From: Candidatus Aenigmarchaeota archaeon LH_S7
GTDB taxonomy: Archaea > Aenigmatarchaeota > Aenigmatarchaeia > QMZS01
DNA: 64,000 nucleotides
Assembly (NCBI GenBank): GCA_023659895.1
Contig: JAGXOL010000001.1
Location: forward strand, 15,757-79,756
Reading direction: 5' to 3'
Within the stretch, counting starts at the first letter, position 1. Every line of letters starts with the position of its first letter. A program made the translations under genes and the position numbers. Of this stretch, positions 1-64,000 are shown piece by piece. Under the pieces are notes generated by a model. That model made no database searches and was not told the origin of the DNA. It was given only the letters and a program-made list of their open reading frames with translations.

Positions 1-455
1 TTTTGAGGTGTTTTGTCTCCATAAAGCAAGGTTAGTTTGTTATAACAACCTCTCTTTTGTATTACATATTCGATTAGTGATTTCAAAGGGGCAAGTCCAC
101 AACCCCCACTAATAAGTATAATATTTGTGTGTTCAAACTCATCCATTGGATATCCTTTACCATGAGGTCCTCTAACACCTATTTTATCCCCTTCTTTAAG
201 ATTGAAAAGAGCATTTGTTACATTACCTGTTTTTCTTGCAGTTATCTCAAAATAATTTTTGTTGAAAGGGGAGGAGGAGATCGAGAATGGTGCTTCCCCA
301 ACACCGAAAACTGTGATTAAGACAAATTCACCTGGATCAAAATAGAAATGTTCTCTTAAAATTTTGTTTTCTAGTTCTATTTGAAAAGTTTTCGTGTCCT
401 CTGTCTCTTTTATTGTTTTTTTGATTTTCCCAATATTTGGTGTATATATTTTCAT
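1..455 (-). CDS. FAD/NAD(P)-binding oxidoreductase subunit of a [NiFe]-hydrogenase/sulfhydrogenase (gamma, HydG/AsrB-like); start ATG at 455, 3' end runs off window
   Basis: Minus-strand translation from 455: MKIYTPNIGKIKKTIKETEDTKTFQIELENKILREHFYFDPGEFVL...GGCGLAP, typical ferredoxin-NADP-reductase-like gamma subunit; start abuts stop of upstream HydB-like gene. Confidence 0.55.
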   Translation of the reverse strand, partial: MKIYTPNIGKIKKTIKETEDTKTFQIELENKILREHFYFDPGEFVLITVFGVGEAPFSISSSPFNKNYFEITARKTGNVTNALFNLKEGDKIGVRGPHGKGYPMDEFEHTNIILISGGCGLAPLKSLIEYVIQKRGCYNKLTLLYGDKTPQ

Positions 456-1420
456 TTTATTTCCTCTAAAAACTTTTCGTAGTCAATTCCTACAGGACAA
501 TGTGATATGCAACGGCCGCAACCAACACACAAGAATTCATCATAATGTTTTTTTCCATATAAGAATTTGTGACTTAGGAATTGCCTCACCCTATTAACTC
601 TTTTATCTCTGAAAATAAAATCTCCTGCGACTCTTGAAAATTCTTTTGACAAACAGGAACTCCAGAATTTTTTTACTTTGCCTTCATTTTCAGATTTTGG
701 AACTTGTACTAAATCAAAACAATAGCACATAGGGCAGACTACTGAACAAGCAGTGCAGGAAAAACATTTCTTGAAGTGCTTTTCCCAGATCTTTGTGTTG
801 AAATTTCTTTCTATTTTTTTGTCTAAATCTTTTGCTAAGAAAAATCTCTTGCATTCAAAAAAAGTTTTCTTGAACGAGTTTTCCGTTCTCTTGAAGATCT
901 TGTGTTTCATCAATTTTTTGCCCCACTCACTCCCAATCTTTATGTAAAATTCTTTTCCAACATCTGTTAATAACAAATCAAAACCTTCCTTTAACTGGTC
1001 ATCCCCTAAACTTGTGCAGAAACAATTTTCCCCAGCTTTGGTGCAGTTAATTGCTATGATTTTCGTGTTTTCCCTTTTTATTCTGTAATAGAATTCCCCA
1101 CCCAATATTTTATCCAATTTCAACAGAGCATTTACATCACAAGGTCTAATTCCATATATCACTTTTTTCTTTGGCTTTCCAGGATGCTTTATTTTTATAT
1201 TATTGGATTTCTTGTATTCAAATATTGTTTCTCCATCAGGGAGGAAAAAATTCTTTGGAGGGTAATCAGTGTTTATATAATTCTTCACGATTTCATCCGC
1301 GGAACTTACTTTATCAAAAATAAGAGAGCCATTCTTTTTTACAGGAGCTATTACCTCAAAATTTTTGTTTAACAGTTTCACGAATTTTGGGAGATCTTTT
1401 TTCTTTAGAACATAATACAT
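452..1420 (-). CDS. hydrogenase beta-subunit-like iron-sulfur protein (sulfhydrogenase HydB / AsrA family)
   Basis: 322 aa; two 4Fe-4S ferredoxin-type Cys motifs (CFSCTACSVVCPMCYC and CVGCGRCISHCPVGI); architecture matches Pyrococcus sulfhydrogenase beta. Confidence 0.6.
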   Translation of the reverse strand: MYYVLKKKDLPKFVKLLNKNFEVIAPVKKNGSLIFDKVSSADEIVKNYINTDYPPKNFFLPDGETIFEYKKSNNIKIKHPGKPKKKVIYGIRPCDVNALLKLDKILGGEFYYRIKRENTKIIAINCTKAGENCFCTSLGDDQLKEGFDLLLTDVGKEFYIKIGSEWGKKLMKHKIFKRTENSFKKTFFECKRFFLAKDLDKKIERNFNTKIWEKHFKKCFSCTACSVVCPMCYCFDLVQVPKSENEGKVKKFWSSCLSKEFSRVAGDFIFRDKRVNRVRQFLSHKFLYGKKHYDEFLCVGCGRCISHCPVGIDYEKFLEEIK

Positions 1421-1437
1421 TATTTAATTACACATTA

Positions 1438-1888
1438 CTCTTTATTAAATCCCACGCAACAATCAAATCTATTATTTCAGGAATCGCTTTTTCCACTTCT
1501 TTTGATAGACCAACTTCATATTCCATTGATTTTGGTTCGCAACCCACAATTAATATTTTTGTCTCAACACCCAGCTCTTTAGCCACGAGAACTATCTTAT
1601 CTATTTTAGTCTCATGGATATTTGTGAGTTTTCCTTTTTTTTTAAATCAGATAATTCAAAGTTATATATTTCTCCTGGGTTACCTTCTCTTTTGATAGCA
1701 TCCACAACAATGATTTTTTCATATTGCTCTATTTTGTTTAGAAGAGCAAAGACTCCTGAACCAAAATCTTCCACTTCAACATTTTCAGGTAATTTCTCAT
1801 TTTTGAGTTTTTCTATTACTAAAGGACCAAGACCATCATCACCCCGCAATTTATCCCCTAAACCAGCTATTAAGATTTTCCCAACAAT
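1438..1888 (-). pseudogene. hydrogenase maturation protease (HycI/HybD family), reading frame broken at a T9 homopolymer (1635-1643); no in-frame ATG/GTG/TTG start
   Basis: Frame A gives ...LIVGKILIAGLGDKLRGDDGLGPLVIEKL...IVVDA...; after the T9 run a second frame gives ETKILIVGCEPKSMEYEVGLSKEVEKAIPEIIDLIVAWDLIKSNV*, the conserved C-terminus of the protease family. Confidence 0.55.
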
Positions 1889-1942
1889 TAAACTTAAATA
1901 TAAGGTATTTGTTACTTAACTATTTAAATTTTTATTATTGTT

Positions 1943-2161
1943 ATGAACGAAGACAGACCGATAGATGCTTTAAACAACTCTAGAGGAAGTAGAGTACTCC
2001 TAAAGCTAAAGAATGGTACAGAAATGTCTGGAACATTGAAAGCTCATGACTTGCATTTGAACATGTGGCTTGGAGATGTGGAGATCAAGAAAGAAGATGA
2101 AACAACCAAATACAAGAATATGCTTATAAGAGGAGACACAGTACTCTATATCATACCATAA
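1943..2161 (+). CDS. Sm-like archaeal protein (SmAP/LSm)
   Basis: 72 aa, Sm1/Sm2 motifs (VLLKLKNGTEMSGTLKAHDLHLNMWLGD...IRGDTVLYI); conserved adjacency to rpl37e. Confidence 0.75.
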   Translation: MNEDRPIDALNNSRGSRVLLKLKNGTEMSGTLKAHDLHLNMWLGDVEIKKEDETTKYKNMLIRGDTVLYIIP

Positions 2162-2211
2162 TTTCTGAGTTGACTAGAAGGTAATATTAAAAATTTTACT
2201 TAAATATAGAT

Positions 2212-2403
2212 ATGACAAAGGGAACTCCTAGTCAAGGAAAAAGAAACAAGTTATTGCACACTACATGCAAGAGATGTGGTGCTCATGCTTACAATATGAG
2301 AAAAAAATTCTGTGCTAAGTGTGGTTATGGAAAGTCCAAGAAAGTAAAGGATTTTTCCTGGAGAAGTAGGTCTCTTTTAGGGAAAGGAAATAGAAAAAAA
2401 TAG
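2212..2403 (+). CDS. rpl37e: ribosomal protein L37e
   Basis: GTPSQGKRNKLLHTTCKRCG...CAKCG zinc-ribbon signature of eL37. Confidence 0.8.
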   Translation: MTKGTPSQGKRNKLLHTTCKRCGAHAYNMRKKFCAKCGYGKSKKVKDFSWRSRSLLGKGNRKK

Positions 2404-3942
2404 TTGACAATAGAAAATTTTATTCTAACTTATTTTATGTCACAGGAATTGAATGATTTAGCTAAAAAATTACTTGCAAATGGAAAGATAGCCAGTCCTG
2501 AGGCTTTGGAAATCATAAGGAATAGGAATCTTTTTGATGAAGTTTTGAAGTTGGAGGAAACCATAATAAAGAAGAGTACTTTGGAATCTTTAGAAAAAGA
2601 AAAATTTAAAAATGAACAGAAAATAGAGAAAGAATCTGAAAAAGAATTAAAACAAGAAACAAAACTGGAAGAGAAACCAGAAGAACCAAAAAAAGAAGAA
2701 GTAGAAATAAGGAGAGACAGGAAAAAGAAGGTTGCTGAGGAACATGATGTAGATTTCAATATATACAATTCAGAGGTAAAGCATGTAGAACGGAAAACCT
2801 CTGATTTCATTAATTATTTTAACTCAAGGTACGAGTTGATTCAAGGAATGTTGATGAAGAGAGTAAATCCAATTTCTATTTCCAATGTTAAGAAAACTCG
2901 GAATGATGAAGTTTCTATAATAGGGATGGTTTATGATATCAAGACAACAGCTTCAAACAACAAGATCATTGAATTGGAAGATCCAACAGGAAAACTCTCT
3001 GCAATGATAACTCAGAATTCTGAGGGAAGTCTTTTTGAGGAATCAGAAAATATTTTGAAAGATGAGGTTTTAGGTGTTAGAGGTGTTTTTAAGAACAATT
3101 ATCTATTTATAAGGGAGCTTATAAGACCTGAGATACCTATTACCAAAGAAATAAAGAAATTGGATGTGCCTTTGTCCTGTGTTTTCATCTCTGACTTGCA
3201 TGTGGGTAGTGTTGATTTCCTTGAAGACACCTTCAAGAAATTTTTGAAATGGTTGCATTCAAAGGAAGCAGAGAACGTGAAATATATTTTGATTGCAGGG
3301 GATTTGGTTGATGGTATAGGAATTTATGCTTCCCAGGAGGAAGACCTATCAATAAAAAGTGGGAAGAAACAATATGAACACACTGCTGAATTATTGAAAC
3401 AAATACCTGAACATATTAAGATCATTGTTCAGCCAGGTAACCACGACATTGTTGGTAATCATGAACCTCAGAACACTTTGAAAGATACTGCATTATCACA
3501 ACTACCTAATATTGTTTTTGGTACTAATCCTTGTTGGGTAACTTTGGATAAGATAAAGATATTGATGTACCATGGTTATTCCTACGACAATTTGATAAGG
3601 GAATTACCTTCAATCAGGCAGAAAGGTTATAGGGAACCCACTTTACCTATGATAGAAGCTCTTAAAAGAAGGCATTTAGCACCTACTTATGGCTCCTCCC
3701 TAGCAATACCTGAACAAAAGGATTATTTGGTTGTAGAGGATATACCAGACATTCTCCATTCTGGGCACTTGCATACTGTAGGAATGGATAATTACAAGAA
3801 TGTTTTAACCATTAACTCTGGAACATTCCAGGGGAGAACCAAATTCCAGGAAATGTTAGGTCATGTGCCTCACCCAGGAATTTTCGTGAAGGTTGATATG
3901 GACACCAGAAAGAGTAGAATGGTAAATTTGAACAATTATTAG
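2404..3942 (+). CDS. DNA polymerase II (PolD) small subunit DP1, calcineurin-like phosphoesterase
   Basis: 512 aa; Lys/Glu-rich linker then MPP motifs (ISDLHVGS, IAGDLVDG, GNHD, GHLH). Confidence 0.8.
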   Translation: MTIENFILTYFMSQELNDLAKKLLANGKIASPEALEIIRNRNLFDEVLKLEETIIKKSTLESLEKEKFKNEQKIEKESEKELKQETKLEEKPEEPKKEEVEIRRDRKKKVAEEHDVDFNIYNSEVKHVERKTSDFINYFNSRYELIQGMLMKRVNPISISNVKKTRNDEVSIIGMVYDIKTTASNNKIIELEDPTGKLSAMITQNSEGSLFEESENILKDEVLGVRGVFKNNYLFIRELIRPEIPITKEIKKLDVPLSCVFISDLHVGSVDFLEDTFKKFLKWLHSKEAENVKYILIAGDLVDGIGIYASQEEDLSIKSGKKQYEHTAELLKQIPEHIKIIVQPGNHDIVGNHEPQNTLKDTALSQLPNIVFGTNPCWVTLDKIKILMYHGYSYDNLIRELPSIRQKGYREPTLPMIEALKRRHLAPTYGSSLAIPEQKDYLVVEDIPDILHSGHLHTVGMDNYKNVLTINSGTFQGRTKFQEMLGHVPHPGIFVKVDMDTRKSRMVNLNNY

Positions 3943-4047
3943 GTCAAAATTCTGAAGTTCAAAAAATTAAATTAGGACATAGACCTTAAAATTTAGGGAT
4001 ATGAGCCAAAATAAACTTATTTATATATCTCTTACCACTATGTAATA

Positions 4048-4485
4048 ATGGAAATATATGAAGTTGGAAAGGATGAAGGAAAGAAAGAAACAGGAATACC
4101 TCAACACTATTCACCAAGAAACTTGGAGGTTCATTTAAAAAATGGAGAAGTAAAAGTATTTCTTCCTTCTGAAAAATTTCTATTAGAGTATCATAGGGAT
4201 TTTAGTGGCGAGAAAGAATTTAAGTGGCATTATGATTTTTCTCCAGATGACATAGAAAATATTGAACCTTCAGAAGTAGCAAGAGAGGTAGAAGTTCATT
4301 TTAAGAAAGGGAAGATAGAGCCTTATTCTAAATCTGGAGGTTTACTACTAAAATTAAATATGAAACATCGGAATAAAAAAGAATTTGAGAACTGGTATAG
4401 TTTTTCTCCGGATGACATAGAAAATATTGTATATCATCCAAAACATAGAGAAAAGATTACTGATCATACCTACTGCATTGAATGA
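4048..4485 (+). CDS. hypothetical protein with internal duplication
   Basis: Repeated motif WHYDFSPDDIENIEP / WYSFSPDDIENIVYHP. Confidence 0.35.
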   Translation: MEIYEVGKDEGKKETGIPQHYSPRNLEVHLKNGEVKVFLPSEKFLLEYHRDFSGEKEFKWHYDFSPDDIENIEPSEVAREVEVHFKKGKIEPYSKSGGLLLKLNMKHRNKKEFENWYSFSPDDIENIVYHPKHREKITDHTYCIE

Positions 4486-4521
4486 TTAATAGATATTCTT
4501 TAATTTTATACATTTACTTAT

Positions 4522-5820
4522 ATGGATTATGGAACAATTGGTTTTATCATCTTCATTGTTGCTTTAGTCATCCTTGTATATTGGAAGAAAAAAAATCTCC
4601 AAATTCAGGGAGTTTTCGTGATGTTGAAGACAAAAAAACTTAGAACCCTAATAAAGAGAGCTGTAAAAAAATATCCTTTCTTTTGGAAAACTTATTTTAC
4701 AACAGGTGTTATAGTTGGATTCCTTGCAATGGTATTTGGAATTTTTTTCCTTCTTAACAATGTAATCAATCTTTTACAGGGTTTTGGTGCTCCCACTCTT
4801 TCTTTGGTTTTTCCAGGGCCAACATCTTCTTTTTCAGCTCATCCAGGTGTTCTTTTAGTTCCTATATGGTACTGGTTGATAGCAATTGTAGTTTTGATTT
4901 TCCCTCACGAGCTTTCTCATGGTTTAGCGCTAGCTTTAAACAAGTTGAAAATTAAGTCTTTAGGTGTTTTCTTGCTCTTGTTCATACCTGGAGCTTTTGT
5001 TGAGCCAGATGAAAAACAATTAAAGAAAGTAAACAAGTTCAAAAAATTGCAAGTGTATGCAGCAGGTTCTTTTTCAAATATTGTTACGGGGATTATTCTT
5101 GTTTTAATTTTCCATCTTTTCCTGTTCACAGCTTTCTCTTATGAAGGTGTAGATTATGGATATGCAAGAGATATGGTTAATAGGTCAGAAATAATAGAGA
5201 CCAATAATTTGTCTGAGGGTTTGCTTGAAATAAAAACTTCCCAAGACACTTATTTAGCAACAAAATCTATTTTGGATAGACAAGTTAATAATACAAATCT
5301 TTTGTTGTTTGATGACTGGCCAGCTGCGAGAAATAATTTATCAGGAAGTATCAAAAAGATAGATAATATTGAAATAACTTCTTTTGATAAAATGACCAAG
5401 GTTTTGTCTAATTATAAACCAGGTGATAATATTAAAATAGAGACTTCAAAAGGAATTAATAACATTACTTTAGCAAATCGTAAGGGTAAAGCATTTCTAG
5501 GAATAACTTACCCTCAAGGATATACTTATATTCTTAACATGATTCCTAGCGAAACAGTGGTTGATTTTGTATTCCCACAGAGCTACAAGAATTATGAATT
5601 GCAAGCTCTCCCAGAAAGCGTGGGAAATTTCCTTTACATGCTAATATTTTTTATCTACAATGTTTGTTTTGGTGTCGCAATCATAAATATCTTACCAATA
5701 AAACCATTGGATGGAGGTTTGATAACGGAAACTTTAACTAATAAGAGATTTGCTAACGCAATTTCATTAATTTTCTTTGCAATCTTGGTCTTTATCATAG
5801 CAGGACCTTACTTATTGTGA
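4522..5820 (+). CDS. site-2 protease family (M50) intramembrane zinc metalloprotease with PDZ-like insert
   Basis: Polytopic; HELSHG (HExxH) in TM helix and C-terminal NILPIKPLDGG (LDG motif). Confidence 0.7.
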   Translation: MDYGTIGFIIFIVALVILVYWKKKNLQIQGVFVMLKTKKLRTLIKRAVKKYPFFWKTYFTTGVIVGFLAMVFGIFFLLNNVINLLQGFGAPTLSLVFPGPTSSFSAHPGVLLVPIWYWLIAIVVLIFPHELSHGLALALNKLKIKSLGVFLLLFIPGAFVEPDEKQLKKVNKFKKLQVYAAGSFSNIVTGIILVLIFHLFLFTAFSYEGVDYGYARDMVNRSEIIETNNLSEGLLEIKTSQDTYLATKSILDRQVNNTNLLLFDDWPAARNNLSGSIKKIDNIEITSFDKMTKVLSNYKPGDNIKIETSKGINNITLANRKGKAFLGITYPQGYTYILNMIPSETVVDFVFPQSYKNYELQALPESVGNFLYMLIFFIYNVCFGVAIINILPIKPLDGGLITETLTNKRFANAISLIFFAILVFIIAGPYLL

Positions 5821-5832
5821 AAAAAGAAAAAA

Positions 5833-6072
5833 TTAAATGCGAGATTCTTCTTCGTATTTATCCATCACATAATTCACTGAAATATGTCCATTATTCTTGC
5901 TTACTCCAGAGATCTTTATGTAATTGTCTCTACCAGCTTTTATAGGGTCTTCTAGTATATCATTTTCCATTTTGTTTATCATATTATCTGCTTCCTCTTT
6001 ATTATTGAAAAGTTTGTAGAAATTATTTTCAACCTCTGAACTCTCGAAAAGATTATCTAATGGGATACTCAC
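5833..6072 (-). CDS. hypothetical small protein
   Basis: 79 aa ORF, coding-like composition, no recognisable motif. Confidence 0.3.
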   Translation of the reverse strand: MSIPLDNLFESSEVENNFYKLFNNKEEADNMINKMENDILEDPIKAGRDNYIKISGVSKNNGHISVNYVMDKYEEESRI

Positions 6073-6106
6073 CTTTGCTTAATTTCTCGTAGGACATATA
6101 ATTATT

Positions 6107-6817
6107 TTGGAAATTTTGTATATGGTATTTGTGGTTATTGAAGGAATAGATGCCTCAGGTAAGGCAACACAAACCAAGTTTTTGGTGGAAAGATTAAAGA
6201 AAGAAGGTTATGAGGTGGAAACCATAGATTTTCCTCAATATGGAAAAAAATCCGCAGGTCCTTTGGAAAATTACTTGAATGGAAAATATGGTTCTTCAAA
6301 GGAGTTGGGTGCTTACATACCTTCTATTTTCTATGCTTGTGACCGTTTTGATTCTTCCTTCAAAATAAAGAAATGGCTTGATGAAGGTAAAATTGTTATT
6401 GCTGACAGGTATATTGCTTCAAACATAAGTCATCAGGGTGGAAAAATCAAAAATCAAGAGGAAAGAAGGAAATACATAGAATGGCTTTACAATCTTGAAT
6501 ATAAAATTTTCAAGATACCTAAACCAGATTTTACAATTATTTTGAAGACTTCTCCTGAATTTTCAGAGAGATTAGTTGGAAAAGGTTATGATAAGGGAAA
6601 GGAAGAAAAACGAAAATCTTATCTGGGTAATAAGAAGAAAGATATCCATGAGAAAGATAAAGAGCATTTGCTCAATACATTGAATTCTTATTTAGAAGTA
6701 GCTGAAATGTTTCCTGATGATTTTAAGATTATTAACTGTTTGGAAGAGGGGGAATTATTATCAAAAGAGAAGATTCATGAAAAGGTTTGGTCTGTTGTTA
6801 GAAAATTGTTATCTTAA
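6107..6817 (+). CDS. tmk: thymidylate kinase-like (dTMP kinase)
   Basis: P-loop VVIEGIDASGKATQ and DRYIASNISHQG motif; alternative start at M6 possible. Confidence 0.65.
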   Translation: MEILYMVFVVIEGIDASGKATQTKFLVERLKKEGYEVETIDFPQYGKKSAGPLENYLNGKYGSSKELGAYIPSIFYACDRFDSSFKIKKWLDEGKIVIADRYIASNISHQGGKIKNQEERRKYIEWLYNLEYKIFKIPKPDFTIILKTSPEFSERLVGKGYDKGKEEKRKSYLGNKKKDIHEKDKEHLLNTLNSYLEVAEMFPDDFKIINCLEEGELLSKEKIHEKVWSVVRKLLS

Positions 6818-8016
6818 TCTTTGAATTTTTCAAAACTTTTTTCCAGAGCTTTTATACCAGGTAATTTTTTTCCTACAAGAAAATCAACAAAAGATCCTCC
6901 ACCCAAACTTACATAACCTAATTTGTTGAAATCAATTCCTAATTTCCCCAAAGCATCAGTTGTGTTTCCACCTCCAACTAAAGAATTTTCTCCCAACATT
7001 GAAAAAATATCATAGGTTCCTAACTGAAAATTTTCATTTTCATAAACCCCTGCAGGTCCCTTAACACAAACAAATTCAGAATCTTGAACTATTTTATTAT
7101 AATTTTTAATTGTTTCTTTACCAATATCAAGAATTTGTTTTTCAGAAGGAAGTTCCTCAACAGAAATCTCAACTCTATTATTTTCATTTTCTATAGCTAA
7201 GTCTACAGGCAATATTATTTTTTTACCTAATTTTTCTAACAAAATTTTTGCTTCATCTAAATATTGTATGTAACCTTTGTCATGAAGAAACTTTTCTGTA
7301 TGACCTAAATCATAACCTTTTGCTATCAGGAACAACAAAGAGATGACACCTGTAACAGGGAAAACAATATCTTTTTCACCCCATCTTTTCATCAGTTTTA
7401 TAGGTTCTTTTGGTTTTGCTCCACCTAAAATGAAACATGATTTGGAACTTTCAAGTTTCTTTGAAAACTTTTGCAGTTCTTTTAATTCTCTCTCGAAAAC
7501 ATGGCCCGCGATACAAGGCTTTAATCTTGAGAATCCAACAACGCTTGCGTGACACCTGTGAACAACTGAAAAAGCATCTAAAACAAAATAATCAATTAAG
7601 GGAGCTAGTGATTTGACTAATTCACTTTCAGAGTGTTCCTCAATATTTTTTTCAATTTTTTCATCTTCATAAAAACGTGTGTTATCTAGTAGAATTATAT
7701 CTCCTGCTTTCATTTCCTTTATTCTTTTCAACTCTTCCCTAAATTCCAAGAAACCCACAGAATCCAAATATTTATTCAATAGTTCAGTGTGTTTTTCCAA
7801 AGATATAAAATCATCTTTGCCTTTTCTTCCCTGATGTGCGAGTAAAACAATTTTTGCACCCTCTTCATGTAATTTCTTAATAGTTTCAATGTGTGCTTTT
7901 AGTCTTGCATTTTCAGATAACCTTTTATTTCTGGAATCATAAGGTAAATTTAAATCTACTCGCACAGCAACAGTTTTGTTTTTCAAGTTAAAATCCTTCA
8001 AGGTAAAGAACTCCAT
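6814..8016 (-). CDS. pgk: phosphoglycerate kinase; listed ORF is over-extended, real start at MEFFTLKDFNLKNKTVAVRVDLN
   Basis: Canonical PGK N-terminus (RVDLNLP), about 400 aa; upstream extension would overlap a tRNA. Confidence 0.85.
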   Translation of the reverse strand: MEFFTLKDFNLKNKTVAVRVDLNLPYDSRNKRLSENARLKAHIETIKKLHEEGAKIVLLAHQGRKGKDDFISLEKHTELLNKYLDSVGFLEFREELKRIKEMKAGDIILLDNTRFYEDEKIEKNIEEHSESELVKSLAPLIDYFVLDAFSVVHRCHASVVGFSRLKPCIAGHVFERELKELQKFSKKLESSKSCFILGGAKPKEPIKLMKRWGEKDIVFPVTGVISLLFLIAKGYDLGHTEKFLHDKGYIQYLDEAKILLEKLGKKIILPVDLAIENENNRVEISVEELPSEKQILDIGKETIKNYNKIVQDSEFVCVKGPAGVYENENFQLGTYDIFSMLGENSLVGGGNTTDALGKLGIDFNKLGYVSLGGGSFVDFLVGKKLPGIKALEKSFEKFKD

Positions 8017-8042
8017 AAAAATACAATATGGTTTTAATTTAT

Positions 8043-8154
8043 GCTGGGGTGGCAGAGTCAGGTTAATGCGGTGGACTCGAGATCCACTGGACCTAGTCCG
8101 CGCAGGTAGGTTTTTCTTGAAGAAAATCCCTGTAATCAAATCCTGCCCCCAGCG
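8043..8154 (+). tRNA. tRNA-Ser(CGA), class II, with a 28-nt intron in the T-loop (8108-8135, after T54)
   Basis: Acceptor GCTGGGG/CCCCAGC, 3-bp D-stem, anticodon arm GTGGA-CTCGAGA-TCCAC, variable hairpin GGAC-CTA-GTCC, T-stem GCAGG/CCTGC with loop split T|...|TCAAAT; exons total 84 nt. Confidence 0.7.
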
Positions 8155-8506
8155 TCTAAGTTTACTATATATGTTTACCCTCACTAAAGAGATAGCAAAA
8201 GAAGGGTAAATATGGAAGGCCAAGACTATTGGGAAGATTATTATAAGAGAAAAGTTAAAAAGATAAATAAAGACAAGAAAATTCTTATAACTTTCTTAAA
8301 AAATAAGAGGTCTGAAAGGGTTGGATATAGAAGGATTATAAGGTGGTTTGCCTTTAGATACAAAAACAACAATTGAGGAAAAGAAAAGAAACTTTAGATA
8401 ATTTAAGTACTGAATCCCTAAAGAAAGATAATGTTAGAGAGGCTTTTAAGGAAGCAATAAAGGAATTAATTAGAGAGAATCCTGATTTGCTGCAGGGATT
8501 GAAACT

Positions 8507-8947
8507 TTAATATTCTTCTTTCACAGTAGATACAATTTCTTCTAATCTTACAGACTGGTCAGGGGATACAGCCTCTGACTTTCCAACTGGCTTATTTATA
8601 AAACAAAGACAAGGTTCCGGGTCTCCCAAAATTTTAAAATTATGTCCACCATGTCTATGTGTAGCTCCACTAACTTTATTAATTCCTTTAATTTTTGATC
8701 GAGTGGTGAGCAACTGCGAACCAAATAAATAATCTCCTTTGGTTGCATGTGGAGTAAATTTATAAACTTTTAATTTTTGTGAAAATTTAGTTTTATTTTC
8801 ATCTGTTGTCTCCTTTTTTATACCACACATAGCATGCTTATATAGTATTATTTTTTTTATACTTTCATGTTCTTTCTGACACTGAGCTTCAAATACTTTT
8901 GATATAATACAGTCATCCACACCTGTAAATTTATTTAAAAAGAACAT
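8507..8947 (-). CDS. hypothetical protein
   Basis: 146 aa ORF, no confident family assignment. Confidence 0.3.
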   Translation of the reverse strand: MFFLNKFTGVDDCIISKVFEAQCQKEHESIKKIILYKHAMCGIKKETTDENKTKFSQKLKVYKFTPHATKGDYLFGSQLLTTRSKIKGINKVSGATHRHGGHNFKILGDPEPCLCFINKPVGKSEAVSPDQSVRLEEIVSTVKEEY

Positions 8948-8949
8948 CT

Positions 8950-9222
8950 TTATTCAAATCTTATTTTTCCTTCTTTTTCTAAATCTTTAAGAATAAAATG
9001 TGCTTCTTCAAATTTAATATTAAATCTATTAGCAATTTGTGAGGTGGTTGGTTTGCCCTTCTCTTTTATAAGTTCAAATACTTTTTGCTTTAATTTTTTA
9101 GATAAAAGTTCTAATCTGTCAGGTTCTGTTGAGAGTATCTCGTTAGGAATTGTTAAAACTAAATTAGAAATATCTGATACATTTGCCAGGTCTGGCACCA
9201 AAACTTGAAAATACTCAAACAT
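8950..9222 (-). CDS. small winged-helix DNA-binding protein
   Basis: 90 aa; C-terminal TTSQIANRFNIKFEEAHFILKDLEKEGKI resembles wHTH recognition helix/wing. Confidence 0.4.
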   Translation of the reverse strand: MFEYFQVLVPDLANVSDISNLVLTIPNEILSTEPDRLELLSKKLKQKVFELIKEKGKPTTSQIANRFNIKFEEAHFILKDLEKEGKIRFE

Positions 9223-9223
9223 A

Positions 9224-9589
9224 TTAACTTTCCTTTTTGTCTACGACTTTTTTCATATCCGGCTCAAAGGATTCTCCAAATTTTTCTATTTCATCAGCCA
9301 ACTTTCTTTTTTCATCTGCAGAGCATTCAAATAAGTTCTGAAGTTTTCTGTTAAGCATAGATGATTTAAGAATAAAGTTTATTAGAATATCTTTTTGTTC
9401 ACTTGTTAATTTTTCAGATATTTCCTCAATTAAATTTGGATTATCTTTTAATTCATCAATTATTTTATAAGCATCCGGGTATTTATCCTGAATATCAGCA
9501 AGTTTTCTAATAGCCATTGAATTACCTTTTAAAAATAAACTATAAAAATCAGTAAAATCAACAAAAAAACTATTATCTATTTCCTTCAT
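9224..9589 (-). CDS. hypothetical protein (operonic with 8950-9222)
   Basis: 121 aa; stop/start 2 nt from downstream gene. Confidence 0.35.
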   Translation of the reverse strand: MKEIDNSFFVDFTDFYSLFLKGNSMAIRKLADIQDKYPDAYKIIDELKDNPNLIEEISEKLTSEQKDILINFILKSSMLNRKLQNLFECSADEKRKLADEIEKFGESFEPDMKKVVDKKES

Positions 9590-9747
9590 AATAATACCTA
9601 TAAAATATTTATAGGTCTATCTAAATTAATCTTCAAACCCTGTTGTTGCCCCAACTTCTTCTTCAATACCATCATCTTTCATAATGATTATTTTAACAGG
9701 TCCTTCAGAATGTTCAACTTCAAATTTCTGTGGGTCTCCTCTGAGTT

Positions 9748-9936
9748 TTGTTGCCGTTTCAAAAAAGTCCTTTTACCGGTATTACTGAGATTATCGAAGC
9801 CTATGAAAAAGATAATCCAATTGATTACAAATCTTTTGGTATTCCAAGAAAGAAATTAAGAGAAGTTCTTTCAACTTATTTTGAAAATCCAGATGAACTT
9901 ATCGACAAAGCACTGAAAGAAGGTATTATTTACTAA
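9748..9936 (+). CDS. hypothetical small protein
   Basis: 62 aa ORF. Confidence 0.25.
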   Translation: MLPFQKSPFTGITEIIEAYEKDNPIDYKSFGIPRKKLREVLSTYFENPDELIDKALKEGIIY

Positions 9937-10235
9937 TCGAGAAGTGGATTTTTAAGAGTTATTTAACTCTTTCGGTTCGTTGTTATCATCTTATTTATCT
10001 TTCTTTTTATATTTGGATTGTCTATAGGACTAAACTTTAAATTTACTCTTAATTTAGAAAATAAATCTAAAAGAAACTAATTTCTAATAGTTGGATATAT
10101 GGTTTTTCAAAGATATCGGTAAGATAATTCCAAAGCAATAGCCAAAGTAGTGAGACACTATATTTATTATATGTCCACCAGAAATAAAAGTGGGTGGAAA
10201 CAAAATCAGTGCTCCAAATAATACGAAATTGGTAG

Positions 10236-10901
10236 TTAAGCCAAAAAGGAGTATATTTTTATTATCCTTTCTTTACTGCTCTTACTTATTTTGAAAAATT
10301 TAAAAAGAGGTTTTTTTATAATATCTCGATTTGGTGCCTCACCCAAAAAGAAAAAAATTGATACTGCTAAAATAACTATAAAAGGTAAACTGCCTATATA
10401 ATAGAGAGCAGGAAAAGAAATATTAAACAAAAATATTGACCACAAAAAAGAAGAATTTAGAGAAATTTTCCACGAGTATTTTATATAATTATAAACAGAA
10501 AAAAGAAGATAACCTAGAAATCCAGCATCAATCGCTGAAAAACCTAAAATAGGTGGAAGATTTGGTAAAGTATAAACAATTAGCAAAGAATTGAGAATTG
10601 GTAGTATTGTAACAAATGTTAAGGTAACAACATAGAGCCTTTTTCTATTATTCTCAAACTTGAAAATCAAGAAGATAAATAAGAAGTAATAGATCAAATT
10701 TCCTGCAAAATGAAAAATCTCAGTATGTACAAAATTTGAGAAGTAAATGCTTATTAAAGTTGGATTTGATGGCTGCAAAATAAAACATTCTTGGGGGAAA
10801 AGAAAAAGAAAATTAAGAAAAAGCGGAATGAAAGTGAAGAAAATTAAATAGTCAATTTTTTGTCTTGGTTTTGTAGAACTATAATTCTTAAGCATTATCA
10901 A
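10236..10901 (-). CDS. polytopic membrane protein, possible CPBP/Abi-like intramembrane protease; last gene of defence operon
   Basis: About 6 predicted TM segments; VHTEIFHFAGN (HxxxN-like); start overlaps PLD-SNF2 stop as ATGA. Confidence 0.45.
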   Translation of the reverse strand: MIMLKNYSSTKPRQKIDYLIFFTFIPLFLNFLFLFPQECFILQPSNPTLISIYFSNFVHTEIFHFAGNLIYYFLFIFLIFKFENNRKRLYVVTLTFVTILPILNSLLIVYTLPNLPPILGFSAIDAGFLGYLLFSVYNYIKYSWKISLNSSFLWSIFLFNISFPALYYIGSLPFIVILAVSIFFFLGEAPNRDIIKKPLFKFFKISKSSKERIIKIYSFLA

Positions 10902-13900
10902 GATATAAAATCAATTGTAACTAATTGCAATTTTGATTTATCAAAAGGTTCAATAATAGGTTTCTTAAATATTCCCTTTTCCATTAAAAAGTTATTCAGT
11001 TCTTCAACCCTTTTCTTCCAATTACCCTCCTTTTTATATTGTTTCCAAATTCTCCTTAGTATCTGCAATCTCTTTTTTGTTAGAGGGATTTTTTGTAATT
11101 TATCTAGTGTAATATCCCATACTCTCTGTATATTATTATCTGAAGGAAATTCTTCTAAATAATCATTAATTTCTTTTTCAATTGAATTAGCCATTTTTTT
11201 TACAAAAGTGGAACTTTTTGATTCGCTATGTTCTTTAAATTTTGTATCACTTTTTTGGCTAGAATATACTTCATTGTAATCTTCTTCTATTTTATTCAAG
11301 ATAGTTCTATTAACCTCATATATCTTCTCAAAGAAATTGGGAATAACCCTCACCTCTTTTTGTTTACAAGCTATGAAATCAATTATCTTTGTTTTACTGG
11401 TTATTATTGAATCTGTATTTATATCATATAAATACCAAAAATGGAAATCTTTACCATATTTGTAATAGAAAAATATGCCCGAAATTTTGTTTTTCTTTAA
11501 TCCACTATAAACACCATAAGGTATCTTTTCCAATTCCTCTAGAGCTTTATTCTTCATGAAATCCTTTAATGGCTGGTAAAATTTCTCACCACCACCAAAA
11601 GCATCTTGTTCTACTTCTGCGAATATTTTGGGATCTTTTCCTTTAATCTTTCTAATAATCCCAAAAACCTTGGGATGAATTTCTTCTCCCAAGATAGTTT
11701 GATCTAACCCTACCGATTTATCAATATCAATAATTTTATTCTGCAGAATTTCAACCAATTTTAGCAACTCTTCTAACTCATCTTCTGGAAAAAAATTGTA
11801 GACAAATATTTTTTTGTAGGGTGAACCAATCCTGTCTATTCTTCCTGCTCTTTGAATCATCCTTGTTGGATTCCAATGCAAATCATAATTAATGAGATAT
11901 TTAGCTGTTTGGAGATTTTGTCCTTGTGACAAAACATCAGTACTCATTAAAATATCAATCTCTTTTTTGAAGAATTTTTCTATAATCTTTTCTCTTTGTT
12001 GAGGATTTTTGTTCGTCAAACCTGAACTCGAAACTGCTTCAATTTTCAGTTTTGAGAATTTTTTATCCTTTATTATTTCATTATAAATATAATTTAAAGT
12101 ATCTGCATAATAAGTAAAAAGAACTATCTGCCCATCTTTTGACAAATTTAATAGTTTATCTTTAAGAACATTTAATTTAGAGTCATCTTCTGGTTTGATG
12201 GTATTTACTTTTTCAAGAATTTTGCTTAATAATTTAATGTCTTTGTCTATATCTCTAAATAAATCTTCTATTTTATAAAGGTCTTTTTCAAAAACGTCAA
12301 GTTTTGTTCCTTCCAAAGATTCGAATTTATCTAAATACTCTTCTATATCCTCCTCACTTATTGATCCAAAATTCTTCAATAACTTACTAAAATCTTTTTT
12401 CCCTAGGATTTTACCTGCTTTTAGGCTCTTCTTTAATTTTTCCAAAAAGTCTATGTGTCTCTTAATGCTTATCCGAAAAGATTCTACACTACTCTCTAAT
12501 CTTTTAAATAAAATTGTCCTGAAAATACCCCCAATCTGAATCATCCTGTTTAAAACAAACATTTCTTCTTCTGTCTTTACCCCTCCTTCTTTATATTCAA
12601 GTAGATGATAATAAGCCATTTTTAGATTTGAAATTATATCAGAAATCTCTTTATACATGCCTTTGTAAGCATTATCTAATTGATAGTTTATGTTTTCAAG
12701 AACTCTTTCCGGAAAAATTATCTTTTTCTGCTCTCCGTTAATCTCTATATAAGCATCAGGATAATTTTTAATAATATAGTCTCTTGTTCTTCTTATTGAG
12801 ATTTCATTTAGTAAGTCATTTAGTAAAGAAGGGTTGTCCTTTGCCTGTTTAAAGAACTTGAATAAATCGGGAATATTTTCTTTAATAAATGAAGATCTAT
12901 CCATCAAGATAAGAAGCATAATCTGCCAGTATAAATCCCAGAGGGTATTGTTTATTGGGGTAGCAGTTAAGAAAAGCATATAAGGTTTTTTACCCTTTTT
13001 AGCAATATTGTCATTAACCAAAGCGAAAAAATTCTCCCACCTGTTTGACAATGGATTTCTGAAATTATGGCTTTCATCAACAACTATTAATTCTACATCA
13101 TCAAATCTTCCGCCAAGAGTTTTCTTTGCTTTTTCTAAGAAATTTTCTGAGGCTAAATTTTCCTGAGACAAAATATTCTCTTTAACATCTATCTTTTTCA
13201 TCTCCTTAGCCCACATCCCCATTAACTGAGCAGGGCAGATTATCAGAATGTTTTTTCTTTCGTAGTATCCTATTCTTTCAAGAATTTTTTTAGCAATCCA
13301 AGTTTTACCTAACCCCACAGAATCAGCAACAATACAACCACCATATTTCCTCAATCTCTTCCATATTCTTTCAATAGCAGCATCCTGAAATTGAGCCAAA
13401 TTTACTTTAGTCTCTGGAAGTCCTTTTGGTTTTTCATTTTTTCCCTCTTCTACAACATCATCTTTTTGAAATTCATACAATGTCTTGATATAGATATCGT
13501 AAGGTAAATATTCCTTGCTTCCAAATCTGGAATTTTCCAAAATTTCTATAAGCTCATCTTTAAAGTCTCTTGATTCTGCCCAGAATTTTTCAAACCATTC
13601 TTTTCTTGTGAAGATTGCCTGGGATTTCTGTTTCCAGGTGTTTAATTCTCCATACCTTGTTAGTCCTGCAGCAGTAAAGTTAGATGAACCAATAACTATC
13701 CTATCATCAAAAATATAGGCTTTTCCATGCAGGAACTTTTCAAATAATCTAATTTCAACATTCTTTCTTTTTAGAAATTCAATAAACAACTTTATTGTTT
13801 TATCCTGCTCTTTTGTTAAATCAAAGCCTTCAATCTCTTTTCTTATTTCCTTTAAAAGAACGTCTCCAAGAGTTGTTTCATTCTGAATTTCCGGGGTTTT

Positions 13901-14095
13901 TCCAAGTAAAAGCCTGAATCTCTCAACACCATTTAAATTATCTTTGATCATGGCAAAAGCCTGAATATTGAAGAAAGCGGTTGCTATGTCAAAATTTGTT
14001 TTTGGATTCTCTCTTAAAACATTATTCAGGAAACTAATCAACTTGTTTCCTTCGCTGTTGTCTATTATTTCTTTTGGTATTGGCATTTTAATCAC
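10898..14095 (-). CDS. PLD-nuclease domain fused to SNF2-family helicase (DISARM DrmC+DrmD-like fusion)
   Basis: N-terminal HxK(x4)D motif HGKAYIFDDRIVIGSSNFT; helicase motifs GLGKT (I), VVDESHNFRN (II), LFLTATPINN (III), C-terminal QGQNLQ / QRAGRIDRIG (VI). Confidence 0.8.
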   Translation of the reverse strand: MIKMPIPKEIIDNSEGNKLISFLNNVLRENPKTNFDIATAFFNIQAFAMIKDNLNGVERFRLLLGKTPEIQNETTLGDVLLKEIRKEIEGFDLTKEQDKTIKLFIEFLKRKNVEIRLFEKFLHGKAYIFDDRIVIGSSNFTAAGLTRYGELNTWKQKSQAIFTRKEWFEKFWAESRDFKDELIEILENSRFGSKEYLPYDIYIKTLYEFQKDDVVEEGKNEKPKGLPETKVNLAQFQDAAIERIWKRLRKYGGCIVADSVGLGKTWIAKKILERIGYYERKNILIICPAQLMGMWAKEMKKIDVKENILSQENLASENFLEKAKKTLGGRFDDVELIVVDESHNFRNPLSNRWENFFALVNDNIAKKGKKPYMLFLTATPINNTLWDLYWQIMLLILMDRSSFIKENIPDLFKFFKQAKDNPSLLNDLLNEISIRRTRDYIIKNYPDAYIEINGEQKKIIFPERVLENINYQLDNAYKGMYKEISDIISNLKMAYYHLLEYKEGGVKTEEEMFVLNRMIQIGGIFRTILFKRLESSVESFRISIKRHIDFLEKLKKSLKAGKILGKKDFSKLLKNFGSISEEDIEEYLDKFESLEGTKLDVFEKDLYKIEDLFRDIDKDIKLLSKILEKVNTIKPEDDSKLNVLKDKLLNLSKDGQIVLFTYYADTLNYIYNEIIKDKKFSKLKIEAVSSSGLTNKNPQQREKIIEKFFKKEIDILMSTDVLSQGQNLQTAKYLINYDLHWNPTRMIQRAGRIDRIGSPYKKIFVYNFFPEDELEELLKLVEILQNKIIDIDKSVGLDQTILGEEIHPKVFGIIRKIKGKDPKIFAEVEQDAFGGGEKFYQPLKDFMKNKALEELEKIPYGVYSGLKKNKISGIFFYYKYGKDFHFWYLYDINTDSIITSKTKIIDFIACKQKEVRVIPNFFEKIYEVNRTILNKIEEDYNEVYSSQKSDTKFKEHSESKSSTFVKKMANSIEKEINDYLEEFPSDNNIQRVWDITLDKLQKIPLTKKRLQILRRIWKQYKKEGNWKKRVEELNNFLMEKGIFKKPIIEPFDKSKLQLVTIDFIS

Positions 14096-15923
14096 TTTTT
14101 ATGCTATTAAAGTAGCTTTTTAAATTTTCTTCTAAAATCTTATAAATGAAATTGAACATGGGCAAATCGTCATAAATGAAATCTAATATTCCAGTACTCA
14201 TAGAGATTAACTTGTACTTTTTTCCATTAGTTTTGACCTCTTTTTTAAAGTTTTCATGTGAAATTTCAGGCACTTCTTCGTTTTCCCCTTCTTCATAAAT
14301 TTCAACTTCTAAACCATCTTTACTTCCGTCACTTAGATAAAAAAACTGAATTTTTGGTGAGTCTTGGAATGACTTATACTCTTCTTTAACATCAAACTTT
14401 ATCATAACTTTTGATATTCCTTTAAATAAAAGTAATTTTTCTTTAATCTCTGGGAAATTATGGGACATCAGCTCAGAGTAAACTTTTGGTAAGCTATCAA
14501 AAAATATCCTTAGGTTATTTTTGACTGCATCTGGAGAAAATGTATTCCATATCCATCCGCTACCATCTTTTAATCTCGAATAGTCTTTCGGCGAATAAAC
14601 TCTATTTATATCTTTAATTTCTCTTGATTTCAAAAATAGAAACATTTCTTCAAATATCTTTAGTGGGAATCTACCATTTCCGATAGGTATTCTTGGGATG
14701 GAATCATTCTGAGTTATTCTTTCTTTTACCTTTTCTTCTACTTGTTTTCTCTCATTATCCATAATCTGGGAGATTAACATGTCTGGATCAAAGTATGGTT
14801 TCCTATACAGGCAATCTGAGTAATTCTTAATTCCATTTCTCTGATTCTTGATTAAGAATTTAATAGCTTCATCCATCCATATAGGTAAATATTTATAAAA
14901 TGCATATTCTATTTCATTAATATTAAATGCATCCTTTTTATCTAATCCCATCTGTTGATGAAATCTATCTATAAAACCAAAAATAAATTCTTTAGCTAAA
15001 AATTCGCTTACATCATGTTTCAATAATCTGTTTTTTAATAATCTAAGCATTTGAGCTTCAACAATTTCTAGTGCATATCCTTTGGGATTAGATTTTATAG
15101 GATTCTCCGCAAAATGTGCTGTAAAGCCAAGTCCCTCTTTCTCTAACTCTCTGTGCAATCCCTCGTTGACCTCCTTAATCTGAACATCATTTTTATTGGT
15201 AGATATGGGATAAAGGGCATAGTGTATCATATTATCTTCAAAACGATAATACGCTAAGCCGACTTTCCATGAGTTTGGATAAAACCTCTTTTTAATAATC
15301 AGGAATTCATTTTCTAGTAGACTATTAAACGAATCTAAGAAGAAATGAATTTTGATAAAGTCATCTTTAACTATTCTCAAAGCAGGATTTGATTTCTCAG
15401 ATAAATTTTTATAAGAGTCCTTTAGTTTATCGTATTCTTTTATCTTCTTTTTATAAGATTCAGTAATCTTTTTCCAGTCTTCAATATAACTACTATTATT
15501 ATCAATGATGTTCTCTTTTTTGAACGTTATAGTTATTGTTTTTTGATCCTCGGTGTGTAACTCACTTATTAATGAATTATTTACATGAATCCAGAAAGAT
15601 TTATTGTGATTGACATCAACACCAATCAGTAAAACCGGATTACAAGTACTGGCCTCACTATAAGAAATAAGCGAGATAGGACATTGTAATTTGTGCTTAT
15701 CCCCATTTTCTGGTAATGTCCTTATTTGAACTTCTAATTTACCAATGGGCGACCTGTTTCCGTTAACTAATTCTACATACCCGTCAATGTTCGGATACTT
15801 ATCACGTTCTTTTATGTCAGCCTTTACTTTCTCATGATTAAGGAGTTTCTTGAAAGTGTCAACTGCTTGAGTTTCTGCTTTATCAGTATTGCTATATGGT
15901 GCAGCTCTAATTTCTTCATTCAT
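14088..15923 (-). CDS. hypothetical defence-operon protein, possible N-terminal PD-(D/E)xK-like (DUF4365-like) domain
   Basis: 611 aa; N-term YPNIDGYVELVNG...IGKLEVQIRT pattern; no ATPase motifs; translationally coupled to both neighbours. Confidence 0.4.
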   Translation of the reverse strand: MNEEIRAAPYSNTDKAETQAVDTFKKLLNHEKVKADIKERDKYPNIDGYVELVNGNRSPIGKLEVQIRTLPENGDKHKLQCPISLISYSEASTCNPVLLIGVDVNHNKSFWIHVNNSLISELHTEDQKTITITFKKENIIDNNSSYIEDWKKITESYKKKIKEYDKLKDSYKNLSEKSNPALRIVKDDFIKIHFFLDSFNSLLENEFLIIKKRFYPNSWKVGLAYYRFEDNMIHYALYPISTNKNDVQIKEVNEGLHRELEKEGLGFTAHFAENPIKSNPKGYALEIVEAQMLRLLKNRLLKHDVSEFLAKEFIFGFIDRFHQQMGLDKKDAFNINEIEYAFYKYLPIWMDEAIKFLIKNQRNGIKNYSDCLYRKPYFDPDMLISQIMDNERKQVEEKVKERITQNDSIPRIPIGNGRFPLKIFEEMFLFLKSREIKDINRVYSPKDYSRLKDGSGWIWNTFSPDAVKNNLRIFFDSLPKVYSELMSHNFPEIKEKLLLFKGISKVMIKFDVKEEYKSFQDSPKIQFFYLSDGSKDGLEVEIYEEGENEEVPEISHENFKKEVKTNGKKYKLISMSTGILDFIYDDLPMFNFIYKILEENLKSYFNSIKSD

Positions 15924-15932
15924 TTTAATTCC

Positions 15933-17270
15933 TCAGTACCCATGAGCTTTTATTACCTCTTCTGTCTTTTTGAATAAGTCTTGATTGTATTCTTCTGTAA
16001 GAGCTTTAAGTTCATTCATCAATTTATTGACATCTTCTGTTTTGATATAACCGTTTTGAAAAAAATCTTCTAATTTGTCATTATCAATAACAGAAATTTT
16101 GTATTCAAAATAAAGTTTTACCAAATGTATTAGTGATTTTAGAGGAAATAATACTACTTTTAGGCTAAAGTCTTTTTCTAATGTTTTTATCATCTGATTA
16201 TCTTTTTTATTATTCAAGTCAAAATCATAAGCGAAGATTATAAAATGGGGAACTTTAAATCTAGAAGTAACATAATCCTTAGTATAGGCTTTAAGATACT
16301 TCCTTATTTGATTTTCGTGTTTTTGTAAAGGTAATTTTCCGCCTTTGTAACTCTTAATTTCTAATGGGATTAACAAACTTGGAGCACTTTTTATTACAAA
16401 TATAACTCCGTCTGGCTGATTTTTTTGGCCTAAAAGCTTTGCATTAAAAAGGGTAATTCTCAATAAGTCAGCTACATATTCTTGGAACTTTTCACCTTGA
16501 ACTTTAGAATTCTCTTTTCCTTTTTGTAACGCATAAGTTTCAATGTTCTGTATTATATCCTTCCAGAATTTTTCAATATCTACTAATTTTTTAGTATCTC
16601 TATATTTTAATTCTAATTCTAATTCTTTTCTTTTTTCTGATATTGACATTTCAATAAGTTTGAATTCTTTTTCAAAGAATTTTTTATCAAAAATCTTTTC
16701 TAAAGTTAGCAAACCGATATCTCCCCTAGAAGATAATGTGGACAGGGTAACTTCTGGACTAAAACCAATAAAGACATGAAAATCTGGAGTGTAGTTTTTA
16801 GACCAGCCTTTTAGAATATAAAGATCATTAAACCCTATTTTTTCTGTTGAAACCAAAACTGAAATCTTGAAAACTTTCCCTTGTAATAGAAATTTGTTAT
16901 TTTCTTCAGCTATGATGCTGTAGCCTTTTAGAAATCTAAGAAATTTTTCTTTAAGATACTGAATTGTTTTTTCTGTATCTAAACCAAATTCTCTAAATGC
17001 AATGTTAGAAATTCTTTTTCCACATTTTTTACAGAATGTAAATTCCATTCCTTCGGAAACACATGCAACACCACCACATTCACATTGAATCTCATATATT
17101 TTAGTAGCTCTAAGCTCCTCTAAATCATTCTTATCAAAGAACTTTATGATGCTATCTCTTTTTACAGATAATTTTCTAGATAATTCTAAGTCTGTAAAAT
17201 GCTTATCTGTTCCTTTGGATAACATTATTGAGGTAAAGATTACATTATCCTTATTCAAGCTCTTTGACAT
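15933..17270 (-). CDS. zinc-ribbon plus restriction-endonuclease-like (PD-ExK) protein
   Basis: CECGG...CKKCG ribbon near N-terminus; C-terminal QPDGVIFVIK...LIPLEIKSYK matches PD-x(n)-ExK nuclease signature. Confidence 0.5.
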   Translation of the reverse strand: MSKSLNKDNVIFTSIMLSKGTDKHFTDLELSRKLSVKRDSIIKFFDKNDLEELRATKIYEIQCECGGVACVSEGMEFTFCKKCGKRISNIAFREFGLDTEKTIQYLKEKFLRFLKGYSIIAEENNKFLLQGKVFKISVLVSTEKIGFNDLYILKGWSKNYTPDFHVFIGFSPEVTLSTLSSRGDIGLLTLEKIFDKKFFEKEFKLIEMSISEKRKELELELKYRDTKKLVDIEKFWKDIIQNIETYALQKGKENSKVQGEKFQEYVADLLRITLFNAKLLGQKNQPDGVIFVIKSAPSLLIPLEIKSYKGGKLPLQKHENQIRKYLKAYTKDYVTSRFKVPHFIIFAYDFDLNNKKDNQMIKTLEKDFSLKVVLFPLKSLIHLVKLYFEYKISVIDNDKLEDFFQNGYIKTEDVNKLMNELKALTEEYNQDLFKKTEEVIKAHGY

Positions 17271-18153
17271 GCTTCAACAAAACCTCCTTCAATTCTTTAA
17301 AAATATCCTTTATCTGTGGACGAAATGTTATTTTACCATTATCATAGAAGCTGATTGGTTTTTTGCTCATGTCCACTTTTTGAGAAATTAACTCTTTAGC
17401 AGATTCTTTAATCTTAATTCCCCTATCTTCAAAAAGCTTCAATGTCTTTTCTACATCAGAGCCTTTTATATGAATTTCATCTGCTCCAGAAAGATTTAAT
17501 CCAGTTGCCTTTACTGATTTGAATCTAATGTTTTTATCTAATTTTCTATATTCCTCTTCATTTATTTTAATCAAGTTTATAGAATCTTCTTTGAGATTAA
17601 AGTGATTTTGAAGTAAATCTTTAACAATTTCAAATTTGTTATAACTACTCGTTCTACATTCTATAATGGATATATCTGAATGATAGATGAAATATAAAGT
17701 GAATGGTCTTCTAAATCTAACATTTATTGGTTCTAATGTATTAGGTTCCTCTACGTTGCTATATTCGTAAGTATGTGAATGAGCATTCACATTAATTATA
17801 CTTTGATTATTCTGGGAAATTATTTTCTGAAATTCAAATATTAAGTCATTATCTTTATCTACAATTTTTTTGCTTTCAATTCCTTTAAACTCTAATTTCT
17901 TGTTTGAATAGGAAAAAAATACAGATCTCTTTTTAAGAAGACTATAATAATTTACGAGATATTCCAGAAGCTGTTTATCTTTTCTATACAATTCATTTAC
18001 AAAATCTTCTTTTTTTCTTGATTTTATGTCTGGAAGTTCCTTTCTTAATCTGCTTATCTTAACAATCTTCAATGCTCTTTCAATTAATTGATTTTTATCT
18101 TTCATCGTCTCAAACTCCCCGCCTTCTCCAATCTCTGCTTCACCAACTCGCAA
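17251..18153 (-). CDS. hypothetical defence-operon protein
   Basis: 300 aa, overlaps flanking genes, no recognised motif. Confidence 0.35.
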   Translation of the reverse strand: MRVGEAEIGEGGEFETMKDKNQLIERALKIVKISRLRKELPDIKSRKKEDFVNELYRKDKQLLEYLVNYYSLLKKRSVFFSYSNKKLEFKGIESKKIVDKDNDLIFEFQKIISQNNQSIINVNAHSHTYEYSNVEEPNTLEPINVRFRRPFTLYFIYHSDISIIECRTSSYNKFEIVKDLLQNHFNLKEDSINLIKINEEEYRKLDKNIRFKSVKATGLNLSGADEIHIKGSDVEKTLKLFEDRGIKIKESAKELISQKVDMSKKPISFYDNGKITFRPQIKDIFKELKEVLLKHVKELE

Positions 18154-21100
18154 ACACTCCAGTAAACCTCTTTCCTCTCCTCCTCCGTCAAGCCGAGTTC
18201 ATCAAAAATAATTTTGTCAAGCTCTGCCCTATCAGGAAGAGGTTTTGGCTCTTGTTCTCGGATTGGTTTTGATGGGTCAAGGCCGAATTCTTCGAAGATT
18301 GAGTGAACTTTTCTCTTAGAAATTTTACCGAAAATTTTTTTTAAGAAAGAAGAATTTATTTTGTTAGGATTTGGTATAAAAAATTTTCTTACTTCATATA
18401 TCATTGGTTTATTTAATCCTTCCCCGAGAGAAAACCTTCCCAAAGTTTCATAAAATAGAAATGAAATTGCCGAATTAAGCATACAGCAAATATTTTCTTT
18501 ATTGTTTTCTTTGAAATATAATCCGTACAAATTATAGTCAAGAAAACAAGTAATGTTGTTAAATGGTACAATAAATCTTTCACCAATTTGACTTGAAAAG
18601 ATAAAATCAGGGGCTTTTACTTCACCTGTAGAATACCAATTGTTTCTTCCTTTAACACTGGGAATCTCAGTATATTTAATCCCGTCTTTCTTTTGTTTCT
18701 CAGCCCACTCTATATAACTTAAAATATTTGTTCCTTTAAGTTGTTTTTTTGATTTATTACAATATAAAACATAGAATCTAAGGTTGCTTTCATTTAATAT
18801 AATAGTTTCATATTCTTTAGGTGTTTTTAAAATTTGTTTAAGATATTCCTTTTCAATACCAAGTTTCTTAATCTTATCTTTATCTAAATAAAAGAATTTA
18901 TTGATTCCGGATTTTATTCCTGGAGAAACTTTAGCAATCTTTCCTAATTCAACTAACTTCCCTTTTCCCTTCTCCAAAATTGTATAGAATATATCTGGAG
19001 CCCTCAGATATTTCCCGCCCCATTTATTGCCTTCATAACTTCCAGCTTTGAATCGGTCTTTTTTATCATAGTTTTCTGGATATTCCCAACCATCTTCAAG
19101 CAAATCTCCTTGTAAAATAGGAAAAACTCTATAATCTTGTGTTGTTTTAACATTCTTCACTAACTCAGTTATGGTTTCTCCTCTTGTTTTGACTTTAGCA
19201 TTTTCAATTTCAATCAAATTCTTTGTATTTAAAACCTCTTCAAATGGTTTTTTGAACATTACAAATTTTGCTGTGTGATTCAACATAGGCCAATCCTTTT
19301 TACCATCAACATTCAAACCTTCTATTCTTTTATCTTTAATTATAGGAGCACCAAACAAAGCAATAATGGTATTAACATCAGCATGAGCAAAACTTCTTTT
19401 TGGATTGTCATAAATTGCAGTTACAGGAGCATACCTTAACAGAAATTCCTGCAGATTCCTACCATAACCTACATCAAGCCATGAATTAGAAGTAATAAAA
19501 CAAAATGTTCCTTTTTCATTCAACAAACCCAAACCATGAAAATAGAAGTAAGTGTAATAATCACTTTTTTTATTTATCTTATTAATAATTGGAAAAATAT
19601 TTTTTACAGACTTAATCAGCTTTTCTTTATATTCTTTTCTATCTTTTAAAGTAATTTCTGCTTTTAATTTATTCGGTGGAGATATCTTTTCCTGTCTCAC
19701 ATAAGGAGGATTCCCTATAACGATATCAAAACCATTTTTGTCCCCGAAGATTTCAGCAAAGTCAATATCCCAGACAAATGGTTTCTTTTCCGGATTTTTC
19801 AGAAGTTCTTTAATTTTCTTTAGTTTTTCAATTTCTTCTTCAAATTGCTGAATTTCTTTTTCTGTTGCATTAATTTTTTCTTTTTCTTTCAGATAAACCT
19901 CAGCCTCAACATTTATCTCTGAATTAAACAATCCTACTTGTTTTCCTTGTTTCTTCATATTATTTTCCAGAGATTCGGTATCTTTTTTTAATCCCTCTAT
20001 TCGTTCATCAATTATTTCCTCAAATAATCTGGTTTCTTCGCTTCTAACTGCTTCAGGAGTCTTGAATTTTACTGTTGGAGAATTTTCAAAATATTTTCTC
20101 TTTTCCTGTTTTAGATTATCTAATTGCTCCCTTAAATGTGGTTTTATATCCTCGTTTGTTCTGAGATTAAAACTAAGCCCCCCAATTTCCTGAATTAATG
20201 AATCTCCAACCCTTAGATTAAGATTTAAATTAGGTAACAGAGGGTGTTTTCTCAATTCCTCTTTTTTAAATTCTCCTTCAACAATCAATTGCAACCACAA
20301 TCTTAATTCTGCTGCATGACTTGCCCAAGGCATTACATCAACACCATAGAGAGAATACTGAAGAATTCTCTTTTTCAACTCAAAATCCGTCAAATCATTT
20401 TTTATATTTGCATACACCATTCTGTAAAGTTCTGCGAGAACATTCAACAATCCAACTAAAAAAGCTCCTGAACCGCAGGCAGGGTCTACAGCAGATAAAT
20501 TATCCAGAACTCTTTCTATCTCATACCAAATCTTTTTATCACCAAATTCTTTCTTAAGTTTTTCCTTCTCCTCAGGAGAATCAAAAACAAGATGATAAAT
20601 TTTATCCTTTGGAATGTCAGGCAAATGTTTTGACAAATATTCAACTATTACTCTTCTGCACATGAAATCAACTTCAACTCTCGGAGTGTAGAAAATACCT
20701 AAATCATTCCTGTCATAAATCTCCTCAGCTACATTAGCCAAAGACTCATAGACATAACCAATCATCTGAGGATCAACAGCAACCTCTTGGTCTAAAGGTA
20801 TATCTTCTTTTATTGTAAAATTATATTTCTCAAAGAAATCAAAAATATTCTGAAACAATTTATCAGTTATTTCTACCTTCAATTTATCTAAATCATTTTC
20901 TTTAAATAAGCCACCATTCAGATATGGGGAATTAGAAATTACTCTATTTACTTCTTCCGGGTAACCAGTTATTTCATTTGAACGGTTATTAAAGGCTTTG
21001 AGGAAAATCTGTTTAAGCCATATTTCATAAAATTCATTGGAGTTATATTTTCCCAAATTTTTATACGACTTCCACAACCACCCAACAAATTTTGGATATT

Positions 21101-21788
21101 CAAGCCATTTCTTTTTTGAGATAAAATAGATAAACATTAATCTGTTCAGGAACTGTAAGGTAAATTCATGTGATTCTTTTCTTGGGATATTCTGTTTATT
21201 CACTTCATCCCTCAATGTAAAAAATATTTTCTTATAATCTTCAAAAAATGCTTCTGTTACTCTTTCAACGCTAAATGCTTTCTTCCATTTTCTCCAAACA
21301 TCACGCCAGTTAGTTTCTCCTTCATAACGAATATTCGAAAGAGTTTCAATAATAGTATAACCTTCTTTTTTGTTTATAATTTCGTCTCTATCTATAATCA
21401 ATTTTGTTAGTTTTAGTTTATGTTCGCCTTTTTCAGTTTTTTCACGATTCGGTAACATAAATACAATTTCAGAATAATCAGTTGCAAAAATCAATAAAAA
21501 GTGTAAATATTGTTTATCAAAAGCTGTTGTAACAGATCTTATAAAAGAAGGGTTCAATGTTTTTGTTTCAAGCAAAAAAACAGGTAGGTTCTCACCAAAA
21601 CTTGTAATTGAATACAAGTTCTTAATTCTTTGAACATCATCTTTTTTGAAATTAAAGGATTCTTTTTTTCTTTTCGTAGTTTTATAAGAATAGTTCAAAT
21701 GACTAAACAAAGTAAAAATATCATCTGCAGATTTAATTTTGCCAATATGCTGGTGTATTTTTCTCCTCAATCCTATATTATCTTCCAT
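18102..21788 (-). CDS. gamma-class N6-adenine DNA methyltransferase, large (BREX PglX / DISARM DrmMI / Type IIG-like)
   Basis: 1228 aa; GIFYTPRVEVDFM (motif X), VDPACGSGAFLVGLLN (motif I), IVIGNPPYVRQEK (motif IV NPPY); long N- and C-terminal extensions. Confidence 0.8.
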   Translation of the reverse strand: MEDNIGLRRKIHQHIGKIKSADDIFTLFSHLNYSYKTTKRKKESFNFKKDDVQRIKNLYSITSFGENLPVFLLETKTLNPSFIRSVTTAFDKQYLHFLLIFATDYSEIVFMLPNREKTEKGEHKLKLTKLIIDRDEIINKKEGYTIIETLSNIRYEGETNWRDVWRKWKKAFSVERVTEAFFEDYKKIFFTLRDEVNKQNIPRKESHEFTLQFLNRLMFIYFISKKKWLEYPKFVGWLWKSYKNLGKYNSNEFYEIWLKQIFLKAFNNRSNEITGYPEEVNRVISNSPYLNGGLFKENDLDKLKVEITDKLFQNIFDFFEKYNFTIKEDIPLDQEVAVDPQMIGYVYESLANVAEEIYDRNDLGIFYTPRVEVDFMCRRVIVEYLSKHLPDIPKDKIYHLVFDSPEEKEKLKKEFGDKKIWYEIERVLDNLSAVDPACGSGAFLVGLLNVLAELYRMVYANIKNDLTDFELKKRILQYSLYGVDVMPWASHAAELRLWLQLIVEGEFKKEELRKHPLLPNLNLNLRVGDSLIQEIGGLSFNLRTNEDIKPHLREQLDNLKQEKRKYFENSPTVKFKTPEAVRSEETRLFEEIIDERIEGLKKDTESLENNMKKQGKQVGLFNSEINVEAEVYLKEKEKINATEKEIQQFEEEIEKLKKIKELLKNPEKKPFVWDIDFAEIFGDKNGFDIVIGNPPYVRQEKISPPNKLKAEITLKDRKEYKEKLIKSVKNIFPIINKINKKSDYYTYFYFHGLGLLNEKGTFCFITSNSWLDVGYGRNLQEFLLRYAPVTAIYDNPKRSFAHADVNTIIALFGAPIIKDKRIEGLNVDGKKDWPMLNHTAKFVMFKKPFEEVLNTKNLIEIENAKVKTRGETITELVKNVKTTQDYRVFPILQGDLLEDGWEYPENYDKKDRFKAGSYEGNKWGGKYLRAPDIFYTILEKGKGKLVELGKIAKVSPGIKSGINKFFYLDKDKIKKLGIEKEYLKQILKTPKEYETIILNESNLRFYVLYCNKSKKQLKGTNILSYIEWAEKQKKDGIKYTEIPSVKGRNNWYSTGEVKAPDFIFSSQIGERFIVPFNNITCFLDYNLYGLYFKENNKENICCMLNSAISFLFYETLGRFSLGEGLNKPMIYEVRKFFIPNPNKINSSFLKKIFGKISKRKVHSIFEEFGLDPSKPIREQEPKPLPDRAELDKIIFDELGLTEEERKEVYWSVCELVKQRLEKAGSLRR

Positions 21789-22010
21789 ATTTGAAACTAC
21801 TATTTCTTATGTTCATTATTTATCAAAAGTTATTTTAAGTGTCATAATATATAAATAAAACTAATATGATTATAGGATAAACATATAGTAAACTTCTTAA
21901 TATACCCCCAGCGAAGCCTTTAAAATAAGGAAGACTATAAAGTGAAGAAAGAATCGACAAAAAGCGAATAAGATTTCTTTTAAATATAATTAAAATACCT
22001 ATTTTTTATC

Positions 22011-22373
22011 ATGGCAGAAGTTAAGGGAGAACTAGGTCTTCTCCTTTGGTTGTTAATGGTAGCAATCCTGGCTTATGCAGGAGTTTCAGTGACATCAGGA
22101 TTTGTTGGTGGTATAGTGATTGCGTCAGCATGGCTTTTCGTGAGAAGCGCTTTGCAGAGCTTTGGTGTTAAAGATAAAACCGTACACAATTTGTTTTTAT
22201 CAGCAGCAGGTTTCGCTTTGTTTGCAGCATCCTTTGAATTACTTTTAGTAGCTGTTCAATCAATAGCAGGAGGGATGTTTTGGATTAATTATTTGATTTC
22301 ATTAGGCTATGTACTTTCATGGATAACTGCTTTGGTAGCTTCACTAACATTGGCTGTGAAAAACTTTTCTTAA
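22011..22373 (+). CDS. small integral membrane protein
   Basis: 120 aa, 3-4 hydrophobic helices. Confidence 0.35.
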   Translation: MAEVKGELGLLLWLLMVAILAYAGVSVTSGFVGGIVIASAWLFVRSALQSFGVKDKTVHNLFLSAAGFALFAASFELLLVAVQSIAGGMFWINYLISLGYVLSWITALVASLTLAVKNFS

Positions 22374-22394
22374 TTTTTTCTTTTTTATAAATCA

Positions 22395-23585
22395 AAGGCA
22401 AGAAAACTCCCGAATTTATTCGTAGAGATGAATTGCCCTTAAATAGTTTAAAAACATAATTAAATATGGTTAGAGTCAGAAAAACAATTAAATGTAAAAT
22501 AATAAAACCAACAGAGTTAAAATTAAAACATTTAAACAAAGAATATAATAATGTCCAAGAACTGCTACAATTAGAATCTAAAGGAATTGAATTTCTGCCA
22601 ATCTTTCATTCTCTAAAGAAAAAAGTTTATTCTGCTAACTTACAACAGGCTTTAAGATTTTACAAGAAGATTAAACCAAATAAAGAATATCCAATATCCT
22701 TTAGAAAGGATTTGTTAGAAGTCAGGAAAACAGATAACAAACTATCTAAATATTGGGTTAAAATACCTACTAAACAAAGAAAAGGTGGTTTAAAATTAGC
22801 AATTAAATCACAACCTTTTAATTTTAAGGATTATGAGATTTGTGAATCCAAACTATTTAAAAAGAAAAATAATTGGTTTTTAAATCTAACAGTTCAAAAG
22901 GAAGTTGAACTGAATAATACTTATGACTCTGTTCTTAGTCTTGATTTGGGACAGAAGTATATGGGCGTATCAGTGATGCATCCATCTACTTTAATGATTC
23001 CTAAATTCTACGGCAAAGAAGTCAGAGGAATAAGAAGAAACTACGACTATATTAGGAAGCAACTTGGCAAAAATAAACTACTTAAAGAAATAAAAAGATT
23101 TGGACAGAAAGAGCAAAGAAAAGTAACTGATTGTCTCCATAAAATCTCTAATGAAATAGTGGATTTGGCTCTAACCAGTAATTCTACTATTGTTGTTGGA
23201 GACCTGAAAGGGATTAGAAAATCAGCAAAAGGTAAAGGTAGAAAGTTCAATAGGATTGTTTCAAATATGCCTTATCTGGAGTTAATTCAAATGCTTGAAT
23301 ACAAAGCAAATTGGGAAGGAATAAGGGTAATTAAAGTAAATGAAAGAGGAACAAGTCATACCTGCTCCAAATGTGGTAATGAAGGTTCAAGACCAAAGCA
23401 GGGAGTTTTCAATTGTTCTGTTTGTGGATTAAAAGACTATAATGCAGATGTGAATGGTGCTTCTAATATAGGTAATAAATTGTCTTCTGGGTATATCTTG
23501 GAAGATGGGGCAACCTTGACTTTGCCCGAAACTGATGTATATGAGACATCAGAATCTTCTGACTTTAGTCGTGGAGAATGTCAAA
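22395..23585 (+). mobile_element. IS200/IS605-family TnpB-only (IS1341-like) element, copy 1
   Basis: About 70 nt left end and about 40 nt right end plus ORF are about 90% identical to copy at 34509-35689; left-end hairpin GGCAA...TTGCC. Confidence 0.7.
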
Positions 23586-23590
23586 AATAA
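22466..23590 (+). CDS. tnpB: TnpB (OrfB) RNA-guided nuclease-family transposase-associated protein
   Basis: 374 aa; RuvC-like motifs and C-terminal zinc finger CSKCG...CSVCG...NADVNGASNI. Confidence 0.8.
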   Translation: MVRVRKTIKCKIIKPTELKLKHLNKEYNNVQELLQLESKGIEFLPIFHSLKKKVYSANLQQALRFYKKIKPNKEYPISFRKDLLEVRKTDNKLSKYWVKIPTKQRKGGLKLAIKSQPFNFKDYEICESKLFKKKNNWFLNLTVQKEVELNNTYDSVLSLDLGQKYMGVSVMHPSTLMIPKFYGKEVRGIRRNYDYIRKQLGKNKLLKEIKRFGQKEQRKVTDCLHKISNEIVDLALTSNSTIVVGDLKGIRKSAKGKGRKFNRIVSNMPYLELIQMLEYKANWEGIRVIKVNERGTSHTCSKCGNEGSRPKQGVFNCSVCGLKDYNADVNGASNIGNKLSSGYILEDGATLTLPETDVYETSESSDFSRGECQK

Positions 23591-24237
23591 TGCTCTACGT
23601 AATAAATTTTAAAACCTATGAACAAGCCACAGGTACAAACAGTATAAGATTGGCTAACATAATCTCTGAAATAAAAAATAAATTAGAGGCAGACATACTC
23701 GCAAGCCCACAAATTGCTGATTTGGAAAAAATAAGCAAGATAACACCTTCCTTGGCACAGCATGTTGATCCTATTAATTATGGTTCTCACACAGGTCATG
23801 TCTTGTCGCAATCAATAAAAGAAGCTGGTGCACAAGGTAGTTTAATAAATCATTCTGAAAGAAAACTTTCTCTGGAGAAAATAAAATCTTGTATTGATAA
23901 ACTGAAATCTCTTGAAATGAAATCAATCTGTTGTGCAGGTGATTTGAAAGAAGCAATGGAAATAGCAAAGTTTGCTCCTGATTACATAGCTTATGAGGAC
24001 CCTGAGTTGATAGGCAGTGGAAAGTCAATTTCTAAGTACAAGCCAGATAACATTGAAAGATTTGTTAGTGTTTTGAAGGATATAAATTCTGAGATTATTC
24101 CTCTTTGTGGTGCTGGTATTTCAACTAAGGATGATGTAGAATCTTCCAAGAAATTAGGTGCTAAAGGTGTTTTAGTTGCTTCTGCAGTTGTTAAGGTAGA
24201 AAATCAAAGAGAAGCTTTGTTGAATTTGATTTCTTAA
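23590..24237 (+). CDS. tpiA: triosephosphate isomerase (archaeal type); alternative start at 23578
   Basis: INFKTYEQATG, HVDPINYGSHTGH, CGAGIST motifs; start overlaps tnpB stop (TAATG). Confidence 0.85.
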   Translation: MLYVINFKTYEQATGTNSIRLANIISEIKNKLEADILASPQIADLEKISKITPSLAQHVDPINYGSHTGHVLSQSIKEAGAQGSLINHSERKLSLEKIKSCIDKLKSLEMKSICCAGDLKEAMEIAKFAPDYIAYEDPELIGSGKSISKYKPDNIERFVSVLKDINSEIIPLCGAGISTKDDVESSKKLGAKGVLVASAVVKVENQREALLNLIS

Positions 24238-24268
24238 TTATTTAATTTTAACAGTCTAATTATTTTAT

Positions 24269-24603
24269 AGCCCCGTCGTCTAGTGGCCAAATTCTTCTTT
24301 CTTTAGAAAAAAAGAAGCTTTTGATAGGAAGAAAGAAAAGGAAGGCTAAACTCCCGTTTTGGATGGAACCTTCCTCATAAACCTTGGGTTTATGGGGCCC
24401 CGAAAAACAAGTTTTTCGAGGTTTTAAAAAGGTTCCAGGGTTATGGATGCTGGCCTTTGGATATCAAAGGTTGGAGAAGCTAAAAAATTATTTTGGCTTC
24501 TATGATAGAAGACAGCCAGAGACCGCGGTTCGAATGGAACATCAAAAAGATAAAATTTACCAAATCCAAAAGAAAATAAGTTTCGGGAATCCGCGCGGGG
24601 CTA
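24269..24603 (+). tRNA. tRNA-Gln(UUG) interrupted by three introns: D-loop 24287-24440 (154 nt), anticodon loop 24461-24513 (53 nt), T-loop 24536-24590 (55 nt)
   Basis: Exons AGCCCCG-TC-GTCT-AGTGG | TTAT-GGAT-G-CTGGC-CTTTGG | A-GCCAG-AGAC-CGCGG-TTCGAAT | CCGCG-CGGGGCT-A sum to 73 nt; A1:U72 and anticodon loop CUUUGGA as in archaeal tRNA-Gln. Confidence 0.65.
24378..24437. repeat. conserved about 55-nt hairpin element, copy 1 (inside tRNA-Gln intron 1)
   Basis: GGTTTATGGGGCCCCGAAAAACAAGTTTTTCGAGGTTTTAAAAAGGTTCCA about 90% identical to 28705-28763; internal stem CGAAAAAC/GTTTTTCG. Confidence 0.5.
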
Positions 24604-24956
24604 TTAAATGTGACTTCCTCTCCCTGAATAAATTCAGGAGCTTCCTTAACCAAAACACTGTTTTGAATACAGAAGGCTGGCGAGGTTCTAAAGTCACTAA
24701 CAAAACTTACTATAGCAGAGGTTTTGGTCTGACACGCTTTAGTTTAGGGCTGAGTCACCTTTTTCAGATGCCTTATTTCACTATTGTAGGGTCAGCAACC
24801 CCGTCTTCCAAGATATACCCAGAAGACAATACAGGACATGTCCGTCCATATTTAATTATGTTTTAAAAGTATTAAAGGACAATTGAGCTACACGATTTAA
24901 ATCAGGAGTTTTCTTGCCTTTGGTTAAATATAAATAATTTAAAACAAAATAATTTT

Positions 24957-25808
24957 ATGAAGAAAGGTGTTAGCTCAGTAATGAGTATTATTTTATTAGT
25001 TGTTGTGGGAACCTCTTTGTCAGGTGTGGCTTATCATACTTATACTTCTATGACTAAGGATATTATTTCTGTTCAGGAAAAGCAGATAATAGGTGAGTTA
25101 GAGTTAGAAGAGTCAAAGGTAAGAATAGAAAAGGTTGGATATTGTAGTGTTAATATTAGGAATGTGGGAGACAATGATATAGATGTTAGTTCTTTAGAGG
25201 TTTATATAAATGATAAACATTTTAAAATTCCTACTACAGAAAATATTTTAGAAAAAAATGAGAACATCAGAATTAAGATAACTAGAGATATGTTGTCTGA
25301 TTTGGAAGCAGATATTTCTTTAAAAGTTGGAGGAAAAGTTAATGATATTGGAAGAATTATCTGTCCAATTCCAGTAAATGGTACCTTAAGAAAAAATAAT
25401 TGCAAGTCTGATGAAGTTTGTGTAATTGCTTTTTCTGCTCTTAATAATTCCCATGTTGAAGATTGTTCAGAAGGAAATTATCTTTATAAATTGTGTGTAG
25501 ATAATATTAATAATGTAACGATTACTTCTTCTGATTGTTCTGATGAAGAAGGTAGTCTTATTACTATGTCAGGGAATACAAATGCTCAAGTTGAGGAATA
25601 TCATTTACCTATAACAGGTTTTGCAACCAAGAAAAATGTTTGTATAAATTCTTCTTTAGGAGATGTAAATTGTATTTATGGTAATTGTTCGTCAAGTTAT
25701 TATAATCCGCTTTTTTCAATTTCAAACTTAACAATTTCAGAGTCAGCAAACGCTCATGTAGGAGATAAAGAGCACTATAACAAAGTAGTTTGCTGTAGGA
25801 TTCAATAA
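24957..25808 (+). CDS. secreted Cys-rich protein with archaeal type IV pilin-like (class III) signal peptide
   Basis: N-term MKKGVSSVMSIILLVVVGTSLSG; about 20 Cys in C-terminal two thirds. Confidence 0.4.
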   Translation: MKKGVSSVMSIILLVVVGTSLSGVAYHTYTSMTKDIISVQEKQIIGELELEESKVRIEKVGYCSVNIRNVGDNDIDVSSLEVYINDKHFKIPTTENILEKNENIRIKITRDMLSDLEADISLKVGGKVNDIGRIICPIPVNGTLRKNNCKSDEVCVIAFSALNNSHVEDCSEGNYLYKLCVDNINNVTITSSDCSDEEGSLITMSGNTNAQVEEYHLPITGFATKKNVCINSSLGDVNCIYGNCSSSYYNPLFSISNLTISESANAHVGDKEHYNKVVCCRIQ

Positions 25809-25840
25809 AAAGATTTTATTATAAATAAGAAACTATAATT

Positions 25841-26284
25841 ATGGTAGAAGAGTATGAAGTGGTTCCTATCACTCCTTTGAGAAAAATAGAAAAAAGGTTG
25901 GAAAAAATGGAGCAAGGATCTCCTGGATACAATGCTGTTTTGAGAGACTTGACAGAAATGATGAAGGAGAATCAAAAAGTAGTTGATAATCTGGTGAATA
26001 CGAACTCAGAACTTATATCAAATATAGGAACTTTATCAGAGAAGTTGGGTGAGCTGACTAAGAAGTTTGATGATTTTATGGATAGCATAGAAGTTGCGGA
26101 AACGAGTGAAGAACCAGAAGAATTTAAAACTTTGAAGGAACAGAACAAGAAATTGGAGGACACGAACCAGGAATTATCTGATAGACTGAAGAAACTGGAG
26201 AAGAGAACGAAAATGGCAGCTTTGAGTAGGTATTACTATCAAAGACCTCAACAACAAGGAAGTCAGAAAGGAGGGCAGTATTAA
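25841..26284 (+). CDS. coiled-coil hypothetical protein
   Basis: 147 aa, heptad-rich, Q/G-rich tail. Confidence 0.35.
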   Translation: MVEEYEVVPITPLRKIEKRLEKMEQGSPGYNAVLRDLTEMMKENQKVVDNLVNTNSELISNIGTLSEKLGELTKKFDDFMDSIEVAETSEEPEEFKTLKEQNKKLEDTNQELSDRLKKLEKRTKMAALSRYYYQRPQQQGSQKGGQY

Positions 26285-26286
26285 TT

Positions 26287-26625
26287 ATGGGAGAAGAAAA
26301 AAAGAAGGTGAATTTTGATATAGACCAAAATAAAGAGGGTTTTTACGCGAATAATATAGCAATTTTTAATAATCCTACTGAATTTGTCCTTGATTTTACT
26401 CAAGTCACACCAAGAATAAATATGGTTGAGGAAAAACAAATAGTTACTTATGTGGTCAAGCATAATGCTGTTGTCCTAGAACCAAAGCAGGCAAAAAATT
26501 TCTTTAATTTGTTAAAAGAGAATATTGAGAGATACGAGAAGAAATTTGGTAAGATACAACTACCAAAAGGAAAAAAGCAGAAGAAAGAGGGTTTACCAAA
26601 GAATTTTTCTGATTATATAGGTTAA
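26287..26625 (+). CDS. hypothetical protein
   Basis: 112 aa, start 3 nt after preceding stop. Confidence 0.35.
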   Translation: MGEEKKKVNFDIDQNKEGFYANNIAIFNNPTEFVLDFTQVTPRINMVEEKQIVTYVVKHNAVVLEPKQAKNFFNLLKENIERYEKKFGKIQLPKGKKQKKEGLPKNFSDYIG

Positions 26626-26654
26626 TTTGTTTTTATTTTTAAATAACTTTAATT

Positions 26655-26813
26655 ATGGCAAAGGAGAAAAGAAGAATGCCTATGACAAATGCTGGATTAA
26701 TAAATTATTCAGAGGAGGTAGAGGAAGGTATTAACTTAAGACCAGAGATTATATTAGGGGTTGGTTTTGGCATTTGTGCTCTTGTCTTGATATTGAGATT
26801 TGTGTTGATTTGA
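26655..26813 (+). CDS. preprotein translocase Sec61 beta / archaeal SecG-like small subunit (not in ORF track, 52 aa)
   Basis: MAKEKRRMPMTNAGLINYSEEVEEGINLRPEIILGVGFGICALVLILRFVLI: conserved AGLIxY motif then single C-terminal TM helix. Confidence 0.6.
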   Translation: MAKEKRRMPMTNAGLINYSEEVEEGINLRPEIILGVGFGICALVLILRFVLI

Positions 26814-26882
26814 TTTTTGTATTTTTTATGAGGTATTAGCTTATTCTCTATAATCTCTTCTTTTTTTAGAGGTAATAGATAT

Positions 26883-27263
26883 TTATTTTTTGTTCTCATC
26901 TTTTTTACTTGTTTTTTTCTCTTTACTCTTTTCCTCTTTTTCAGTTTTTTTCTTCTCTTTTACCTTGACCTCTTTTTCGTTCAAAACTTTTATTTTGTTT
27001 TTTGAGCAGTATTCTTGGATTTTTGCCCTCTTTTTATTTCCTATTTTGGAACTAATTACAATTTCCTTGGGTTTTTTTTCTTCTAGTTCATTTAGATTGC
27101 TTATAAATGGAATCTCCTCTTTTTTTGGTGTTTTATATCCTATTTTTGGTTTAAGGCCTTTCTTACCTTTTTTTATTTTGTTGGAAATCCCACGGGGCTT
27201 TCTCCACTTTCTTTTCAGTCTTTTAAACCTCCCTTCTTCAGATCTTTCAAATATTAATTTCAT
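26883..27263 (-). CDS. rpl32e: ribosomal protein L32e with Lys-rich C-terminal extension
   Basis: KRLKRKWRKPRGISNKIKKGKKGLKPKIGYKTPKK...NKIKVLN matches eL32 core. Confidence 0.7.
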   Translation of the reverse strand: MKLIFERSEEGRFKRLKRKWRKPRGISNKIKKGKKGLKPKIGYKTPKKEEIPFISNLNELEEKKPKEIVISSKIGNKKRAKIQEYCSKNKIKVLNEKEVKVKEKKKTEKEEKSKEKKTSKKDENKK

Positions 27264-27291
27264 AACATATAGAGAAATTTTATAAAGTAGT

Positions 27292-28173
27292 TCATTTTGT
27301 GGTTACAATAGGGTTTTTCAACACTAGAAGGGTGTGTTCAGAATGTGATATTTTGGAATCTCCTTTTAAAATTCTGTGTACACCCAAACAATTCCTGTCT
27401 GTTAGCTCCTTTAATGCAAGTCTTAATTTTATTCTACTTATATCTAACCAGCGATCTGAGAAAGGCATCCCTTCCCTATCTCTAAATTTTTCAATTATCT
27501 CGCGAGCTTCTTTTGTTCTACAAGGTTTTTCTTGCATCAGGGAATATGTTAAAGCGCGGTCATCATCTTTCTCTTTAATGAAATTTCTCCCTCGGGTTGC
27601 GAAGGGCTCTATTGCTATTGTTTGACCTTCTTGCAATTTGTAATGATAATCATTGTTATAGTTTGGAACTCTTGGCTCTGCGTGAACTAAAAATCTTTCC
27701 AATCCGTGGCCTGTAAGGTTTGTTATAGGGTTTAAATTGTAGTTTTTAATTGTTTCTTCTATTTTGGTTGCTATCTCATTTACATCTATTCCTGGCTTAA
27801 CAAGTTTTATTGCCTCCTGTAGAGCTTTGTCAGTTGCTTCCACTAAAATTTTATCTTCTTCTGAAAGTGCAACTGTGCAAGCAGTGTCCGCAATATAACC
27901 CTCAAAAGAAACACCAACATCCAACTTAACCAAATCATTTTCCTTGATTGTTGTTTCATCCCCTTTGTTAGGTGAGTAGTGAGCAGCAATTTCATTAATT
28001 GAGATGTTTAAAGGCCAAGCAGGGATTCCCCCTAATTCGCGAGTCCTTTTTTCAACTTGCTCAGCAATGTCAATAATCTTAGTTCCTGGCTTCACCATGG
28101 ATTTACCTTCCTCTCTAACAGTTTTAGCAATCTCACCAGATTTCTTGTATTTGTCAATAATCTTTTGGTCCAT
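27292..28173 (-). CDS. map: methionine aminopeptidase, type 2 (archaeal)
   Basis: 293 aa pita-bread fold motifs (VKPG, DIA, HYSPN, FEGYIADTA, HGLERF). Confidence 0.85.
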   Translation of the reverse strand: MDQKIIDKYKKSGEIAKTVREEGKSMVKPGTKIIDIAEQVEKRTRELGGIPAWPLNISINEIAAHYSPNKGDETTIKENDLVKLDVGVSFEGYIADTACTVALSEEDKILVEATDKALQEAIKLVKPGIDVNEIATKIEETIKNYNLNPITNLTGHGLERFLVHAEPRVPNYNNDYHYKLQEGQTIAIEPFATRGRNFIKEKDDDRALTYSLMQEKPCRTKEAREIIEKFRDREGMPFSDRWLDISRIKLRLALKELTDRNCLGVHRILKGDSKISHSEHTLLVLKNPIVTTK

Positions 28174-28233
28174 TTTTAATTTAGGATAAAAATTATTTAG
28201 ATTACAGATAAAGTCCCAAGAAAGCTACCGATT

Positions 28234-28671
28234 TTAGTGAGGGGAGAGTGTCAATTTTTTCTGTTCTTTTTCTACTACTGCTTTTTTTTCTCCAGAGGGT
28301 TTTTTGATTGTTCCACCAGCTTTGCTTATTTTTTCCTCAACTGTTTTGCTCCATTTATCCGCAATTATTTCAACTTTTTTATTTAACTCTCCTTCTCCAA
28401 GAAGTTTCATATATCCAAGTTCTTTTAAATTGATTTTGTTTCCTTTGAATTTTTCCAAATCCTTCAAGTTAATTACTTTTTCTTCTCCTTCCTTCTTCAA
28501 GGTTCTGTGAACAAAGTAATTAGGATTTTCTTTTAAGGTCTTAAAAATCTTGTGAGTTTTTGAGCCAGCCATTCCACTACCTCCTTTGTTACCTTTTCCT
28601 CTGTGCCTTTTTTTGCGGCCATAGCCACAGCTCCTTGAACCACGCATCTTCTGAGTTTTAGTTTTTCCCAT
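28234..28671 (-). CDS. rpl15: ribosomal protein L15 (uL15)
   Basis: MRGSRSCGYGRKKRHRGKGNKGGSGMAGS glycine/basic N-terminus of uL15. Confidence 0.8.
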   Translation of the reverse strand: MGKTKTQKMRGSRSCGYGRKKRHRGKGNKGGSGMAGSKTHKIFKTLKENPNYFVHRTLKKEGEEKVINLKDLEKFKGNKINLKELGYMKLLGEGELNKKVEIIADKWSKTVEEKISKAGGTIKKPSGEKKAVVEKEQKKLTLSPH

Positions 28672-28704
28672 AAGAACTTTTTTTATGAAATAATTTAAAA
28701 AGGT

Positions 28705-28763
28705 TCTACCGAAGGTTTATGGGGCCCGAAAACAAAGTTTTTCGAGGTTTCTAAAGGCTTCCA
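28705..28763. repeat. conserved about 55-nt hairpin element, copy 2 (between PIN-ATPase-KH gene end and rpl15 start)
   Basis: GGTTTATGGGGCCCGAAAACAAAGTTTTTCGAGGTTTCTAAAGGCTTCCA, homolog of 24378-24437. Confidence 0.5.
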
Positions 28764-28765
28764 AA

Positions 28766-30400
28766 TCACTTCTCAAGAATGTCTATATGAATCCCTAATC
28801 TATCTTCTAATTTGTCTATCTTTTTCCCTCTCTTCCCAATCAATTTAGGGATTGCTTCTTTGCTGATATAAATTTTAACCTTGTTACTAGAAACAAATTC
28901 TATTTTAGCTCTTGGGTCATATCTTTCAATTTCCCTTAGGACTTGTTCTCTTGCTAATTTTTCCACACCTGAATCTTCTTTCTCTTTCTCCTCAATAGGT
29001 ACAACAATTGTTTCCTCCCCATAGCTGTAGATCTCATATTCCAGTTTTCCTGTTTCAAATGAGTGGACTTCAACTAGAGGACGTGCTAAATCAGCTTCCT
29101 GCATCCCTGATGGAACTCTTACCTGCAGATTCAAGGAGTAAATTTCTTTTATTTCCCCATCCTCAACAAAGATTATTGTGTCTATAATGTTTTGTAACAT
29201 TCCTAGTTCAACCTTTCTTATGAATCTTTGTATTGCATCAATAGGATGGGAAGCATGAATTACACCTATCATTCCAACCCCAGCAAGCCGTAAATCACTA
29301 AAAACCCTAAAATCATAAGAAGTGCGGATTTCATCAAAGATTGTGTAATCAGGTCTAACCAACAACAGGATGTCCGCGGTTTTACCAAAATCCTTTAGCA
29401 AAGGAGCGTATTGAGTTATTTTTTTATCCACCTGCAAGTCCCTAGGACTTTCCATAGTCTTGACTACTTTATTCTTTTTGAGATAAAATTCTGCCATAGA
29501 AGCTGCTAGAGTTGATTTTCCACTTCCAGGAGGACCTGAAATTAAAATTCCCTCTGCTTTCTTTTCAACCCTTTCTTTCAATTTATCAGAAAGTTTGTAA
29601 TCATCTAAATCTAATTTTGCAATTGGTCTTATAATAGTTATTTCTTCCACACTTGAGAAGGGGGGTCTTGTAATAGAAATTCTCATGTCCCTAATTTGCA
29701 AGACCATTGCCCCGTGTTCTTCAAACTCAACAAATCCATATTCTTCCCTTCTCGCTTCTGTTAAAATATTTCTTGACAAACTTTCAAACTCATCTTTAGT
29801 TAGTTCCTCTTTTCTTAGTTTTTCAAGTCTTATTTTACCTGGCTTACCTCTTTTTGCCAGGGGGACACAATTGACTTTGAAATGGAGGGACATTGTGTTT
29901 TCCGTTAAAAAAGGAAGGAACTCAAGTTTCTGCTTCTCCTTTTCAACTTCCAAATATTGGACTTTTATATTATATACCTCAGCCACCAATGCTTGCACAA
30001 GGTCTCTTGTATACAAAACAGCTTTGTATTTCTTTGCTACATCCCTTATCATTGAATCTATGCTACCAGATTTAGCTAACTTAATTTCCTCCATGGTGGC
30101 TTTCCTTCCAACAAACTGCACTTTTATTTTCCTGTTGTTCAATTCTTTTATTTCCTCTAACCCAAGAAATCCTATTTCCTTACCTTTGTTCGCTTGTGCT
30201 TGCAGTTCATCAACAACAACTTCAGGAATTATAACTTTTATGTTTTTCAATTCTCCGCGATCTATTAATTCTGTAAGTTTTTTGGAGATTAGTATGCTTG
30301 TGTCAGGGACTATCTTTTTTTCTTTTGTGTTTTTATTTTGTTCAGTTTTAGCACTCTCTCTACTCTTTTTCTTAGTTGTTTCTTCTTTCTTTTTAATCAT
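28766..30400 (-). CDS. PIN-domain / P-loop ATPase / KH-domain protein (COG1855 family)
   Basis: N-term PIN (IVPDTSILI), Walker A ILISGPPGSGKSTLA, C-terminal KH (LIGKRGKKIDKLEDRLGI). Confidence 0.75.
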   Translation of the reverse strand: MIKKKEETTKKKSRESAKTEQNKNTKEKKIVPDTSILISKKLTELIDRGELKNIKVIIPEVVVDELQAQANKGKEIGFLGLEEIKELNNRKIKVQFVGRKATMEEIKLAKSGSIDSMIRDVAKKYKAVLYTRDLVQALVAEVYNIKVQYLEVEKEKQKLEFLPFLTENTMSLHFKVNCVPLAKRGKPGKIRLEKLRKEELTKDEFESLSRNILTEARREEYGFVEFEEHGAMVLQIRDMRISITRPPFSSVEEITIIRPIAKLDLDDYKLSDKLKERVEKKAEGILISGPPGSGKSTLAASMAEFYLKKNKVVKTMESPRDLQVDKKITQYAPLLKDFGKTADILLLVRPDYTIFDEIRTSYDFRVFSDLRLAGVGMIGVIHASHPIDAIQRFIRKVELGMLQNIIDTIIFVEDGEIKEIYSLNLQVRVPSGMQEADLARPLVEVHSFETGKLEYEIYSYGEETIVVPIEEKEKEDSGVEKLAREQVLREIERYDPRAKIEFVSSNKVKIYISKEAIPKLIGKRGKKIDKLEDRLGIHIDILEK

Positions 30401-30470
30401 AGTCTTGATTTTGGCTAAGCTTTTCTATTAAAATAGAAAAGTTCCATAATAAATTGAATAAAATAATATT

Positions 30471-31076
30471 ATGGATTTGAGTATAGTTGAAGGGGAATAT
30501 CTTGTAAAAACTGCTAGGGAGGCAATAGATTATAATTTGAAAAATTTTTCACTTATGAAACCTTCCCCTGTAAGTTATCCTAAGCTCAAAGAGAAAAGAG
30601 GCTTATTTTGTACATTATTGAAATATCCTGATGCAGAGCTTAGGGGTTGTATAGGTTTAATAAACCCAGATACAGACTTGGTTAATGCAACCATAGAAGC
30701 AAGTTGTTCCGCAATCCGAGACCCAAGATTTTATCCTTTGAAGGAGGATGAGCTAAAAAAAGTTACTATTGAGCTAAGTATTTTAGGGGATTTTGAGAAA
30801 ATTTTAGTTTATGAACCTAGAGATTACTTGAATCAAATCAAGATAGGGAAGGATGGACTCTTTTTAAAGTACCATTTCTATAGTTCTTTGTTCCTACCTC
30901 AAGTACCTGTGGAACAAAAATGGGATACTAAAACATATCTGTCGCAGCTTTGCAAGAAAGCAGGTTTGAGAGAAGGTGCTTGGCTGGATAAAGCAATAGG
31001 ACTTTACAAGTTTAAGACTCAAAGCTTTGCTGAATCAGAACCAGGTGGAAAAATTTTTGAGAGAAAGTTAACTTAA
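30471..31076 (+). CDS. AMMECR1-domain protein
   Basis: RGCIGLINPD signature. Confidence 0.75.
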   Translation: MDLSIVEGEYLVKTAREAIDYNLKNFSLMKPSPVSYPKLKEKRGLFCTLLKYPDAELRGCIGLINPDTDLVNATIEASCSAIRDPRFYPLKEDELKKVTIELSILGDFEKILVYEPRDYLNQIKIGKDGLFLKYHFYSSLFLPQVPVEQKWDTKTYLSQLCKKAGLREGAWLDKAIGLYKFKTQSFAESEPGGKIFERKLT

Positions 31077-31118
31077 TAGAAATCAGAACAGAGAATAAAA
31101 ACAAATAAAAAGAATTTT

Positions 31119-31988
31119 ATGTTTATAGAAATAAATAAGGTAATTAAAAAAATAAAAGAAGAAGATTATAAGAGAATTCTTATTCAGGTCCCAGAGGGTT
31201 TAAAAACAGAGGTTGTAAAAATTGCCGATAAAATAGAAAAACAAACCAAGGCACAGGTTATTATATCTGTAGAGCCCTGCTATGGAGCTTGTGATTTGCG
31301 ATTGGATGAAGCTAAACTTTTAGGTTGTGATTTGATTTTGCATTTTGGACATATTGATTTTGGTGTTAAAACAGAAATTCCTGTTCTTTATATTCCAGTT
31401 TATTTTGATTTAGAAATTCCAGAGAAAGTGAAAAAAGAGATTTCTGAAATAAAGGAGAAAAATTTAGCGATTTATTCTTCAGAACCCTTTAAAAAAGTTC
31501 TTGATGATTTGGGGAATTACCTGCTAAAAATAGGGAAGAATGTTGTTTCAAAGAAGATTATTCTTGGTTGCTCAGAAGTGAAAAATTCTGCTGAGGCAAA
31601 TATTTTCGTTGGCTCTGGAAAATTCCATCCTTTTGTCTTGAGAGGAAAAACTTATTTTCTTGATTTAGAAAAAAATAGGTTGGAAGATCTGACAGGGGAA
31701 GTTAAAAAAGAAGAAATGAAAAAAAAGGCGAGAGTTTTAAAATTTAAGGAAGCAAAAAAGGTTGGAATTCTTGTTTCAACAAAACCCGGGCAGTTTTACA
31801 AGGATTATGAGATTATAAAAAAGAAGATTGAGAGGGAAGGAAAAGAAGGAAGAATCTTGGTTTTGGATGAAATTACAAATGAAAAATTGGGTAGATTTGG
31901 TTTTGATGTTTATCTAAATACAGCCTGTCCAAGAATTCTAGATAATCATTTTGACAAACCAATTGTTAATCTAAAAGATTTATTTTAA
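31119..31988 (+). CDS. dph2: diphthamide biosynthesis enzyme Dph2-like (2-(3-amino-3-carboxypropyl)histidine synthase)
   Basis: N-term ILIQVPEGLK...EPCYGACD, conserved Cys-containing domains. Confidence 0.6.
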   Translation: MFIEINKVIKKIKEEDYKRILIQVPEGLKTEVVKIADKIEKQTKAQVIISVEPCYGACDLRLDEAKLLGCDLILHFGHIDFGVKTEIPVLYIPVYFDLEIPEKVKKEISEIKEKNLAIYSSEPFKKVLDDLGNYLLKIGKNVVSKKIILGCSEVKNSAEANIFVGSGKFHPFVLRGKTYFLDLEKNRLEDLTGEVKKEEMKKKARVLKFKEAKKVGILVSTKPGQFYKDYEIIKKKIEREGKEGRILVLDEITNEKLGRFGFDVYLNTACPRILDNHFDKPIVNLKDLF

Positions 31989-31995
31989 TTATTTT

Positions 31996-32529
31996 ATGGT
32001 AACAGCAAAAGAGAAAAGGGCAAGAGAATTATTTGAGCAGAGATATAAACCAAAAGAAGTTTCTGAAATTCCTCTTGGCAAGGGAACTAAAATCTCCGAT
32101 AGCACAATTAAAGGATATTACACTGCTTGGAGAAAAGGGTATGAAAATAATTCTGAGTATAGAAAAGATTTAGCAAGAATAAAAGAGTCTGAAAATCGTT
32201 CTGAGCATAGAGACTATTTGTCGAGAGAGGAAGGGTTTAAAAGTTATTCTGAATATCGAAAATATTTAAGAGATCCATATTTTAGAGAAATTTGGGATTC
32301 AGATGGATTAGATGAGGTAGGAAGAGATAATCACTATGTTTTAATGTTAAGGTTTTCTGAGATGAAGGATAAATTAGAAAGTGAGGCAAAAGGAGTTGGA
32401 GAAATAGAGGGAACAGAAGAATACGAGAAACTAGAAGAAATTCTTCCAAAAAAAGGTAATGAAAGAATAAAATATATTGGTAAATTAAAAAGAGGAGTAG
32501 AAATCCTAAACTATCAGGGAAAAGTATAA
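31996..32529 (+). CDS. hypothetical protein with short repeated SEYRK-type motifs
   Basis: NSEYRKDL / RSEHRDYL / YSEYRKYL repeats. Confidence 0.3.
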   Translation: MVTAKEKRARELFEQRYKPKEVSEIPLGKGTKISDSTIKGYYTAWRKGYENNSEYRKDLARIKESENRSEHRDYLSREEGFKSYSEYRKYLRDPYFREIWDSDGLDEVGRDNHYVLMLRFSEMKDKLESEAKGVGEIEGTEEYEKLEEILPKKGNERIKYIGKLKRGVEILNYQGKV

Positions 32530-32531
32530 TT

Positions 32532-32813
32532 ATGGTAACCTCGCCTCTCTCTATTTTGTTTGAAATATTTTTTGTAATTCTCTACAATACGGTCAATATA
32601 GTTATTATTGTTTTTAATTTGTTTATAAAACTGCTCTATTCCCTTAGTTTTGGTATTTCTGTTGCTGGACCTCTTGGAATAGTTCTTGCATTTGTTATTT
32701 TGATGCCTTTAACTTATTTCCTGGTAAAATTTTTCTTTGGTAGTGCAAAGATTGCTTTAATGACCCTTTCTATCTTGTTTCTATTTTTGATAATTATTTT
32801 TTTATCTGTGTAG
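32532..32813 (+). CDS. small membrane protein
   Basis: 93 aa, three hydrophobic helices. Confidence 0.3.
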   Translation: MVTSPLSILFEIFFVILYNTVNIVIIVFNLFIKLLYSLSFGISVAGPLGIVLAFVILMPLTYFLVKFFFGSAKIALMTLSILFLFLIIIFLSV

Positions 32814-32865
32814 GTTTGGATTATTACACTATTTATTTAAATCCTTTAAATTTGATATTGTAATT

Positions 32866-33252
32866 ATGCCGGAGTTTTTTTACAGGGGTAAAAAAGTAGA
32901 AAATTTAAGTAGAGAAGAATTTATAGAACTATTACCCTCTAGAGAGAGGAGGAAGTTTAGGAGAGGTTTGACTGAGCAGGAAACCAAATTTCTTGAAAAA
33001 CTTGAAAAATACAAGGAGCAGAAGGGAAAGAAATTTGTTAAGACCCATTGCAGGGAAATGATTGTTTTACCTGAAATGGTAGGTCACAAGGTTGGGGTTT
33101 ATAATGGTAAAGAATATATACCTATTGAAATTAATGAGTGGATGGTTGGACATTGTTTAGGTGAATTTGTTTTAACTAGGAAGGAAATCAAACACACTGC
33201 TCCAGGTATAGGAGCTTCTCGTGGTACTAAATTTGCATCAACCAGGAAATAA
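32866..33252 (+). CDS. rps19: ribosomal protein S19 (uS19)
   Basis: GHKVGVYNGKEYIPIEINEWMVGHCLGEFVLTRK...HTAPGIGA. Confidence 0.85.
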   Translation: MPEFFYRGKKVENLSREEFIELLPSRERRKFRRGLTEQETKFLEKLEKYKEQKGKKFVKTHCREMIVLPEMVGHKVGVYNGKEYIPIEINEWMVGHCLGEFVLTRKEIKHTAPGIGASRGTKFASTRK

Positions 33253-33254
33253 GT

Positions 33255-33965
33255 ATGTATAGTAAGGAAGTAGGAGGGAATATAGCTAAGGCGTGCACGC
33301 ACAATGCGAGAGTTTCAGTTAAGAACGCAAAACCTGTGTGCAGAGCAGTTAGAGGAATATATTTAGAAAGAGCAAAGAAGTTTCTGGAAGATGTTGTTAA
33401 ACAAAGAAGGAACATTGGAGGAAAATATTACACCAAATCCACAACAGAAATATTGAACTTAATAAAAAGTGCTGAAAAAAATGCGGAGTTCAAGAATCTT
33501 GATTTAAAAAATGTTTACATTGCTCACATCTCTGCCTTGGATGGGACAAGGATGTTAAGAAGAAGACACAAGAATAGTTTAGGGATGAAGTTGAAAACCG
33601 CAAATTTGGAAATTATCTTGAAGGAGAAAGGTGGTTTGGAGAGAGTAGAGAAAACAGAGAAAACAAAGAAAGATAAGATAAAGGAACAAGTTAAAAAGGC
33701 AGAATCAGAAAAGAGCAAAACTAAGGAGGAAGAAAAAGTTAAAAAAGAAGTGAAACCTGAACAAAAGGCACAAGAAAAGAAAGAAGCTGAGCAAGAACTA
33801 AAAAAACAGGAAAAGGAAGAAGAGGAAACTGAACAAAAAGAGAAACAGGAAAAAACAGAAACTAAAAAGGGAAAAGAAGGACAAAAACAAGAAACAAAAA
33901 AGGAAACTGAAAAGACAGAGGAGAAAAAAGAAAAAGCTAAAAAGGAAGCTGAAATAAAGGAATAA
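33255..33965 (+). CDS. rpl22: ribosomal protein L22 (uL22) with about 90-aa K/E-rich low-complexity C-terminal extension
   Basis: uL22 core (ARVSVKNAKPVCRAVRG...YIAHISALDG...) followed by KEEEKVKKEVKPEQKAQEKKE... tail. Confidence 0.8.
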   Translation: MYSKEVGGNIAKACTHNARVSVKNAKPVCRAVRGIYLERAKKFLEDVVKQRRNIGGKYYTKSTTEILNLIKSAEKNAEFKNLDLKNVYIAHISALDGTRMLRRRHKNSLGMKLKTANLEIILKEKGGLERVEKTEKTKKDKIKEQVKKAESEKSKTKEEEKVKKEVKPEQKAQEKKEAEQELKKQEKEEEETEQKEKQEKTETKKGKEGQKQETKKETEKTEEKKEKAKKEAEIKE

Positions 33966-33994
33966 GCGGAAAATCTATATCTAAATCATAATTC

Positions 33995-34387
33995 CTAATG
34001 ATTTGACAGGATTAGGACTGATGTACCGTAAAGAGCATTCTTAAAATTATTCAACCCTAAATCCTGTTCTTGTTCATTCCCTCCTTTTATTAACTTCCTT
34101 GAATCAGCAAATTTAAAAACTAAATCTTTATATCTTGTATTATCTGGAATAGAAGCCAAATAATATCTATATTCATGTCTTTTTTCATTATTTAAATATT
34201 CTATAAAAAAATTTCCCATATCTTGGCTAGTCCTATCATCAACTTCTCCAAAAGCTTTATAAGCAGCATAAGCTTCTGCAATAGTAGAGTCACTAATCAA
34301 TTCTTTTCTCTCCATGGAATAGACAGATTTAAGACTTGTGTAACACTTCAACAATGATTCCTTAGCTTCCTCCTCAAAATTTACCAT
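33995..34387 (-). CDS. hypothetical protein
   Basis: 130 aa ORF. Confidence 0.3.
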   Translation of the reverse strand: MVNFEEEAKESLLKCYTSLKSVYSMERKELISDSTIAEAYAAYKAFGEVDDRTSQDMGNFFIEYLNNEKRHEYRYYLASIPDNTRYKDLVFKFADSRKLIKGGNEQEQDLGLNNFKNALYGTSVLILSNH

Positions 34388-34508
34388 AATTTATAAATCT
34401 AATTAATATTAATAGCTTTCTATAAAATTAGTTAGACCCTTTTTGGAACTTCCTTTGTTTCTTTAGTTTTAATTTGTAGTTATCTCTTGTCCTTCTTTTA
34501 TAATTAAA

Positions 34509-35689
34509 AAAGGCAAGAAAACTCCCAAATCGTGTAGAGGATTTGCCCTTAAATAATTTAAAAACATAATTAAATATGGTCTGTGTTAGAAAAACGATTA
34601 AATGCAAGATAATAAAGCCAACAGAGTTAAAGTTGAATCAATTAAACAAAGAAAATAACAATATTCAAGAACTGCTACAATTAGAAAAATTTGGTTTAGA
34701 TTTTCTACCTATTTACAATTCTCTTAAAAAGAAGGTTTATTCTGCAAATATACAACAAGCCTTAAGATTTTATAAAAAGATTAAATTAGATAAAGAATAT
34801 CCAATATCCTTTAGAAAAGATTTGTTAGAGATTAGGAAAACAGATAACAAACTTTCAGAGTATTGGGTTAAAATACCTACTAAACAAAGAAAAGGTGGAC
34901 TAAAGTTAGCAATTAAATCACAACCTTTTCTCTTTGAAGATTATGAGATTTGTGAATCTAAATTATTTAAAAAGAAAAATAATTGGTTTTTAAACCTAAC
35001 AGTTCAAAAAGAAGTTGAACTGAATAATACTTATTCCTCTGTTCTCGGTCTTGATTTGGGACAGAAGTATATGGGAGTATCGGTGATGCAACCATCTGCT
35101 TTAATGACTCCTAAATTCTACGGCAAAGAAGTCAGAGGAATAAGAAGAAAATACGACTATATTAGAAAGCAACTTGGTGAAAAGAAACTGCTTAAAGAAA
35201 TAAAAAGGTTTGGACAGAAGGAGCAAAGAAAAGTAACTGATTGTCTCCATAAAATCTCTAATGAAATAGTAGATTTGGCTCTAACCAGTAATTCTACTAT
35301 TGTTGTTGGAGACCTGAAAGGGATTAGAAAATCAGCGAAAGGCAGAAACTTCAATAGAATAATCTCAAATATGCCTTATTATCAATTAACACAAATGCTC
35401 GAATACAAAGCAAATTGGAGTGGGATAAGAGTGGTTAAAGTGAATGAAAGGGGAACAAGTCATACTTGTTGTAAATGTAGTTCTAAAGGTTCAAGACCAA
35501 AACAAGGAGTTTTCAATTGTTCTGTTTGTGGACTAAAAGACTACAATGCTGACATAAATGGTGCTACTAATATAGGTAATAAAGTGTCTTCTGGGTATAT
35601 CTTGGAAGATGGGGCAACATTGACTTTGCCCGAAACTGGTGCAATATGACATCAGAATCTCTTGACTTTAGTGATGGGAGAGGGTCAAA
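34509..35689 (+). mobile_element. IS200/IS605-family TnpB-only element, copy 2
   Basis: Homologous ends and ORF to copy 1; conserved sequence continues about 40 nt past tnpB stop (candidate omega/reRNA and right end). Confidence 0.7.
34576..35649 (+). CDS. tnpB: TnpB (OrfB) family protein, paralog of 22466-23590
   Basis: 357 aa, about 90% aa identity to copy 1; zinc finger CCKCS...CSVCG. Confidence 0.8.
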   Translation: MVCVRKTIKCKIIKPTELKLNQLNKENNNIQELLQLEKFGLDFLPIYNSLKKKVYSANIQQALRFYKKIKLDKEYPISFRKDLLEIRKTDNKLSEYWVKIPTKQRKGGLKLAIKSQPFLFEDYEICESKLFKKKNNWFLNLTVQKEVELNNTYSSVLGLDLGQKYMGVSVMQPSALMTPKFYGKEVRGIRRKYDYIRKQLGEKKLLKEIKRFGQKEQRKVTDCLHKISNEIVDLALTSNSTIVVGDLKGIRKSAKGRNFNRIISNMPYYQLTQMLEYKANWSGIRVVKVNERGTSHTCCKCSSKGSRPKQGVFNCSVCGLKDYNADINGATNIGNKVSSGYILEDGATLTLPETGAI

Positions 35690-35867
35690 TTCCGAGAGGA
35701 GCAAGTAAGGTAAACACTGTATAAATTATAAACCCGAATACACCAAGAACTAATACACCCAAAGCTATGACTTTAGAATAATCTCTATATTCTTGCTTAT
35801 CTGGTTTTGAAGCTATAGTCATGATTCTCTTGGATTGATTCAAAAATGATTTTACTCTCTTCAACAT
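35685..35867 (-). CDS. secE: preprotein translocase SecE / Sec61 gamma
   Basis: 60 aa; SKPDKQEYRDYSKVIALGVLVLGVFGFIIYTVF matches Sec61-gamma C-terminal TM. Confidence 0.6.
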   Translation of the reverse strand: MLKRVKSFLNQSKRIMTIASKPDKQEYRDYSKVIALGVLVLGVFGFIIYTVFTLLAPLGI

Positions 35868-36343
35868 TATTAATTTTTGATTTAAATTTAAATATGGATT
35901 GGACAGATTTTCAAATTCTTTATTGGTTCTTTAGGAAAGCAAATACTGTATTATATCTGGGCAATATTGACCTCTTGAATTTCACCCTTAAGAACGCTGA
36001 AAAGGTTTATTTTGTTTCCCCTGAAAAAATTGAATTGGAGAAGCATAATCTAAAAAAATTTGAGGAAAACCCAGAATATATGGACTTATCTCTATTGCCA
36101 AAAAAAGTTGATAGGATAATAAACCTTTTACCTTTAAATGTTGTTACAAGTTTTAAAATAATGGGTCGTTTTTTAAATTTACTTGAAAAAGATATGAAAT
36201 TTTTGGTTCAACTAGAAATACCAAAGAAACAGGATAAGTATTCAAACTTGATTTTCCAGGATTTATTACCAAAATTAAATGCTGCTCAGATTTCTTATGT
36301 TGAGATAGAAGATACCAATTATTTAATTGGGAAGAAATTATAA
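35846..36343 (+). CDS. hypothetical protein
   Basis: 165 aa ORF. Confidence 0.3.
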   Translation: MILLSSTLLIFDLNLNMDWTDFQILYWFFRKANTVLYLGNIDLLNFTLKNAEKVYFVSPEKIELEKHNLKKFEENPEYMDLSLLPKKVDRIINLLPLNVVTSFKIMGRFLNLLEKDMKFLVQLEIPKKQDKYSNLIFQDLLPKLNAAQISYVEIEDTNYLIGKKL

Positions 36344-37340
36344 TATGGTTTCTATTAATGAACTTGATAATATTGTGGAGAAATTAAGGTCTTTGGAAGC
36401 AGAGAAGAAAAAGCTTGCAGATTTATTAAGAAAGATTGAAAAACTTTATTTTAAAATTTCTCCTGGAGACCTGAAAAATCTGAAGATTGGAGGGGAAGAT
36501 GGTGGATTAACAAAGAAATCCTCTCATTTAATGGATTTTGTTTTTTTGCGTGCAGTTGCTGTAGTTTTTAAGTATAACGGAGGAAAATTAGAGGATGTTG
36601 TTTATCACCCAAGAACAAATCCCACCCCTGAGATAACCTATTCTCCGGAATCCCTTTCAGATATTGAATTTAGAATATTTTGGAGTTTGCAGAGAATGAA
36701 GAAGGAAGTTAAGTTGAGTATAGATGCAATAAAAAAGCATTCTCCTGAATTGTTCTTGATGGATGGGAGCTTGATGATTAATCCAGGGGATGTCCCAAAA
36801 AAAGATAGTTCTGTTTATTCAGATTACCAGGAGCTGAAAAAATTGTTGAAAGAGTTGTATGAGGTAGGTAAAGAAAAAAATTGTATGATTGCTGGTGTTG
36901 TTGAGGACTCCCGTAGCTCTGTTTTTTGTGATTATGTAAGCAAGAATATTCTTGATGAAATTGAGAATTCGAAAGTACCTGATTTGAAAAATTTGTTAAA
37001 GAGGACAAGGGACACCAATTTATTATATTACATGTTGGAAAAAGGTGAAAGAACAATTACAGTTGATTTGGAAGATGGTGTGAAATGTTTTTATTTGAAA
37101 ACTGCTGAGTATGACAGACCTATCAGGATTGAGTTTTTGGAGAAAGAGAAGGAAATAGGAGAAATTGTTTATGCTATTTCCTCGCAAAACCAATTTTATG
37201 GTTTACCAAATGTTTTGATAGAGGCAGACCAGAGAGCAAAATTGTCAGAAAATGATACAGATTATTACACAAATCTGATTGCTTCCAAATTAGGGATTCA
37301 AAATATTTTCTTTTTGAGGAGGGATAATCGGCCGTTTTAA
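36327..37340 (+). CDS. NurA-like 5'-3' nuclease domain protein
   Basis: GGEDGG and LMDGSL (IDGS-type catalytic Asp motif) spaced as in NurA; no adjacent HerA. Confidence 0.5.
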   Translation: MGRNYNMVSINELDNIVEKLRSLEAEKKKLADLLRKIEKLYFKISPGDLKNLKIGGEDGGLTKKSSHLMDFVFLRAVAVVFKYNGGKLEDVVYHPRTNPTPEITYSPESLSDIEFRIFWSLQRMKKEVKLSIDAIKKHSPELFLMDGSLMINPGDVPKKDSSVYSDYQELKKLLKELYEVGKEKNCMIAGVVEDSRSSVFCDYVSKNILDEIENSKVPDLKNLLKRTRDTNLLYYMLEKGERTITVDLEDGVKCFYLKTAEYDRPIRIEFLEKEKEIGEIVYAISSQNQFYGLPNVLIEADQRAKLSENDTDYYTNLIASKLGIQNIFFLRRDNRPF

Positions 37341-37371
37341 TTTTTGGGTTATTACACAGTTATAATCTGTT

Positions 37372-37980
37372 TTGGATTTATATAATTTAAATACTTATTT
37401 ATTAGTAGTGGAAGATGAAAGAAACATATTTAAAAAAACAAAAGAAGATTTAAATGGAATATCCACAGAAATATCAGAATATGAAAATTTTATTGAAACT
37501 TTGAGAGAAGATGCCGATGGATCTCTTTCGAAAATTTATAGACTACCAGATAGCAAAAGATATAGATGCCATGAAGTTGCAAGACTTTTAAAAGATTATC
37601 TGGAAAAGCAGGGATATGAAGACCTTATAGTAAAAGATGGTATAGTTGAATATTCCCCTAAATTTTTGGTGGAAAAATATTTTCAAAAAGACTCTGAACT
37701 GACATATTTATTAGAAGAGCAGGCTCTTGAAGAAGATCAAAATAAAAAAAGTACCGGAAAAATTATTCACTCATGGATTGAGCAGGAAGATATTGTAATA
37801 GACTATCACCCTATTCTTGAAATCTCTCAAGATATATCGGCAAAGGAGGCTCTAATAGTAGAAGAAAAAAAGAAACTTGCGGGTAAGGCATATTATAATC
37901 CCTGTGGAAAGGAATTTGAAATATTTGGAAAGGGCTTTATATGGGTCTATCCCTTCAATTTTATTAAACTTGAAATGTAA
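37372..37980 (+). CDS. hypothetical protein
   Basis: 202 aa ORF. Confidence 0.3.
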   Translation: MDLYNLNTYLLVVEDERNIFKKTKEDLNGISTEISEYENFIETLREDADGSLSKIYRLPDSKRYRCHEVARLLKDYLEKQGYEDLIVKDGIVEYSPKFLVEKYFQKDSELTYLLEEQALEEDQNKKSTGKIIHSWIEQEDIVIDYHPILEISQDISAKEALIVEEKKKLAGKAYYNPCGKEFEIFGKGFIWVYPFNFIKLEM

Positions 37981-38178
37981 ACATTTATTATCTACTAAAA
38001 CTATAACACTGTAATAATCCATTTATTCCAAGTTAACTTAATCTTACTTGATCGTTTATATGAATTAGCTAAAAAGAAAAATAGTTTGAAAATAAAGAGT
38101 GTAAATATCTTAAAAAAATGGGGACAAGTTTTATTGTTTTTATAAAATCAGAGATGAAGAGCTGGAAGATATTTATTA

Positions 38179-39384
38179 TTAATTTCTTTTAGCTATTTTC
38201 CATCTAACTAAAAGGTGAGAGAGAAGGAAAGGTACCATGAAGCTGAATATTATTGAGGACCAAAGAATTGTTGAAAATAATAATCCACTTATAACACCAG
38301 ATTTGTATAGTATTGTTATTATTACAATAGAGGTACTAAATCTCACTGAAAGACCAATTCCTAGACAAATGGATTGTTTAGCTCCAAGGATTTTCCTTCC
38401 AGTTAAATAAGAGGCAAATATTTTTGCTGAGTTTGCAAATAAAACAAGTAAAACAACCATCCAAAGATTGAATTGCTCTGGGTGTGTTGAAACCCCTACC
38501 CAAACAAAGAAGATTGGACCAAAGAGGCCATAGCCAACAGATTTTAATTCAGATTCCATCAATTTTAATCTTTTATGAGGTATGAAATTTTTTATTGCAA
38601 TTCCAGCAAGTATTGCTCCTAAAGCAGCAGCTCCTGTGAGCTTGCCTATTCCAACAAAAAGGAAAAATATGGACATTGCAAGAAGGAAAAGAAGTTCAAC
38701 ATCAGGAAATTTTAGTTTGTCTTTTTTATTTTTTTTCATTGTTCTTAGACCATATACTAGAGAAAACATTAACATCAGTGAGAGAAAAGTGGTCCAGATA
38801 TTAATGTGTTGTTCTCCTGCAGTTATCCCTAAAAACAAGACCACTAATATTATAACAAAGAGTTCTATTATATCATCCAAAACACCTATTCCAATAATAG
38901 CTTGACCAAGTTTTCTTCTGAATAAGTTGAATTCATCTAAAATAGGGACAAGGAAAGCCTCTCCTACAGTGGCAAAGGACAAGGCAATTATTATTGAAAG
39001 AAATAAGGGATGTATGGTTGTGGAGAGAAATAATTGGTTAAGAGGTACAAAAAAAGGGAATATGAAGTAAATGAGGATTGTTCCAGTTACTGTTTCAAAT
39101 AAGACTATAAAAAGTGTTGATTTTGCGATCCAGTTTCCTTTTTTAGATACCTTATTTAGATTAATTTCAAAACCTATGAGAAAAAGCATGAAATACATTC
39201 CCAAATAGCCCAGAAACTCGAAAGTGGAGGACTGAGTTATAGACTGGAAAGGGTTTAAAATCGTTAGTATAATTCCAAAGATAAAAGCTGCGAAAATCCA
39301 GGGAATCCGGATTTTCTCCAGAATTTTTCCTATAGCAAAGGTAAACAAGAAAATGAAGCCTAAAAATATGAATATTGTTATCAT
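38179..39384 (-). CDS. cation:proton antiporter (CPA/NhaP-KefB-like) membrane transporter
   Basis: 401 aa, 10-12 TM helices, Na+/H+ exchanger-like composition. Confidence 0.55.
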   Translation of the reverse strand: MITIFIFLGFIFLFTFAIGKILEKIRIPWIFAAFIFGIILTILNPFQSITQSSTFEFLGYLGMYFMLFLIGFEINLNKVSKKGNWIAKSTLFIVLFETVTGTILIYFIFPFFVPLNQLFLSTTIHPLFLSIIIALSFATVGEAFLVPILDEFNLFRRKLGQAIIGIGVLDDIIELFVIILVVLFLGITAGEQHINIWTTFLSLMLMFSLVYGLRTMKKNKKDKLKFPDVELLFLLAMSIFFLFVGIGKLTGAAALGAILAGIAIKNFIPHKRLKLMESELKSVGYGLFGPIFFVWVGVSTHPEQFNLWMVVLLVLFANSAKIFASYLTGRKILGAKQSICLGIGLSVRFSTSIVIITILYKSGVISGLLFSTILWSSIIFSFMVPFLLSHLLVRWKIAKRN

Positions 39385-39479
39385 AAATAACCTTTCTCAG
39401 TATATTAAAATTAGGTATTATAACAGTGTTATATTAAAAACAAATTTATTTATTTATACATTATTTATGGTGAAAAAAA

Positions 39480-40628
39480 ATGGGAAAAATTACGGAAAAC
39501 GCAAAATATATTATCAAGCTTACCTTAGAAGCAGATTCTTTAGTGGAAAGACCTGATATTATAGGAGCAATTTTTGGTCAGACTGAAGGCCTTCTCGGCC
39601 AAGATATGGATTTAAAAGAGCTTCAGGAATCTGGAAGATTAGGTAGGATTGATATAATTTTTAAAGACACGAAAGGAGGAAAAATAAAAGCAGACATCAT
39701 AATACCTTCAAATCTATCTGCCTCAGAAACATCTTTATTGGCAGCATCCTTTGAAACAATTGATAAGATTGGATATACGAACGCAAAAATCAAATTGCAA
39801 GATGTTGAGGATGTAAGAGACAAGAAAAGATCTTTCATAGAGCAAAGAAGCAAGGAGATTCTAAACAAGTTTTATAGCAAAGCACCTGACACACGCGAAA
39901 CATTGGAGAAGGTTGAGAAAGACATGAAACAAAAGGAAATAAAAAATTATAATGGACTAACAAGTGGACCAGAAGTAGATTCTTCAAATGAAATAATCCT
40001 TGTTGAAGGAAGAGCAGATGTAATCAATTTAGTTAGATATGGAATAAAAAATGCAATAGAAGTTGGTGGTAGCAATGTTTCCCCACACATAAAAAATTTA
40101 GCAAATAAAAAACAAGTCACAATTTTCTTAGACGGAGACAGAGGGGGAGATTTGATCTATAAAAGATTAAAACAAGAAATAAAAATAGATAATGTAGCGA
40201 GGGCTCCTGATGGAAAAGAAGTGGAAGAATTAACAAAGAAAGAGATTTTGCAGTCATTGAAGCACAAAAAAGCTGAATCAGAAGAGACCAAAAAAACAGA
40301 AGGAGAAGGAACACAAAAACAAGAAACAAGAAGATTACCAGAAGACTTCAAGAAAAAGATAGGTCCTGTTATCAAGGAGATGCTAGGGACAAAAGAAATA
40401 AAATTCCTGGACTCAAATTTGAAGGAAGTTCACAAAGCAACTTATGACGAATTATCCAATCTCCTAAAAACAGCAGACTTAGATAATGTTGTTGCAATTG
40501 TAATGGATGGAAAACTAACTAATGAACTTGCAGAACAGATGGAAAACAAAGGAATCCAAGCAGTGGTTTGCTTTGACAAGGATAGATTTAAAACTAAAAT
40601 GAAGGTTTATGGAATACATGATTTTTAA
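39480..40628 (+). CDS. dnaG: archaeal DnaG-like primase (Toprim domain)
   Basis: Toprim motifs ILVEGRADVINL and FLDGDRGGDL. Confidence 0.8.
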   Translation: MGKITENAKYIIKLTLEADSLVERPDIIGAIFGQTEGLLGQDMDLKELQESGRLGRIDIIFKDTKGGKIKADIIIPSNLSASETSLLAASFETIDKIGYTNAKIKLQDVEDVRDKKRSFIEQRSKEILNKFYSKAPDTRETLEKVEKDMKQKEIKNYNGLTSGPEVDSSNEIILVEGRADVINLVRYGIKNAIEVGGSNVSPHIKNLANKKQVTIFLDGDRGGDLIYKRLKQEIKIDNVARAPDGKEVEELTKKEILQSLKHKKAESEETKKTEGEGTQKQETRRLPEDFKKKIGPVIKEMLGTKEIKFLDSNLKEVHKATYDELSNLLKTADLDNVVAIVMDGKLTNELAEQMENKGIQAVVCFDKDRFKTKMKVYGIHDF

Positions 40629-40638
40629 TTTTTTATTA

Positions 40639-41418
40639 TTATTTTGGCAAAATCATAAAACTTTTAGACTTGATAATCTTCACATCATAATTCAAAGTTA
40701 TTTTGAATCTTTTTTCTTCAATTTTGTTTACATGTCCACTTGGAAACTCACAAGATATTGTATCAGATGTATCTATTTCACATTTATTATTCAGGATTTC
40801 ATTATTTAAATTTAAGCTTACACTCGTTAAATTTAAGATTCCTCCTACTTTAGAGTTAACTTCCATATTTGCATAAGCTGCTCCTTCTTCAAAGGAAGGA
40901 ACCTCAAAAGGAGGGTTTTTGTTTAACTCAACATTAATACTCACAAGATTATCAGAAAAAGGATAGGTTTTTGGGTCTTTTGGAATAGGATTCCCTCCTT
41001 GTTCTCTTTTTCTTAAATAATCAGGCTCACCAAATTTTATAGGAACATAGAACTCAAATTCCCTAGATATACTTGTTTCCACGCTCACTGTTGAACTGAT
41101 TTCTTTGTCAACACTAGGAGCACTTAATTTCCATTCCAAAGTCTCTTTCTGTAAACCTGAAAGCTCTGTATCACTAGGTCCTTCTGTAACATCAAACATA
41201 CCAGGACTCATTATATTTGTTTCAATATCATACTCTTCATTTTTATCTAGATTATCCAAAACCAAATAAAGATAAGTTGTATCATCAGATTTTACATCGG
41301 TCAGATCAGACTCTAAAGAAATGGTTAATGGCTCTATATTATTAGAGGAAGGTTCCCAGAGAGTACAACCTGAAATGAATACTAATGCGAACAATAACAA
41401 AAAGATTAAATATCTCAT
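40639..41418 (-). CDS. secreted/lipoprotein-like hypothetical protein
   Basis: Signal peptide MRYLIFLLLFALVFISGC then hydrophilic Ser/Thr-rich domain. Confidence 0.4.
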   Translation of the reverse strand: MRYLIFLLLFALVFISGCTLWEPSSNNIEPLTISLESDLTDVKSDDTTYLYLVLDNLDKNEEYDIETNIMSPGMFDVTEGPSDTELSGLQKETLEWKLSAPSVDKEISSTVSVETSISREFEFYVPIKFGEPDYLRKREQGGNPIPKDPKTYPFSDNLVSINVELNKNPPFEVPSFEEGAAYANMEVNSKVGGILNLTSVSLNLNNEILNNKCEIDTSDTISCEFPSGHVNKIEEKRFKITLNYDVKIIKSKSFMILPK

Positions 41419-41446
41419 ATTTTAATTTATTTTAATAATTATAATA

Positions 41447-42490
41447 ATGGACACAGAATTATTGAAGAAGCTATGTGAAACAAATGGTGTATCAGGATTT
41501 GAAGGAAATGTTAGAGAAACTATAAAGAAAGAGATTTCCAAGTGTGTTGATTCCATTGAAGAGGATGTTCTAGGCAATTTGATTGCCCTGAAAAAGGGAA
41601 CCGGAAAGAAAAGAAAGAAGATTGCTCTTTTTGCACACATGGATGAGGTAGGACTTTTTATAAAACATATCGACAAAGAAGGTTTTATTTATCCATCACC
41701 AACATCTAGCATAGATCCTGAAATATTGCTTGGAAGAGATGTTTTTATAAAAACAAGGAAAGGTTTAGTTGAAGGAGCTTTTGGATACAAACCTGTACAC
41801 ATGCAAAGAGATGAGGATAGCAAGAAAAAAACTGAATACAAGAATTTATTCTTAGATATAGGTGTAAAAGACAAGAAAGAGGTTGATAAATTAGGTATAG
41901 AGCTAGGAATGCCAATGTTTTTTAAACAAACTTTTTCTGAGCTAGGAAAAAATTATATTAAGAGCAAAACACTAGATAATAGAGTAGGTTGTTATGTTTT
42001 AATACAGCTTTTAAAAGAATTAAAATTGAAAGATGATTTGTATTTCGTGTTTTCAGTCCAGGAAGAAGTTGGATTAAAAGGGGCAAGAGTAGCAACTTAC
42101 AAAATAAATCCAGATTTTGCTATTATTTGTGATACAGGAGGTTCAGGAGATACTCCTGGAGTGGATGAAAAAGAATCTAATCTTTGTTTAGGAAAAGGAC
42201 CTATTTTAGTTGCAGTTGAAGCTAGTGGAAAAGGTGCTATTATGAAAGAAGAAATAAAGAATGAGATGATAAGAGTTGCGAAAAAACATAAGATCCCTTA
42301 TCAAATAGAGGTTTCTACAGGAAGCGCTACAGAAAATACAATTATACAGTTAGTAAAAGAAGGTATTAATACAGCTGGTTTAGGCATTCCTTGCAGATAT
42401 TGTCATAGCCCTGTGGAAGTAGCAAATAAGAAGGATATTGAGAATTCTACAAAACTTGCCAAGTTGTTTTTAAAAGAATTGAAATTATAA
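41447..42490 (+). CDS. M42 family aminopeptidase (TET/FrvX-like)
   Basis: 347 aa; FAHMDEVG, DNRVGC and related M42 co-catalytic metal motifs. Confidence 0.8.
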   Translation: MDTELLKKLCETNGVSGFEGNVRETIKKEISKCVDSIEEDVLGNLIALKKGTGKKRKKIALFAHMDEVGLFIKHIDKEGFIYPSPTSSIDPEILLGRDVFIKTRKGLVEGAFGYKPVHMQRDEDSKKKTEYKNLFLDIGVKDKKEVDKLGIELGMPMFFKQTFSELGKNYIKSKTLDNRVGCYVLIQLLKELKLKDDLYFVFSVQEEVGLKGARVATYKINPDFAIICDTGGSGDTPGVDEKESNLCLGKGPILVAVEASGKGAIMKEEIKNEMIRVAKKHKIPYQIEVSTGSATENTIIQLVKEGINTAGLGIPCRYCHSPVEVANKKDIENSTKLAKLFLKELKL

Positions 42491-42511
42491 TTATATGAAA
42501 TATTAGTATGT

Positions 42512-42913
42512 TTATCTTTTAAGGTTTCTTCCAATCTTTAACCATAATCGCATAAAAAACTGAGGATGGTTATATTCAGAATTAGGATCAATATCTTTAA
42601 GCCAACCTACTTTTTTGAATCCTTGTTTTTTATAGTATCTAATTGCTTTGTTGTTTTTTGAATCTTTTGTACCCAAATGTATCGCAGGAATTTTTTTTCC
42701 TTGCAAAACTTAACCAGTTTTCTATTAGTGCTGTTCTATAACCTTTCCTTTGAAACTCTTTTTTAACTGCTAATTCTTCAATAAAAATTTCTTTATTTTT
42801 GATTTTTTCATCAAAGAATTTGGAATATCTTTTATATCAATACTAGGAAAAGCTTCTTTTTGAGTATTTAAATATTCTTTCTTATCTTTTGGCTTCCCAG
42901 TTCTAATTCTCAT
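42512..42913 (-). pseudogene. GNAT N-acetyltransferase broken by two frameshifts in A/T homopolymers
   Basis: Three consecutive frames give MRIRTGKPKDKKEYLNTQKEAFP..., ...EFQRKGYRTALIENWLSFARKKN (motif A), ...NNKAIRYYKKQGFKKVG (motif B); shifts near T8 at 42691-42698 and A/T runs at 42759-42810. Confidence 0.55.
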
Positions 42914-42984
42914 ACTAAATACTCCAATTTTCTATAAATATCGCTCTAAAACCAAAAATAATTTATAAATTTATTATTAATATT

Positions 42985-43737
42985 ATGTTCAAAGCAGTTT
43001 TAGATGATGTGAGCTTATTGAAGGAAAGTTTTAATGCTATTGCGGAAATAGTGGATGAGGGCAATTTTAACATAAAAAAGGATGGAATTTCCCTTGTTTG
43101 CCCTGACAGAGCAGTTATAGCAATGGTGGACTTCATGATTCTTCCTACAGCTTTTGAAAGTTATAATTGCGATAAAGAGGTAGAAATTGGCTTAAATATC
43201 CCTAGAATGTTGCAATTCATAAGGAGAGCTAAGCCAGATGACAAGCTAATCATGGCTTTGGATGAGGAAGAAGACCGCTTTGAGTTGACTTTAGAGGGTT
43301 CAACAACAAGGAAATTTGCTATGCCTATAATTTCCACACCTCAACAGGAAACACAAGACATGAGCAAGTTCAATTTTGAGAACTCTATGGAGTTAGACCC
43401 TGGAATTTTGAAAGAGGGAGTGGAAAATGCTGCTATGATATCAGATTCAATTACCATGAAATTAACTGAAGACACTTTGATCTTGAAATCAGAAGGAGAT
43501 TCAAGTTATACCCAATCAAAAGCAAACGCGGACAACCCAAAAATTTACTCTCTTAACGCCAAGGGAGAAGCACTTTCAAGATATTCTATAGAATATTTGA
43601 GCAAAATGTTAAAGGCGAGCAAGTTGGCTGACAAACTAAAAGTTGAGTTTAACAAGGATTATCCTTTACACTTGGAATTCATGATTAAAGACAAGGTAAA
43701 GCTAGGATTCATTTTGGCACCAAGGATTGAGGAATAA
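42985..43737 (+). CDS. pcn: DNA sliding clamp PCNA
   Basis: 250 aa, N-term MFKAVLDDVSLLKESFNAIAEIVDE, two-domain PCNA pattern. Confidence 0.85.
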   Translation: MFKAVLDDVSLLKESFNAIAEIVDEGNFNIKKDGISLVCPDRAVIAMVDFMILPTAFESYNCDKEVEIGLNIPRMLQFIRRAKPDDKLIMALDEEEDRFELTLEGSTTRKFAMPIISTPQQETQDMSKFNFENSMELDPGILKEGVENAAMISDSITMKLTEDTLILKSEGDSSYTQSKANADNPKIYSLNAKGEALSRYSIEYLSKMLKASKLADKLKVEFNKDYPLHLEFMIKDKVKLGFILAPRIEE

Positions 43738-43991
43738 CTCAATCTGCCTTAAAGTCCCTATCAGGGTTTTTTGATACTCCTTTATAATATCATCATACTT
43801 TCCTTCCTTGTATCTTTTTTCTGCTAAATATCCTCCGGTGTAGAGTATTAATTTGTTTTTAAATTTTAAATAACCTTCTAAAATTATCTCTACTTTTATT
43901 GATCCCAAAATTTCATAAACTTAATTCTGGTTGTCCTAGCCCTTATTAACATAAGCTAACAAAGACTTTAAAGAAAAATTTTCATATTATT

Positions 43992-44786
43992 ATGAACGAA
44001 AAAATTAGAGAATTTTTTAGACCAACTAAAAGAAAATTGTTGTTTACTTTTCTATTAGCAGTAGCAATGATAGTTGAATTTTTTTTATTGACCTTTATAA
44101 ATTCTTCTATTTGTCCGAATATAGAATTGGGGGATACTACAATAACCTCGTACTCTTTAATTCTAGCTATTTTACACTACACATTTTATATACCAGAAAT
44201 TTTAATAACTTATCCTTCAATTGTTACTGCAGTGGGTTATATTCTTTCTATATCTTTAGTGGTGATTTATAGTTATCTTCTTATTTGTTTATTTTCTAAT
44301 GTTTATAAATATTTCAGAGGTAAAGTCTCAAAAATATTTATATTGGCAATTCTCCTAATGTTATTCTTGCCTATTCCTATAACCGAACATCATCGTCCTT
44401 GTCGTATAGAACCTATGAGAATGGATAAAATGCTACAAAATTTCAATATTCCACAAGCTTATGAATGTGAAAGTAACAAAATATGCTTTGAGTTAAGAGC
44501 TTATACAAGGAATAGCATGGATATGCCAGTAAATGATAGTGCTATATCTGTGTTCATAGATAACAAACCTAAAGCTTTAGGTTATTGGGATGGAGGAACA
44601 GTAGGAATAGCTTGTAAAAGTGGTGTACAATTGTCACCAAAAGAAAGTTGTTTTGGATATGTAAATGTAAGTTCTTGTAAACCAGGAGAAAATCACAGTT
44701 TAAAAGTTGCACATAAGTGGAGAGGAGGAGGACCAGGAATTACAGTAGAATGTGGATTACCCAAACAAAAAAACCATGAAAATTAA
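43992..44786 (+). CDS. membrane/secreted hypothetical protein
   Basis: N-terminal TM helices then Cys-containing extracellular domain. Confidence 0.35.
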   Translation: MNEKIREFFRPTKRKLLFTFLLAVAMIVEFFLLTFINSSICPNIELGDTTITSYSLILAILHYTFYIPEILITYPSIVTAVGYILSISLVVIYSYLLICLFSNVYKYFRGKVSKIFILAILLMLFLPIPITEHHRPCRIEPMRMDKMLQNFNIPQAYECESNKICFELRAYTRNSMDMPVNDSAISVFIDNKPKALGYWDGGTVGIACKSGVQLSPKESCFGYVNVSSCKPGENHSLKVAHKWRGGGPGITVECGLPKQKNHEN

Positions 44787-45219
44787 TAGCTCTGCTTTTA
44801 AAAACTATCAACTTATCCCTAAAAAACATACCTGTGATGGAAAAAACATTAATCCCCCTTTCCAGATTGGTGGTGTTCCCGAAAAGGCAAAAAGCTTGGT
44901 ATTTATTGTTGATGATCCTGATGCCCCCACCGGCACTTTTGATCATTGGATAGTGTGGAACATTGACCCTTCAATCTCCTCAATCCAAGAAAACAGCTTG
45001 CCAGAAGGAGGTGTGGAGGGTTTGAATGATTTTGGGAAAAGTTCCTATGGTGGCCCTTGTCCACCACCTTCCGAAACCCATCATTATCATTTCAAGGTTT
45101 ATGCTTTGGATACTGAATTAAATTTGGCTTCTTCTTCAAACAGAGAAACTGTTGCACAAGCAATGGAAGGCCATATTTTAGATTGGGCAGAATTAGTTAG
45201 ACTTTATCGCCGAGAGTGA
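44752..45219 (+). CDS. PEBP/YbhB-YbcL family protein
   Basis: DDPDAPTGTFDHW and HHYHFKVYALD motifs. Confidence 0.7.
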   Translation: MDYPNKKTMKINSSAFKNYQLIPKKHTCDGKNINPPFQIGGVPEKAKSLVFIVDDPDAPTGTFDHWIVWNIDPSISSIQENSLPEGGVEGLNDFGKSSYGGPCPPPSETHHYHFKVYALDTELNLASSSNRETVAQAMEGHILDWAELVRLYRRE

Positions 45220-45243
45220 AAAATTATTTAATGGATAAACATT

Positions 45244-46044
45244 ATGCCAGAACTTCCTGATGTAGAATTTTTTAAAGAATACTTTAAGGATAACAGTCTT
45301 CATAAGAAGATTATTAATATTGAATGTGAAGATAAGACTTTGATTAAAAACGTAGATTTTCGAGATTTCAAAAAAAGTTTAATAAGAAAAAGTTTTAGGG
45401 ATGCTTGGCGAATAGGAAAATTTTTGATTGCTGAGATAAAAGGAATATCCGAAAACTTGATAATTCATTTTGGAATGACTGGGAGCTTGCATTATGTAAA
45501 ACAAGGAGAAGAAAGAAAAAGGAGGGATAGGTTTACCCGACTTTGTTTCAGATTTGCTAATGGTTATGAGCTAAGGTGGATAAACATAAGAAGATTAGGC
45601 AAGATTTACTTAACAAAACCCCAAAATATAAAATTGATTGAAGAGATGGGACCGGAGCCATTACAACTCTCCCAACAGGAATTTTTGAGACTATTGACAA
45701 ATCATGAACTAAAAAATATCAAAGCATTTTTGATGGATCAAAGGAATATCGCTGGCATTGGAAATGTGTATTCAGACGAGATATTATTCCAAGCTAGAAT
45801 CAATCCTCATCGAAAAATTGAGGATTTGACCCAAAGACAGAAAAAAATCTTGTTTCAGAAGATATACCAGGTTTTAACTGAAGCCACAAAAATATTAACT
45901 TTTTACCGAGCATTTCCTAAATCTTGGTTAGAGCCCCATCGCCATACCAATGATTTGATTTGCCCCCGAAACAAAAACCACAAATTGAAGAGAGAAACCA
46001 TTGCTGGGAGGTCGGCCATTTTTTGTCCCCTCTGTCAAACTTAA
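45244..46044 (+). CDS. Fpg/Nei family DNA glycosylase/AP lyase
   Basis: N-terminal MPELPDVE (catalytic Pro2/Glu3), H2TH region, C-terminal zinc finger CPRNKNH...CPLCQ. Confidence 0.8.
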   Translation: MPELPDVEFFKEYFKDNSLHKKIINIECEDKTLIKNVDFRDFKKSLIRKSFRDAWRIGKFLIAEIKGISENLIIHFGMTGSLHYVKQGEERKRRDRFTRLCFRFANGYELRWINIRRLGKIYLTKPQNIKLIEEMGPEPLQLSQQEFLRLLTNHELKNIKAFLMDQRNIAGIGNVYSDEILFQARINPHRKIEDLTQRQKKILFQKIYQVLTEATKILTFYRAFPKSWLEPHRHTNDLICPRNKNHKLKRETIAGRSAIFCPLCQT

Positions 46045-46067
46045 TTTTTCAGAAATTCTTTGGAAAT

Positions 46068-46703
46068 ATGAACAAAAGAAAAACAAGGAATACTTTGGAG
46101 AGGATATATAGAGAGCTTAAAAGAAAATATGGAAAACCTAGGGGACAATGGGTGATGTGGTGTAAAAGACCAAAAACTGAGCGAGAAAGAGAGGAAGTAA
46201 TAATTGGAGCTGTTTTAACCCAGAGAACAAACTGGGTTAATGTAAAATCAGCCTTAAATAACTTGAAGAATGCGAAGGTTTGTTCTCTTAAAGGTATTTA
46301 TAAATTAAATATTGAAGAGTTATCGGTTTTGATTAAACCTTCAGGTTTCTACCAAGCCAAGGCCAATTATCTTTTCTATTTGATTGATTTCATTCTCAAT
46401 AATTATAGTGGACTGAAAAAGCTTAAAGGAATAAATCTTAAAAAACTCAGAGAACAATTGTTAAGTTTAAAAGGTATTGGACCAGAAACAGCTGATAGTA
46501 TTCTACTTTATGCTTTGGATAAATCTGTTTTTGTTATTGATGAATATACCCGCCGCTTGGTTAAAAAAAGAAATTTGAGTGAAAATTTATCTTACACATT
46601 TTTGCAAAAATTGTTTGAGGAAAATTTAAAAAAAGATTTCCGATTATATCAAGATTTTCATGCTTTGATTGTAATGGATGGCAAAAACAAAACATCCAAA
46701 TAG
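46068..46703 (+). CDS. HhH-GPD superfamily DNA glycosylase (endonuclease III-like); listed ORF over-extended at 5'
   Basis: LLSLKGIGPETADSILLYAL...VIDEYTRRL helix-hairpin-helix GPD motif; start at MNKRKTRNTLERIY. Confidence 0.7.
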   Translation: MNKRKTRNTLERIYRELKRKYGKPRGQWVMWCKRPKTEREREEVIIGAVLTQRTNWVNVKSALNNLKNAKVCSLKGIYKLNIEELSVLIKPSGFYQAKANYLFYLIDFILNNYSGLKKLKGINLKKLREQLLSLKGIGPETADSILLYALDKSVFVIDEYTRRLVKKRNLSENLSYTFLQKLFEENLKKDFRLYQDFHALIVMDGKNKTSK

Positions 46704-46781
46704 ATTAGAAAGAATAATAAACATATTTACTTGGAAAATTCTTTGACCAAAATAAACTATTACAATTATTATAGATAGTCA

Positions 46782-48899
46782 TCAAAATTCCCCCAACTTT
46801 TTCTGCTTTTTATTTTCTAAAATGTTTTTTGAAGTTGCCCATTTTAACCTCACAATTTCATTGTAACTTTCTTTATCTAAATTCCTCAAAAATTCTGTGG
46901 TTCTTTCATCACTAGGATAACCTGAATTATGCAATAAAATACCAGAAAAGCCACCAACAAAATTCTCTATATTTTTTCCGTTTGGCTTTACTTCTAAATC
47001 ATAAACAAATTCTTTTCTTCTTAAATTTTTTATTGATTTCAGAGTATACCAACAAATATCAGAATTTAATAATTTATTTATTTTTTTGGTATCTTTACCA
47101 TCAAATATTTTTATTATCTTTCTTATAGTGGATTTTCTTATAGAACCAGATTTTTGATTCTCGATTCTACTTGTTATTCCATGATCTATACAAGTTAACT
47201 CAGCCAATTTTCTTTGGGAGATTTTATATTTTAATCTCAACTTTTTTATTGTTTTTCCTATTATCGAAGGAATATTATCTGGAGAAAGAGAATTCGTATT
47301 TTGAGAAAGCTCTCTTATTACATGCCTACCTCTACTTTGCTTAAAAGAAGAAGTAGGTTTATTTAAAAATAAATATAACCAAGATAAATCATAAAATATA
47401 TATTTGCTCCTGGTTTCTACTTCCCAATTGTTTTCATCCATATATCCATCACCATCCAGGTATCCTCTAATGAAATTTTTAATTTGTTCTTTAGAGCAGG
47501 AAAAAATAAAGTTTGGTATTCTTTTTTTGTATGCTGAATTTCCTACCCATTTATTAAAAAGTTTACATAGTATCCCTGAATTAATTTCAATACCATCTTT
47601 ATCAAATCTATAAGATGTGTTCAAATTCTTGCATGTATATTCAATTTCATTTAATACTTTATGGTCAGTGTTAGAAATACATACATTATAACCCTTTGTA
47701 TATCCCTCAGCAAGATACAACCCTAAGAGCCAAGTAAATTCTTTGTTTAGTCCTAAGATCGCTTTTATACTTGACTTTCTACCCCTACTATAAAGTATTG
47801 CATCATTTATAAATCTTTCCTTAAGGTAATCTCTCTTGAGACTAGTCACTATGTGAAGAGGTATATACGATTTCCTCTCCCATTCGTAGGATCTTACTCT
47901 ACTGTAACCTTGGGAAATACTTAGTTGCTGAATTTTTTTAAATCCCTCTCCCCTAAAAATTTTAGAGATGATCTTTCCGCTTAAATAAACAGGAGATTTC
48001 TTAGATGATGGAACAATTTTGGCAAGGTTTAAATTTTTAATACCTTTCCTTATATCTATATATTTGGCTGCTGCAATATAATCTCCAACCTTAAGATCCG
48101 AAACTTTAATGGGCATCAAATTTAAATTAGAGTTTAATTTAAAAATAGGATGGTTAAGAGTTAATCTAACTTTTTTCCCATAATTTAATTTAATTTCATA
48201 AATTGGTTGCGATGTATGTTTAATAAAGTTTGTAATTTTATATTTTTTTATTTTAAGTGAGTTTGGATCAATACTGTATGTATATAAATTCCCTTTTTCT
48301 TTATTTTCCACTACTTTTCCAATCTGCTCTAATTTTCTATCCCCTTTTCTATTTTCAATTAATATTCTCTCTTGGTATGGTAAAGATCCAAAAAATCCAT
48401 GTTTATTATGTAGCTTCTCAATCTCCCTGTCTCTTGTGACCTTTGCCAGAATGGAAGCTCCTCCAACAACAACGTACTTGTTATCTGCCTCATTCTCAGC
48501 AACAATATTTCCATCCTTGTTTTTCAATTTTTCCAAGACTTTATTCTTGAATTTCTCAGTATTGGCTTCAATAGAATCAAGATAAATTTTAGGTTTTCTC
48601 ATCCAAAAGGAATTGATTATTTGAGCGATCTTAGTAATCTCAATTTCGTTAAGATTTCTTCTTTCCATTTCTCTATTGAGTTGCTTTGATGAAATTTTTA
48701 ATACAATGTAATCATCAGCAATTTTTTTTATCTTATCTATCATTTCCTTTCTTTTCTCTGGTAAGACTTTCTTTGAGTCTTTAACACCAAGTTCTTTCAA
48801 TTTTTTTTCTTTTGATTTTTTAATCAATAAACCTGCAATAACTAGAGGACCTACAACTGCACCGCGACCAGCTTCATCAATTCCCAAAATGTAAGACAT
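46782..48899 (-). CDS. rnhB: ribonuclease HII interrupted by an about 487-aa LAGLIDADG intein
   Basis: N-extein GIDEAGRGAVVGPLVIAG...GGASILAK...HGFFG and C-extein SGYPSDERTTEF flank an insert ending ...ILLHN|S with LLGLYLAEGY and IRGYLDGDGY motifs. Confidence 0.8.
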   Translation of the reverse strand: MSYILGIDEAGRGAVVGPLVIAGLLIKKSKEKKLKELGVKDSKKVLPEKRKEMIDKIKKIADDYIVLKISSKQLNREMERRNLNEIEITKIAQIINSFWMRKPKIYLDSIEANTEKFKNKVLEKLKNKDGNIVAENEADNKYVVVGGASILAKVTRDREIEKLHNKHGFFGSLPYQERILIENRKGDRKLEQIGKVVENKEKGNLYTYSIDPNSLKIKKYKITNFIKHTSQPIYEIKLNYGKKVRLTLNHPIFKLNSNLNLMPIKVSDLKVGDYIAAAKYIDIRKGIKNLNLAKIVPSSKKSPVYLSGKIISKIFRGEGFKKIQQLSISQGYSRVRSYEWERKSYIPLHIVTSLKRDYLKERFINDAILYSRGRKSSIKAILGLNKEFTWLLGLYLAEGYTKGYNVCISNTDHKVLNEIEYTCKNLNTSYRFDKDGIEINSGILCKLFNKWVGNSAYKKRIPNFIFSCSKEQIKNFIRGYLDGDGYMDENNWEVETRSKYIFYDLSWLYLFLNKPTSSFKQSRGRHVIRELSQNTNSLSPDNIPSIIGKTIKKLRLKYKISQRKLAELTCIDHGITSRIENQKSGSIRKSTIRKIIKIFDGKDTKKINKLLNSDICWYTLKSIKNLRRKEFVYDLEVKPNGKNIENFVGGFSGILLHNSGYPSDERTTEFLRNLDKESYNEIVRLKWATSKNILENKKQKKLGEF
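46926..48386 (-). other. intein (Hint domain + LAGLIDADG homing endonuclease + HTH) within rnhB
   Basis: Begins Ser (SLPYQERIL), block B TLNHPIF, ends HN followed by +1 Ser; two LAGLIDADG blocks. Confidence 0.7.
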
Positions 48900-49118
48900 A
48901 AAATAATAAAGAAATTAAGCAAAAAGATTTTACAATACTTAAAGTATTTTTGAATATTATTTTAAGACCTTTAAGATACCTACTAGATTGTGGTCTTGCA
49001 AAAATTATAAATCTAGTGGTTATATTTATAGGTTGATTATATCTACAAATTTAAATTATTACTCCATAATTCAATAAAGGTCTATACATATTATTAATAT
49101 TTTAATCGGTTTTTTTAT

Positions 49119-49348
49119 GGCGGGAGCTGGTCCATAGCGAACTTGCTTTTTAAGTATTAGTAAGTCTGTAAGGATGGAGCAGTTAGGAGTGCTCGTCGAA
49201 CCCTTTTCTCCCTATCGCTCTAAAAGCGTTCACGGAAAAAAAGAGAAATAGGTGCGGAAGGCTCATAAGGACCTTTTTAGAAAGAGGTTCTATCCAAAAT
49301 GCATTTGGGAGACCCGAAGGTCGGTGGTTCAAATCCACCTCCCGCTAT
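49119..49348 (+). tRNA. tRNA gene with about 150 nt of intervening sequence; identity unresolved (tentative anticodon arm GAACC-CTTTT...GGTTC would be Lys-UUU)
   Basis: 3' end GGTGG-TTCAAAT-CCACC-TCCCGCT-A pairs with GGCGGGA at 49119; internal D-arm-like GAGC-AGTTAGGAGT-GCTC at 49177-49194; several extra hairpins. Confidence 0.45.
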
Positions 49349-49377
49349 TATTACTAAAATTTTAATCAATCTGATTT

Positions 49378-49683
49378 ATGAGTGAAGGATATGAGGGAGA
49401 CATTAAACCTAAAGGACCTACATATACTGAAGATTATCATGTAAATGATAGTCATATAGGTGAGAATGTAACTTTAGAAGATATAAGAATTAAGATATTT
49501 CCAGGAACAGACCGTATTAGACTTGAAGAATTTCCTGAAGAAGATTCAGATTTAAAAGAATATGTTTTAACTTGTTTATCTGAAAAAGATAAAGAGTTGG
49601 CTATAGAGATAATTCATGGCAGATATGATGAAATATATGGTGTATTAGGAAAATTATCTAAAAGAACTATTCCTAATTTTTAA
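49378..49683 (+). CDS. hypothetical protein
   Basis: 101 aa acidic ORF. Confidence 0.3.
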   Translation: MSEGYEGDIKPKGPTYTEDYHVNDSHIGENVTLEDIRIKIFPGTDRIRLEEFPEEDSDLKEYVLTCLSEKDKELAIEIIHGRYDEIYGVLGKLSKRTIPNF

Positions 49684-49692
49684 AATAAAATT

Positions 49693-50004
49693 ATGGCAAC
49701 AGAATTCAAGATAGAACCCGCAGTAAAAAGGAAAGTAAAGGATCTCAACCCCAACTTAGATTCAAGAGTTTCTTTAATTGGAAGAGTTATTGATTTGAAA
49801 GAAAATCTACTTGTTTTGGATGATGGAACAGGAAAAATCAATATTTCCTTCTCTGAGGACACACCAAAACCAGAATTGAAACAGGAACAAGTAGCAAGGG
49901 TTTTCGGATTTATTATTCCTTCAGACCCTGTGGAAGTTCAAGCAGAAATAATCCAAGACATGAGCAAGCTAAAACTAAAATATCTTGATATCTTGAGAAC
50001 TTAA
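49693..50004 (+). CDS. OB-fold nucleic-acid-binding-like small protein
   Basis: RVSLIGRVIDLKENLLVLDDGTGKINISF pattern typical of OB-fold anticodon-binding/RPA-like domains. Confidence 0.4.
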   Translation: MATEFKIEPAVKRKVKDLNPNLDSRVSLIGRVIDLKENLLVLDDGTGKINISFSEDTPKPELKQEQVARVFGFIIPSDPVEVQAEIIQDMSKLKLKYLDILRT

Positions 50005-50276
50005 TACATATTTAATTCAAATATTCTTTTTTTAACCATATTATTCATCGTTGTCCTGCTTTTAGCCCTATTAATCCTGTTAGCTAATACAGGATCACCC
50101 ACAGCTTGCTTTATCCAATCAGCAAAATCATTTTTTTCCCTGCTAACATGGTGAAAAAAAGTCTCAAAAGGAATTTCTTTTATTATTTGTGCAAGCTCCT
50201 CCAGATTTCTAATAACTCTACCATCCTTACACAAAAACTCCTTTCCATTTTCAACATCCTTTAGAAATTCACTCAT
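50001..50276 (-). CDS. hypothetical protein
   Basis: 91 aa ORF. Confidence 0.3.
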   Translation of the reverse strand: MSEFLKDVENGKEFLCKDGRVIRNLEELAQIIKEIPFETFFHHVSREKNDFADWIKQAVGDPVLANRINRAKSRTTMNNMVKKRIFELNMY

Positions 50277-50312
50277 AATATATTTACCCTATATATATAG
50301 AAATAAATAATT

Positions 50313-51092
50313 ATGGTAGAGAAAAATATTTCTAACCAAAACTTAAGGAAGATTGCCATAGTATCAGGTAAGGGGGGAATAGGAAAAACAACTTTGGCTA
50401 TCAATTTAGGATACTTGTTTAACAAGAAATTCAACCAAGATACAGTTCTTGTGGATGGAAATTTAACAACACCTCACATAAGCACAAATTTAGGTATGTA
50501 TAATTATAATTCAACTTTGAATCATATTTTAAAGGATAAAGCAAAACCTGAAGAAGCAGTTTTTGAACATCCTTTAGGCATCAAGGTATTGCCTGCTTCT
50601 CTTGAGACAGAAGACTTAAAAAACGTTGATATAATGAGATTACCTAGTAAGTTAAATGAATTAAAATCAAATGTTTTAATTGATAGTGCCCCTGGTTTGG
50701 GTAGAGAAGGTGTTGCAGCAATTTCCTCTGCTGATGATATCTTGTTTGTTACCCAACCTTTTTCAAATGCAGTTATAGATATTTATCGTGCAAAGAAGGT
50801 TGCGGAAAAATTAAACAAAAATATTTTGGGAATAGTGGTTAATGCAAAAAAAGATTTAAAACACGAACTAACAAACAATGAGATAGAACAATTAACAGAA
50901 GTGCCTGTAATAATAACAATACCTTATGATGTAGAAATAGAAAAATCATTAACTGCAAAACTTCCTTTGGAAGCATTTAATTCTAGGACAAAAACAAATA
51001 AGAATCTTAATTCTTTAGCATCTAAAATAACAGGATTTGAATTGGAAGAAAAAGGATTCTTTAACAAGTTAAAAAATTTCTTCAGAAGATAA
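50313..51092 (+). CDS. MinD/ParA-type P-loop ATPase
   Basis: Deviant Walker A GKGGIGKTT. Confidence 0.75.
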   Translation: MVEKNISNQNLRKIAIVSGKGGIGKTTLAINLGYLFNKKFNQDTVLVDGNLTTPHISTNLGMYNYNSTLNHILKDKAKPEEAVFEHPLGIKVLPASLETEDLKNVDIMRLPSKLNELKSNVLIDSAPGLGREGVAAISSADDILFVTQPFSNAVIDIYRAKKVAEKLNKNILGIVVNAKKDLKHELTNNEIEQLTEVPVIITIPYDVEIEKSLTAKLPLEAFNSRTKTNKNLNSLASKITGFELEEKGFFNKLKNFFRR

Positions 51093-51127
51093 ATAAGTTT
51101 CTAAAGTAAGAAATTATGCGTTGGTGG

Positions 51128-51227
51128 TCTAGATCTTAACAATTTATTGTTTAGAGGACAATGGCATGATACAGCCCTGCCACGGCTGTGACCCGGGTTC
51201 GAATCCCGGCCAACGCAGAACAATTTT
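51128..51227 (+). tRNA. tRNA-Gly(GCC) with about 28 nt of insertion(s) between D-stem 5' strand and anticodon stem (51141-51181 region)
   Basis: GCGTTGG-TG-GTCT...CAGCC-CTGCCAC-GGCTG-TGAC-CCGGG-TTCGAAT-CCCGG-CCAACGC-A; D region is 41 nt instead of about 13. Confidence 0.65.
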
Positions 51228-51309
51228 TTAGGAAAAATTTTCCATCGAAGAGTCCTATGATTAAAAATAAATAAATGACTTCCCTAAATCTATTATTTAT
51301 TAGTTATAT

Positions 51310-51574
51310 GGGGTTGTGGTGTAACCTGGCAGCACTGCTGGCTCCAGTGGAATCTTTTTCTTTAAAAAAGAAAAACCTTCCAGTCAAAAAGAAATAGATT
51401 CCCTTCAGTCAAAAAGAAAATGGAGTTATGACGCTTCGCGGATGAATGAAGAAACCAGCCAATCCCGGTTCAAATGGAACTTTTAGAAAAAGTTCCATCA
51501 AAACAAGCTTTTAAAAAAGCTTGAGCAAAAAAGGAACCTTTTCTAAAAAGATTCTGAAAATCCGGGCAACCCCA
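51310..51574 (+). tRNA. tRNA-Trp(CCA) with two introns: canonical 37/38 (51348-51453, 106 nt) and T-loop (about 51476-51561, 86 nt)
   Basis: Exons GGGGTTG-TG-GTGT-AACCTGGCA-GCAC-T-GCTGG-CTCCAG | A-CCAGC-CAAT-CCCGG-TTCAAAT | CCGGG-CAACCCC-A give a 73-nt cloverleaf. Confidence 0.7.
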
Positions 51575-51682
51575 GGAGATTTTTGGAGCTTCCACTTCCA
51601 TAAAAACCTCCAGCCAAAACCTGATTAATAGGAAAGGTTGCATCCAGAAAAAGAAACATATTTTTAATATTATAATTATATT

Positions 51683-52441
51683 ATGGTCAATACAAGAATC
51701 ATAGGAATTTTATCTGGTAAGGGTGGGGTAGGGAAAACCACTTTGGCTTTGAATCTTGGAGCTGCTTTAACTGATTTTGGAAAGAATGTTCTAATAGTTG
51801 ATGGAAACCTGACAACACCAAATTTAGGAATACACGCTGGAATACCTCTTTATCCTACATCTATGCATGATGTTTTGAAAGGCAACGTAGACATTTATGA
51901 TGTGATGCATATAATGTATAATGGTTTGAAAATAGTCCCAGCATCAATAAACCTGAATGACTTGAAAGGGGTAGATCCTGACATGTTATCCACAAGCTTT
52001 ATTGATTTGGCAGGAAAAATAGACTTTTTGTTGATTGATGGAGCACCAGGATTAGGAAGCGAGGCTTTATCAATTTTCAAGGCATCACACGAAGTACTGG
52101 GTATTTCAACACCAGAATTACCAGCTTTAACAGATTTACTGAAATCTGTAAGACTTGCAAAAGATCATCAAAAGGAATATGTAGGGAGCGTGGTTAATAT
52201 GGTAACTAAAAAGAAGTATGAGCCTAACAGGGAACAAATAGAATCTTTCTTAGAAGGAGTTCCTATATTAGAATTAGTGCCTCATGATCATCATGTAAGA
52301 CACGCTTTGTCAAAAAGAGTCCCTGTAATATATCATAAACCAAATGCGAAGTCTTCCCTGAAAATCAAAAGTGTAGCAGCCCAATTAGCAGGCAAAGAAT
52401 ACAAAATACCTTGGCACAAAAAAATATTTAACAGAATTTAA
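51683..52441 (+). CDS. MinD/ParA-type P-loop ATPase (paralog)
   Basis: GKGGVGKTT deviant Walker A; similar length to 50313-51092. Confidence 0.75.
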   Translation: MVNTRIIGILSGKGGVGKTTLALNLGAALTDFGKNVLIVDGNLTTPNLGIHAGIPLYPTSMHDVLKGNVDIYDVMHIMYNGLKIVPASINLNDLKGVDPDMLSTSFIDLAGKIDFLLIDGAPGLGSEALSIFKASHEVLGISTPELPALTDLLKSVRLAKDHQKEYVGSVVNMVTKKKYEPNREQIESFLEGVPILELVPHDHHVRHALSKRVPVIYHKPNAKSSLKIKSVAAQLAGKEYKIPWHKKIFNRI

Positions 52442-52993
52442 TTACTTTAATTTTACTTCACTTTTCCTTATTTCAACTGTACTAATTGGATATATTGCGT
52501 TTAAACTCTTCTTTAAATCACGTTGTAGGTTATCAGAAATAATATCTTGAACTATTTTATCCAAAGTATTTTCTCTTATATAAAGTTCCAAAAATCTTTT
52601 TACCTCTCTCCTAATATTTCTAGAAACACTTGTTTTAACATTCATAGTTGTGATTATTAATGGTTTTAAAACCAAAATGAAATCACTTTTGGTTTTTCCT
52701 TTGATATACAAATCTATTCTTGTGGAGAATTTTCTAACACTTTTTGAGATGAAAGCTCTCGAAATCTCATGACCTTTAAAAGAAGTTACAAGTTTATCAT
52801 CCTTTAAGTCTTCTATCTTGAAATCAAACTTGTAATAATATTTTTGGCTTCTTTCCCATATATCTTTCGCATAAACAGTGAACTTTCTTCCAATTATGTT
52901 TTTAGATTTTTCAGCAAAAGTTTTACCTACAGCTTTCTCTCCAAATAATTTAGGGGTTTTTATCTCAAATTCCTGTTTAGGCTTTCCCTTCAT
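52442..52993 (-). CDS. rps3ae: ribosomal protein S3Ae (eS1)
   Basis: 183 aa; C-terminal ...LKKSLNAIYPISTVEIRKSEVKLK matches eS1 tail. Confidence 0.75.
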   Translation of the reverse strand: MKGKPKQEFEIKTPKLFGEKAVGKTFAEKSKNIIGRKFTVYAKDIWERSQKYYYKFDFKIEDLKDDKLVTSFKGHEISRAFISKSVRKFSTRIDLYIKGKTKSDFILVLKPLIITTMNVKTSVSRNIRREVKRFLELYIRENTLDKIVQDIISDNLQRDLKKSLNAIYPISTVEIRKSEVKLK

Positions 52994-53049
52994 TTATATA
53001 GATAATTAAAAAATTAATAGTTTTAGTCTGATATTTAATGTAAATATAA

Positions 53050-53817
53050 TTGTTTATGAACGATGAAATATACGTGCTGAAGATAGGAGGTAGTGTAGTA
53101 ACTGAGAAAGGGAAAGAGAAAACAGCACGAAGAGAAGTGATAAAACGAATAACAAAAGAAATTGCTCTCGCACTCTCAGCTCGAAAAAATCTTATCCTGA
53201 TACACGGTGCCGGGTCTTATGGGCATCCGCAAGCAAAGATATACCAGAAAACTGGAAAAGTTAAGGATGCTTTGGTCACTCACGAATCTGTGAAAGAGCT
53301 AAATAGGTTGATAGTATTATCCATGATGGAACTTGAACTGAAAGCAGTACCCATACATCCTTTATCTGGGGTTGTGTCTAAAGAAGGGAAAATAAAGTAT
53401 AAAATAAAGGAGCAACTACAATTGGCATTAAAGGCTGGAATAATTCCAGTTTTGCATGGAGATACTATTTTGGACAAAAAAGGGGTTTTCCATATATTAA
53501 GTGGTGACCAGCTGGTGACATATGCCGCAAGAGAGTTCAAAGCGAAAAAGGTTGGAATAGGTACTGATGTGGATGGTGTTTTAAGCGATACTGGAGAAGT
53601 GATAAAAAAAGTAACGCCTGTTGAGACAGATACGATCAGTATAAAAGGGTCTAAGTATGTAGATGTAACTGGTGGAATGAAAAAGAAGGTTTACCTATTA
53701 AAAAAGCTCGCATCTGAGAATAGCATTCCTTCTGTTCTTTTTAACGCATTGAAAGAATCGAATGTTTATAAATTCTTAACTGAGGATAAAGACTTGTTCG
53801 GCACAGTGATTCTTTAA
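53050..53817 (+). CDS. isopentenyl phosphate kinase (amino-acid-kinase fold)
   Basis: LKIGGSVVTEKG and LILIHGAGSYGH motifs. Confidence 0.7.
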   Translation: MFMNDEIYVLKIGGSVVTEKGKEKTARREVIKRITKEIALALSARKNLILIHGAGSYGHPQAKIYQKTGKVKDALVTHESVKELNRLIVLSMMELELKAVPIHPLSGVVSKEGKIKYKIKEQLQLALKAGIIPVLHGDTILDKKGVFHILSGDQLVTYAAREFKAKKVGIGTDVDGVLSDTGEVIKKVTPVETDTISIKGSKYVDVTGGMKKKVYLLKKLASENSIPSVLFNALKESNVYKFLTEDKDLFGTVIL

Positions 53818-53847
53818 AAACCTGATACTTTCTTTAAGAAGTGATCT

Positions 53848-54012
53848 TTAGATCTTATACTTGCTCCTTCTCCAATGCTTTGTGTCAGATCTTATTCTCC
53901 TAGTCCTAGCTCTCTTTAAACCAAATTTCTTTATATCAGCCCATCTTGGAGCTGGCCTTTTTGAAACTGATATTAGTTTTAGTTTCTTCCATAAACCTTC
54001 CTTTTTACCCAT
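53848..54012 (-). CDS. rpl39e: ribosomal protein L39e (not in ORF track, 54 aa)
   Basis: MGKKEGLWKKLKLISVSKRPAPRWADIKKFGLKRARTRRIRSDTKHWRRSKYKI shows eL39 hallmarks (KKLRL..K, PxW, HWRR.K.K). Confidence 0.6.
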   Translation of the reverse strand: MGKKEGLWKKLKLISVSKRPAPRWADIKKFGLKRARTRRIRSDTKHWRRSKYKI

Positions 54013-54069
54013 AAAAGGTTTTTCCTTTGAAATAATTTAAAGTCTTTAATCAAAAAAATAAATTAAGAT

Positions 54070-54423
54070 ATGAAGGAAATAAAGATTAAATTAAGAAAAT
54101 TGGAAATAACCGCTTTACATATGAAAGATTGGGAAATTTACCGTGGCTTGATGTTGAGGAAACGAGGCCACGCTTTATTAGAATTCTCAGAGAACAAAAA
54201 ACACAAAATCTGGACTCTTTTCATGCTTTACCCCTTGGATTTGATTTTCATAAACAAGAACAGGGAAGTGGTAGATATAACAGAGAATGCTCCACCAGTT
54301 AATCTGAACCCTCAAACTTGGAAACTCTACACCTCAAAAAACAAGTTCAAGTATTTACTTGAACTAGATAGCAGAGATCAACTAGGAGTGTTCTTTAGAA
54401 TTGGTGATGTTTTGGAATGGTGA
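54070..54423 (+). CDS. hypothetical protein
   Basis: 117 aa ORF. Confidence 0.3.
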   Translation: MKEIKIKLRKLEITALHMKDWEIYRGLMLRKRGHALLEFSENKKHKIWTLFMLYPLDLIFINKNREVVDITENAPPVNLNPQTWKLYTSKNKFKYLLELDSRDQLGVFFRIGDVLEW

Positions 54424-54562
54424 GTTTAAATTTAAATTTAGCTTGTATGTTCTAATGCTGCTTCTCTTTTATTTTCTACTTTGTAAATACCTCTTCCTAC
54501 AATAGCATGCCATTTATTACTAGCAATATTAGTAACTTTTGTTTTATATCATTTGGTTTATT

Positions 54563-55258
54563 TCACACACCCCTACCGTATTTTCTTAAATAGTCATCAA
54601 TTCTTTTTAGTTCCCCCCCAGGAATTTTTCCTTTACTTGACAAATAATCTTTTATTTCTGAAATTGTTACTATAGATTCTACCGGTATGCCTGTCTCATC
54701 CTCAAAACTTTTTCTTGCACTTTTTCCATCTGTTCCTATTTCTTGTCTGTCAACAAGAACTATTAAACCTACATATTTTAAATTATCCGCAACACTATTT
54801 AATAAATTAATTGTATTATATTTTGTACGTCCTGTGGTCATTACATCATCTAGTATAAGTACTTTAGCTCCATCTTCAATTTTATCTCCTACAATCCAAC
54901 TTTTTTGTACGTCCTTTTTATTAGCATCCCCATAATCCTTTCGCTCCTTTCTATCAAAAGCATATCTTTTGTTTATCCCAAAACTCCTTAGGGATATTGC
55001 AGTTGCTACGGATAAAGGAATTCCTTTATACGCAGGACCAAATATTATATCATACTTATTCTCCTTAAATCTATCATCTATTCTAGATGCATAAAAATAA
55101 CCTAATTTGCTAATACTATCTCCATCACCAAATTTATCTGTTTTTATAAAATATGGAGACTTTCTATTACTCCCTAATTCGAACAAGTTAGTATCATCTA
55201 TAAAAAAGGCACCTTTATACAACATTAAGTCAATAAGCTCTTCTTTGTATTTTTCCAT
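54563..55258 (-). CDS. pyrE: phosphoribosyltransferase, orotate PRTase-like
   Basis: SNRKSPYFIKTDKF (PRPP-loop region) and VLILDDVMTTGRT PRTase signature. Confidence 0.65.
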   Translation of the reverse strand: MEKYKEELIDLMLYKGAFFIDDTNLFELGSNRKSPYFIKTDKFGDGDSISKLGYFYASRIDDRFKENKYDIIFGPAYKGIPLSVATAISLRSFGINKRYAFDRKERKDYGDANKKDVQKSWIVGDKIEDGAKVLILDDVMTTGRTKYNTINLLNSVADNLKYVGLIVLVDRQEIGTDGKSARKSFEDETGIPVESIVTISEIKDYLSSKGKIPGGELKRIDDYLRKYGRGV

Positions 55259-55432
55259 ATTCCTAATATTATTTAGTCCAAAATTTATTTATTTTTAACC
55301 CAAAACAATCACAAAACAAATCTCTACTAAAATTTATCCTTACTCAAGATCTACAAGCACAAGTAGTGATGAATTGGGCAATATAAAAGTATATTATAAT
55401 GGTATTTTAAACTAGATTCTCTCAGAAATATT

Positions 55433-55699
55433 TTGAGAGAAAAGGATGTTTGTTATAGTACTTCAGGAAAGGAAACTATTTTATTTTCAGAGTATGAAGT
55501 AGATAATAGGGAATTTAATGAAGAAGATTTTAAAGAAGTTCTTGAGAATGTGTATGGAGTAAATATAAATGATTTTGGGACTACAAGCAAAGTTAATAAA
55601 TTTATTGAAGAGATGATAAATATAAAGACAAAGATAGCTGATTCAAATATAAGCAATTATAATATTGATAAAGCAGTTGAAGAAGCTTTAAAAACCTAA
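55433..55699 (+). CDS. hypothetical acidic protein
   Basis: 88 aa ORF. Confidence 0.3.
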   Translation: MREKDVCYSTSGKETILFSEYEVDNREFNEEDFKEVLENVYGVNINDFGTTSKVNKFIEEMINIKTKIADSNISNYNIDKAVEEALKT

Positions 55700-55702
55700 T
55701 TA

Positions 55703-55984
55703 TTATTTCCTCTTAATTCTCGTTTTGGTTTCCTTTTGCTGTGTTAATGTTCTTAACAAATCCTTCAATTGAGAATCATTAATGGTTTCCTTGAGCTGTC
55801 CTTGTTGATAAACCTGAATCAAATAAGATTCCACTTGTTCTGCGAGCTGGGAATTTCCAATTCTTACATTAGCTAACCTTTCACGAGCCTCTTTTGTTAA
55901 ACATTTCGCTAAAACTTCTCTCTTCATCTTCTCTAGCTGCTCTTGTTGTTCCCTTTGCGCCTTTAATCGGTCAATATTGTCCAT
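55703..55984 (-). CDS. PDCD5/TFAR19-like double-stranded-DNA-binding protein
   Basis: RERLANVRIGNSQLAEQVESYLIQVYQQGQL...LKDLL matches archaeal PDCD5 family core. Confidence 0.65.
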   Translation of the reverse strand: MDNIDRLKAQREQQEQLEKMKREVLAKCLTKEARERLANVRIGNSQLAEQVESYLIQVYQQGQLKETINDSQLKDLLRTLTQQKETKTRIKRK

Positions 55985-56010
55985 ATATTAATAAAGTTTT
56001 AATTTTTATA

Positions 56011-56208
56011 ATGGGCTGGAAATGGGATAAGAACAAATGCTTACGTTGTGGTGGATGCGTGGCTGTTTGTCCAACACAAGCTCTCGAACTTACTGAGAAT
56101 GGAATAGAATGGGATGAAAGTCGTTGTATTCATTGTGGGATTTGCGAGGAATTCTGCCCTGTTAAGGCCATAAAAGTTAAAAAAGAAAAAAAGGAGGATA
56201 AAAAATGA
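56011..56208 (+). CDS. 2x[4Fe-4S] ferredoxin (partner of geranylgeranyl reductase); listed ORF over-extended
   Basis: CLRCGGCVAVCP and CIHCGICEEFCP cluster motifs; stop overlaps GGR start. Confidence 0.7.
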   Translation: MGWKWDKNKCLRCGGCVAVCPTQALELTENGIEWDESRCIHCGICEEFCPVKAIKVKKEKKEDKK

Positions 56209-57389
56209 GAGATGTGATTGTTGTTGGAGCAGGTCCAGGTGGGACTGCAGCAGCAAAATACTTAGCAAGTAAAGGTTATGATGTTGTTATTTACGAGAAG
56301 AGACAGGAGATAGGTGCTCCAAAAAGATGTGGTGAGGGAATTTCTTTTGGTGGTCTTGAAAGATTGGGCTTGGAATTACCAAAAAACTGTGTTAGACAGG
56401 TAATTAATAGTGCCCTAGTTTACGCACCTGATAATTCCCATGTTGAAGTTAGTTACGGAAAGGACTATGGTTATGTTGTGGAAAGAAAAATGTTTGACAA
56501 GTGGCTTGCTGAAGAAGCAGTAAGGAAAGGTGCAAAAGTTAAAGCAAAGACTTACATCAAGGAAGTTTTGAAAGAAGATGGAAAAGTTGTTGGAGTGAGA
56601 GGAGAGCACTTGGGTGAGGAATTTGAAGAAAAATGCAAAGTTTTAATTGCAGCGGATGGGATTGAGAGTAAGATTTCCAGAATGGCTGGATTAAATACAA
56701 CTGCAAACCCAATGCTTGTTGATTCTGGTTTTCAATATGAGATGACAGGAATTAAAATCTCAGACCCAAAGAAAATCCATCTTTATTTCGGAAATGATAT
56801 TGCACCTCGCGGATACATATGGATATTCCCAAAAGGAGAAGATGTTGCAAATGTTGGAATTGGTATTGTGGGAAAGAGCCAAAAATCAGCAAAAGAATAC
56901 TTGAGCGAGTTTGTGGAAAAGACAGAAGGATTGAAAGATGGTTCCATTTTAGAAGTTAACTCTGGTGGTATACCTATAGGAGGTTTAATGAACAAAATGA
57001 CCTTAGACAACTTCTTGGCAATAGGTGATGCAGCACACCAGGTAAATCCTATTAATGGTGGAGGTATGTATGAGGCTCAATTTGCTGCGAGAATTGCAGC
57101 TGATGTTATTGATGAGGGAATTCAAAAAGGAGACACTTCTGAAAAACAATTAGACAAATACAACAAAAAATGGTGGGAAGAGAGAGGAAATAAATTAAAG
57201 AAAGTTGAGAAAATTAGAGAAGTTTCTGAAAAACTTTCAGATGAAGATTTCAACTTCCTTGCAAAAGAATTAAAAGGGGATAATTTGATTGACTTCAGTA
57301 GAGGGCAAGGTTTAAAAGGTTTAGGGAAGATTTTAATCAAGAAACCACATTTGGCGAAGTATGTAAAAGGTTTACACCTTGAATTTTGA
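56205..57389 (+). CDS. geranylgeranyl reductase (digeranylgeranylglycerophospholipid reductase)
   Basis: FAD fingerprint DVIVVGAGPGGTAAAKYLA, RCGEGI, GDAAHQVNPINGGG. Confidence 0.85.
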   Translation: MRDVIVVGAGPGGTAAAKYLASKGYDVVIYEKRQEIGAPKRCGEGISFGGLERLGLELPKNCVRQVINSALVYAPDNSHVEVSYGKDYGYVVERKMFDKWLAEEAVRKGAKVKAKTYIKEVLKEDGKVVGVRGEHLGEEFEEKCKVLIAADGIESKISRMAGLNTTANPMLVDSGFQYEMTGIKISDPKKIHLYFGNDIAPRGYIWIFPKGEDVANVGIGIVGKSQKSAKEYLSEFVEKTEGLKDGSILEVNSGGIPIGGLMNKMTLDNFLAIGDAAHQVNPINGGGMYEAQFAARIAADVIDEGIQKGDTSEKQLDKYNKKWWEERGNKLKKVEKIREVSEKLSDEDFNFLAKELKGDNLIDFSRGQGLKGLGKILIKKPHLAKYVKGLHLEF

Positions 57390-57505
57390 AGATAGAGTTA
57401 AGGTACTTCTGATAGCAAAGATGTAATATTTTTAACTTTTCCAGTGATAGGGGCTTGGCCTTGGATTTTGGCTTCCTTAGATTTAAAATATGCTATTGAT
57501 GGATT

Positions 57506-59173
57506 TTATCCCAAGAAAACTTCTCCCCTCCCGTAAGGAACAACTTTTAAAAAATCTTCAATATTAATTCTTTCAATTTTTTCCTTATCTTCTTTACCAA
57601 CTTTTTCTTTCAATTTATCTTTAATTCTTCTCCCTAATTTTTTACCTTCTTCATTCCCAGGAACCACAACAAGATAATATTTCGCGTATTTCTTCACAGC
57701 TCTCTCAGGGCCTTTCACAATATAATCATCTTCATCTAAACCAATGCACAATTTCAAATCAACTCTAAGGAAGTTTCTCTTTCCATATATCATGAAGGAC
57801 CCCTTTTTAATGCTTTGATGGCCTGCAACCTTTTTACTCACTTGTTCTGGGGAAACCCAATAAACATCAGCAACACCTAACTTTGATTTCCAGAATTTCG
57901 AGTAACAACCAACAAATTGTGCAGCTTCCTCAATGTTTTTCTTAGGAATATCTTTTCCCTCACTCCTTATGACTCCAAAGGGAGAACCTGGAATATGAGC
58001 GTGTAACACAATATCACTCTTCTTACAGTGTTTTTTCACGATTTGCTCATTACTTTCAGCATCTTTCCCTGCTACAACCAAAAAACCCTCTGAAGTGAAG
58101 AAATGTCTAAACTTCTCGTACCATTCCTTTTTTTTATTTTTCTTTATACTTTTTTTCTCTTTCTTCTTAAAATCTTTTTCAATCAGTTTTTCTATCTTCT
58201 TGATTTTGTTTCTTGCTTTCTTGGATTTTTTATATAAGTCATCAATTTTTTTCTTTAAGTCCTCATCAAATCTTATAGTTGTTTTTATTTCATCAAGATC
58301 CAAAAATATTTTATCTCCAGATATCTTTTTTATAGGCTCTTTAAGTTCTTTTTTTTTCTTCCAATCCTTAATAGCTTTCTCAATTTTCTTTTTGTTCTTA
58401 AAAATTGCTTCAGCTTCTGCAACAAAATTCTTTTCCTGTCTCTTGTATTTTTCCAAAGTCTCCTTTTGCTCTTCCTTTATCCTTTCCTCTTTTGTTTTCT
58501 GCCTGTAAACTTCTTCAATAGCTTCAGAAAAACTATTTTTTTTCTTTTCATCTAAATCTAAAGTTTTCAATTCAAAAGGTGCAACAAAGAATTTTTCATT
58601 CTCTTTAAAATAAATTCTTGGAGAAAATTTTTGTTTCAAGATGTCTTTTAAAGTTATGTCTCTTTTAACAATCTCCTTTGCATAGATTTCTCCAACATGA
58701 AGTTTCAGAAGTTTGTTTTCTTCTTTAACATCCCAGGAAAAATTTTCCCCTGTAGGAGGAACATATTTTTCTCCCTTCAAGATTTTCCTGTATTTGAATT
58801 CTCTTTCTGTATAAGCACCTAATATTTCATCACCTTCACACAGGAGTATATTTCCCTTTCCAATAAATTCAAAAATCAATTTCAATCTTCCAAACCCAAA
58901 AACAACAATTTTGTTAAAATTATCCTGATAAATATTATTTACCTTTCTATTTTTCAATTTCTTCAACAAGAAATCAGCAAATTTATTCTCTTTTTTACCT
59001 TCAAGTTCCTTTACAGTTAAATAACAGTAATCCCTGCCTGCAACAAAGAATTTTCTCTTTTCTGATTTGAATTCCAATATAATATCTCCAACGGAATAAA
59101 CACCCTTTAATCTATAACCTATAATTTCCTTTAACTCATCAACCAAATAATAAAAATCTATAGGAGTTAGCAT
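57506..59173 (-). CDS. NFACT/FbpA-Tae2 family protein (Rqc2/NEMF homolog); start taken at internal Met (listed ORF extends to 59203)
   Basis: N-terminal NFACT-N, central coiled coil, C-terminal NFACT-R/DUF814 (HAHIPGSPFGVI...EEAAQFVGCYSKFWKSK). Confidence 0.7.
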   Translation of the reverse strand: MLTPIDFYYLVDELKEIIGYRLKGVYSVGDIILEFKSEKRKFFVAGRDYCYLTVKELEGKKENKFADFLLKKLKNRKVNNIYQDNFNKIVVFGFGRLKLIFEFIGKGNILLCEGDEILGAYTEREFKYRKILKGEKYVPPTGENFSWDVKEENKLLKLHVGEIYAKEIVKRDITLKDILKQKFSPRIYFKENEKFFVAPFELKTLDLDEKKKNSFSEAIEEVYRQKTKEERIKEEQKETLEKYKRQEKNFVAEAEAIFKNKKKIEKAIKDWKKKKELKEPIKKISGDKIFLDLDEIKTTIRFDEDLKKKIDDLYKKSKKARNKIKKIEKLIEKDFKKKEKKSIKKNKKKEWYEKFRHFFTSEGFLVVAGKDAESNEQIVKKHCKKSDIVLHAHIPGSPFGVIRSEGKDIPKKNIEEAAQFVGCYSKFWKSKLGVADVYWVSPEQVSKKVAGHQSIKKGSFMIYGKRNFLRVDLKLCIGLDEDDYIVKGPERAVKKYAKYYLVVVPGNEEGKKLGRRIKDKLKEKVGKEDKEKIERINIEDFLKVVPYGRGEVFLG

Positions 59174-59388
59174 TATTCTTTCTTTTCCTGGCTCAAGAAA
59201 CAATTACCACAATAATAAACTATTTTATCATTAATCTTTCTTGCACCTAGGAACACTCCTGGACCACATTTTGGACAGAAATTCTTGTTCCTCTTCAAAT
59301 TTTCACCTTCCACTGTGTAATATTTGTATTTTTGTGTGCTTTTATGTTTTGTCTTGGATTTTGCCTTCCTTTCTTTTTTCTTTCCCAT
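59173..59388 (-). CDS. rps27ae: ribosomal protein S27ae (eS31)
   Basis: CPKCGPGVFLGARKINDKIVYYCGNC zinc ribbon, basic N-terminus. Confidence 0.8.
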   Translation of the reverse strand: MGKKKERKAKSKTKHKSTQKYKYYTVEGENLKRNKNFCPKCGPGVFLGARKINDKIVYYCGNCFLSQEKKE

Positions 59389-59410
59389 AATTTAATTAAA
59401 ATTTTAAAAA

Positions 59411-60718
59411 TCATTCAACTACTACAGGTAGTCTTTGTGAGACACCTCTTATAAGTTTTTTAATTTGGTCTAAATCCTGCTCTATATCATTTATCCTCTT
59501 TTCTAAAGGCTCTATTTCCGGCTCTCTCACAGATTTTATTCTCTCTTCAATATCTTTTTTCAACTCATCAAACTTGCTTTCAGGAACATATCCTGTAACT
59601 TTTTCGTTTATTATATGTATTAATTTATTCATCTCCTCATCAATCTTGTTAGGTACTGTTTCACTTTCCATCTTATTAATTCTTTTTTCCAAACTCCCTA
59701 TCTTATTGCTGCTTATATCTTCAAGATGATTCTTAAAAGTATCTACCTCTTTTTTCATCTCCTCATCAATCTTGTTAGGCACTGTTTCACTTTCCATCTT
59801 ATTAATTCTTTTTTCCAGACTCCCTATCTTATTGCTGCTTATATCCTCAACATGATTCTTAAAAGTATCTACCTCTTTTTTCATCCCTGAAATTTGACCT
59901 TTTATATCTTTAGATAATTCTTCATATTTTTTTTCATTTTCCTCCAGTCTTTTTGATATCATTGAGAATTCTTCAATATCCTTGTCAAAATATTTTTCCT
60001 TTTCTTTTAACCTCTCTATTGCTGACATTACTACCTCTCTCAACTCCAAGTACCTATTCTTGTTCTTTTCAAATTCGTTAGCAAAGGCCTTCCATTCTCC
60101 GTACTTTTTCTCAAACTCATCAGCGGATTGTTTTATTTTTCTGAATTCATTTTTAAAGTCTTTCATCTCTTTCAATTCTCCCTGTTCTTTGTGAATTCTT
60201 TCAACCTGATAATCTACTTTTTTCTTGAACTCTTCCATTTCTTTGCCCATGCCATCAACCTTTTGTTCTAGATCTTTTTTATTTCCTTGAATTTCTTTCT
60301 TCAGATTCCCAATTTGTTTAATATCTTTTTCTCCTTCTAGTTTCTCTAATCGTTTTTTCAGATTATCTATTTGGTTGTTTATATCACTTTTTATATTTTG
60401 TACGTTCCCATCAGCCTCTTCAATGCTCTTACTTATATTGTTTATACCCTGTGAATTCCTTTCAACAGTACTTAATTTGTTCTCATATTTTTTTACAGTT
60501 TCTTTGAGGTCTTTTAATTCCTTTACTTCATCAACATCGTTTTTTAAATTATCTAGGTTTTCTTTCATCTCATTTATCCTTTGATTCAGCTTGCCTTTTG
60601 CTTCTTTGTCTTTCTCAAGTTTATCCAACCTATCATCATATCTGGCCAGAATCTTTTCTATCTGTAGAAAGTTTACTTTAAATTTTTCCTTTAATTGCTC
60701 AAAATTATTATCTGCCAT
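59411..60718 (-). CDS. long coiled-coil protein with 42-aa tandem repeat
   Basis: 435 aa, near-continuous heptads; KEVDTFKNH(V/L)EDISSNKIGSLEKRINKMESETVPNKIDEEM repeated. Confidence 0.5.
   Translation of the reverse strand: MADNNFEQLKEKFKVNFLQIEKILARYDDRLDKLEKDKEAKGKLNQRINEMKENLDNLKNDVDEVKELKDLKETVKKYENKLSTVERNSQGINNISKSIEEADGNVQNIKSDINNQIDNLKKRLEKLEGEKDIKQIGNLKKEIQGNKKDLEQKVDGMGKEMEEFKKKVDYQVERIHKEQGELKEMKDFKNEFRKIKQSADEFEKKYGEWKAFANEFEKNKNRYLELREVVMSAIERLKEKEKYFDKDIEEFSMISKRLEENEKKYEELSKDIKGQISGMKKEVDTFKNHVEDISSNKIGSLEKRINKMESETVPNKIDEEMKKEVDTFKNHLEDISSNKIGSLEKRINKMESETVPNKIDEEMNKLIHIINEKVTGYVPESKFDELKKDIEERIKSVREPEIEPLEKRINDIEQDLDQIKKLIRGVSQRLPVVVE
59631..59882. repeat. 2 x 126-bp near-identical tandem duplication inside coiled-coil gene
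   Basis: Unit atctcctcatcaatcttgttagg(t/c)actgtttcactttccatcttattaattcttttttcca...atctacctcttttttc repeated with 3-4 mismatches. Confidence 0.8.
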
Positions 60719-60726
60719 AATAATAT

Positions 60727-60936
60727 TTATTTTTCAATATTATTTTTACCCTTTACAGTTATTACTATGGTAGTAGGGGCTAATAGATGAGAGGTACATA
60801 CATATCCGTATTCCTTCAATTTGGTTATCACAGGGCTTAAGGAATTCTTGTCCATATTCATCTTTTTGCCCAAATCTGTTAGGGATACTACTTGTTCATC
60901 TGCTACAACCTTTAGCACTTTTTCCTCCAAGGACAT
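60727..60936 (-). CDS. small winged-helix transcription regulator-like protein
   Basis: 69 aa; KLKEYGYVC and beta-wing pattern. Confidence 0.4.
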   Translation of the reverse strand: MSLEEKVLKVVADEQVVSLTDLGKKMNMDKNSLSPVITKLKEYGYVCTSHLLAPTTIVITVKGKNNIEK

Positions 60937-60960
60937 AAGTTATTAAATTAAATATAAATA

Positions 60961-61317
60961 ATGAAGACGGAGGAAATAGTAGGTCTCTTAGGAATTTTAT
61001 TTGGATTGTTCCTTTTTGGAATACTTATTGCTATGGATCCTATTTCTTTAACAATTTTAATATCTATAGGAGGATTGGTTTTCTTTATCCTTTACACAAA
61101 GAATACTCATGCAATTTTTGGACTTACTGTTTTGTTATTTGTTCTTCTTTTGTACTTGTTTTTGCCAGGAACCTTAGAGCAAGTCTTCACAGGAAACCAA
61201 ACAGGAGGAAATGTTACAGTCCCAGGAATTCAAGTTCCAGATTATTACCTACCTACAATAGTTCTACTTTTAATAGTAATTGGAGGATTCTTAATTGCTT
61301 ATAAGGCTTCGGGCTAA
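60961..61317 (+). CDS. small membrane protein
   Basis: 118 aa, three TM helices. Confidence 0.35.
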   Translation: MKTEEIVGLLGILFGLFLFGILIAMDPISLTILISIGGLVFFILYTKNTHAIFGLTVLLFVLLLYLFLPGTLEQVFTGNQTGGNVTVPGIQVPDYYLPTIVLLLIVIGGFLIAYKASG

Positions 61318-62024
61318 TTTATTTTAAATTCCCCATAACCCTTTTCACTCTTTATTTTAGAGATAACTTTGTTTGCTTCTTCTTCCAAAAGTTTCTCTCC
61401 CTTTTTAGGGTTTTTGGTCTTTAATTTTATTAAGAATTTTGAATCCCCTAAGTAAGATGCTTTCGCATTTTTCATTTCATTCAAGCTATTTTTTATAATT
61501 TCTATTCCATTACCTTGCTCAGAATGTAATTCCAGAGTGCCTTTAAACTCATATTCTTTTTCCCCTGTTTTGAATCTTTCCACTAATCCCTTAAATTCTT
61601 CTCCAAGACCTAAATCTTCCCCTTCTCTAAGTTTTTTGATAGCATTAAACAAGCTTCCATGCTCTTGCTTAAGGTTTCTGATTGTCTCATCAACTAACTT
61701 AGGTTTTATCTTGTTTTCCTCAGCAACTTTTTTGAACGTTCTTTCCATCTTCCTTTCCTTTCCGTAATCCTTTAATTTCTTTTCTTTGTGGTATTTAGAA
61801 ACTCCCTTCAGGGAAAGTTCAGTTGTATGATCTGTCTTCAGAATCTTACAAACAATTAATTGTCCTTTTCTAAAAGACTTTCTTATATTTCTTATCCACA
61901 ATCCTGGGATATTTGAAACATTCAACAAACCTTTCATTTCATATTCAAGAATCTTAACTTCCACAGAATTACTGTGAACTTCTTTAATCTCTCCAACAAC
62001 TAATTCCCCTTTTTCAGGTTTCAT
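61314..62024 (-). CDS. eif2a: translation initiation factor aIF2 alpha subunit
   Basis: N-terminal S1 domain GELVVGEIKEV...WIRNIRKSFRKGQLIVCKILKTD...LSLKGV as in a/eIF2-alpha. Confidence 0.65.
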   Translation of the reverse strand: MKPEKGELVVGEIKEVHSNSVEVKILEYEMKGLLNVSNIPGLWIRNIRKSFRKGQLIVCKILKTDHTTELSLKGVSKYHKEKKLKDYGKERKMERTFKKVAEENKIKPKLVDETIRNLKQEHGSLFNAIKKLREGEDLGLGEEFKGLVERFKTGEKEYEFKGTLELHSEQGNGIEIIKNSLNEMKNAKASYLGDSKFLIKLKTKNPKKGEKLLEEEANKVISKIKSEKGYGEFKIN

Positions 62025-62062
62025 AAATTAAATTTCTTAATTTTAATAACTTATTTTCCAAA

Positions 62063-63022
62063 TTATTTTAATTTTTCAATCTCTTCCTCCACATTCATTT
62101 CTTTTACTTGGTTAACAATCATCTCCAAATCCCCAAAATATTCATTTTTCTTCACTCTTCCCATGAATAATCTTTCCTTGCCAACCAAGTTTTCATTTTT
62201 TATTTTTTCCGCGGTCTCCCTGAAACTTACGAAACGAAAAGCAGAAGTACCATCATCTAAATAACCGCGAAGAATCAGATTTTTTTTGGGCTCAACCTTT
62301 CCATGGTCTTTACAAACTTGGCTTCCATTAATTTCTTCAAGCTTTGCACCACATTGAGGACACGTAACAAATTCCTTTTCAGATGTTGAAACCACGGCCC
62401 CTCTTATTTCTGGAAAATCATTTTCCTTTAGATCTTTTAAGTTTTTTCTTTCAACCAAACTCTTGTACATCTCTTTTGGTTTCTCTTTTTCTTCTGTAAC
62501 CTTAATTTCTTTATCTTCCTTATCCAAAGTACTGCTTCTCCCCATGTGGATTTCTGGCATCCCAAATGTATTCGCTTTGGTGAAACCATTCTTTACTCTT
62601 ACTGTTTCACCTTCTTTGAAATCCTTGAGCAAATCTGTTTTATCATTCCAGAAAACAACTCTAATTTTTCCTGTTTCATCACCAATGTTAATGTGCTGAA
62701 CCTTACCTTTCTTACCTTTTCTTTCAAATTCATTTAATTCAGAAATATCAAGAATTTTTCCAACAATTTCCATACTTTTCATCCTAGGTATTATATTCTT
62801 TATTTTCAAAGTTCTGTCTTTTTTTTCTAATAAATCAAGACCCTCTTCCTTAGCAATTATATAAGCAGCTCCTTCCTCAGAAACAAGATTGGATAATTCA
62901 AGAACCTTTTCCTCAATCTTTTTTTCAACATCCTCTTTTGATAAATCTGTTTCATTCACAATTTTGTTTTTCAATTCCTCAAGTTCCATAATTAAGTTAA
63001 AAAATTTAATAATTATGTACAC
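62063..63022 (-). CDS. RPA-like single-stranded DNA-binding protein (OB fold + C-terminal zinc ribbon)
   Basis: OB-fold region (GKILDISELNEFERKGKKGKVQHINIGDETGKIRVVFW) and CPQCGAKLEE...CKDHG ribbon. Confidence 0.6.
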   Translation of the reverse strand: MYIIIKFFNLIMELEELKNKIVNETDLSKEDVEKKIEEKVLELSNLVSEEGAAYIIAKEEGLDLLEKKDRTLKIKNIIPRMKSMEIVGKILDISELNEFERKGKKGKVQHINIGDETGKIRVVFWNDKTDLLKDFKEGETVRVKNGFTKANTFGMPEIHMGRSSTLDKEDKEIKVTEEKEKPKEMYKSLVERKNLKDLKENDFPEIRGAVVSTSEKEFVTCPQCGAKLEEINGSQVCKDHGKVEPKKNLILRGYLDDGTSAFRFVSFRETAEKIKNENLVGKERLFMGRVKKNEYFGDLEMIVNQVKEMNVEEEIEKLK

Positions 63023-63386
63023 TTATAAAAAAGGTTATAGAGCGGAAAAAGAGCTGATTAAATTACTTACAAGTCTTGATTACGCGGTTTTGAGAGCCCC
63101 AAAATCAGGAAAGGACACAATTGATATTATAGCTTGCAAAAGAGGCCAGATTTTCGTTTTTGAGTGCAAGTTCTGGAAGTCCAGAGTGGGGATCACAGAT
63201 AGACAGTTGAATAGCTTGATTGATTTCTCAGAGAAAGCAGGGGCTATTCCATTAATAGCCTTGAAATATGAGAATGAGGGTTGGAGATTTTTGAGAGCAG
63301 AGGATGTTCAGGAAAACAATGGTACTGTTTCAGATGAACTTCTCAAAGAAAAAAGTTTCTCAGTGGATTTTTTTGAGAGATATTAA
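63015..63386 (+). CDS. hjc: Holliday junction resolvase Hjc; listed ORF over-extended, start at MYTYKKGYRAEKEL
   Basis: GYRAEKELIKLL...DIIACKRGQIFVFECKFWK...GAIPLIALKYENEGWRF matches archaeal Hjc catalytic core. Confidence 0.8.
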   Translation: MYTYKKGYRAEKELIKLLTSLDYAVLRAPKSGKDTIDIIACKRGQIFVFECKFWKSRVGITDRQLNSLIDFSEKAGAIPLIALKYENEGWRFLRAEDVQENNGTVSDELLKEKSFSVDFFERY

Positions 63387-63462
63387 GATTTTGTTAAATT
63401 ATTAATCAGTTTTGGATGTAACTTTCCTGTTTTTGGCTGAAGCCTTTTCCATGGAAAACTTC

Positions 63463-63716
63463 TGGGCTGGGGCAGATTTTCAAATTATTTTTCTTTTGGA
63501 GTTGGTAGACCTTTTCTTTCTAAAAGAAAAGGCATGCCTTTGAACTGCCGATCTTCGCCTTTCTCTTGTTTTTGGATGAAATCTCAAAGCATTGTAACTA
63601 CAAATTTATTATTTTCGTAGTTACCTTACTTTGTTTCTAAAAGGTTTTCTGTAAGGGCGACGTCCTAACCAATTATCTCCATAGTGATTTTCACTAATGG
63701 TCTAGACCACCAGCCC
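63463..63716 (-). tRNA. tRNA-Val(UAC) with three introns: D-loop (plus 63672-63701, 30 nt), canonical 37/38 (63561-63649, 89 nt), T-loop (63477-63538, 62 nt)
   Basis: Minus-strand exons GGGCTGG-TG-GTCT-AG | TGGTTA-GGAC-G-TCGCC-CTTACA | A-GGCGA-AGATC-GGCAG-TTCAAA | T-CTGCC-CCAGCCC-A sum to exactly 73 nt with fully complementary stems. Confidence 0.8.
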
Positions 63717-63774
63717 ATAAACTATTATTAATCTTTAAAAATCGGATATTTAAATTTTGAGTGGAAGTTATAAA

Positions 63775-64000
63775 ATGGAAGTAGGTCAAATCTGCAAGAA
63801 AGTTATAGGGAGTGAGAGTGGAAGATACTGTGTAATCTATAAACTAGAGGGAAATTTTGCAGAAATTACAGGAATAGGAAAATACAAGATGTGCAAGAGA
63901 AGAAGATGCAATTTAAAGCACTTATTTCCAACAAAATACAAGATTAAAGTAGAATCAGAAAAGCAAGATGATATAGAGAAGAAATTTTCCAGCAGTGGAT
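63775..64000 (+). CDS. rpl14e: ribosomal protein L14e (partial, runs off window)
   Basis: MEVGQICKKVIGSESGRYCVIYKLEGNFAEITG...KRRRCNLKHLFPT matches eL14 KOW-like N-terminus. Confidence 0.65.
   Translation, partial: MEVGQICKKVIGSESGRYCVIYKLEGNFAEITGIGKYKMCKRRRCNLKHLFPTKYKIKVESEKQDDIEKKFSSSG

Follow-up and report, generated by a model that had tools for sequence, protein, structure and literature searches.

A tRNA-Trp gene with two introns in an Aenigmatarchaeota genome and a candidate C34 methylation guide in its first intron

Introduction

The intron of tRNA-Trp in Haloferax volcanii, like that of Pyrococcus (sR50), has nested within it a box C/D guide RNA that directs the formation of Cm34 and Um39. 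Archaeal tRNA introns also occur away from the canonical site, with 59/60 being one documented non-canonical position, and the part of the H. volcanii tRNA-Trp intron responsible for Cm34 reads CUGGAG-UU-CCGA (PMC2584109 supplement; PMC7994747; PMC4090602). Natural archaeal C/D RNAs are bipartite, and one-sided guides have been argued to lose specificity (PMC1635284). Among the DPANN archaea, endonucleases with extra loops have been associated with disrupted tRNA genes, the reported endonuclease types being loop-bearing α4, (αβ)2, and ε2 (PMC5829648), while the Thermoproteales provide a precedent for tRNA introns that transpose (Fujishima 2010, as cited in PMC4090602). Full-text searches on tRNA introns and C/D guides turned up no description of Aenigmatarchaeota tRNA introns.

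Here we analyze a 64-kb chromosome segment of a member of the Aenigmatarchaeota (DPANN), referred to below as the window; loci of its relatives carry L numbers (L002, L030, L038, and so on). We consider it probable that positions 51310 to 51574 hold a functional tRNA-Trp(CCA) gene with two bulge-helix-bulge (BHB) introns of the protein-spliced archaeal type, of which the first carries a K-turn guide for C34 and the second has no recognizable cargo. Intron 1 would hold a minimal form of the known methylation guide, and intron 2 is a member of a T-loop intron family shared between different tRNA genes.

Results

Gene structure and spliced product

The gene lies on the plus strand in three pieces. 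Exon 1 (51310-51347) supplies positions 1-37, comprising the acceptor 5′ strand, the D-arm, the 5′ strand of the anticodon stem, and the loop bases CUCCAG, and its letters run GGGGTTG...CTCCAG. It is followed by intron 1 (51348-51453; 106 nt) at the canonical position 37/38 and by exon 2 (51454-51474), which covers positions 38-59 with A38, the 3′ strand of the anticodon stem, the variable loop CAAU, the T-stem 5′ strand, and the T-loop bases UUCAAA. Intron 2 (51475-51560; 86 nt) interrupts the T-loop at position 59/60, and exon 3 (51561-51574) contributes U60, the T-stem 3′ strand CCGGG, the acceptor 3′ strand CAACCCC, and the discriminator A; this 3′ piece (...CCGGGCAACCCCA) terminates at 51574 without an encoded CCA.

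Spliced together, 51310-51347, 51454-51474, and 51561-51574 give a 73-nt tRNA-Trp(CCA) for which ARAGORN returns a perfect cloverleaf, with a G+C content of 61.6% versus 31.5% for the window. The unspliced locus drew no tRNA call from ARAGORN with intron mode either on or off, and no match to the Rfam tRNA family (RF00005) at the gathering threshold or at E ≤ 10; a relative with a single intron (L011) scored 51.4 bits as a tRNA in Rfam. The fold that combines the cloverleaf with two BHBs has an energy of −71.3 kcal/mol, compared with −77.9 for the MFE fold and a shuffle mean of −55.7, and since the MFE fold lacks the cloverleaf, a constrained fold is needed to show the splicing-competent form. 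A sequence-only reading of this DNA had proposed a tRNA-Trp(CCA) with a canonical plus a T-loop intron and had placed a 106-nt intron at 37/38. The first proposal is borne out by the perfect spliced cloverleaf, BHB-type geometry at both junctions, and the retention of the split gene in relatives, and the second by an intron of exactly that length directly after position 37.

Conservation of the split gene

Scanning genomes and metagenomes with an exon-1 pattern of mostly fixed bases recovered 37 loci, which reduce to 20 distinct DPANN tRNA-Trp genes, and every one of these (20/20) has an intron at 37/38. A T-loop intron is also present in six Aenigmatarchaeota tRNA-Trp genes, counting that of the window. 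Across 13 distinct spliced tRNA-Trp sequences all stem cells are paired (273/273), with compensatory changes in 8 of the 21 pairs, including three pairs of the T-stem, which intron 2 interrupts. Among the closest relatives, which the synteny comparison covered, tRNA-Trp adjoins the same MinD/S3Ae genes and lies directly upstream of MinD in L002/L003, L004/L005, and L006/L007. The MinD-adjacent loci have an intron 1 of 32-175 nt and an intron 2 of 0-59 nt, and MinD protein identity is 70-84% in the relatives that keep the two-intron arrangement beside MinD/S3Ae. At the level of sequence comparison, then, the split gene is confirmed as real and not a product of chance: relatives conserve it, and compensatory changes span both introns.

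Geometry of the splice sites

At intron 2 the 5-bp T-stem forms the outer helix of the BHB, the central helix pairs UUCA with UGAA at all four positions, both bulges are AAU, and there is a 3-bp terminal helix h′. This motif at 59/60 scored highest when the entire region was scanned for BHBs. A repeated AAAT at the two ends would let the intron be placed anywhere from 56/57 to 60/61; the other placements were discarded, since only 59/60 makes the T-stem the outer helix. The earlier estimate of a T-loop intron of about 86 nt was thus right in length but cut one base too far to the right, and the BHB moves it to 51475-51560. All 10 of the introns at 59/60, located in four or more different tRNAs, fit the BHB pattern.

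The BHB of intron 1 is relaxed. Its outer helix is the anticodon stem, its bulges are AGU and AAA, and its central helix pairs three of four positions of CUCC/GAAG, the GAAG strand (51448-51451) contacting C35, U33, and C32 and leaving a C34·A mismatch that is conserved. The outer helix h′ is provided by a hairpin that begins at the second intron base, not by end-to-end pairing. A placement at 38/39 was rejected, given that only 37/38 makes the anticodon stem the outer helix. In 17 of the 20 distinct genes, intron 1 ends with GAAG or GGAG plus two more intron bases, which together with A38 make up the bulge. The splicing endonuclease would cut the pre-tRNA at 37/38 and 59/60, after which the exons would be ligated; no member of the tRNA_int_endo family was detected among the ORFs scanned, which included most window ORFs of at least 150 amino acids and a few shorter ones.

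A guide and K-turn module in intron 1

The 5′ portion of intron 1 is occupied by a hairpin (51349-51402) closed by GGAAUC...GAUUCC, with an inner UUUUUCUUU/AAAGAAAAA stem, which starts at the second intron base and serves as the outer BHB helix h′. A tandem repeat of 2.4 copies of a 25-nt unit (51365-51420) overlaps it. This 5′ region is variable, with 76% identity to its L030 counterpart and an unrelated sequence in L002.

The 3′ third of the intron (51421-51448) consists of a compact module, UGGAG-UU-AUGA-[CGC UUC GCG]-GAU-GA, that is present in 16 of the 20 distinct DPANN genes, with a GGAG-N4-GA spacing that is identical in 16/16. It opens with the putative guide, UGGAG plus UU (51421-51427), complementary to tRNA positions 30-36 through five Watson-Crick pairs with C32-A36 and two G·U pairs with G30 and G31 in the window; across the module genes the duplex with positions 30-37 measures 7-8 bp. 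The guide lies directly upstream of a box D-like AUGA (51428-51431), so that G51423, which pairs with C34, is the fifth base upstream of that box, as the N+5 rule for boxes D and D′ specifies. The box reads CUGA in L011, L019, and L021, and UUGA, CAGA, ACGA, or GCGA in other genes. Next comes a capping hairpin, CGC-UUC-GCG (51432-51440), corresponding to the canonical stem of a K-turn, which covaries over eight lineage types (for example, TGCT/AGCA, CGGC/GCCG, and GC/GC; further stems are GTCCT/AGGGC, GTTTC/GAAAC, and CGGCTT/AGGCTG); in L011, L021, and L035 only a plain loop (K-loop) is left of it. The module closes at 51441-51448 with a 3-nt bulge GAU, a tandem-sheared GA, and AUG, so that a box C-like AUGAAUG occupies 51442-51448. 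All but one of the 16 module genes have gat, aat, or tat as the bulge ahead of GA, the exception being L035 with ctt, and L020 carries a full AAUGAUGA as its C-like box. A non-canonical stem could form between 51446-51449 and the UUAU at 51426-51429. Pairing a D-type xxGA with a C-type box and tandem G·A, the element has the components of a K-turn or K-loop, although both boxes are degenerate, with AUGA in place of CUGA and AUGAAUG in place of UGAUGA, and the structure is one predicted from sequence.

The module differs from a complete C/D RNA in several respects. It has one box pair and one K-turn, not the bipartite C/D plus C′/D′ architecture, and no terminal box C (RUGAUGA) and box D (CUGA) sit on a terminal stem: intron 1 has no C box at its 5′ end and no end-to-end pairing around the boxes. 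The strict bipartite C/D′/C′/D pattern had 0 matches within the window, and the Rfam C/D families matched neither the window locus nor L011 and L020, which have canonical boxes. Although L019 and L020 retain a second antisense stretch, no GA (D′) box stands at its N+5, and we therefore claim no position-39 guide. A motif scan for L7Ae, Nop5, and fibrillarin found none in 327 kb, a sample too small to interpret. A nested inner intron with UGGAG as its BHB strand was also considered and dropped, as no flanking helix forms.

The sequence-only reading had seen no clean C/D boxes and supposed that the intron content might be different; the 3′ third proves instead to be a degenerate, conserved box C/D-type element. 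Of the two box-like strings to which it pointed, GGATGAATGA is the box C-like half of this element, but CTGA sits in intron 2, where its TGA is part of the TGAA strand that pairs with the T-loop TTCA in the BHB helix and its C is the base immediately before that helix.

The module survives in minimal form, at 32-41 nt, in some lineages, and it is absent from Micrarchaeota-type lineages, whose tRNA-Trp introns are 12-15 nt long. We propose that the last third of intron 1 would fold into a single K-turn composed of AUGA, the capped stem, and (G)AUGA, that this K-turn would bind L7Ae and then Nop5-fibrillarin, and that the guide UGGAG(UU), placed on the anticodon loop, would direct 2′-O-methylation of C34, as in the tRNA-Trp introns of Haloferax and Pyrococcus. 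The guide duplex (UGGAG:CUCCA) and the splice helix (GAAG:CUCC) use the same bases and so must form sequentially or on different molecules.

Intron 2 and related T-loop introns

Intron 2 contains three hairpins (51476-51496, 51504-51523, and about 51533-51555). In L038, from a near-identical genome, the same intron as assembled is longer by 157 bases, mostly 36-nt tandem units, and also includes a 50-nt genomic element copied in inverted orientation; both splice sites are intact. Tandem module expansion is seen in L010 as well as in L038.

As cut in the sequence-only reading, intron 2 starts with GGAAC exactly as the T-loop intron of tRNA-Gln does, and this had been taken to hint at a common recognition or insertion signature. 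That suggestion fails, as the tRNA-Trp T-loop introns of relatives begin GCAACC, TAAGCC, TGAAGC, GTCAGC, and TAAGCA, and similarity between the Trp and Gln T-loop introns of the window is not significant. The broader hunch of kinship among T-loop introns does stand, in that the family is related across tRNAs: the window Val intron resembles that of L030 Trp (z = 14; about 80% identity), and the window Gln intron resembles the window Val intron (z = 7.8), while the T-loop introns of window Trp and L030 Trp are unlike each other. Similar introns are thus found at the same position in tRNAs of different identity (Val versus Trp). At 37/38, bases 3-66 of L002 Trp intron 1 are 91% identical over 65 nt to the intron of the window tRNA-Val(TAC), a likeness that begins 2 bases past the splice site. 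The Trp introns of the window have significant matches only to the tRNA-Trp introns of relatives. A relative also has two copies of the L009 Trp intron 1 hairpin module in an intergenic region. When the introns were compared with the window by BLAST, low-complexity noise was all that came back; a permissive hairpin scan of the window returned an uninformative 649 matches, and a scan of viral contigs for the shared Val/Trp intron module returned 0. A suspected 5S rRNA at 28614-28750 had no Rfam match, and the tRNA-Gln 5′ end is instead partly duplicated within that region. Intron 2 itself would be a BHB motif plus hairpin modules, with no recognizable cargo, and is probably one of a family of T-loop introns that are related to one another, turn over rapidly, and interrupt several tRNA genes in this lineage.

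Discussion

We weighed two other accounts of what the locus does. Its long, AT-rich introns with tandem and palindromic modules, the 157-nt length difference between near-identical genomes, and the failure of standard tRNA finders to call the gene could all be expected of a decaying tRNA-Trp pseudogene with inserted repeat or hairpin elements, the functional tRNA-Trp lying elsewhere. This is very improbable given that the exons are intact, that the stems are all paired in the 13 distinct sequences with eight compensatory pairs, that the insertions fall exactly at BHB-capable sites, that relatives with 70-84% identical MinD keep the two-intron arrangement in the same neighborhood, and that the insertion in L038 spares both splice sites. 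We also think it unlikely, on the spacing evidence, that gene and introns are real but the intron 1 module is purely structural, a K-turn that binds L7Ae or aids folding and so presents the weak BHB, with the complementarity a relic that guides no methylation. Such a role leaves unexplained why the GGAG-to-GA distance is base-exact in 16/16 lineages amid surroundings of 32 to 343 nt, and why C34 falls at the canonical N+5 as in the experimentally tested Haloferax guide. It does fit the single K-turn, a guide of seven pairs including two G·U, the degenerate boxes, the lack of any Rfam C/D match, and the lack of a canonical C/D sRNA pattern in the window, and it is in keeping with arguments that bipartite C/D architecture is the primary determinant of specificity (PMC1635284) and with the dispensability of the tRNA-Trp intron in Haloferax (PMC4090602).

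A third proposal concerns origin, not function: we lean slightly toward seeing copies of mobile MITE-like hairpins or transposing BHB introns in intron 2 and in the variable 5′ region of intron 1. Either an RNA intermediate or recombination via the near-identical exons of the T-arm and anticodon arm would carry these from one tRNA gene to another. They would persist because the endonuclease removes them, and a disruption of integration (att) sites might be a further effect. Pointing this way are the 91% match between L002 Trp intron 1 and the window Val(TAC) intron, the resemblance of the window Val T-loop intron to that of L030 Trp (z = 14) whereas the two Trp T-loop introns differ, the two intergenic copies of the L009 hairpin module, the tandem expansions in L038 and L010 together with the inverted 50-nt element copy in L038, and the Thermoproteales precedent (Fujishima 2010, as cited in PMC4090602). 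However, low-complexity A/T-rich sequence inflates scores against simple shuffles, neither a transposase nor a target-site duplication is evident, viral contigs gave 0 matches, and tRNA gene conversion would yield the same pattern without true mobility.

Returning to the preferred reading, a functional tRNA-Trp whose first intron guides methylation of C34, the conservation of the module in sequence suggests that tRNA-Trp introns may have been tied to C34 methylation before DPANN and Euryarchaeota separated. We tentatively extend this to a possible, though rather doubtful, general model in which the tRNA-Trp intron across DPANN is a circularly permuted single-K-turn ("half-mer") C/D guide, and the Aenigmatarchaeota tRNA introns around it are mobile and modular. 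The C34 guide and D box would then be linked to box C via a capped version of the euryarchaeal terminal stem, the exons would attach at the former C′/D′ site, and the conserved 3′-terminal xUGAAGAA would be both BHB strand and C′ relic. Only once the intron is excised and circular would the half-mer be whole; alternatively, it would work as an unusual RNP with one side. The introns, for their part, would pass from one tRNA gene to another and lengthen by adding tandem hairpin units, even among strains that are nearly identical.

Whatever its history, the minimal module is a natural test of how little RNA a C/D RNP needs, and the sharing of introns between Val and Trp genes, together with the 157-nt difference, makes this a tractable system for the gain, movement, and expansion of archaeal tRNA introns. 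Besides this gene, standard annotation misses or miscalls at least five tRNA genes with multiple introns within these 64 kb, and DPANN genomes may therefore seem short of tRNAs that they possess.

Compared with the Haloferax guide, the window locus has the same host gene, tRNA-Trp, and the same intron position, 37/38; the same GGAG-NN-NNGA arrangement with C34 at N+5 (UGGAG-UU-AUGA in the window and CUGGAG-UU-CCGA in Haloferax); and the same competition between guide and BHB strand for the CUCC bases. In L019 and L020, moreover, GCAGGU, the complement of A38-C43, comes after the C-like box, matching the place of the Haloferax position-39 guide after box C. The Haloferax RNA is bipartite, in the order stem, C, guide39, D′, hairpin, C′, guide34, D, stem, whereas the window has one K-turn and neither a second box pair nor a position-39 guide, and because the box after its C34 guide joins the C-like box via a capped stem, its order looks circularly permuted. 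The guide duplex is also shorter (7 bp versus about 10 bp), the boxes are degenerate unlike those of Haloferax, and the BHB strand, a perfect GGAG in Haloferax, leaves a C34·A mismatch in the window.

Among archaeal tRNA introns in general, the combination of a canonical with a non-canonical intron is shared with Thermoproteales, Nanoarchaeota, and ARMAN/Micrarchaeota, and the relaxed BHB forms are those of known non-canonical introns, which are associated with endonucleases of broadened specificity (PMC4090602, PMC5829648, PMC3239211). The non-canonical introns of the window lineage stand apart in being unusually long (14 to 243 nt), in carrying tandem hairpin modules, and in having as outer helix h′ an intron-internal hairpin that starts from the second intron base. 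As in Thermoproteales, tRNA genes that differ in identity (here Val and Trp) share near-identical introns at a given position; unlike there, the pattern is seen across two related genomes and a handful of genes, and the incoming tRNA-Trp intron sequence is fused upstream of the resident C/D module and does not replace the whole intron.

Splice sites and fold of the tRNA-Trp locus

Joining 51310-51347, 51454-51475 and 51562-51574 gives a 73-nt product of 61.6% G+C that ARAGORN folds into a flawless tRNA-Trp(CCA) cloverleaf, confirming that the pieces assigned to this gene by the sequence-only reading at 51310-51574 are present. The unspliced DNA gave no ARAGORN call and no Rfam match. We scanned 51300-51590 for bulge-helix-bulge (BHB) splice motifs, taking any two 3-nt bulges with a 4-bp helix between them as a candidate. 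The top-scoring motif puts intron 2 at 51475-51560 (position 59/60), with the T-stem (CCCGG/CCGGG) as outer helix, a perfectly paired central helix between UUCA (54-57) and UGAA (51555-51558), and bulges A58-A59-U and A-A-U60. The proposed T-loop intron is thus present, but it had been cut one base rightward, which misfits the BHB motif; that cut yields the identical mature tRNA because AAAT is repeated. The CTGA offered as a near match to a C/D box overlaps this helix, its TGA being part of the UGAA strand that complements the T-loop and its C lying immediately before the helix.

Intron 1 lies where it had been placed, at 51348-51453 (position 37/38), and its BHB motif is of a relaxed form. 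Its outer helix is the anticodon stem, its central helix joins CUCC (32-35) to GAAG (51448-51451) with C34.A mismatched, and its bulges are A36-G37-U and A-A-A38; a hairpin starting from the second intron base replaces end-to-end pairing. A fold constrained to the cloverleaf and both BHBs reached -71.3 kcal/mol, compared with an unconstrained optimum of -77.9 and a shuffle mean of -55.7. We are nearly certain that 51310-51574 is a real tRNA-Trp gene with two introns.

Conservation among relatives

The MinD gene just downstream of tRNA-Trp has its nearest relatives in genomes labelled Candidatus Aenigmatarchaeota/Aenigmarchaeota. Contigs with MinD homologues (protein 70-84% identical) carry a tRNA-Trp gene beside MinD and S3Ae, directly upstream of MinD in the related loci L002/L003, L004/L005 and L006/L007 and ∼2 kb off, on the other strand, in L008. 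In that order, intron 1 measures 140, 32, 41 and 175 nt and intron 2 measures 59, 41, 0 and 43 nt. An exon-1 pattern applied to species-representative genomes and metagenomes brought the total to 20 distinct tRNA-Trp genes, from sources labelled in NCBI as Aenigmatarchaeota, Woesearchaeota, Micrarchaeota/Anstonellales and Diapherotrites; the pattern fixed the D-arm and anticodon loop, and conservation of those regions is partly by construction. All 20 genes have a 37/38 intron (12 to 343 nt), and only six (window, L002, L004, L008, L030 and L035) have a 59/60 intron (14-86 nt); these six carriers appear to be one Aenigmatarchaeota subgroup.

A decaying pseudogene would be an alternative reading of a tRNA gene so interrupted. 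Every one of the 273 stem cells is paired in a set of 13 distinct spliced sequences, two-sided changes occur in 8 of 21 stem pairs (3 of them in the T-stem, which intron 2 splits), and the covariation score of the set was reached by none of 500 shuffles. Intact paired stems, covariation and shared neighbours therefore make pseudogene decay very unlikely.

A conserved guide-like module in intron 1

The sequence-only reading saw no clean C/D boxes in intron 1 and suggested a different content, a view overturned by comparison: a conserved module of guide-like stretch, box and K-turn-like stem is present. The 5' two-thirds of the intron vary freely among relatives and the 3' third is conserved. 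GGAG followed by two bases and NNGA occurs in 16 of 20 genes, the box being AUGA in the window and L002, CUGA in L011, L019 and L021, UUGA in several others, and CAGA, ACGA or GCGA in one gene apiece. The loop-capped stem after the box covaries (CGC/GCG, UGCU/AGCA, CGGC/GCCG, GC/GC, GUCCU/AGGGC, GUUUC/GAAAC, CGGCUU/AGGCUG) and has shrunk to a bare loop in three genes. A 3-nt bulge (GAU, AAU or UAU) and then GA follow the stem in 15 of the 16 module genes, and the bases after this second GA can pair with those ahead of the first. A K-turn consists of a canonical stem, a 3-nt bulge, tandem G.A/A.G and a non-canonical stem, and from established K-turn and box C/D knowledge we assign this predicted anatomy to the module. 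The GGATGAATGA that had been listed as a near miss is its C-like half.

UGGAG complements C32-A36, and the two U's after it extend the duplex to 7 pairs, covering positions 30-36. In box C/D guides the target base lies opposite the fifth base upstream of the box (the N+5 rule). The G that faces C34, the presumed methylation target, invariably occupies this place relative to NNGA. We consider it probable that intron 1 carries a guide for 2'-O-methylation of C34 (Cm34), of a minimal C/D type with a single K-turn. Against a working guide stand the short duplex, the degenerate boxes, the lack of any Rfam match and the absence of bipartite symmetry, a primary determinant of guide specificity according to published work (PMC1635284).

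The BHB strand reads GAAG in 15 of 20 genes (window 51448-51453 and equivalent positions), so that C34 faces an A in a conserved C.A mismatch; only L021 and L030 have the fully complementary GGAG. Bases up to this strand often read xUGAAGA, which is C'-box-like. Micrarchaeota-type introns of 12-15 nt hold the BHB strand only, with the module absent.

T-loop introns and other interrupted tRNAs

Several further tRNA genes in the window are interrupted. The uncalled tRNA-Val(UAC) (63463-63716, minus strand) has three introns, in the D-loop (about 63674-63701), at 37/38 (63561-63649) and at 59/60 (63477-63538). The likewise uncalled tRNA-Gln(UUG) (24396-24603), whose acceptor stem appears to be closed by G1.U72, has three insertions: immediately behind the acceptor 5' strand (about 24403-24431/38), at 37/38 (24461-24513) and at 59/60 (24535-24589; central helix UUCG/CGGG). 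tRNA-Gly(GCC) (51119-51216) has a 26-28-nt D-loop insertion with approximate borders; the ARAGORN call is restricted to 51145-51216 and misplaces the 5' end, and in intron mode the program reports tRNA-Pro in error. In tRNA-Ser(CGA) (8043-8154), the sole Rfam tRNA match in the window, a hairpin intron of 28 nt interrupts the T-loop near 54/55 (about 8108-8135). This tRNA gene is overlapped by the longest ORF of the opposite strand, PGK (6814-8223), so the true PGK start probably lies further in. A tRNA-Met(CAU)-like gene (49119-49346; 3' part GGTGGTTCAAATCCACCTCCCGCTA, anticodon loop CTCATAA at about 49262) has its D-arm region broken up by several long insertions.

Ten 59/60 introns were found in the sequences examined: six in tRNA-Trp, those of the window's tRNA-Gln and tRNA-Val, and two in other tRNAs of relatives. 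In all ten the outer helix is the T-stem and 3-4 pairs form between 54-57 and intron bases n-5 to n-2; eight have AAU as the 3' bulge, nine have AAU or AAG as the 5' bulge, and a hairpin starts near the second intron base in all except the 14-nt L035 intron. We recognised no cargo. GGAAC, the common start of the Trp and Gln T-loop introns that had been taken as a hint of a recognition or insertion signature, is not conserved among relatives' tRNA-Trp genes, and the similarity of those two window introns is not significant. T-loop introns of different tRNAs are nonetheless related in pairwise alignments against shuffles, with z-scores of 14 for window Val and L030 Trp (about 80% identity over 56 nt), 9.6 for L030 Trp and another tRNA in L008, and 7.8 for window Gln and Val, values that are generous given mononucleotide shuffles and A/T-rich sequences. 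We class intron 2 as a BHB intron at 59/60 that belongs to a related, fast-evolving family.

Intron turnover and repeat modules

In L002, the tRNA-Trp intron 1 shares 91% identity over 65 nt (its bases 3-66) with the window tRNA-Val 37/38 intron. The likeness begins two bases past the splice site, and after the Val-like sequence comes the resident Trp guide module. The 5' region of the window intron 1 instead resembles the L030 tRNA-Trp intron (76%). A hairpin module of L009 intron 1 occurs twice more in a relative's intergenic region and is tandemly multiplied in L010. A recurrent module, the hairpin xxCC-UUUU..AAAA-GGxx followed by A(U/G)(U/C)CAAAA(G/C), was also observed in T-loop introns, in 5' parts of canonical introns, right behind the 3' ends of tRNAs and in certain intergenic stretches (window 51476-51503, 51575-51625 and 24604-24665; L009, L010, L016). 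A version of this module roughly 62 nt long is repeated in tandem in L010 intron 1, with at least 3 copies around an assembly gap.

The near-identical genome L038 (GCA_023659905.1) matches the window almost base for base across the Gly-Trp region except for 157 extra bases in intron 2, making the T-loop intron 243 nt there versus 86 nt here (L038 836-957 versus window 51489/51490). The extra bases comprise 3.4 tandem copies of a 36-nt hairpin-plus-A-rich unit and an inverted copy (L038, about 958-1010) of a roughly 50-nt element (…GGTTTATGGGGCCC(C)GAAAAACAAGTTTTTCGAGGTTT…); both splice sites are intact. The element also lies at the tRNA-Gln 5' end (24385-24424) and between genes 4.3 kb downstream of tRNA-Gln (28705-28763); it may represent a repeat element, a partial tRNA duplication of att type or a piece of a split tRNA. 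The length difference reflects either real polymorphism or assembly collapse; the public short-read Logan contig SRR14170872_43 begins inside the T-loop intron. On this evidence we lean slightly towards a truly mobile intron 2 family; gene conversion via similar flanking exons would produce the same picture of shared introns.

Genomic setting

The window is an AT-rich archaeal chromosome segment (31.5% G+C); GCA_023659905.1 holds a copy 99% identical. Among the window's genes are those for ribosomal protein S3Ae, the PolD small subunit, PCNA, a diphthamide synthesis protein and RNase HII (46782-48899, minus strand), the last split by an intein that carries LAGLIDADG and HTH domains. A probable defence island (10236-21788, minus strand) includes an Eco57I/MmeI-type restriction-methylase (1228 aa), an SNF2-helicase/PLD nuclease fusion (1065 aa) and a DUF4365 protein; three of its ORFs, of 221 aa (10236-10901), 300 aa (17251-18153) and 445 aa (15933-17270), had no Pfam match. 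Two TnpB/Cas12f1-like ORFs with a TNB domain lie at 22466-23590 and 34576-35649. PMC12558985 reports circularised omega-RNAs for archaeal IS200/IS605 elements, and such circularisation may be of interest in these intron-rich surroundings.

Comparison with known systems

The Haloferax volcanii tRNA-Trp intron, whose guide directs Cm34 (PMC7994747, PMC4090602), contains …UGACGA CCCUCUGGAGUU CCGA GGUGC (PMC2584109 supplement), in which GGAG, UU and box D follow one another at the spacing of the DPANN module. Its full layout is stem, C, guide39, D', hairpin, C', guide34, D, stem, whereas the DPANN module has one box pair only and a capped stem that joins the box after the C34 guide to the C-like box. 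The guides are placed as around the Haloferax terminal C/D motif, with guide34 ahead of D; in L019 and L020, GCAGGU complementary to A38-C43 follows C, with no GA box at N+5 behind it. From box order and guide placement, we interpret the arrangement as a possible circular permutation that lost the C'/D' half. As in Haloferax, guide and GAAG vie for one set of CUCC bases, so that a given molecule can adopt either the methylation or the splicing conformation but not both at once.

The turnover of tRNA introns resembles the intron transposition described for Thermoproteales, as cited in PMC4090602. In the literature searched, the tRNA introns and guide of Aenigmatarchaeota appear undescribed. BHB introns at 37/38 and 59/60, a guide in the tRNA-Trp intron and introns shared between tRNAs are all known kinds; the guide architecture and the modular intron expansion are new variants.

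Follow-up and report, generated by a model that had tools for sequence, protein, structure and literature searches.

The interval 63463..63716 on the minus strand of the window, that is the whole 64-kb stretch of DNA that was analysed, resembles a tRNA-Val(UAC) gene whose parts are kept apart by three insertions, and this raises the question whether such a locus can still provide the cell with a working tRNA. Judging from its sequence and from that of its relatives, it very probably does. The 254 nt between G1 (63716) and the discriminator A73 (63463) appear to represent a functional tRNA-Val(UAC) gene of Candidatus Aenigmatarchaeota (DPANN), whose precursor of approximately 254 nt would carry three protein-spliced introns of the BHB type.

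The host is a tiny, uncultured, low-G+C DPANN archaeon of the Aenigmatarchaeota, since the gene content of the window is archaeal (Hjc, aIF2-alpha-like, NFACT, geranylgeranyl reductase, PCNA, DNA polymerase small subunit, ribosomal proteins), all named relatives of the Hjc of the window are MAGs of Candidatus Aenigmatarchaeota (Aenigmarchaeota), and the DNA matches a Logan contig of SRR14170872 at 100% identity and contig JAGXOM010000001.1 of GCA_023659905.1 at 99.1-99.5% identity. The tRNA-Val gene is flanked on one side by the Hjc resolvase gene (63015-63386, plus strand) and on the other by a small gene starting at 63775, for which no Pfam match was obtained and whose orthologue in the related contig L015 has a weak KOW match. 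None of the ORFs overlapping the tRNA-Val gene exceeds 43 aa, and the interval is non-coding. The G+C content amounts to about 58% in the exons and about 29% in the introns, that of the window being 31.5%.

The three introns are located in the D-loop (position 15/16), the anticodon loop (37/38) and the T-loop (59/60). Their removal yields a cloverleaf (GGGCUGGUGGUCUAGUUGGUUAGGACGUCGCCCUUACAAGGCGAAGAUCGGCAGUUCAAAUCUGCCCCAGCCCA) with 21 stem pairs, a 7-bp acceptor stem and D, anticodon and T arms of canonical size, which contains the conserved nucleotides U8, A14, G18 and G19, U33, U54, U55 and C56, A58 and A73 as well as the valine identity set consisting of A35, C36 and the discriminator A73. 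CCA is absent from the gene sequence, the 3' flank of which reads GAA. Two versions of the spliced sequence, 73 nt and 74 nt long, were both called tRNA-Val(tac) by ARAGORN, which is permissive as a judge of spliced sequences. The unspliced locus received no call by ARAGORN, with or without the intron option, and no match to Rfam RF00005, as is to be expected because of the three insertions. Orthologues with a single intron were matched by RF00005 with 35.7 bits (L011) and 34.9 bits (L008) at a gathering score of 29, their 5' ends being misplaced. In the unconstrained minimum free energy (MFE) fold of the unspliced 254-nt precursor all four cloverleaf stems are formed. This fold has an energy of -74.6 kcal/mol, corresponding to z = -6.35 relative to 200 dinucleotide-preserving shuffles, none of which was as stable. 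The introns almost certainly need to be removed before the predicted tRNA-Val can work. The original prediction had described this locus as a tRNA-Val(UAC) gene split by introns in the D-loop, the anticodon loop and the T-loop, which agrees with the canonical spliced product, with intron-less alleles in orthologues and with BHB-like motifs in the proper register.

All parts of the gene lie on the minus strand. Exon 1 (GGGCUGGUGGUCUAG, 63702..63716) comprises the 5' strand of the acceptor stem, U8 and G9, the 5' strand of the D-stem (GUCU) and A14 and G15; 13 of the 15 orthologous loci share it unchanged, the remaining two (L018/L019) showing a single substitution (GGUCGAG). It is followed by intron 1 (ACCAUUAGUGAAAAUCACUAUGGAGAUAA, 63673..63701, 29 nt at 15/16) and by exon 2 (UUGGUUAGGACGUCGCCCUUACA, 63650..63672), which contributes the remainder of the D-loop, the 3' strand of the D-stem, the 5' strand of the anticodon stem and loop positions 32-37 with the anticodon UAC. 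Intron 2 (63561..63649, 89 nt) occupies the canonical position 37/38 and harbours a palindromic hairpin, about 47 nt long (CAAAG..GUAACUAC..GUAGUUAC..CUUUG) at approximately 63578-63626, which is without counterpart in the homologous 43-nt intron of L015. Exon 3 (AGGCGAAGAUCGGCAGUUCAAA, 63539..63560) consists of A38, the 3' strand of the anticodon stem, the variable loop AGAUC, the 5' strand of the T-stem and U54-A59, and runs uninterrupted into exons 2 and 4 in L011/L012. Within intron 3 (63477..63538, 62 nt at 59/60) an internal hairpin (CCUUUUCUUUUAGAAAGAAAAGG) precedes UCUACC..CCAAAAGAAAAAUAAUUU, a module that is common to other introns. Exon 4 (UCUGCCCCAGCCCA, 63463..63476) completes the gene with U60, the 3' strands of the T-stem and the acceptor stem and the discriminator A73.

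These boundaries differ in one respect from those given initially, according to which the removal of 30, 89 and 62 nt leads to a 73-nt tRNA with the D-loop AGUGGUUA. The sequence is as stated there and its product is accepted as tRNA-Val(tac) by ARAGORN, but for the D-loop intron a length of 29 nt (63701-63673) is the most probable one, and the mature tRNA would accordingly comprise 74 nt with the D-loop AGUUGGUUA. The closest intron-free orthologues read GUCU-AGUUGGUUA-GGAC (L015) and GUCG-AGUUGGUUA-AGAC (L018/L019), and because they carry AGUUGGUUA the 3' exon is taken to start with UUGGUUA, which gives the 29-nt intron and the 74-nt tRNA. The longer intron would still be compatible with a valid cloverleaf in the view of ARAGORN and with the variable length of the D-loop among the orthologues, which is 7 nt in L004/L005, 8 nt in the L007-type and 9 nt in L015/L018. 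It seems unlikely, however, given that L015, L016/L017 and L021 match the window at every other exon nucleotide and that L015, being intron-free at this site, has AGUUGGUUA. Furthermore, the BHB register (AA|U), which independently predicts the same cut as the intron-free orthologues, sets the 3' cut after AA and before UU, whereas a 30-nt intron would demand cleavage 3 nt into a 4-nt bulge. The boundaries in the anticodon loop and the T-loop each have a sequence ambiguity of 1-3 nt, and 37/38 and 59/60 are favoured by BHB geometry.

The BHB motif consists of a central 4-bp helix between two 3-nt bulges with the splice site 2 nt into each bulge, and in its canonical form the first two anticodon bases lie within the central helix (PMC4090602); relaxed forms were reported by Marck and Grosjean 2003 (reviewed in PMC4090602). 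We applied this geometry, which fixes each cut 2 nt into its bulge because the first two anticodon bases are placed in the helix, to every sequence-equivalent register of each intron. In each of the three introns four exon nucleotides close upstream of the 5' splice site (10-13, 32-35 or 54-57) pair with four intron nucleotides close upstream of the 3' splice site, and the resulting central helix puts each splice site 2 nt into a 3-nt bulge. For intron 1 the helix H is formed by GUCU (10-13) and AGAU with 4/4 pairs and lies between the bulges AG|A and AA|U, h' is made up of CCAUUAGUGA and UCACUAUGG, and the register is unique; h is limited to two wobble pairs, so that the motif is of the HBh' type. 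In intron 2 the 5-bp anticodon stem serves as h, H is CUUA/AGAG with 3/4 pairs and the bulges are CA|G and AA|A, and in intron 3 the 5-bp T stem serves as h, H is UUCA (54-57)/UGAA with 4/4 pairs between the bulges AA|G and AA|U. Both lack h' and are of the hBH type, 59/60 being the sole working register of four possible ones in intron 3. A strict hBHBh' motif with both h and h' was found in none of the three introns. Folding of each exon-intron junction, which had been suggested as a check along with the original prediction, gave a relaxed motif (HBh' or hBH) in the right register for each intron. Forcing each BHB fold costs just 2-4 kcal/mol over the MFE, and all three together give -66.5 kcal/mol compared with -74.6 kcal/mol.

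The BHB registers are conserved across the orthologues, with one-sided changes and one double compensatory change. In all nine orthologues having the D-loop intron H shows 4/4 pairs (GUCU with AGAU, AGGC or GGGC), with bulges of 3 nt and 3-6 bp in h'. The T-loop intron has 4/4 pairs in H in most orthologues; L010 has UGGA, L018/L019 carry the doubly compensated UUCG/CGAA, and no clean 3-nt-bulge motif is present in L004/L005. H is likewise complete (4/4) in the intron at position 33/34 of L016/L017 and L021.

An antisense tRNA-Val gene stands behind Hjc in syntenic position in 15 related contigs, which represent 12 distinct gene sequences. This arrangement is not universal, as the tRNA-Val after Hjc is absent from L002, L003 and L006, the nearest Hjc-bearing genome contig loci, and from L020. 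Compared with the window, which has 29 nt at 15/16, 89 nt at 37/38 and 62 nt at 59/60, the orthologues display other sets of introns. L015, whose Hjc is 83% identical to that of the window, has no D-loop intron, 43 nt at 37/38 and 111 nt in the T-loop. L016/L017 and L021 (Hjc 79%) are also triple-intron genes, with 49-52 nt in the D-loop, 108-109 nt in the T-loop and a middle intron of 26 nt that is located at 33/34. L018/L019 (Hjc 77%) and L004/L005 have an intron in the T-loop alone (53-54 nt and 60 nt, respectively), while L007, L009 and L010 combine a T-loop intron of 105-115 nt with a D-loop intron of 32 nt. A D-loop intron is the only one in L008 and L013 (32-33 nt) and in L011/L012 (53 nt). 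Introns are gained or lost at four positions in total (15/16, 33/34, 37/38 and 59/60), and for all three sites of the window precise intron-less alleles with continuous exon sequence exist in relatives: L015, L018/L019 and L004/L005 have no D-loop intron, L008, L011/L012 and L013 have no T-loop intron, and the 37/38 intron, which is common only to the window, L015 and the 99% strain L022, is missing from all other orthologues.

The exons are identical at 74/74 positions in the window, L015, L016/L017 and L021, the Hjc proteins of which are only 79-83% identical to that of the window, whereas the homologous introns share 41-43% identity with those of the window and 74-100% when the other lineages are compared with each other. 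Pairing is seen in 97.1% of the stem cells over the five distinct exon sequences, as opposed to 33-48% with slid partners, and compensatory double changes occur at the four stem pairs 27-43, 28-42, 31-39 and 52-62. Conserved exons, introns that turn over and compensation in the stems are together, as far as sequence comparison can tell, the signature of a functional, spliced gene and not of a pseudogene or of chance.

The tRNA-Val gene is not the only interrupted one in the window. A scan for acceptor and T-stem pairs, followed by manual splicing, located six tRNA genes, all of which are interrupted; they contain approximately 13 introns in total, and every spliced product is accepted by ARAGORN. 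Apart from Val(UAC) at 63463-63716 with its three introns, these are Ser(CGA) at 8043-8154 with one intron at 54/55, Gln(UUG) at 24396-24603 with probably three introns, those at 37/38 and 59/60 having full BHBs, Met(CAU) at 49119-49347 with three introns (near 4/5-7/8, at 29/30 and at 37/38) and an initiator-like anticodon stem GGG/CCC, Gly(GCC) at 51118-51217 with a single 29-nt intron at 15/16 that has the same design as in Val, and Trp(CCA) at 51310-51574 with two introns (106 nt at 37/38 and 86 nt at 59/60). For the first intron of tRNA-Gln no BHB was obtained at the guessed register, and a brute-force use of ARAGORN was too permissive to set its boundary. When the unspliced window was scanned, ARAGORN found one tRNA gene, which was misplaced, and Rfam found one. 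In these scans Gly was miscalled at 51145-51216, and a 'tRNA-Pro(agg)' at 51117-51218 was rejected as spurious. No further tRNA genes were detected in the 9 kb that were added to the contig through L022. The view that triple-intron tRNAs are rare and associated mainly with Thermoproteales, which accompanied the original prediction, is dated, since DPANN lineages had already been connected with an increased disruption of their tRNA genes (PMC5829648) and since Met and probably Gln in the window are triple-intron genes as well.

Introns that belong to different tRNAs or lie at different positions have sequence in common. Eleven pairs gave local alignments with z of 4.4 to 19 against 300 shuffles, the lower values being soft because the shuffles keep mononucleotide content only and the sequences are A/T-rich, and seven of these eleven pairs lie between different tRNAs or positions. 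The T-loop intron of tRNA-Val is similar to the T-loop intron of tRNA-Gln (z = 8.2) and to the 37/38 intron of tRNA-Trp (z = 7.2), and the latter is similar to the T-loop intron of tRNA-Val in L004 (z = 19). In the shared module, UCA-N-CCAAAA comes after a hairpin CYUUUUU..AAAAARG. Different introns contain a palindromic sub-element in opposite orientations, pieces related to the intron modules were also found outside tRNA genes, and the T-loop intron is conserved in parts across lineages. An nhmmer profile of the shared module searched against the window returned strong matches only to its own training members, so that the E-values were circular, and was replaced by the pairwise alignments. 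The introns seem to belong to a lineage-wide population of tRNA introns that are gained and lost and are partly paralogous.

One tentative possibility, to which we would assign less than even chances, is that the tRNA introns of this Aenigmatarchaeota lineage form a family of small mobile elements of modular build that is active at present. The proposed mobile module may consist of the hairpin and the UCA-N-CCAAAA tail, sometimes joined by the palindromic sub-element of about 47 nt. Such a reading would fit the presence of modules in different tRNA genes and at different positions as well as sub-modules that have seemingly been swapped between introns in either orientation. It would also fit the related pieces outside tRNA genes and a 227-nt insertion with duplication at the 3' end of tRNA-Val by which the 99% strains differ; it is found in the sister strain L022 and may be either a true polymorphism between strains or a chimera of the assembly. 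The 3' end of tRNA-Val, taken as a putative integration site with or without the T-loop intron, had no matches in viral contigs. If the mobile reading is true, it would provide a system in which the gain of tRNA introns can be caught in the act.

Repeated modules of this kind could alternatively mark a decaying tRNA pseudogene that was hit by insertions of short repeat elements and is neither spliced nor used. Their presence in several tRNA genes, the occurrence of some pieces outside tRNA genes and in inverted form, and the insertion and duplication in L022 would all be in line with decay. We nevertheless give very little credence to this explanation, since the exons are 100% conserved while the introns diverge and turn over, the stems show compensatory changes, the helices of the splice motifs are maintained, partly via compensation, and the differences between the two 99% strains within the tRNA-Val gene are SNPs confined to the introns. 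Furthermore, with all six tRNA genes of the window interrupted, the cell must process such genes. That the cloverleaf is a chance product of three freely chosen deletions, which offer many degrees of freedom when the judge is as permissive as ARAGORN, is refuted by the comparative data and has a practically negligible probability: syntenic orthologues have identical exons and different intron sets, the stems covary, and the native fold has a z of -6.35.

It also appears very unlikely that one or more of the insertions host a functional small RNA (a box C/D or H/ACA guide) or are self-splicing introns. The introns of 62 and 89 nt do exceed the median of 12-25 nt for archaeal tRNA introns (PMC4090602), and the partial conservation of the T-loop intron across lineages might point in the same direction. 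However, no Rfam family matched meaningfully at even E = 0.1, neither a C box (RUGAUGA) nor a D box (CUGA) was recognised by eye, group I or II introns would have to be far longer, and BHB motifs are present. A relaxed Rfam search for intron-borne box C/D RNA in the region of the Met, Gly and Trp genes likewise yielded nothing meaningful. The preferred explanation of the locus is a functional tRNA-Val gene with three BHB-type introns. Against it stand the incomplete H (3/4 pairs) and missing h' of the 37/38 intron, the missing h' of the T-loop intron and the unclean motif of its orthologue in L004/L005, the oligo-U runs within the introns as potential terminators, and the absence of genes for EndA and RtcB from the window.

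According to the established archaeal tRNA splicing pathway (PMC4090602, PMC5829648) the splicing endonuclease EndA would cut the tRNA-Val precursor at six bulges, and an RtcB-type ligase would join the four exons to the 74-nt tRNA with release of the introns. CCA would be added after splicing because it is not encoded. Since the motifs are relaxed, with HBh' in the D-loop and hBH in the other two introns, the endonuclease would have to tolerate relaxed substrates, and the suggestion of a broad-specificity endonuclease in the host, which had been made from the tRNA-Val gene, appears reasonable on these grounds. In DPANN the cleavage of relaxed motifs is associated with an alpha4-type EndA carrying the L3 loop or with an epsilon2 EndA, the latter as in ARMAN-2 (PMC5829648, PMC3488258). 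A Pfam search of all ORFs of at least 120 aa identified no gene for EndA (PF01974, PF02778) or RtcB in the 64-kb window. Using the EndA of M. jannaschii as query, the sequence of which was checked against PDB 1A79, alpha-type proteins of DPANN were found, with no matches labelled as Aenigmatarchaeota or derived from JAGXO* contigs.

The tRNA-Val gene resembles those of the Thermoproteales, in which up to three BHB-type introns per tRNA gene occur at the canonical position and in the D and T regions, the motifs are relaxed HBh'/hBH and intron density is high over the tRNA set. One example is the tRNA-Pro(UGG) of Pyrobaculum islandicum with introns at 25/26, 37/38 and 56/57 (Sugahara 2007, 2008, reviewed in PMC4090602, PMC4033280). 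In contrast to the Thermoproteales, the host of the window is a low-G+C DPANN archaeon and not a crenarchaeon, the positions 15/16 and 59/60 are used and the introns have a greater length (29, 89 and 62 nt); in the Thermoproteales the endonuclease has the (alpha-beta)2 form with an L1 loop. The similarity of introns in different tRNA species and at different positions recalls the intron transposition in Thermoproteales (PMC4033280), from which the present case differs by another module, by the palindromic sub-element in both orientations and by the pieces outside tRNA genes.

A comparable extent of interruption has been reported for the Atabeyarchaeia and Freyarchaeia (Asgard), which belong to a superphylum other than that of the host. 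In these archaea 92-95% of the tRNA genes are interrupted, compared with 6/6 in the 64-kb sample of the window, over half the tRNA genes contain multiple introns, many of them non-canonical, and standard finders miss introns (PMC11291895). Increased disruption of tRNA genes is also known from DPANN lineages (PMC5829648), with which the window shares non-canonical and multiple introns, features that are said to correlate with loop insertions of EndA relaxing its specificity. The Aenigmatarchaeota are absent among the DPANN genomes with newly predicted tRNA genes in PMC5829648, and for the window we infer the link to EndA. No account of multi-intron tRNAs from the Aenigmatarchaeota came up in full-text literature searches. 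The tRNA-Val gene of the window is an extension of heavy multi-intron tRNA disruption to this lineage and points to no new mechanism.

What makes the finding interesting is less the gene by itself than the population of introns across the lineage, which appears to be dynamic, and the gap in annotation that goes with it. Were the whole genome to show the density of approximately 13 introns in six genes, this density would equal or exceed the highest one reported. Because standard finders miss or miscall such genes, the tRNA complements and completeness estimates of DPANN genomes would be understated unless split-aware searches are used. As a single orthologous, syntenic gene whose exons are invariant and in which each of four sites may or may not carry an intron, the locus represents an unusually clean natural experiment that could be used for dating intron gain and loss and for testing the recognition of substrates by the splicing endonuclease of DPANN.

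Upstream of the gene, at roughly -27 to -12, lies an A/T-rich box (GAUUUUUAAAGAUUAA, 63728..63743, minus strand) that may serve as an archaeal promoter element. Its conserved form is (GA)TTTTAAAAGATTAA in both L015 and L016 and TTTTAAAAAATTAA in L018/L019, and UUUAU immediately precedes G1; the conservation of the box together with this UUUAU suggests a putative promoter of tRNA-Val. Within the introns, oligo-U runs (UUUUCUUUU) could act as archaeal terminators.

The tRNA-Val(UAC) gene is accompanied by further intron-containing tRNA genes in the window. A gene for tRNA-Met(CAU) with three introns occupies 229 nt (49119-49347, plus strand) and was detected neither by ARAGORN nor by Rfam in the window. 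Its first intron lies near 4/5-7/8, followed by introns of 61 nt at 29/30 and 44 nt at 37/38. The spliced sequence of 75 nt passes ARAGORN, and its anticodon stem contains three G-C pairs, as is characteristic of initiator tRNAs. In the tRNA-Gly(GCC) gene (51118-51217, plus strand) the D-loop is interrupted at 15/16 by an intron of 29 nt, the design of which matches that of the D-loop intron in tRNA-Val. ARAGORN placed tRNA-Gly incorrectly at 51145-51216, with a start falling within the intron, and a tRNA-Pro(agg) called at this locus by ARAGORN with the intron option was rejected as spurious. The tRNA-Trp(CCA) gene (51310-51574, plus strand) is interrupted by introns of 106 nt at 37/38 and 86 nt at 59/60.

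The only tRNA that Rfam found in the window was tRNA-Ser(CGA) (8043-8154, plus strand), which has a 28-nt T-loop intron at 54/55. Since this gene is overlapped by the long PGK open reading frame with a TTG start (6814-8223), the real PGK start is probably located further downstream.

Furthermore, the 208 nt at 24396-24603 (plus strand) hide a gene for tRNA-Gln(UUG). It has a 53-nt intron at 37/38 and a 55-nt intron at 59/60, each with a well-defined bulge-helix-bulge motif; a third insertion, probably likewise an intron, follows the 7-nt acceptor strand. The overlapping open reading frame of 160 aa (24384-24866) has no Pfam match and is probably spurious. The 5' part of the locus belongs to a repeated element of ~50 nt (..GGTTTATGGGGCCCGAAAACAAAGTTTTTCGAGGTTT..), the copy at tRNA-Gln (24370-24424, plus strand) comprising the upstream region, the first exon and the first intron. 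A second copy (28708-28755, plus strand) is intergenic, and a third is located inside an insertion in contig L022 (JAGXOM010000001.1, assembly GCA_023659905.1) of a 99%-identical strain.

This strain also possesses the triple-intron tRNA-Val (L022 10373-10990, compared with window 63455-63530). There, tRNA-Val is followed by the insertion of ~227 nt, after which the final ~60 nt (the end of the T-loop intron, the 3' exon and the trailer) occur once more. The insertion is a mosaic that includes the reverse complement of the tRNA-Trp T-loop intron and an element resembling the 5' region of tRNA-Gln. A Logan contig from another sample (L024) terminates exactly within the repeat seen in L022. The insertion and the duplication represent either a genuine strain polymorphism or an assembly chimera.

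The 37/38 intron of tRNA-Val in the window contains a palindromic hairpin of ~47 nt (~63578-63626, minus strand), whereas the orthologous genes in the related contigs L015, L016 and L021 have this hairpin in the T-loop intron. When the hairpins of the window and L015 are compared, the reverse complement fits better than the direct orientation, both overall (43/49 vs 37/49) and in the loop (13 of 15 positions vs 7).

In five of the six tRNA genes in the window, TTAT or ATAT directly precedes the first G of the tRNA; in the 5' flank of tRNA-Gln two additional Gs are situated between motif and tRNA (TTTATGG, then the first G). In Nanoarchaeum equitans tRNAs are transcribed without a leader. The fixed 5' context, together with the A/T-rich putative promoter element upstream of tRNA-Val (63728-63743, minus strand), raises the possibility of a similar leaderless transcription in this archaeon.

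The window also contains an RNase HII gene split by an intein (46782-48899, minus strand; Pfam RNase_HII, Intein_splicing, LAGLIDADG_3), the intein carrying a LAGLIDADG homing-endonuclease domain. Elements of the IS200/IS605 type are indicated by TnpB-like open reading frames, two of them in the window with a Cas12f1-like_TNB domain (22466-23590 and 34576-35649, both plus strand) and a third just past the window end in the sister strain (L022 11717-12856). The region 10236-21788 (minus strand) is a probable defence island. Its products include a restriction-modification fusion protein of the Eco57I/MmeI type with 1228 aa, an SNF2 helicase of 1065 aa that carries a PLD nuclease domain, and a DUF4365 protein; several other open reading frames of the region have no Pfam match.
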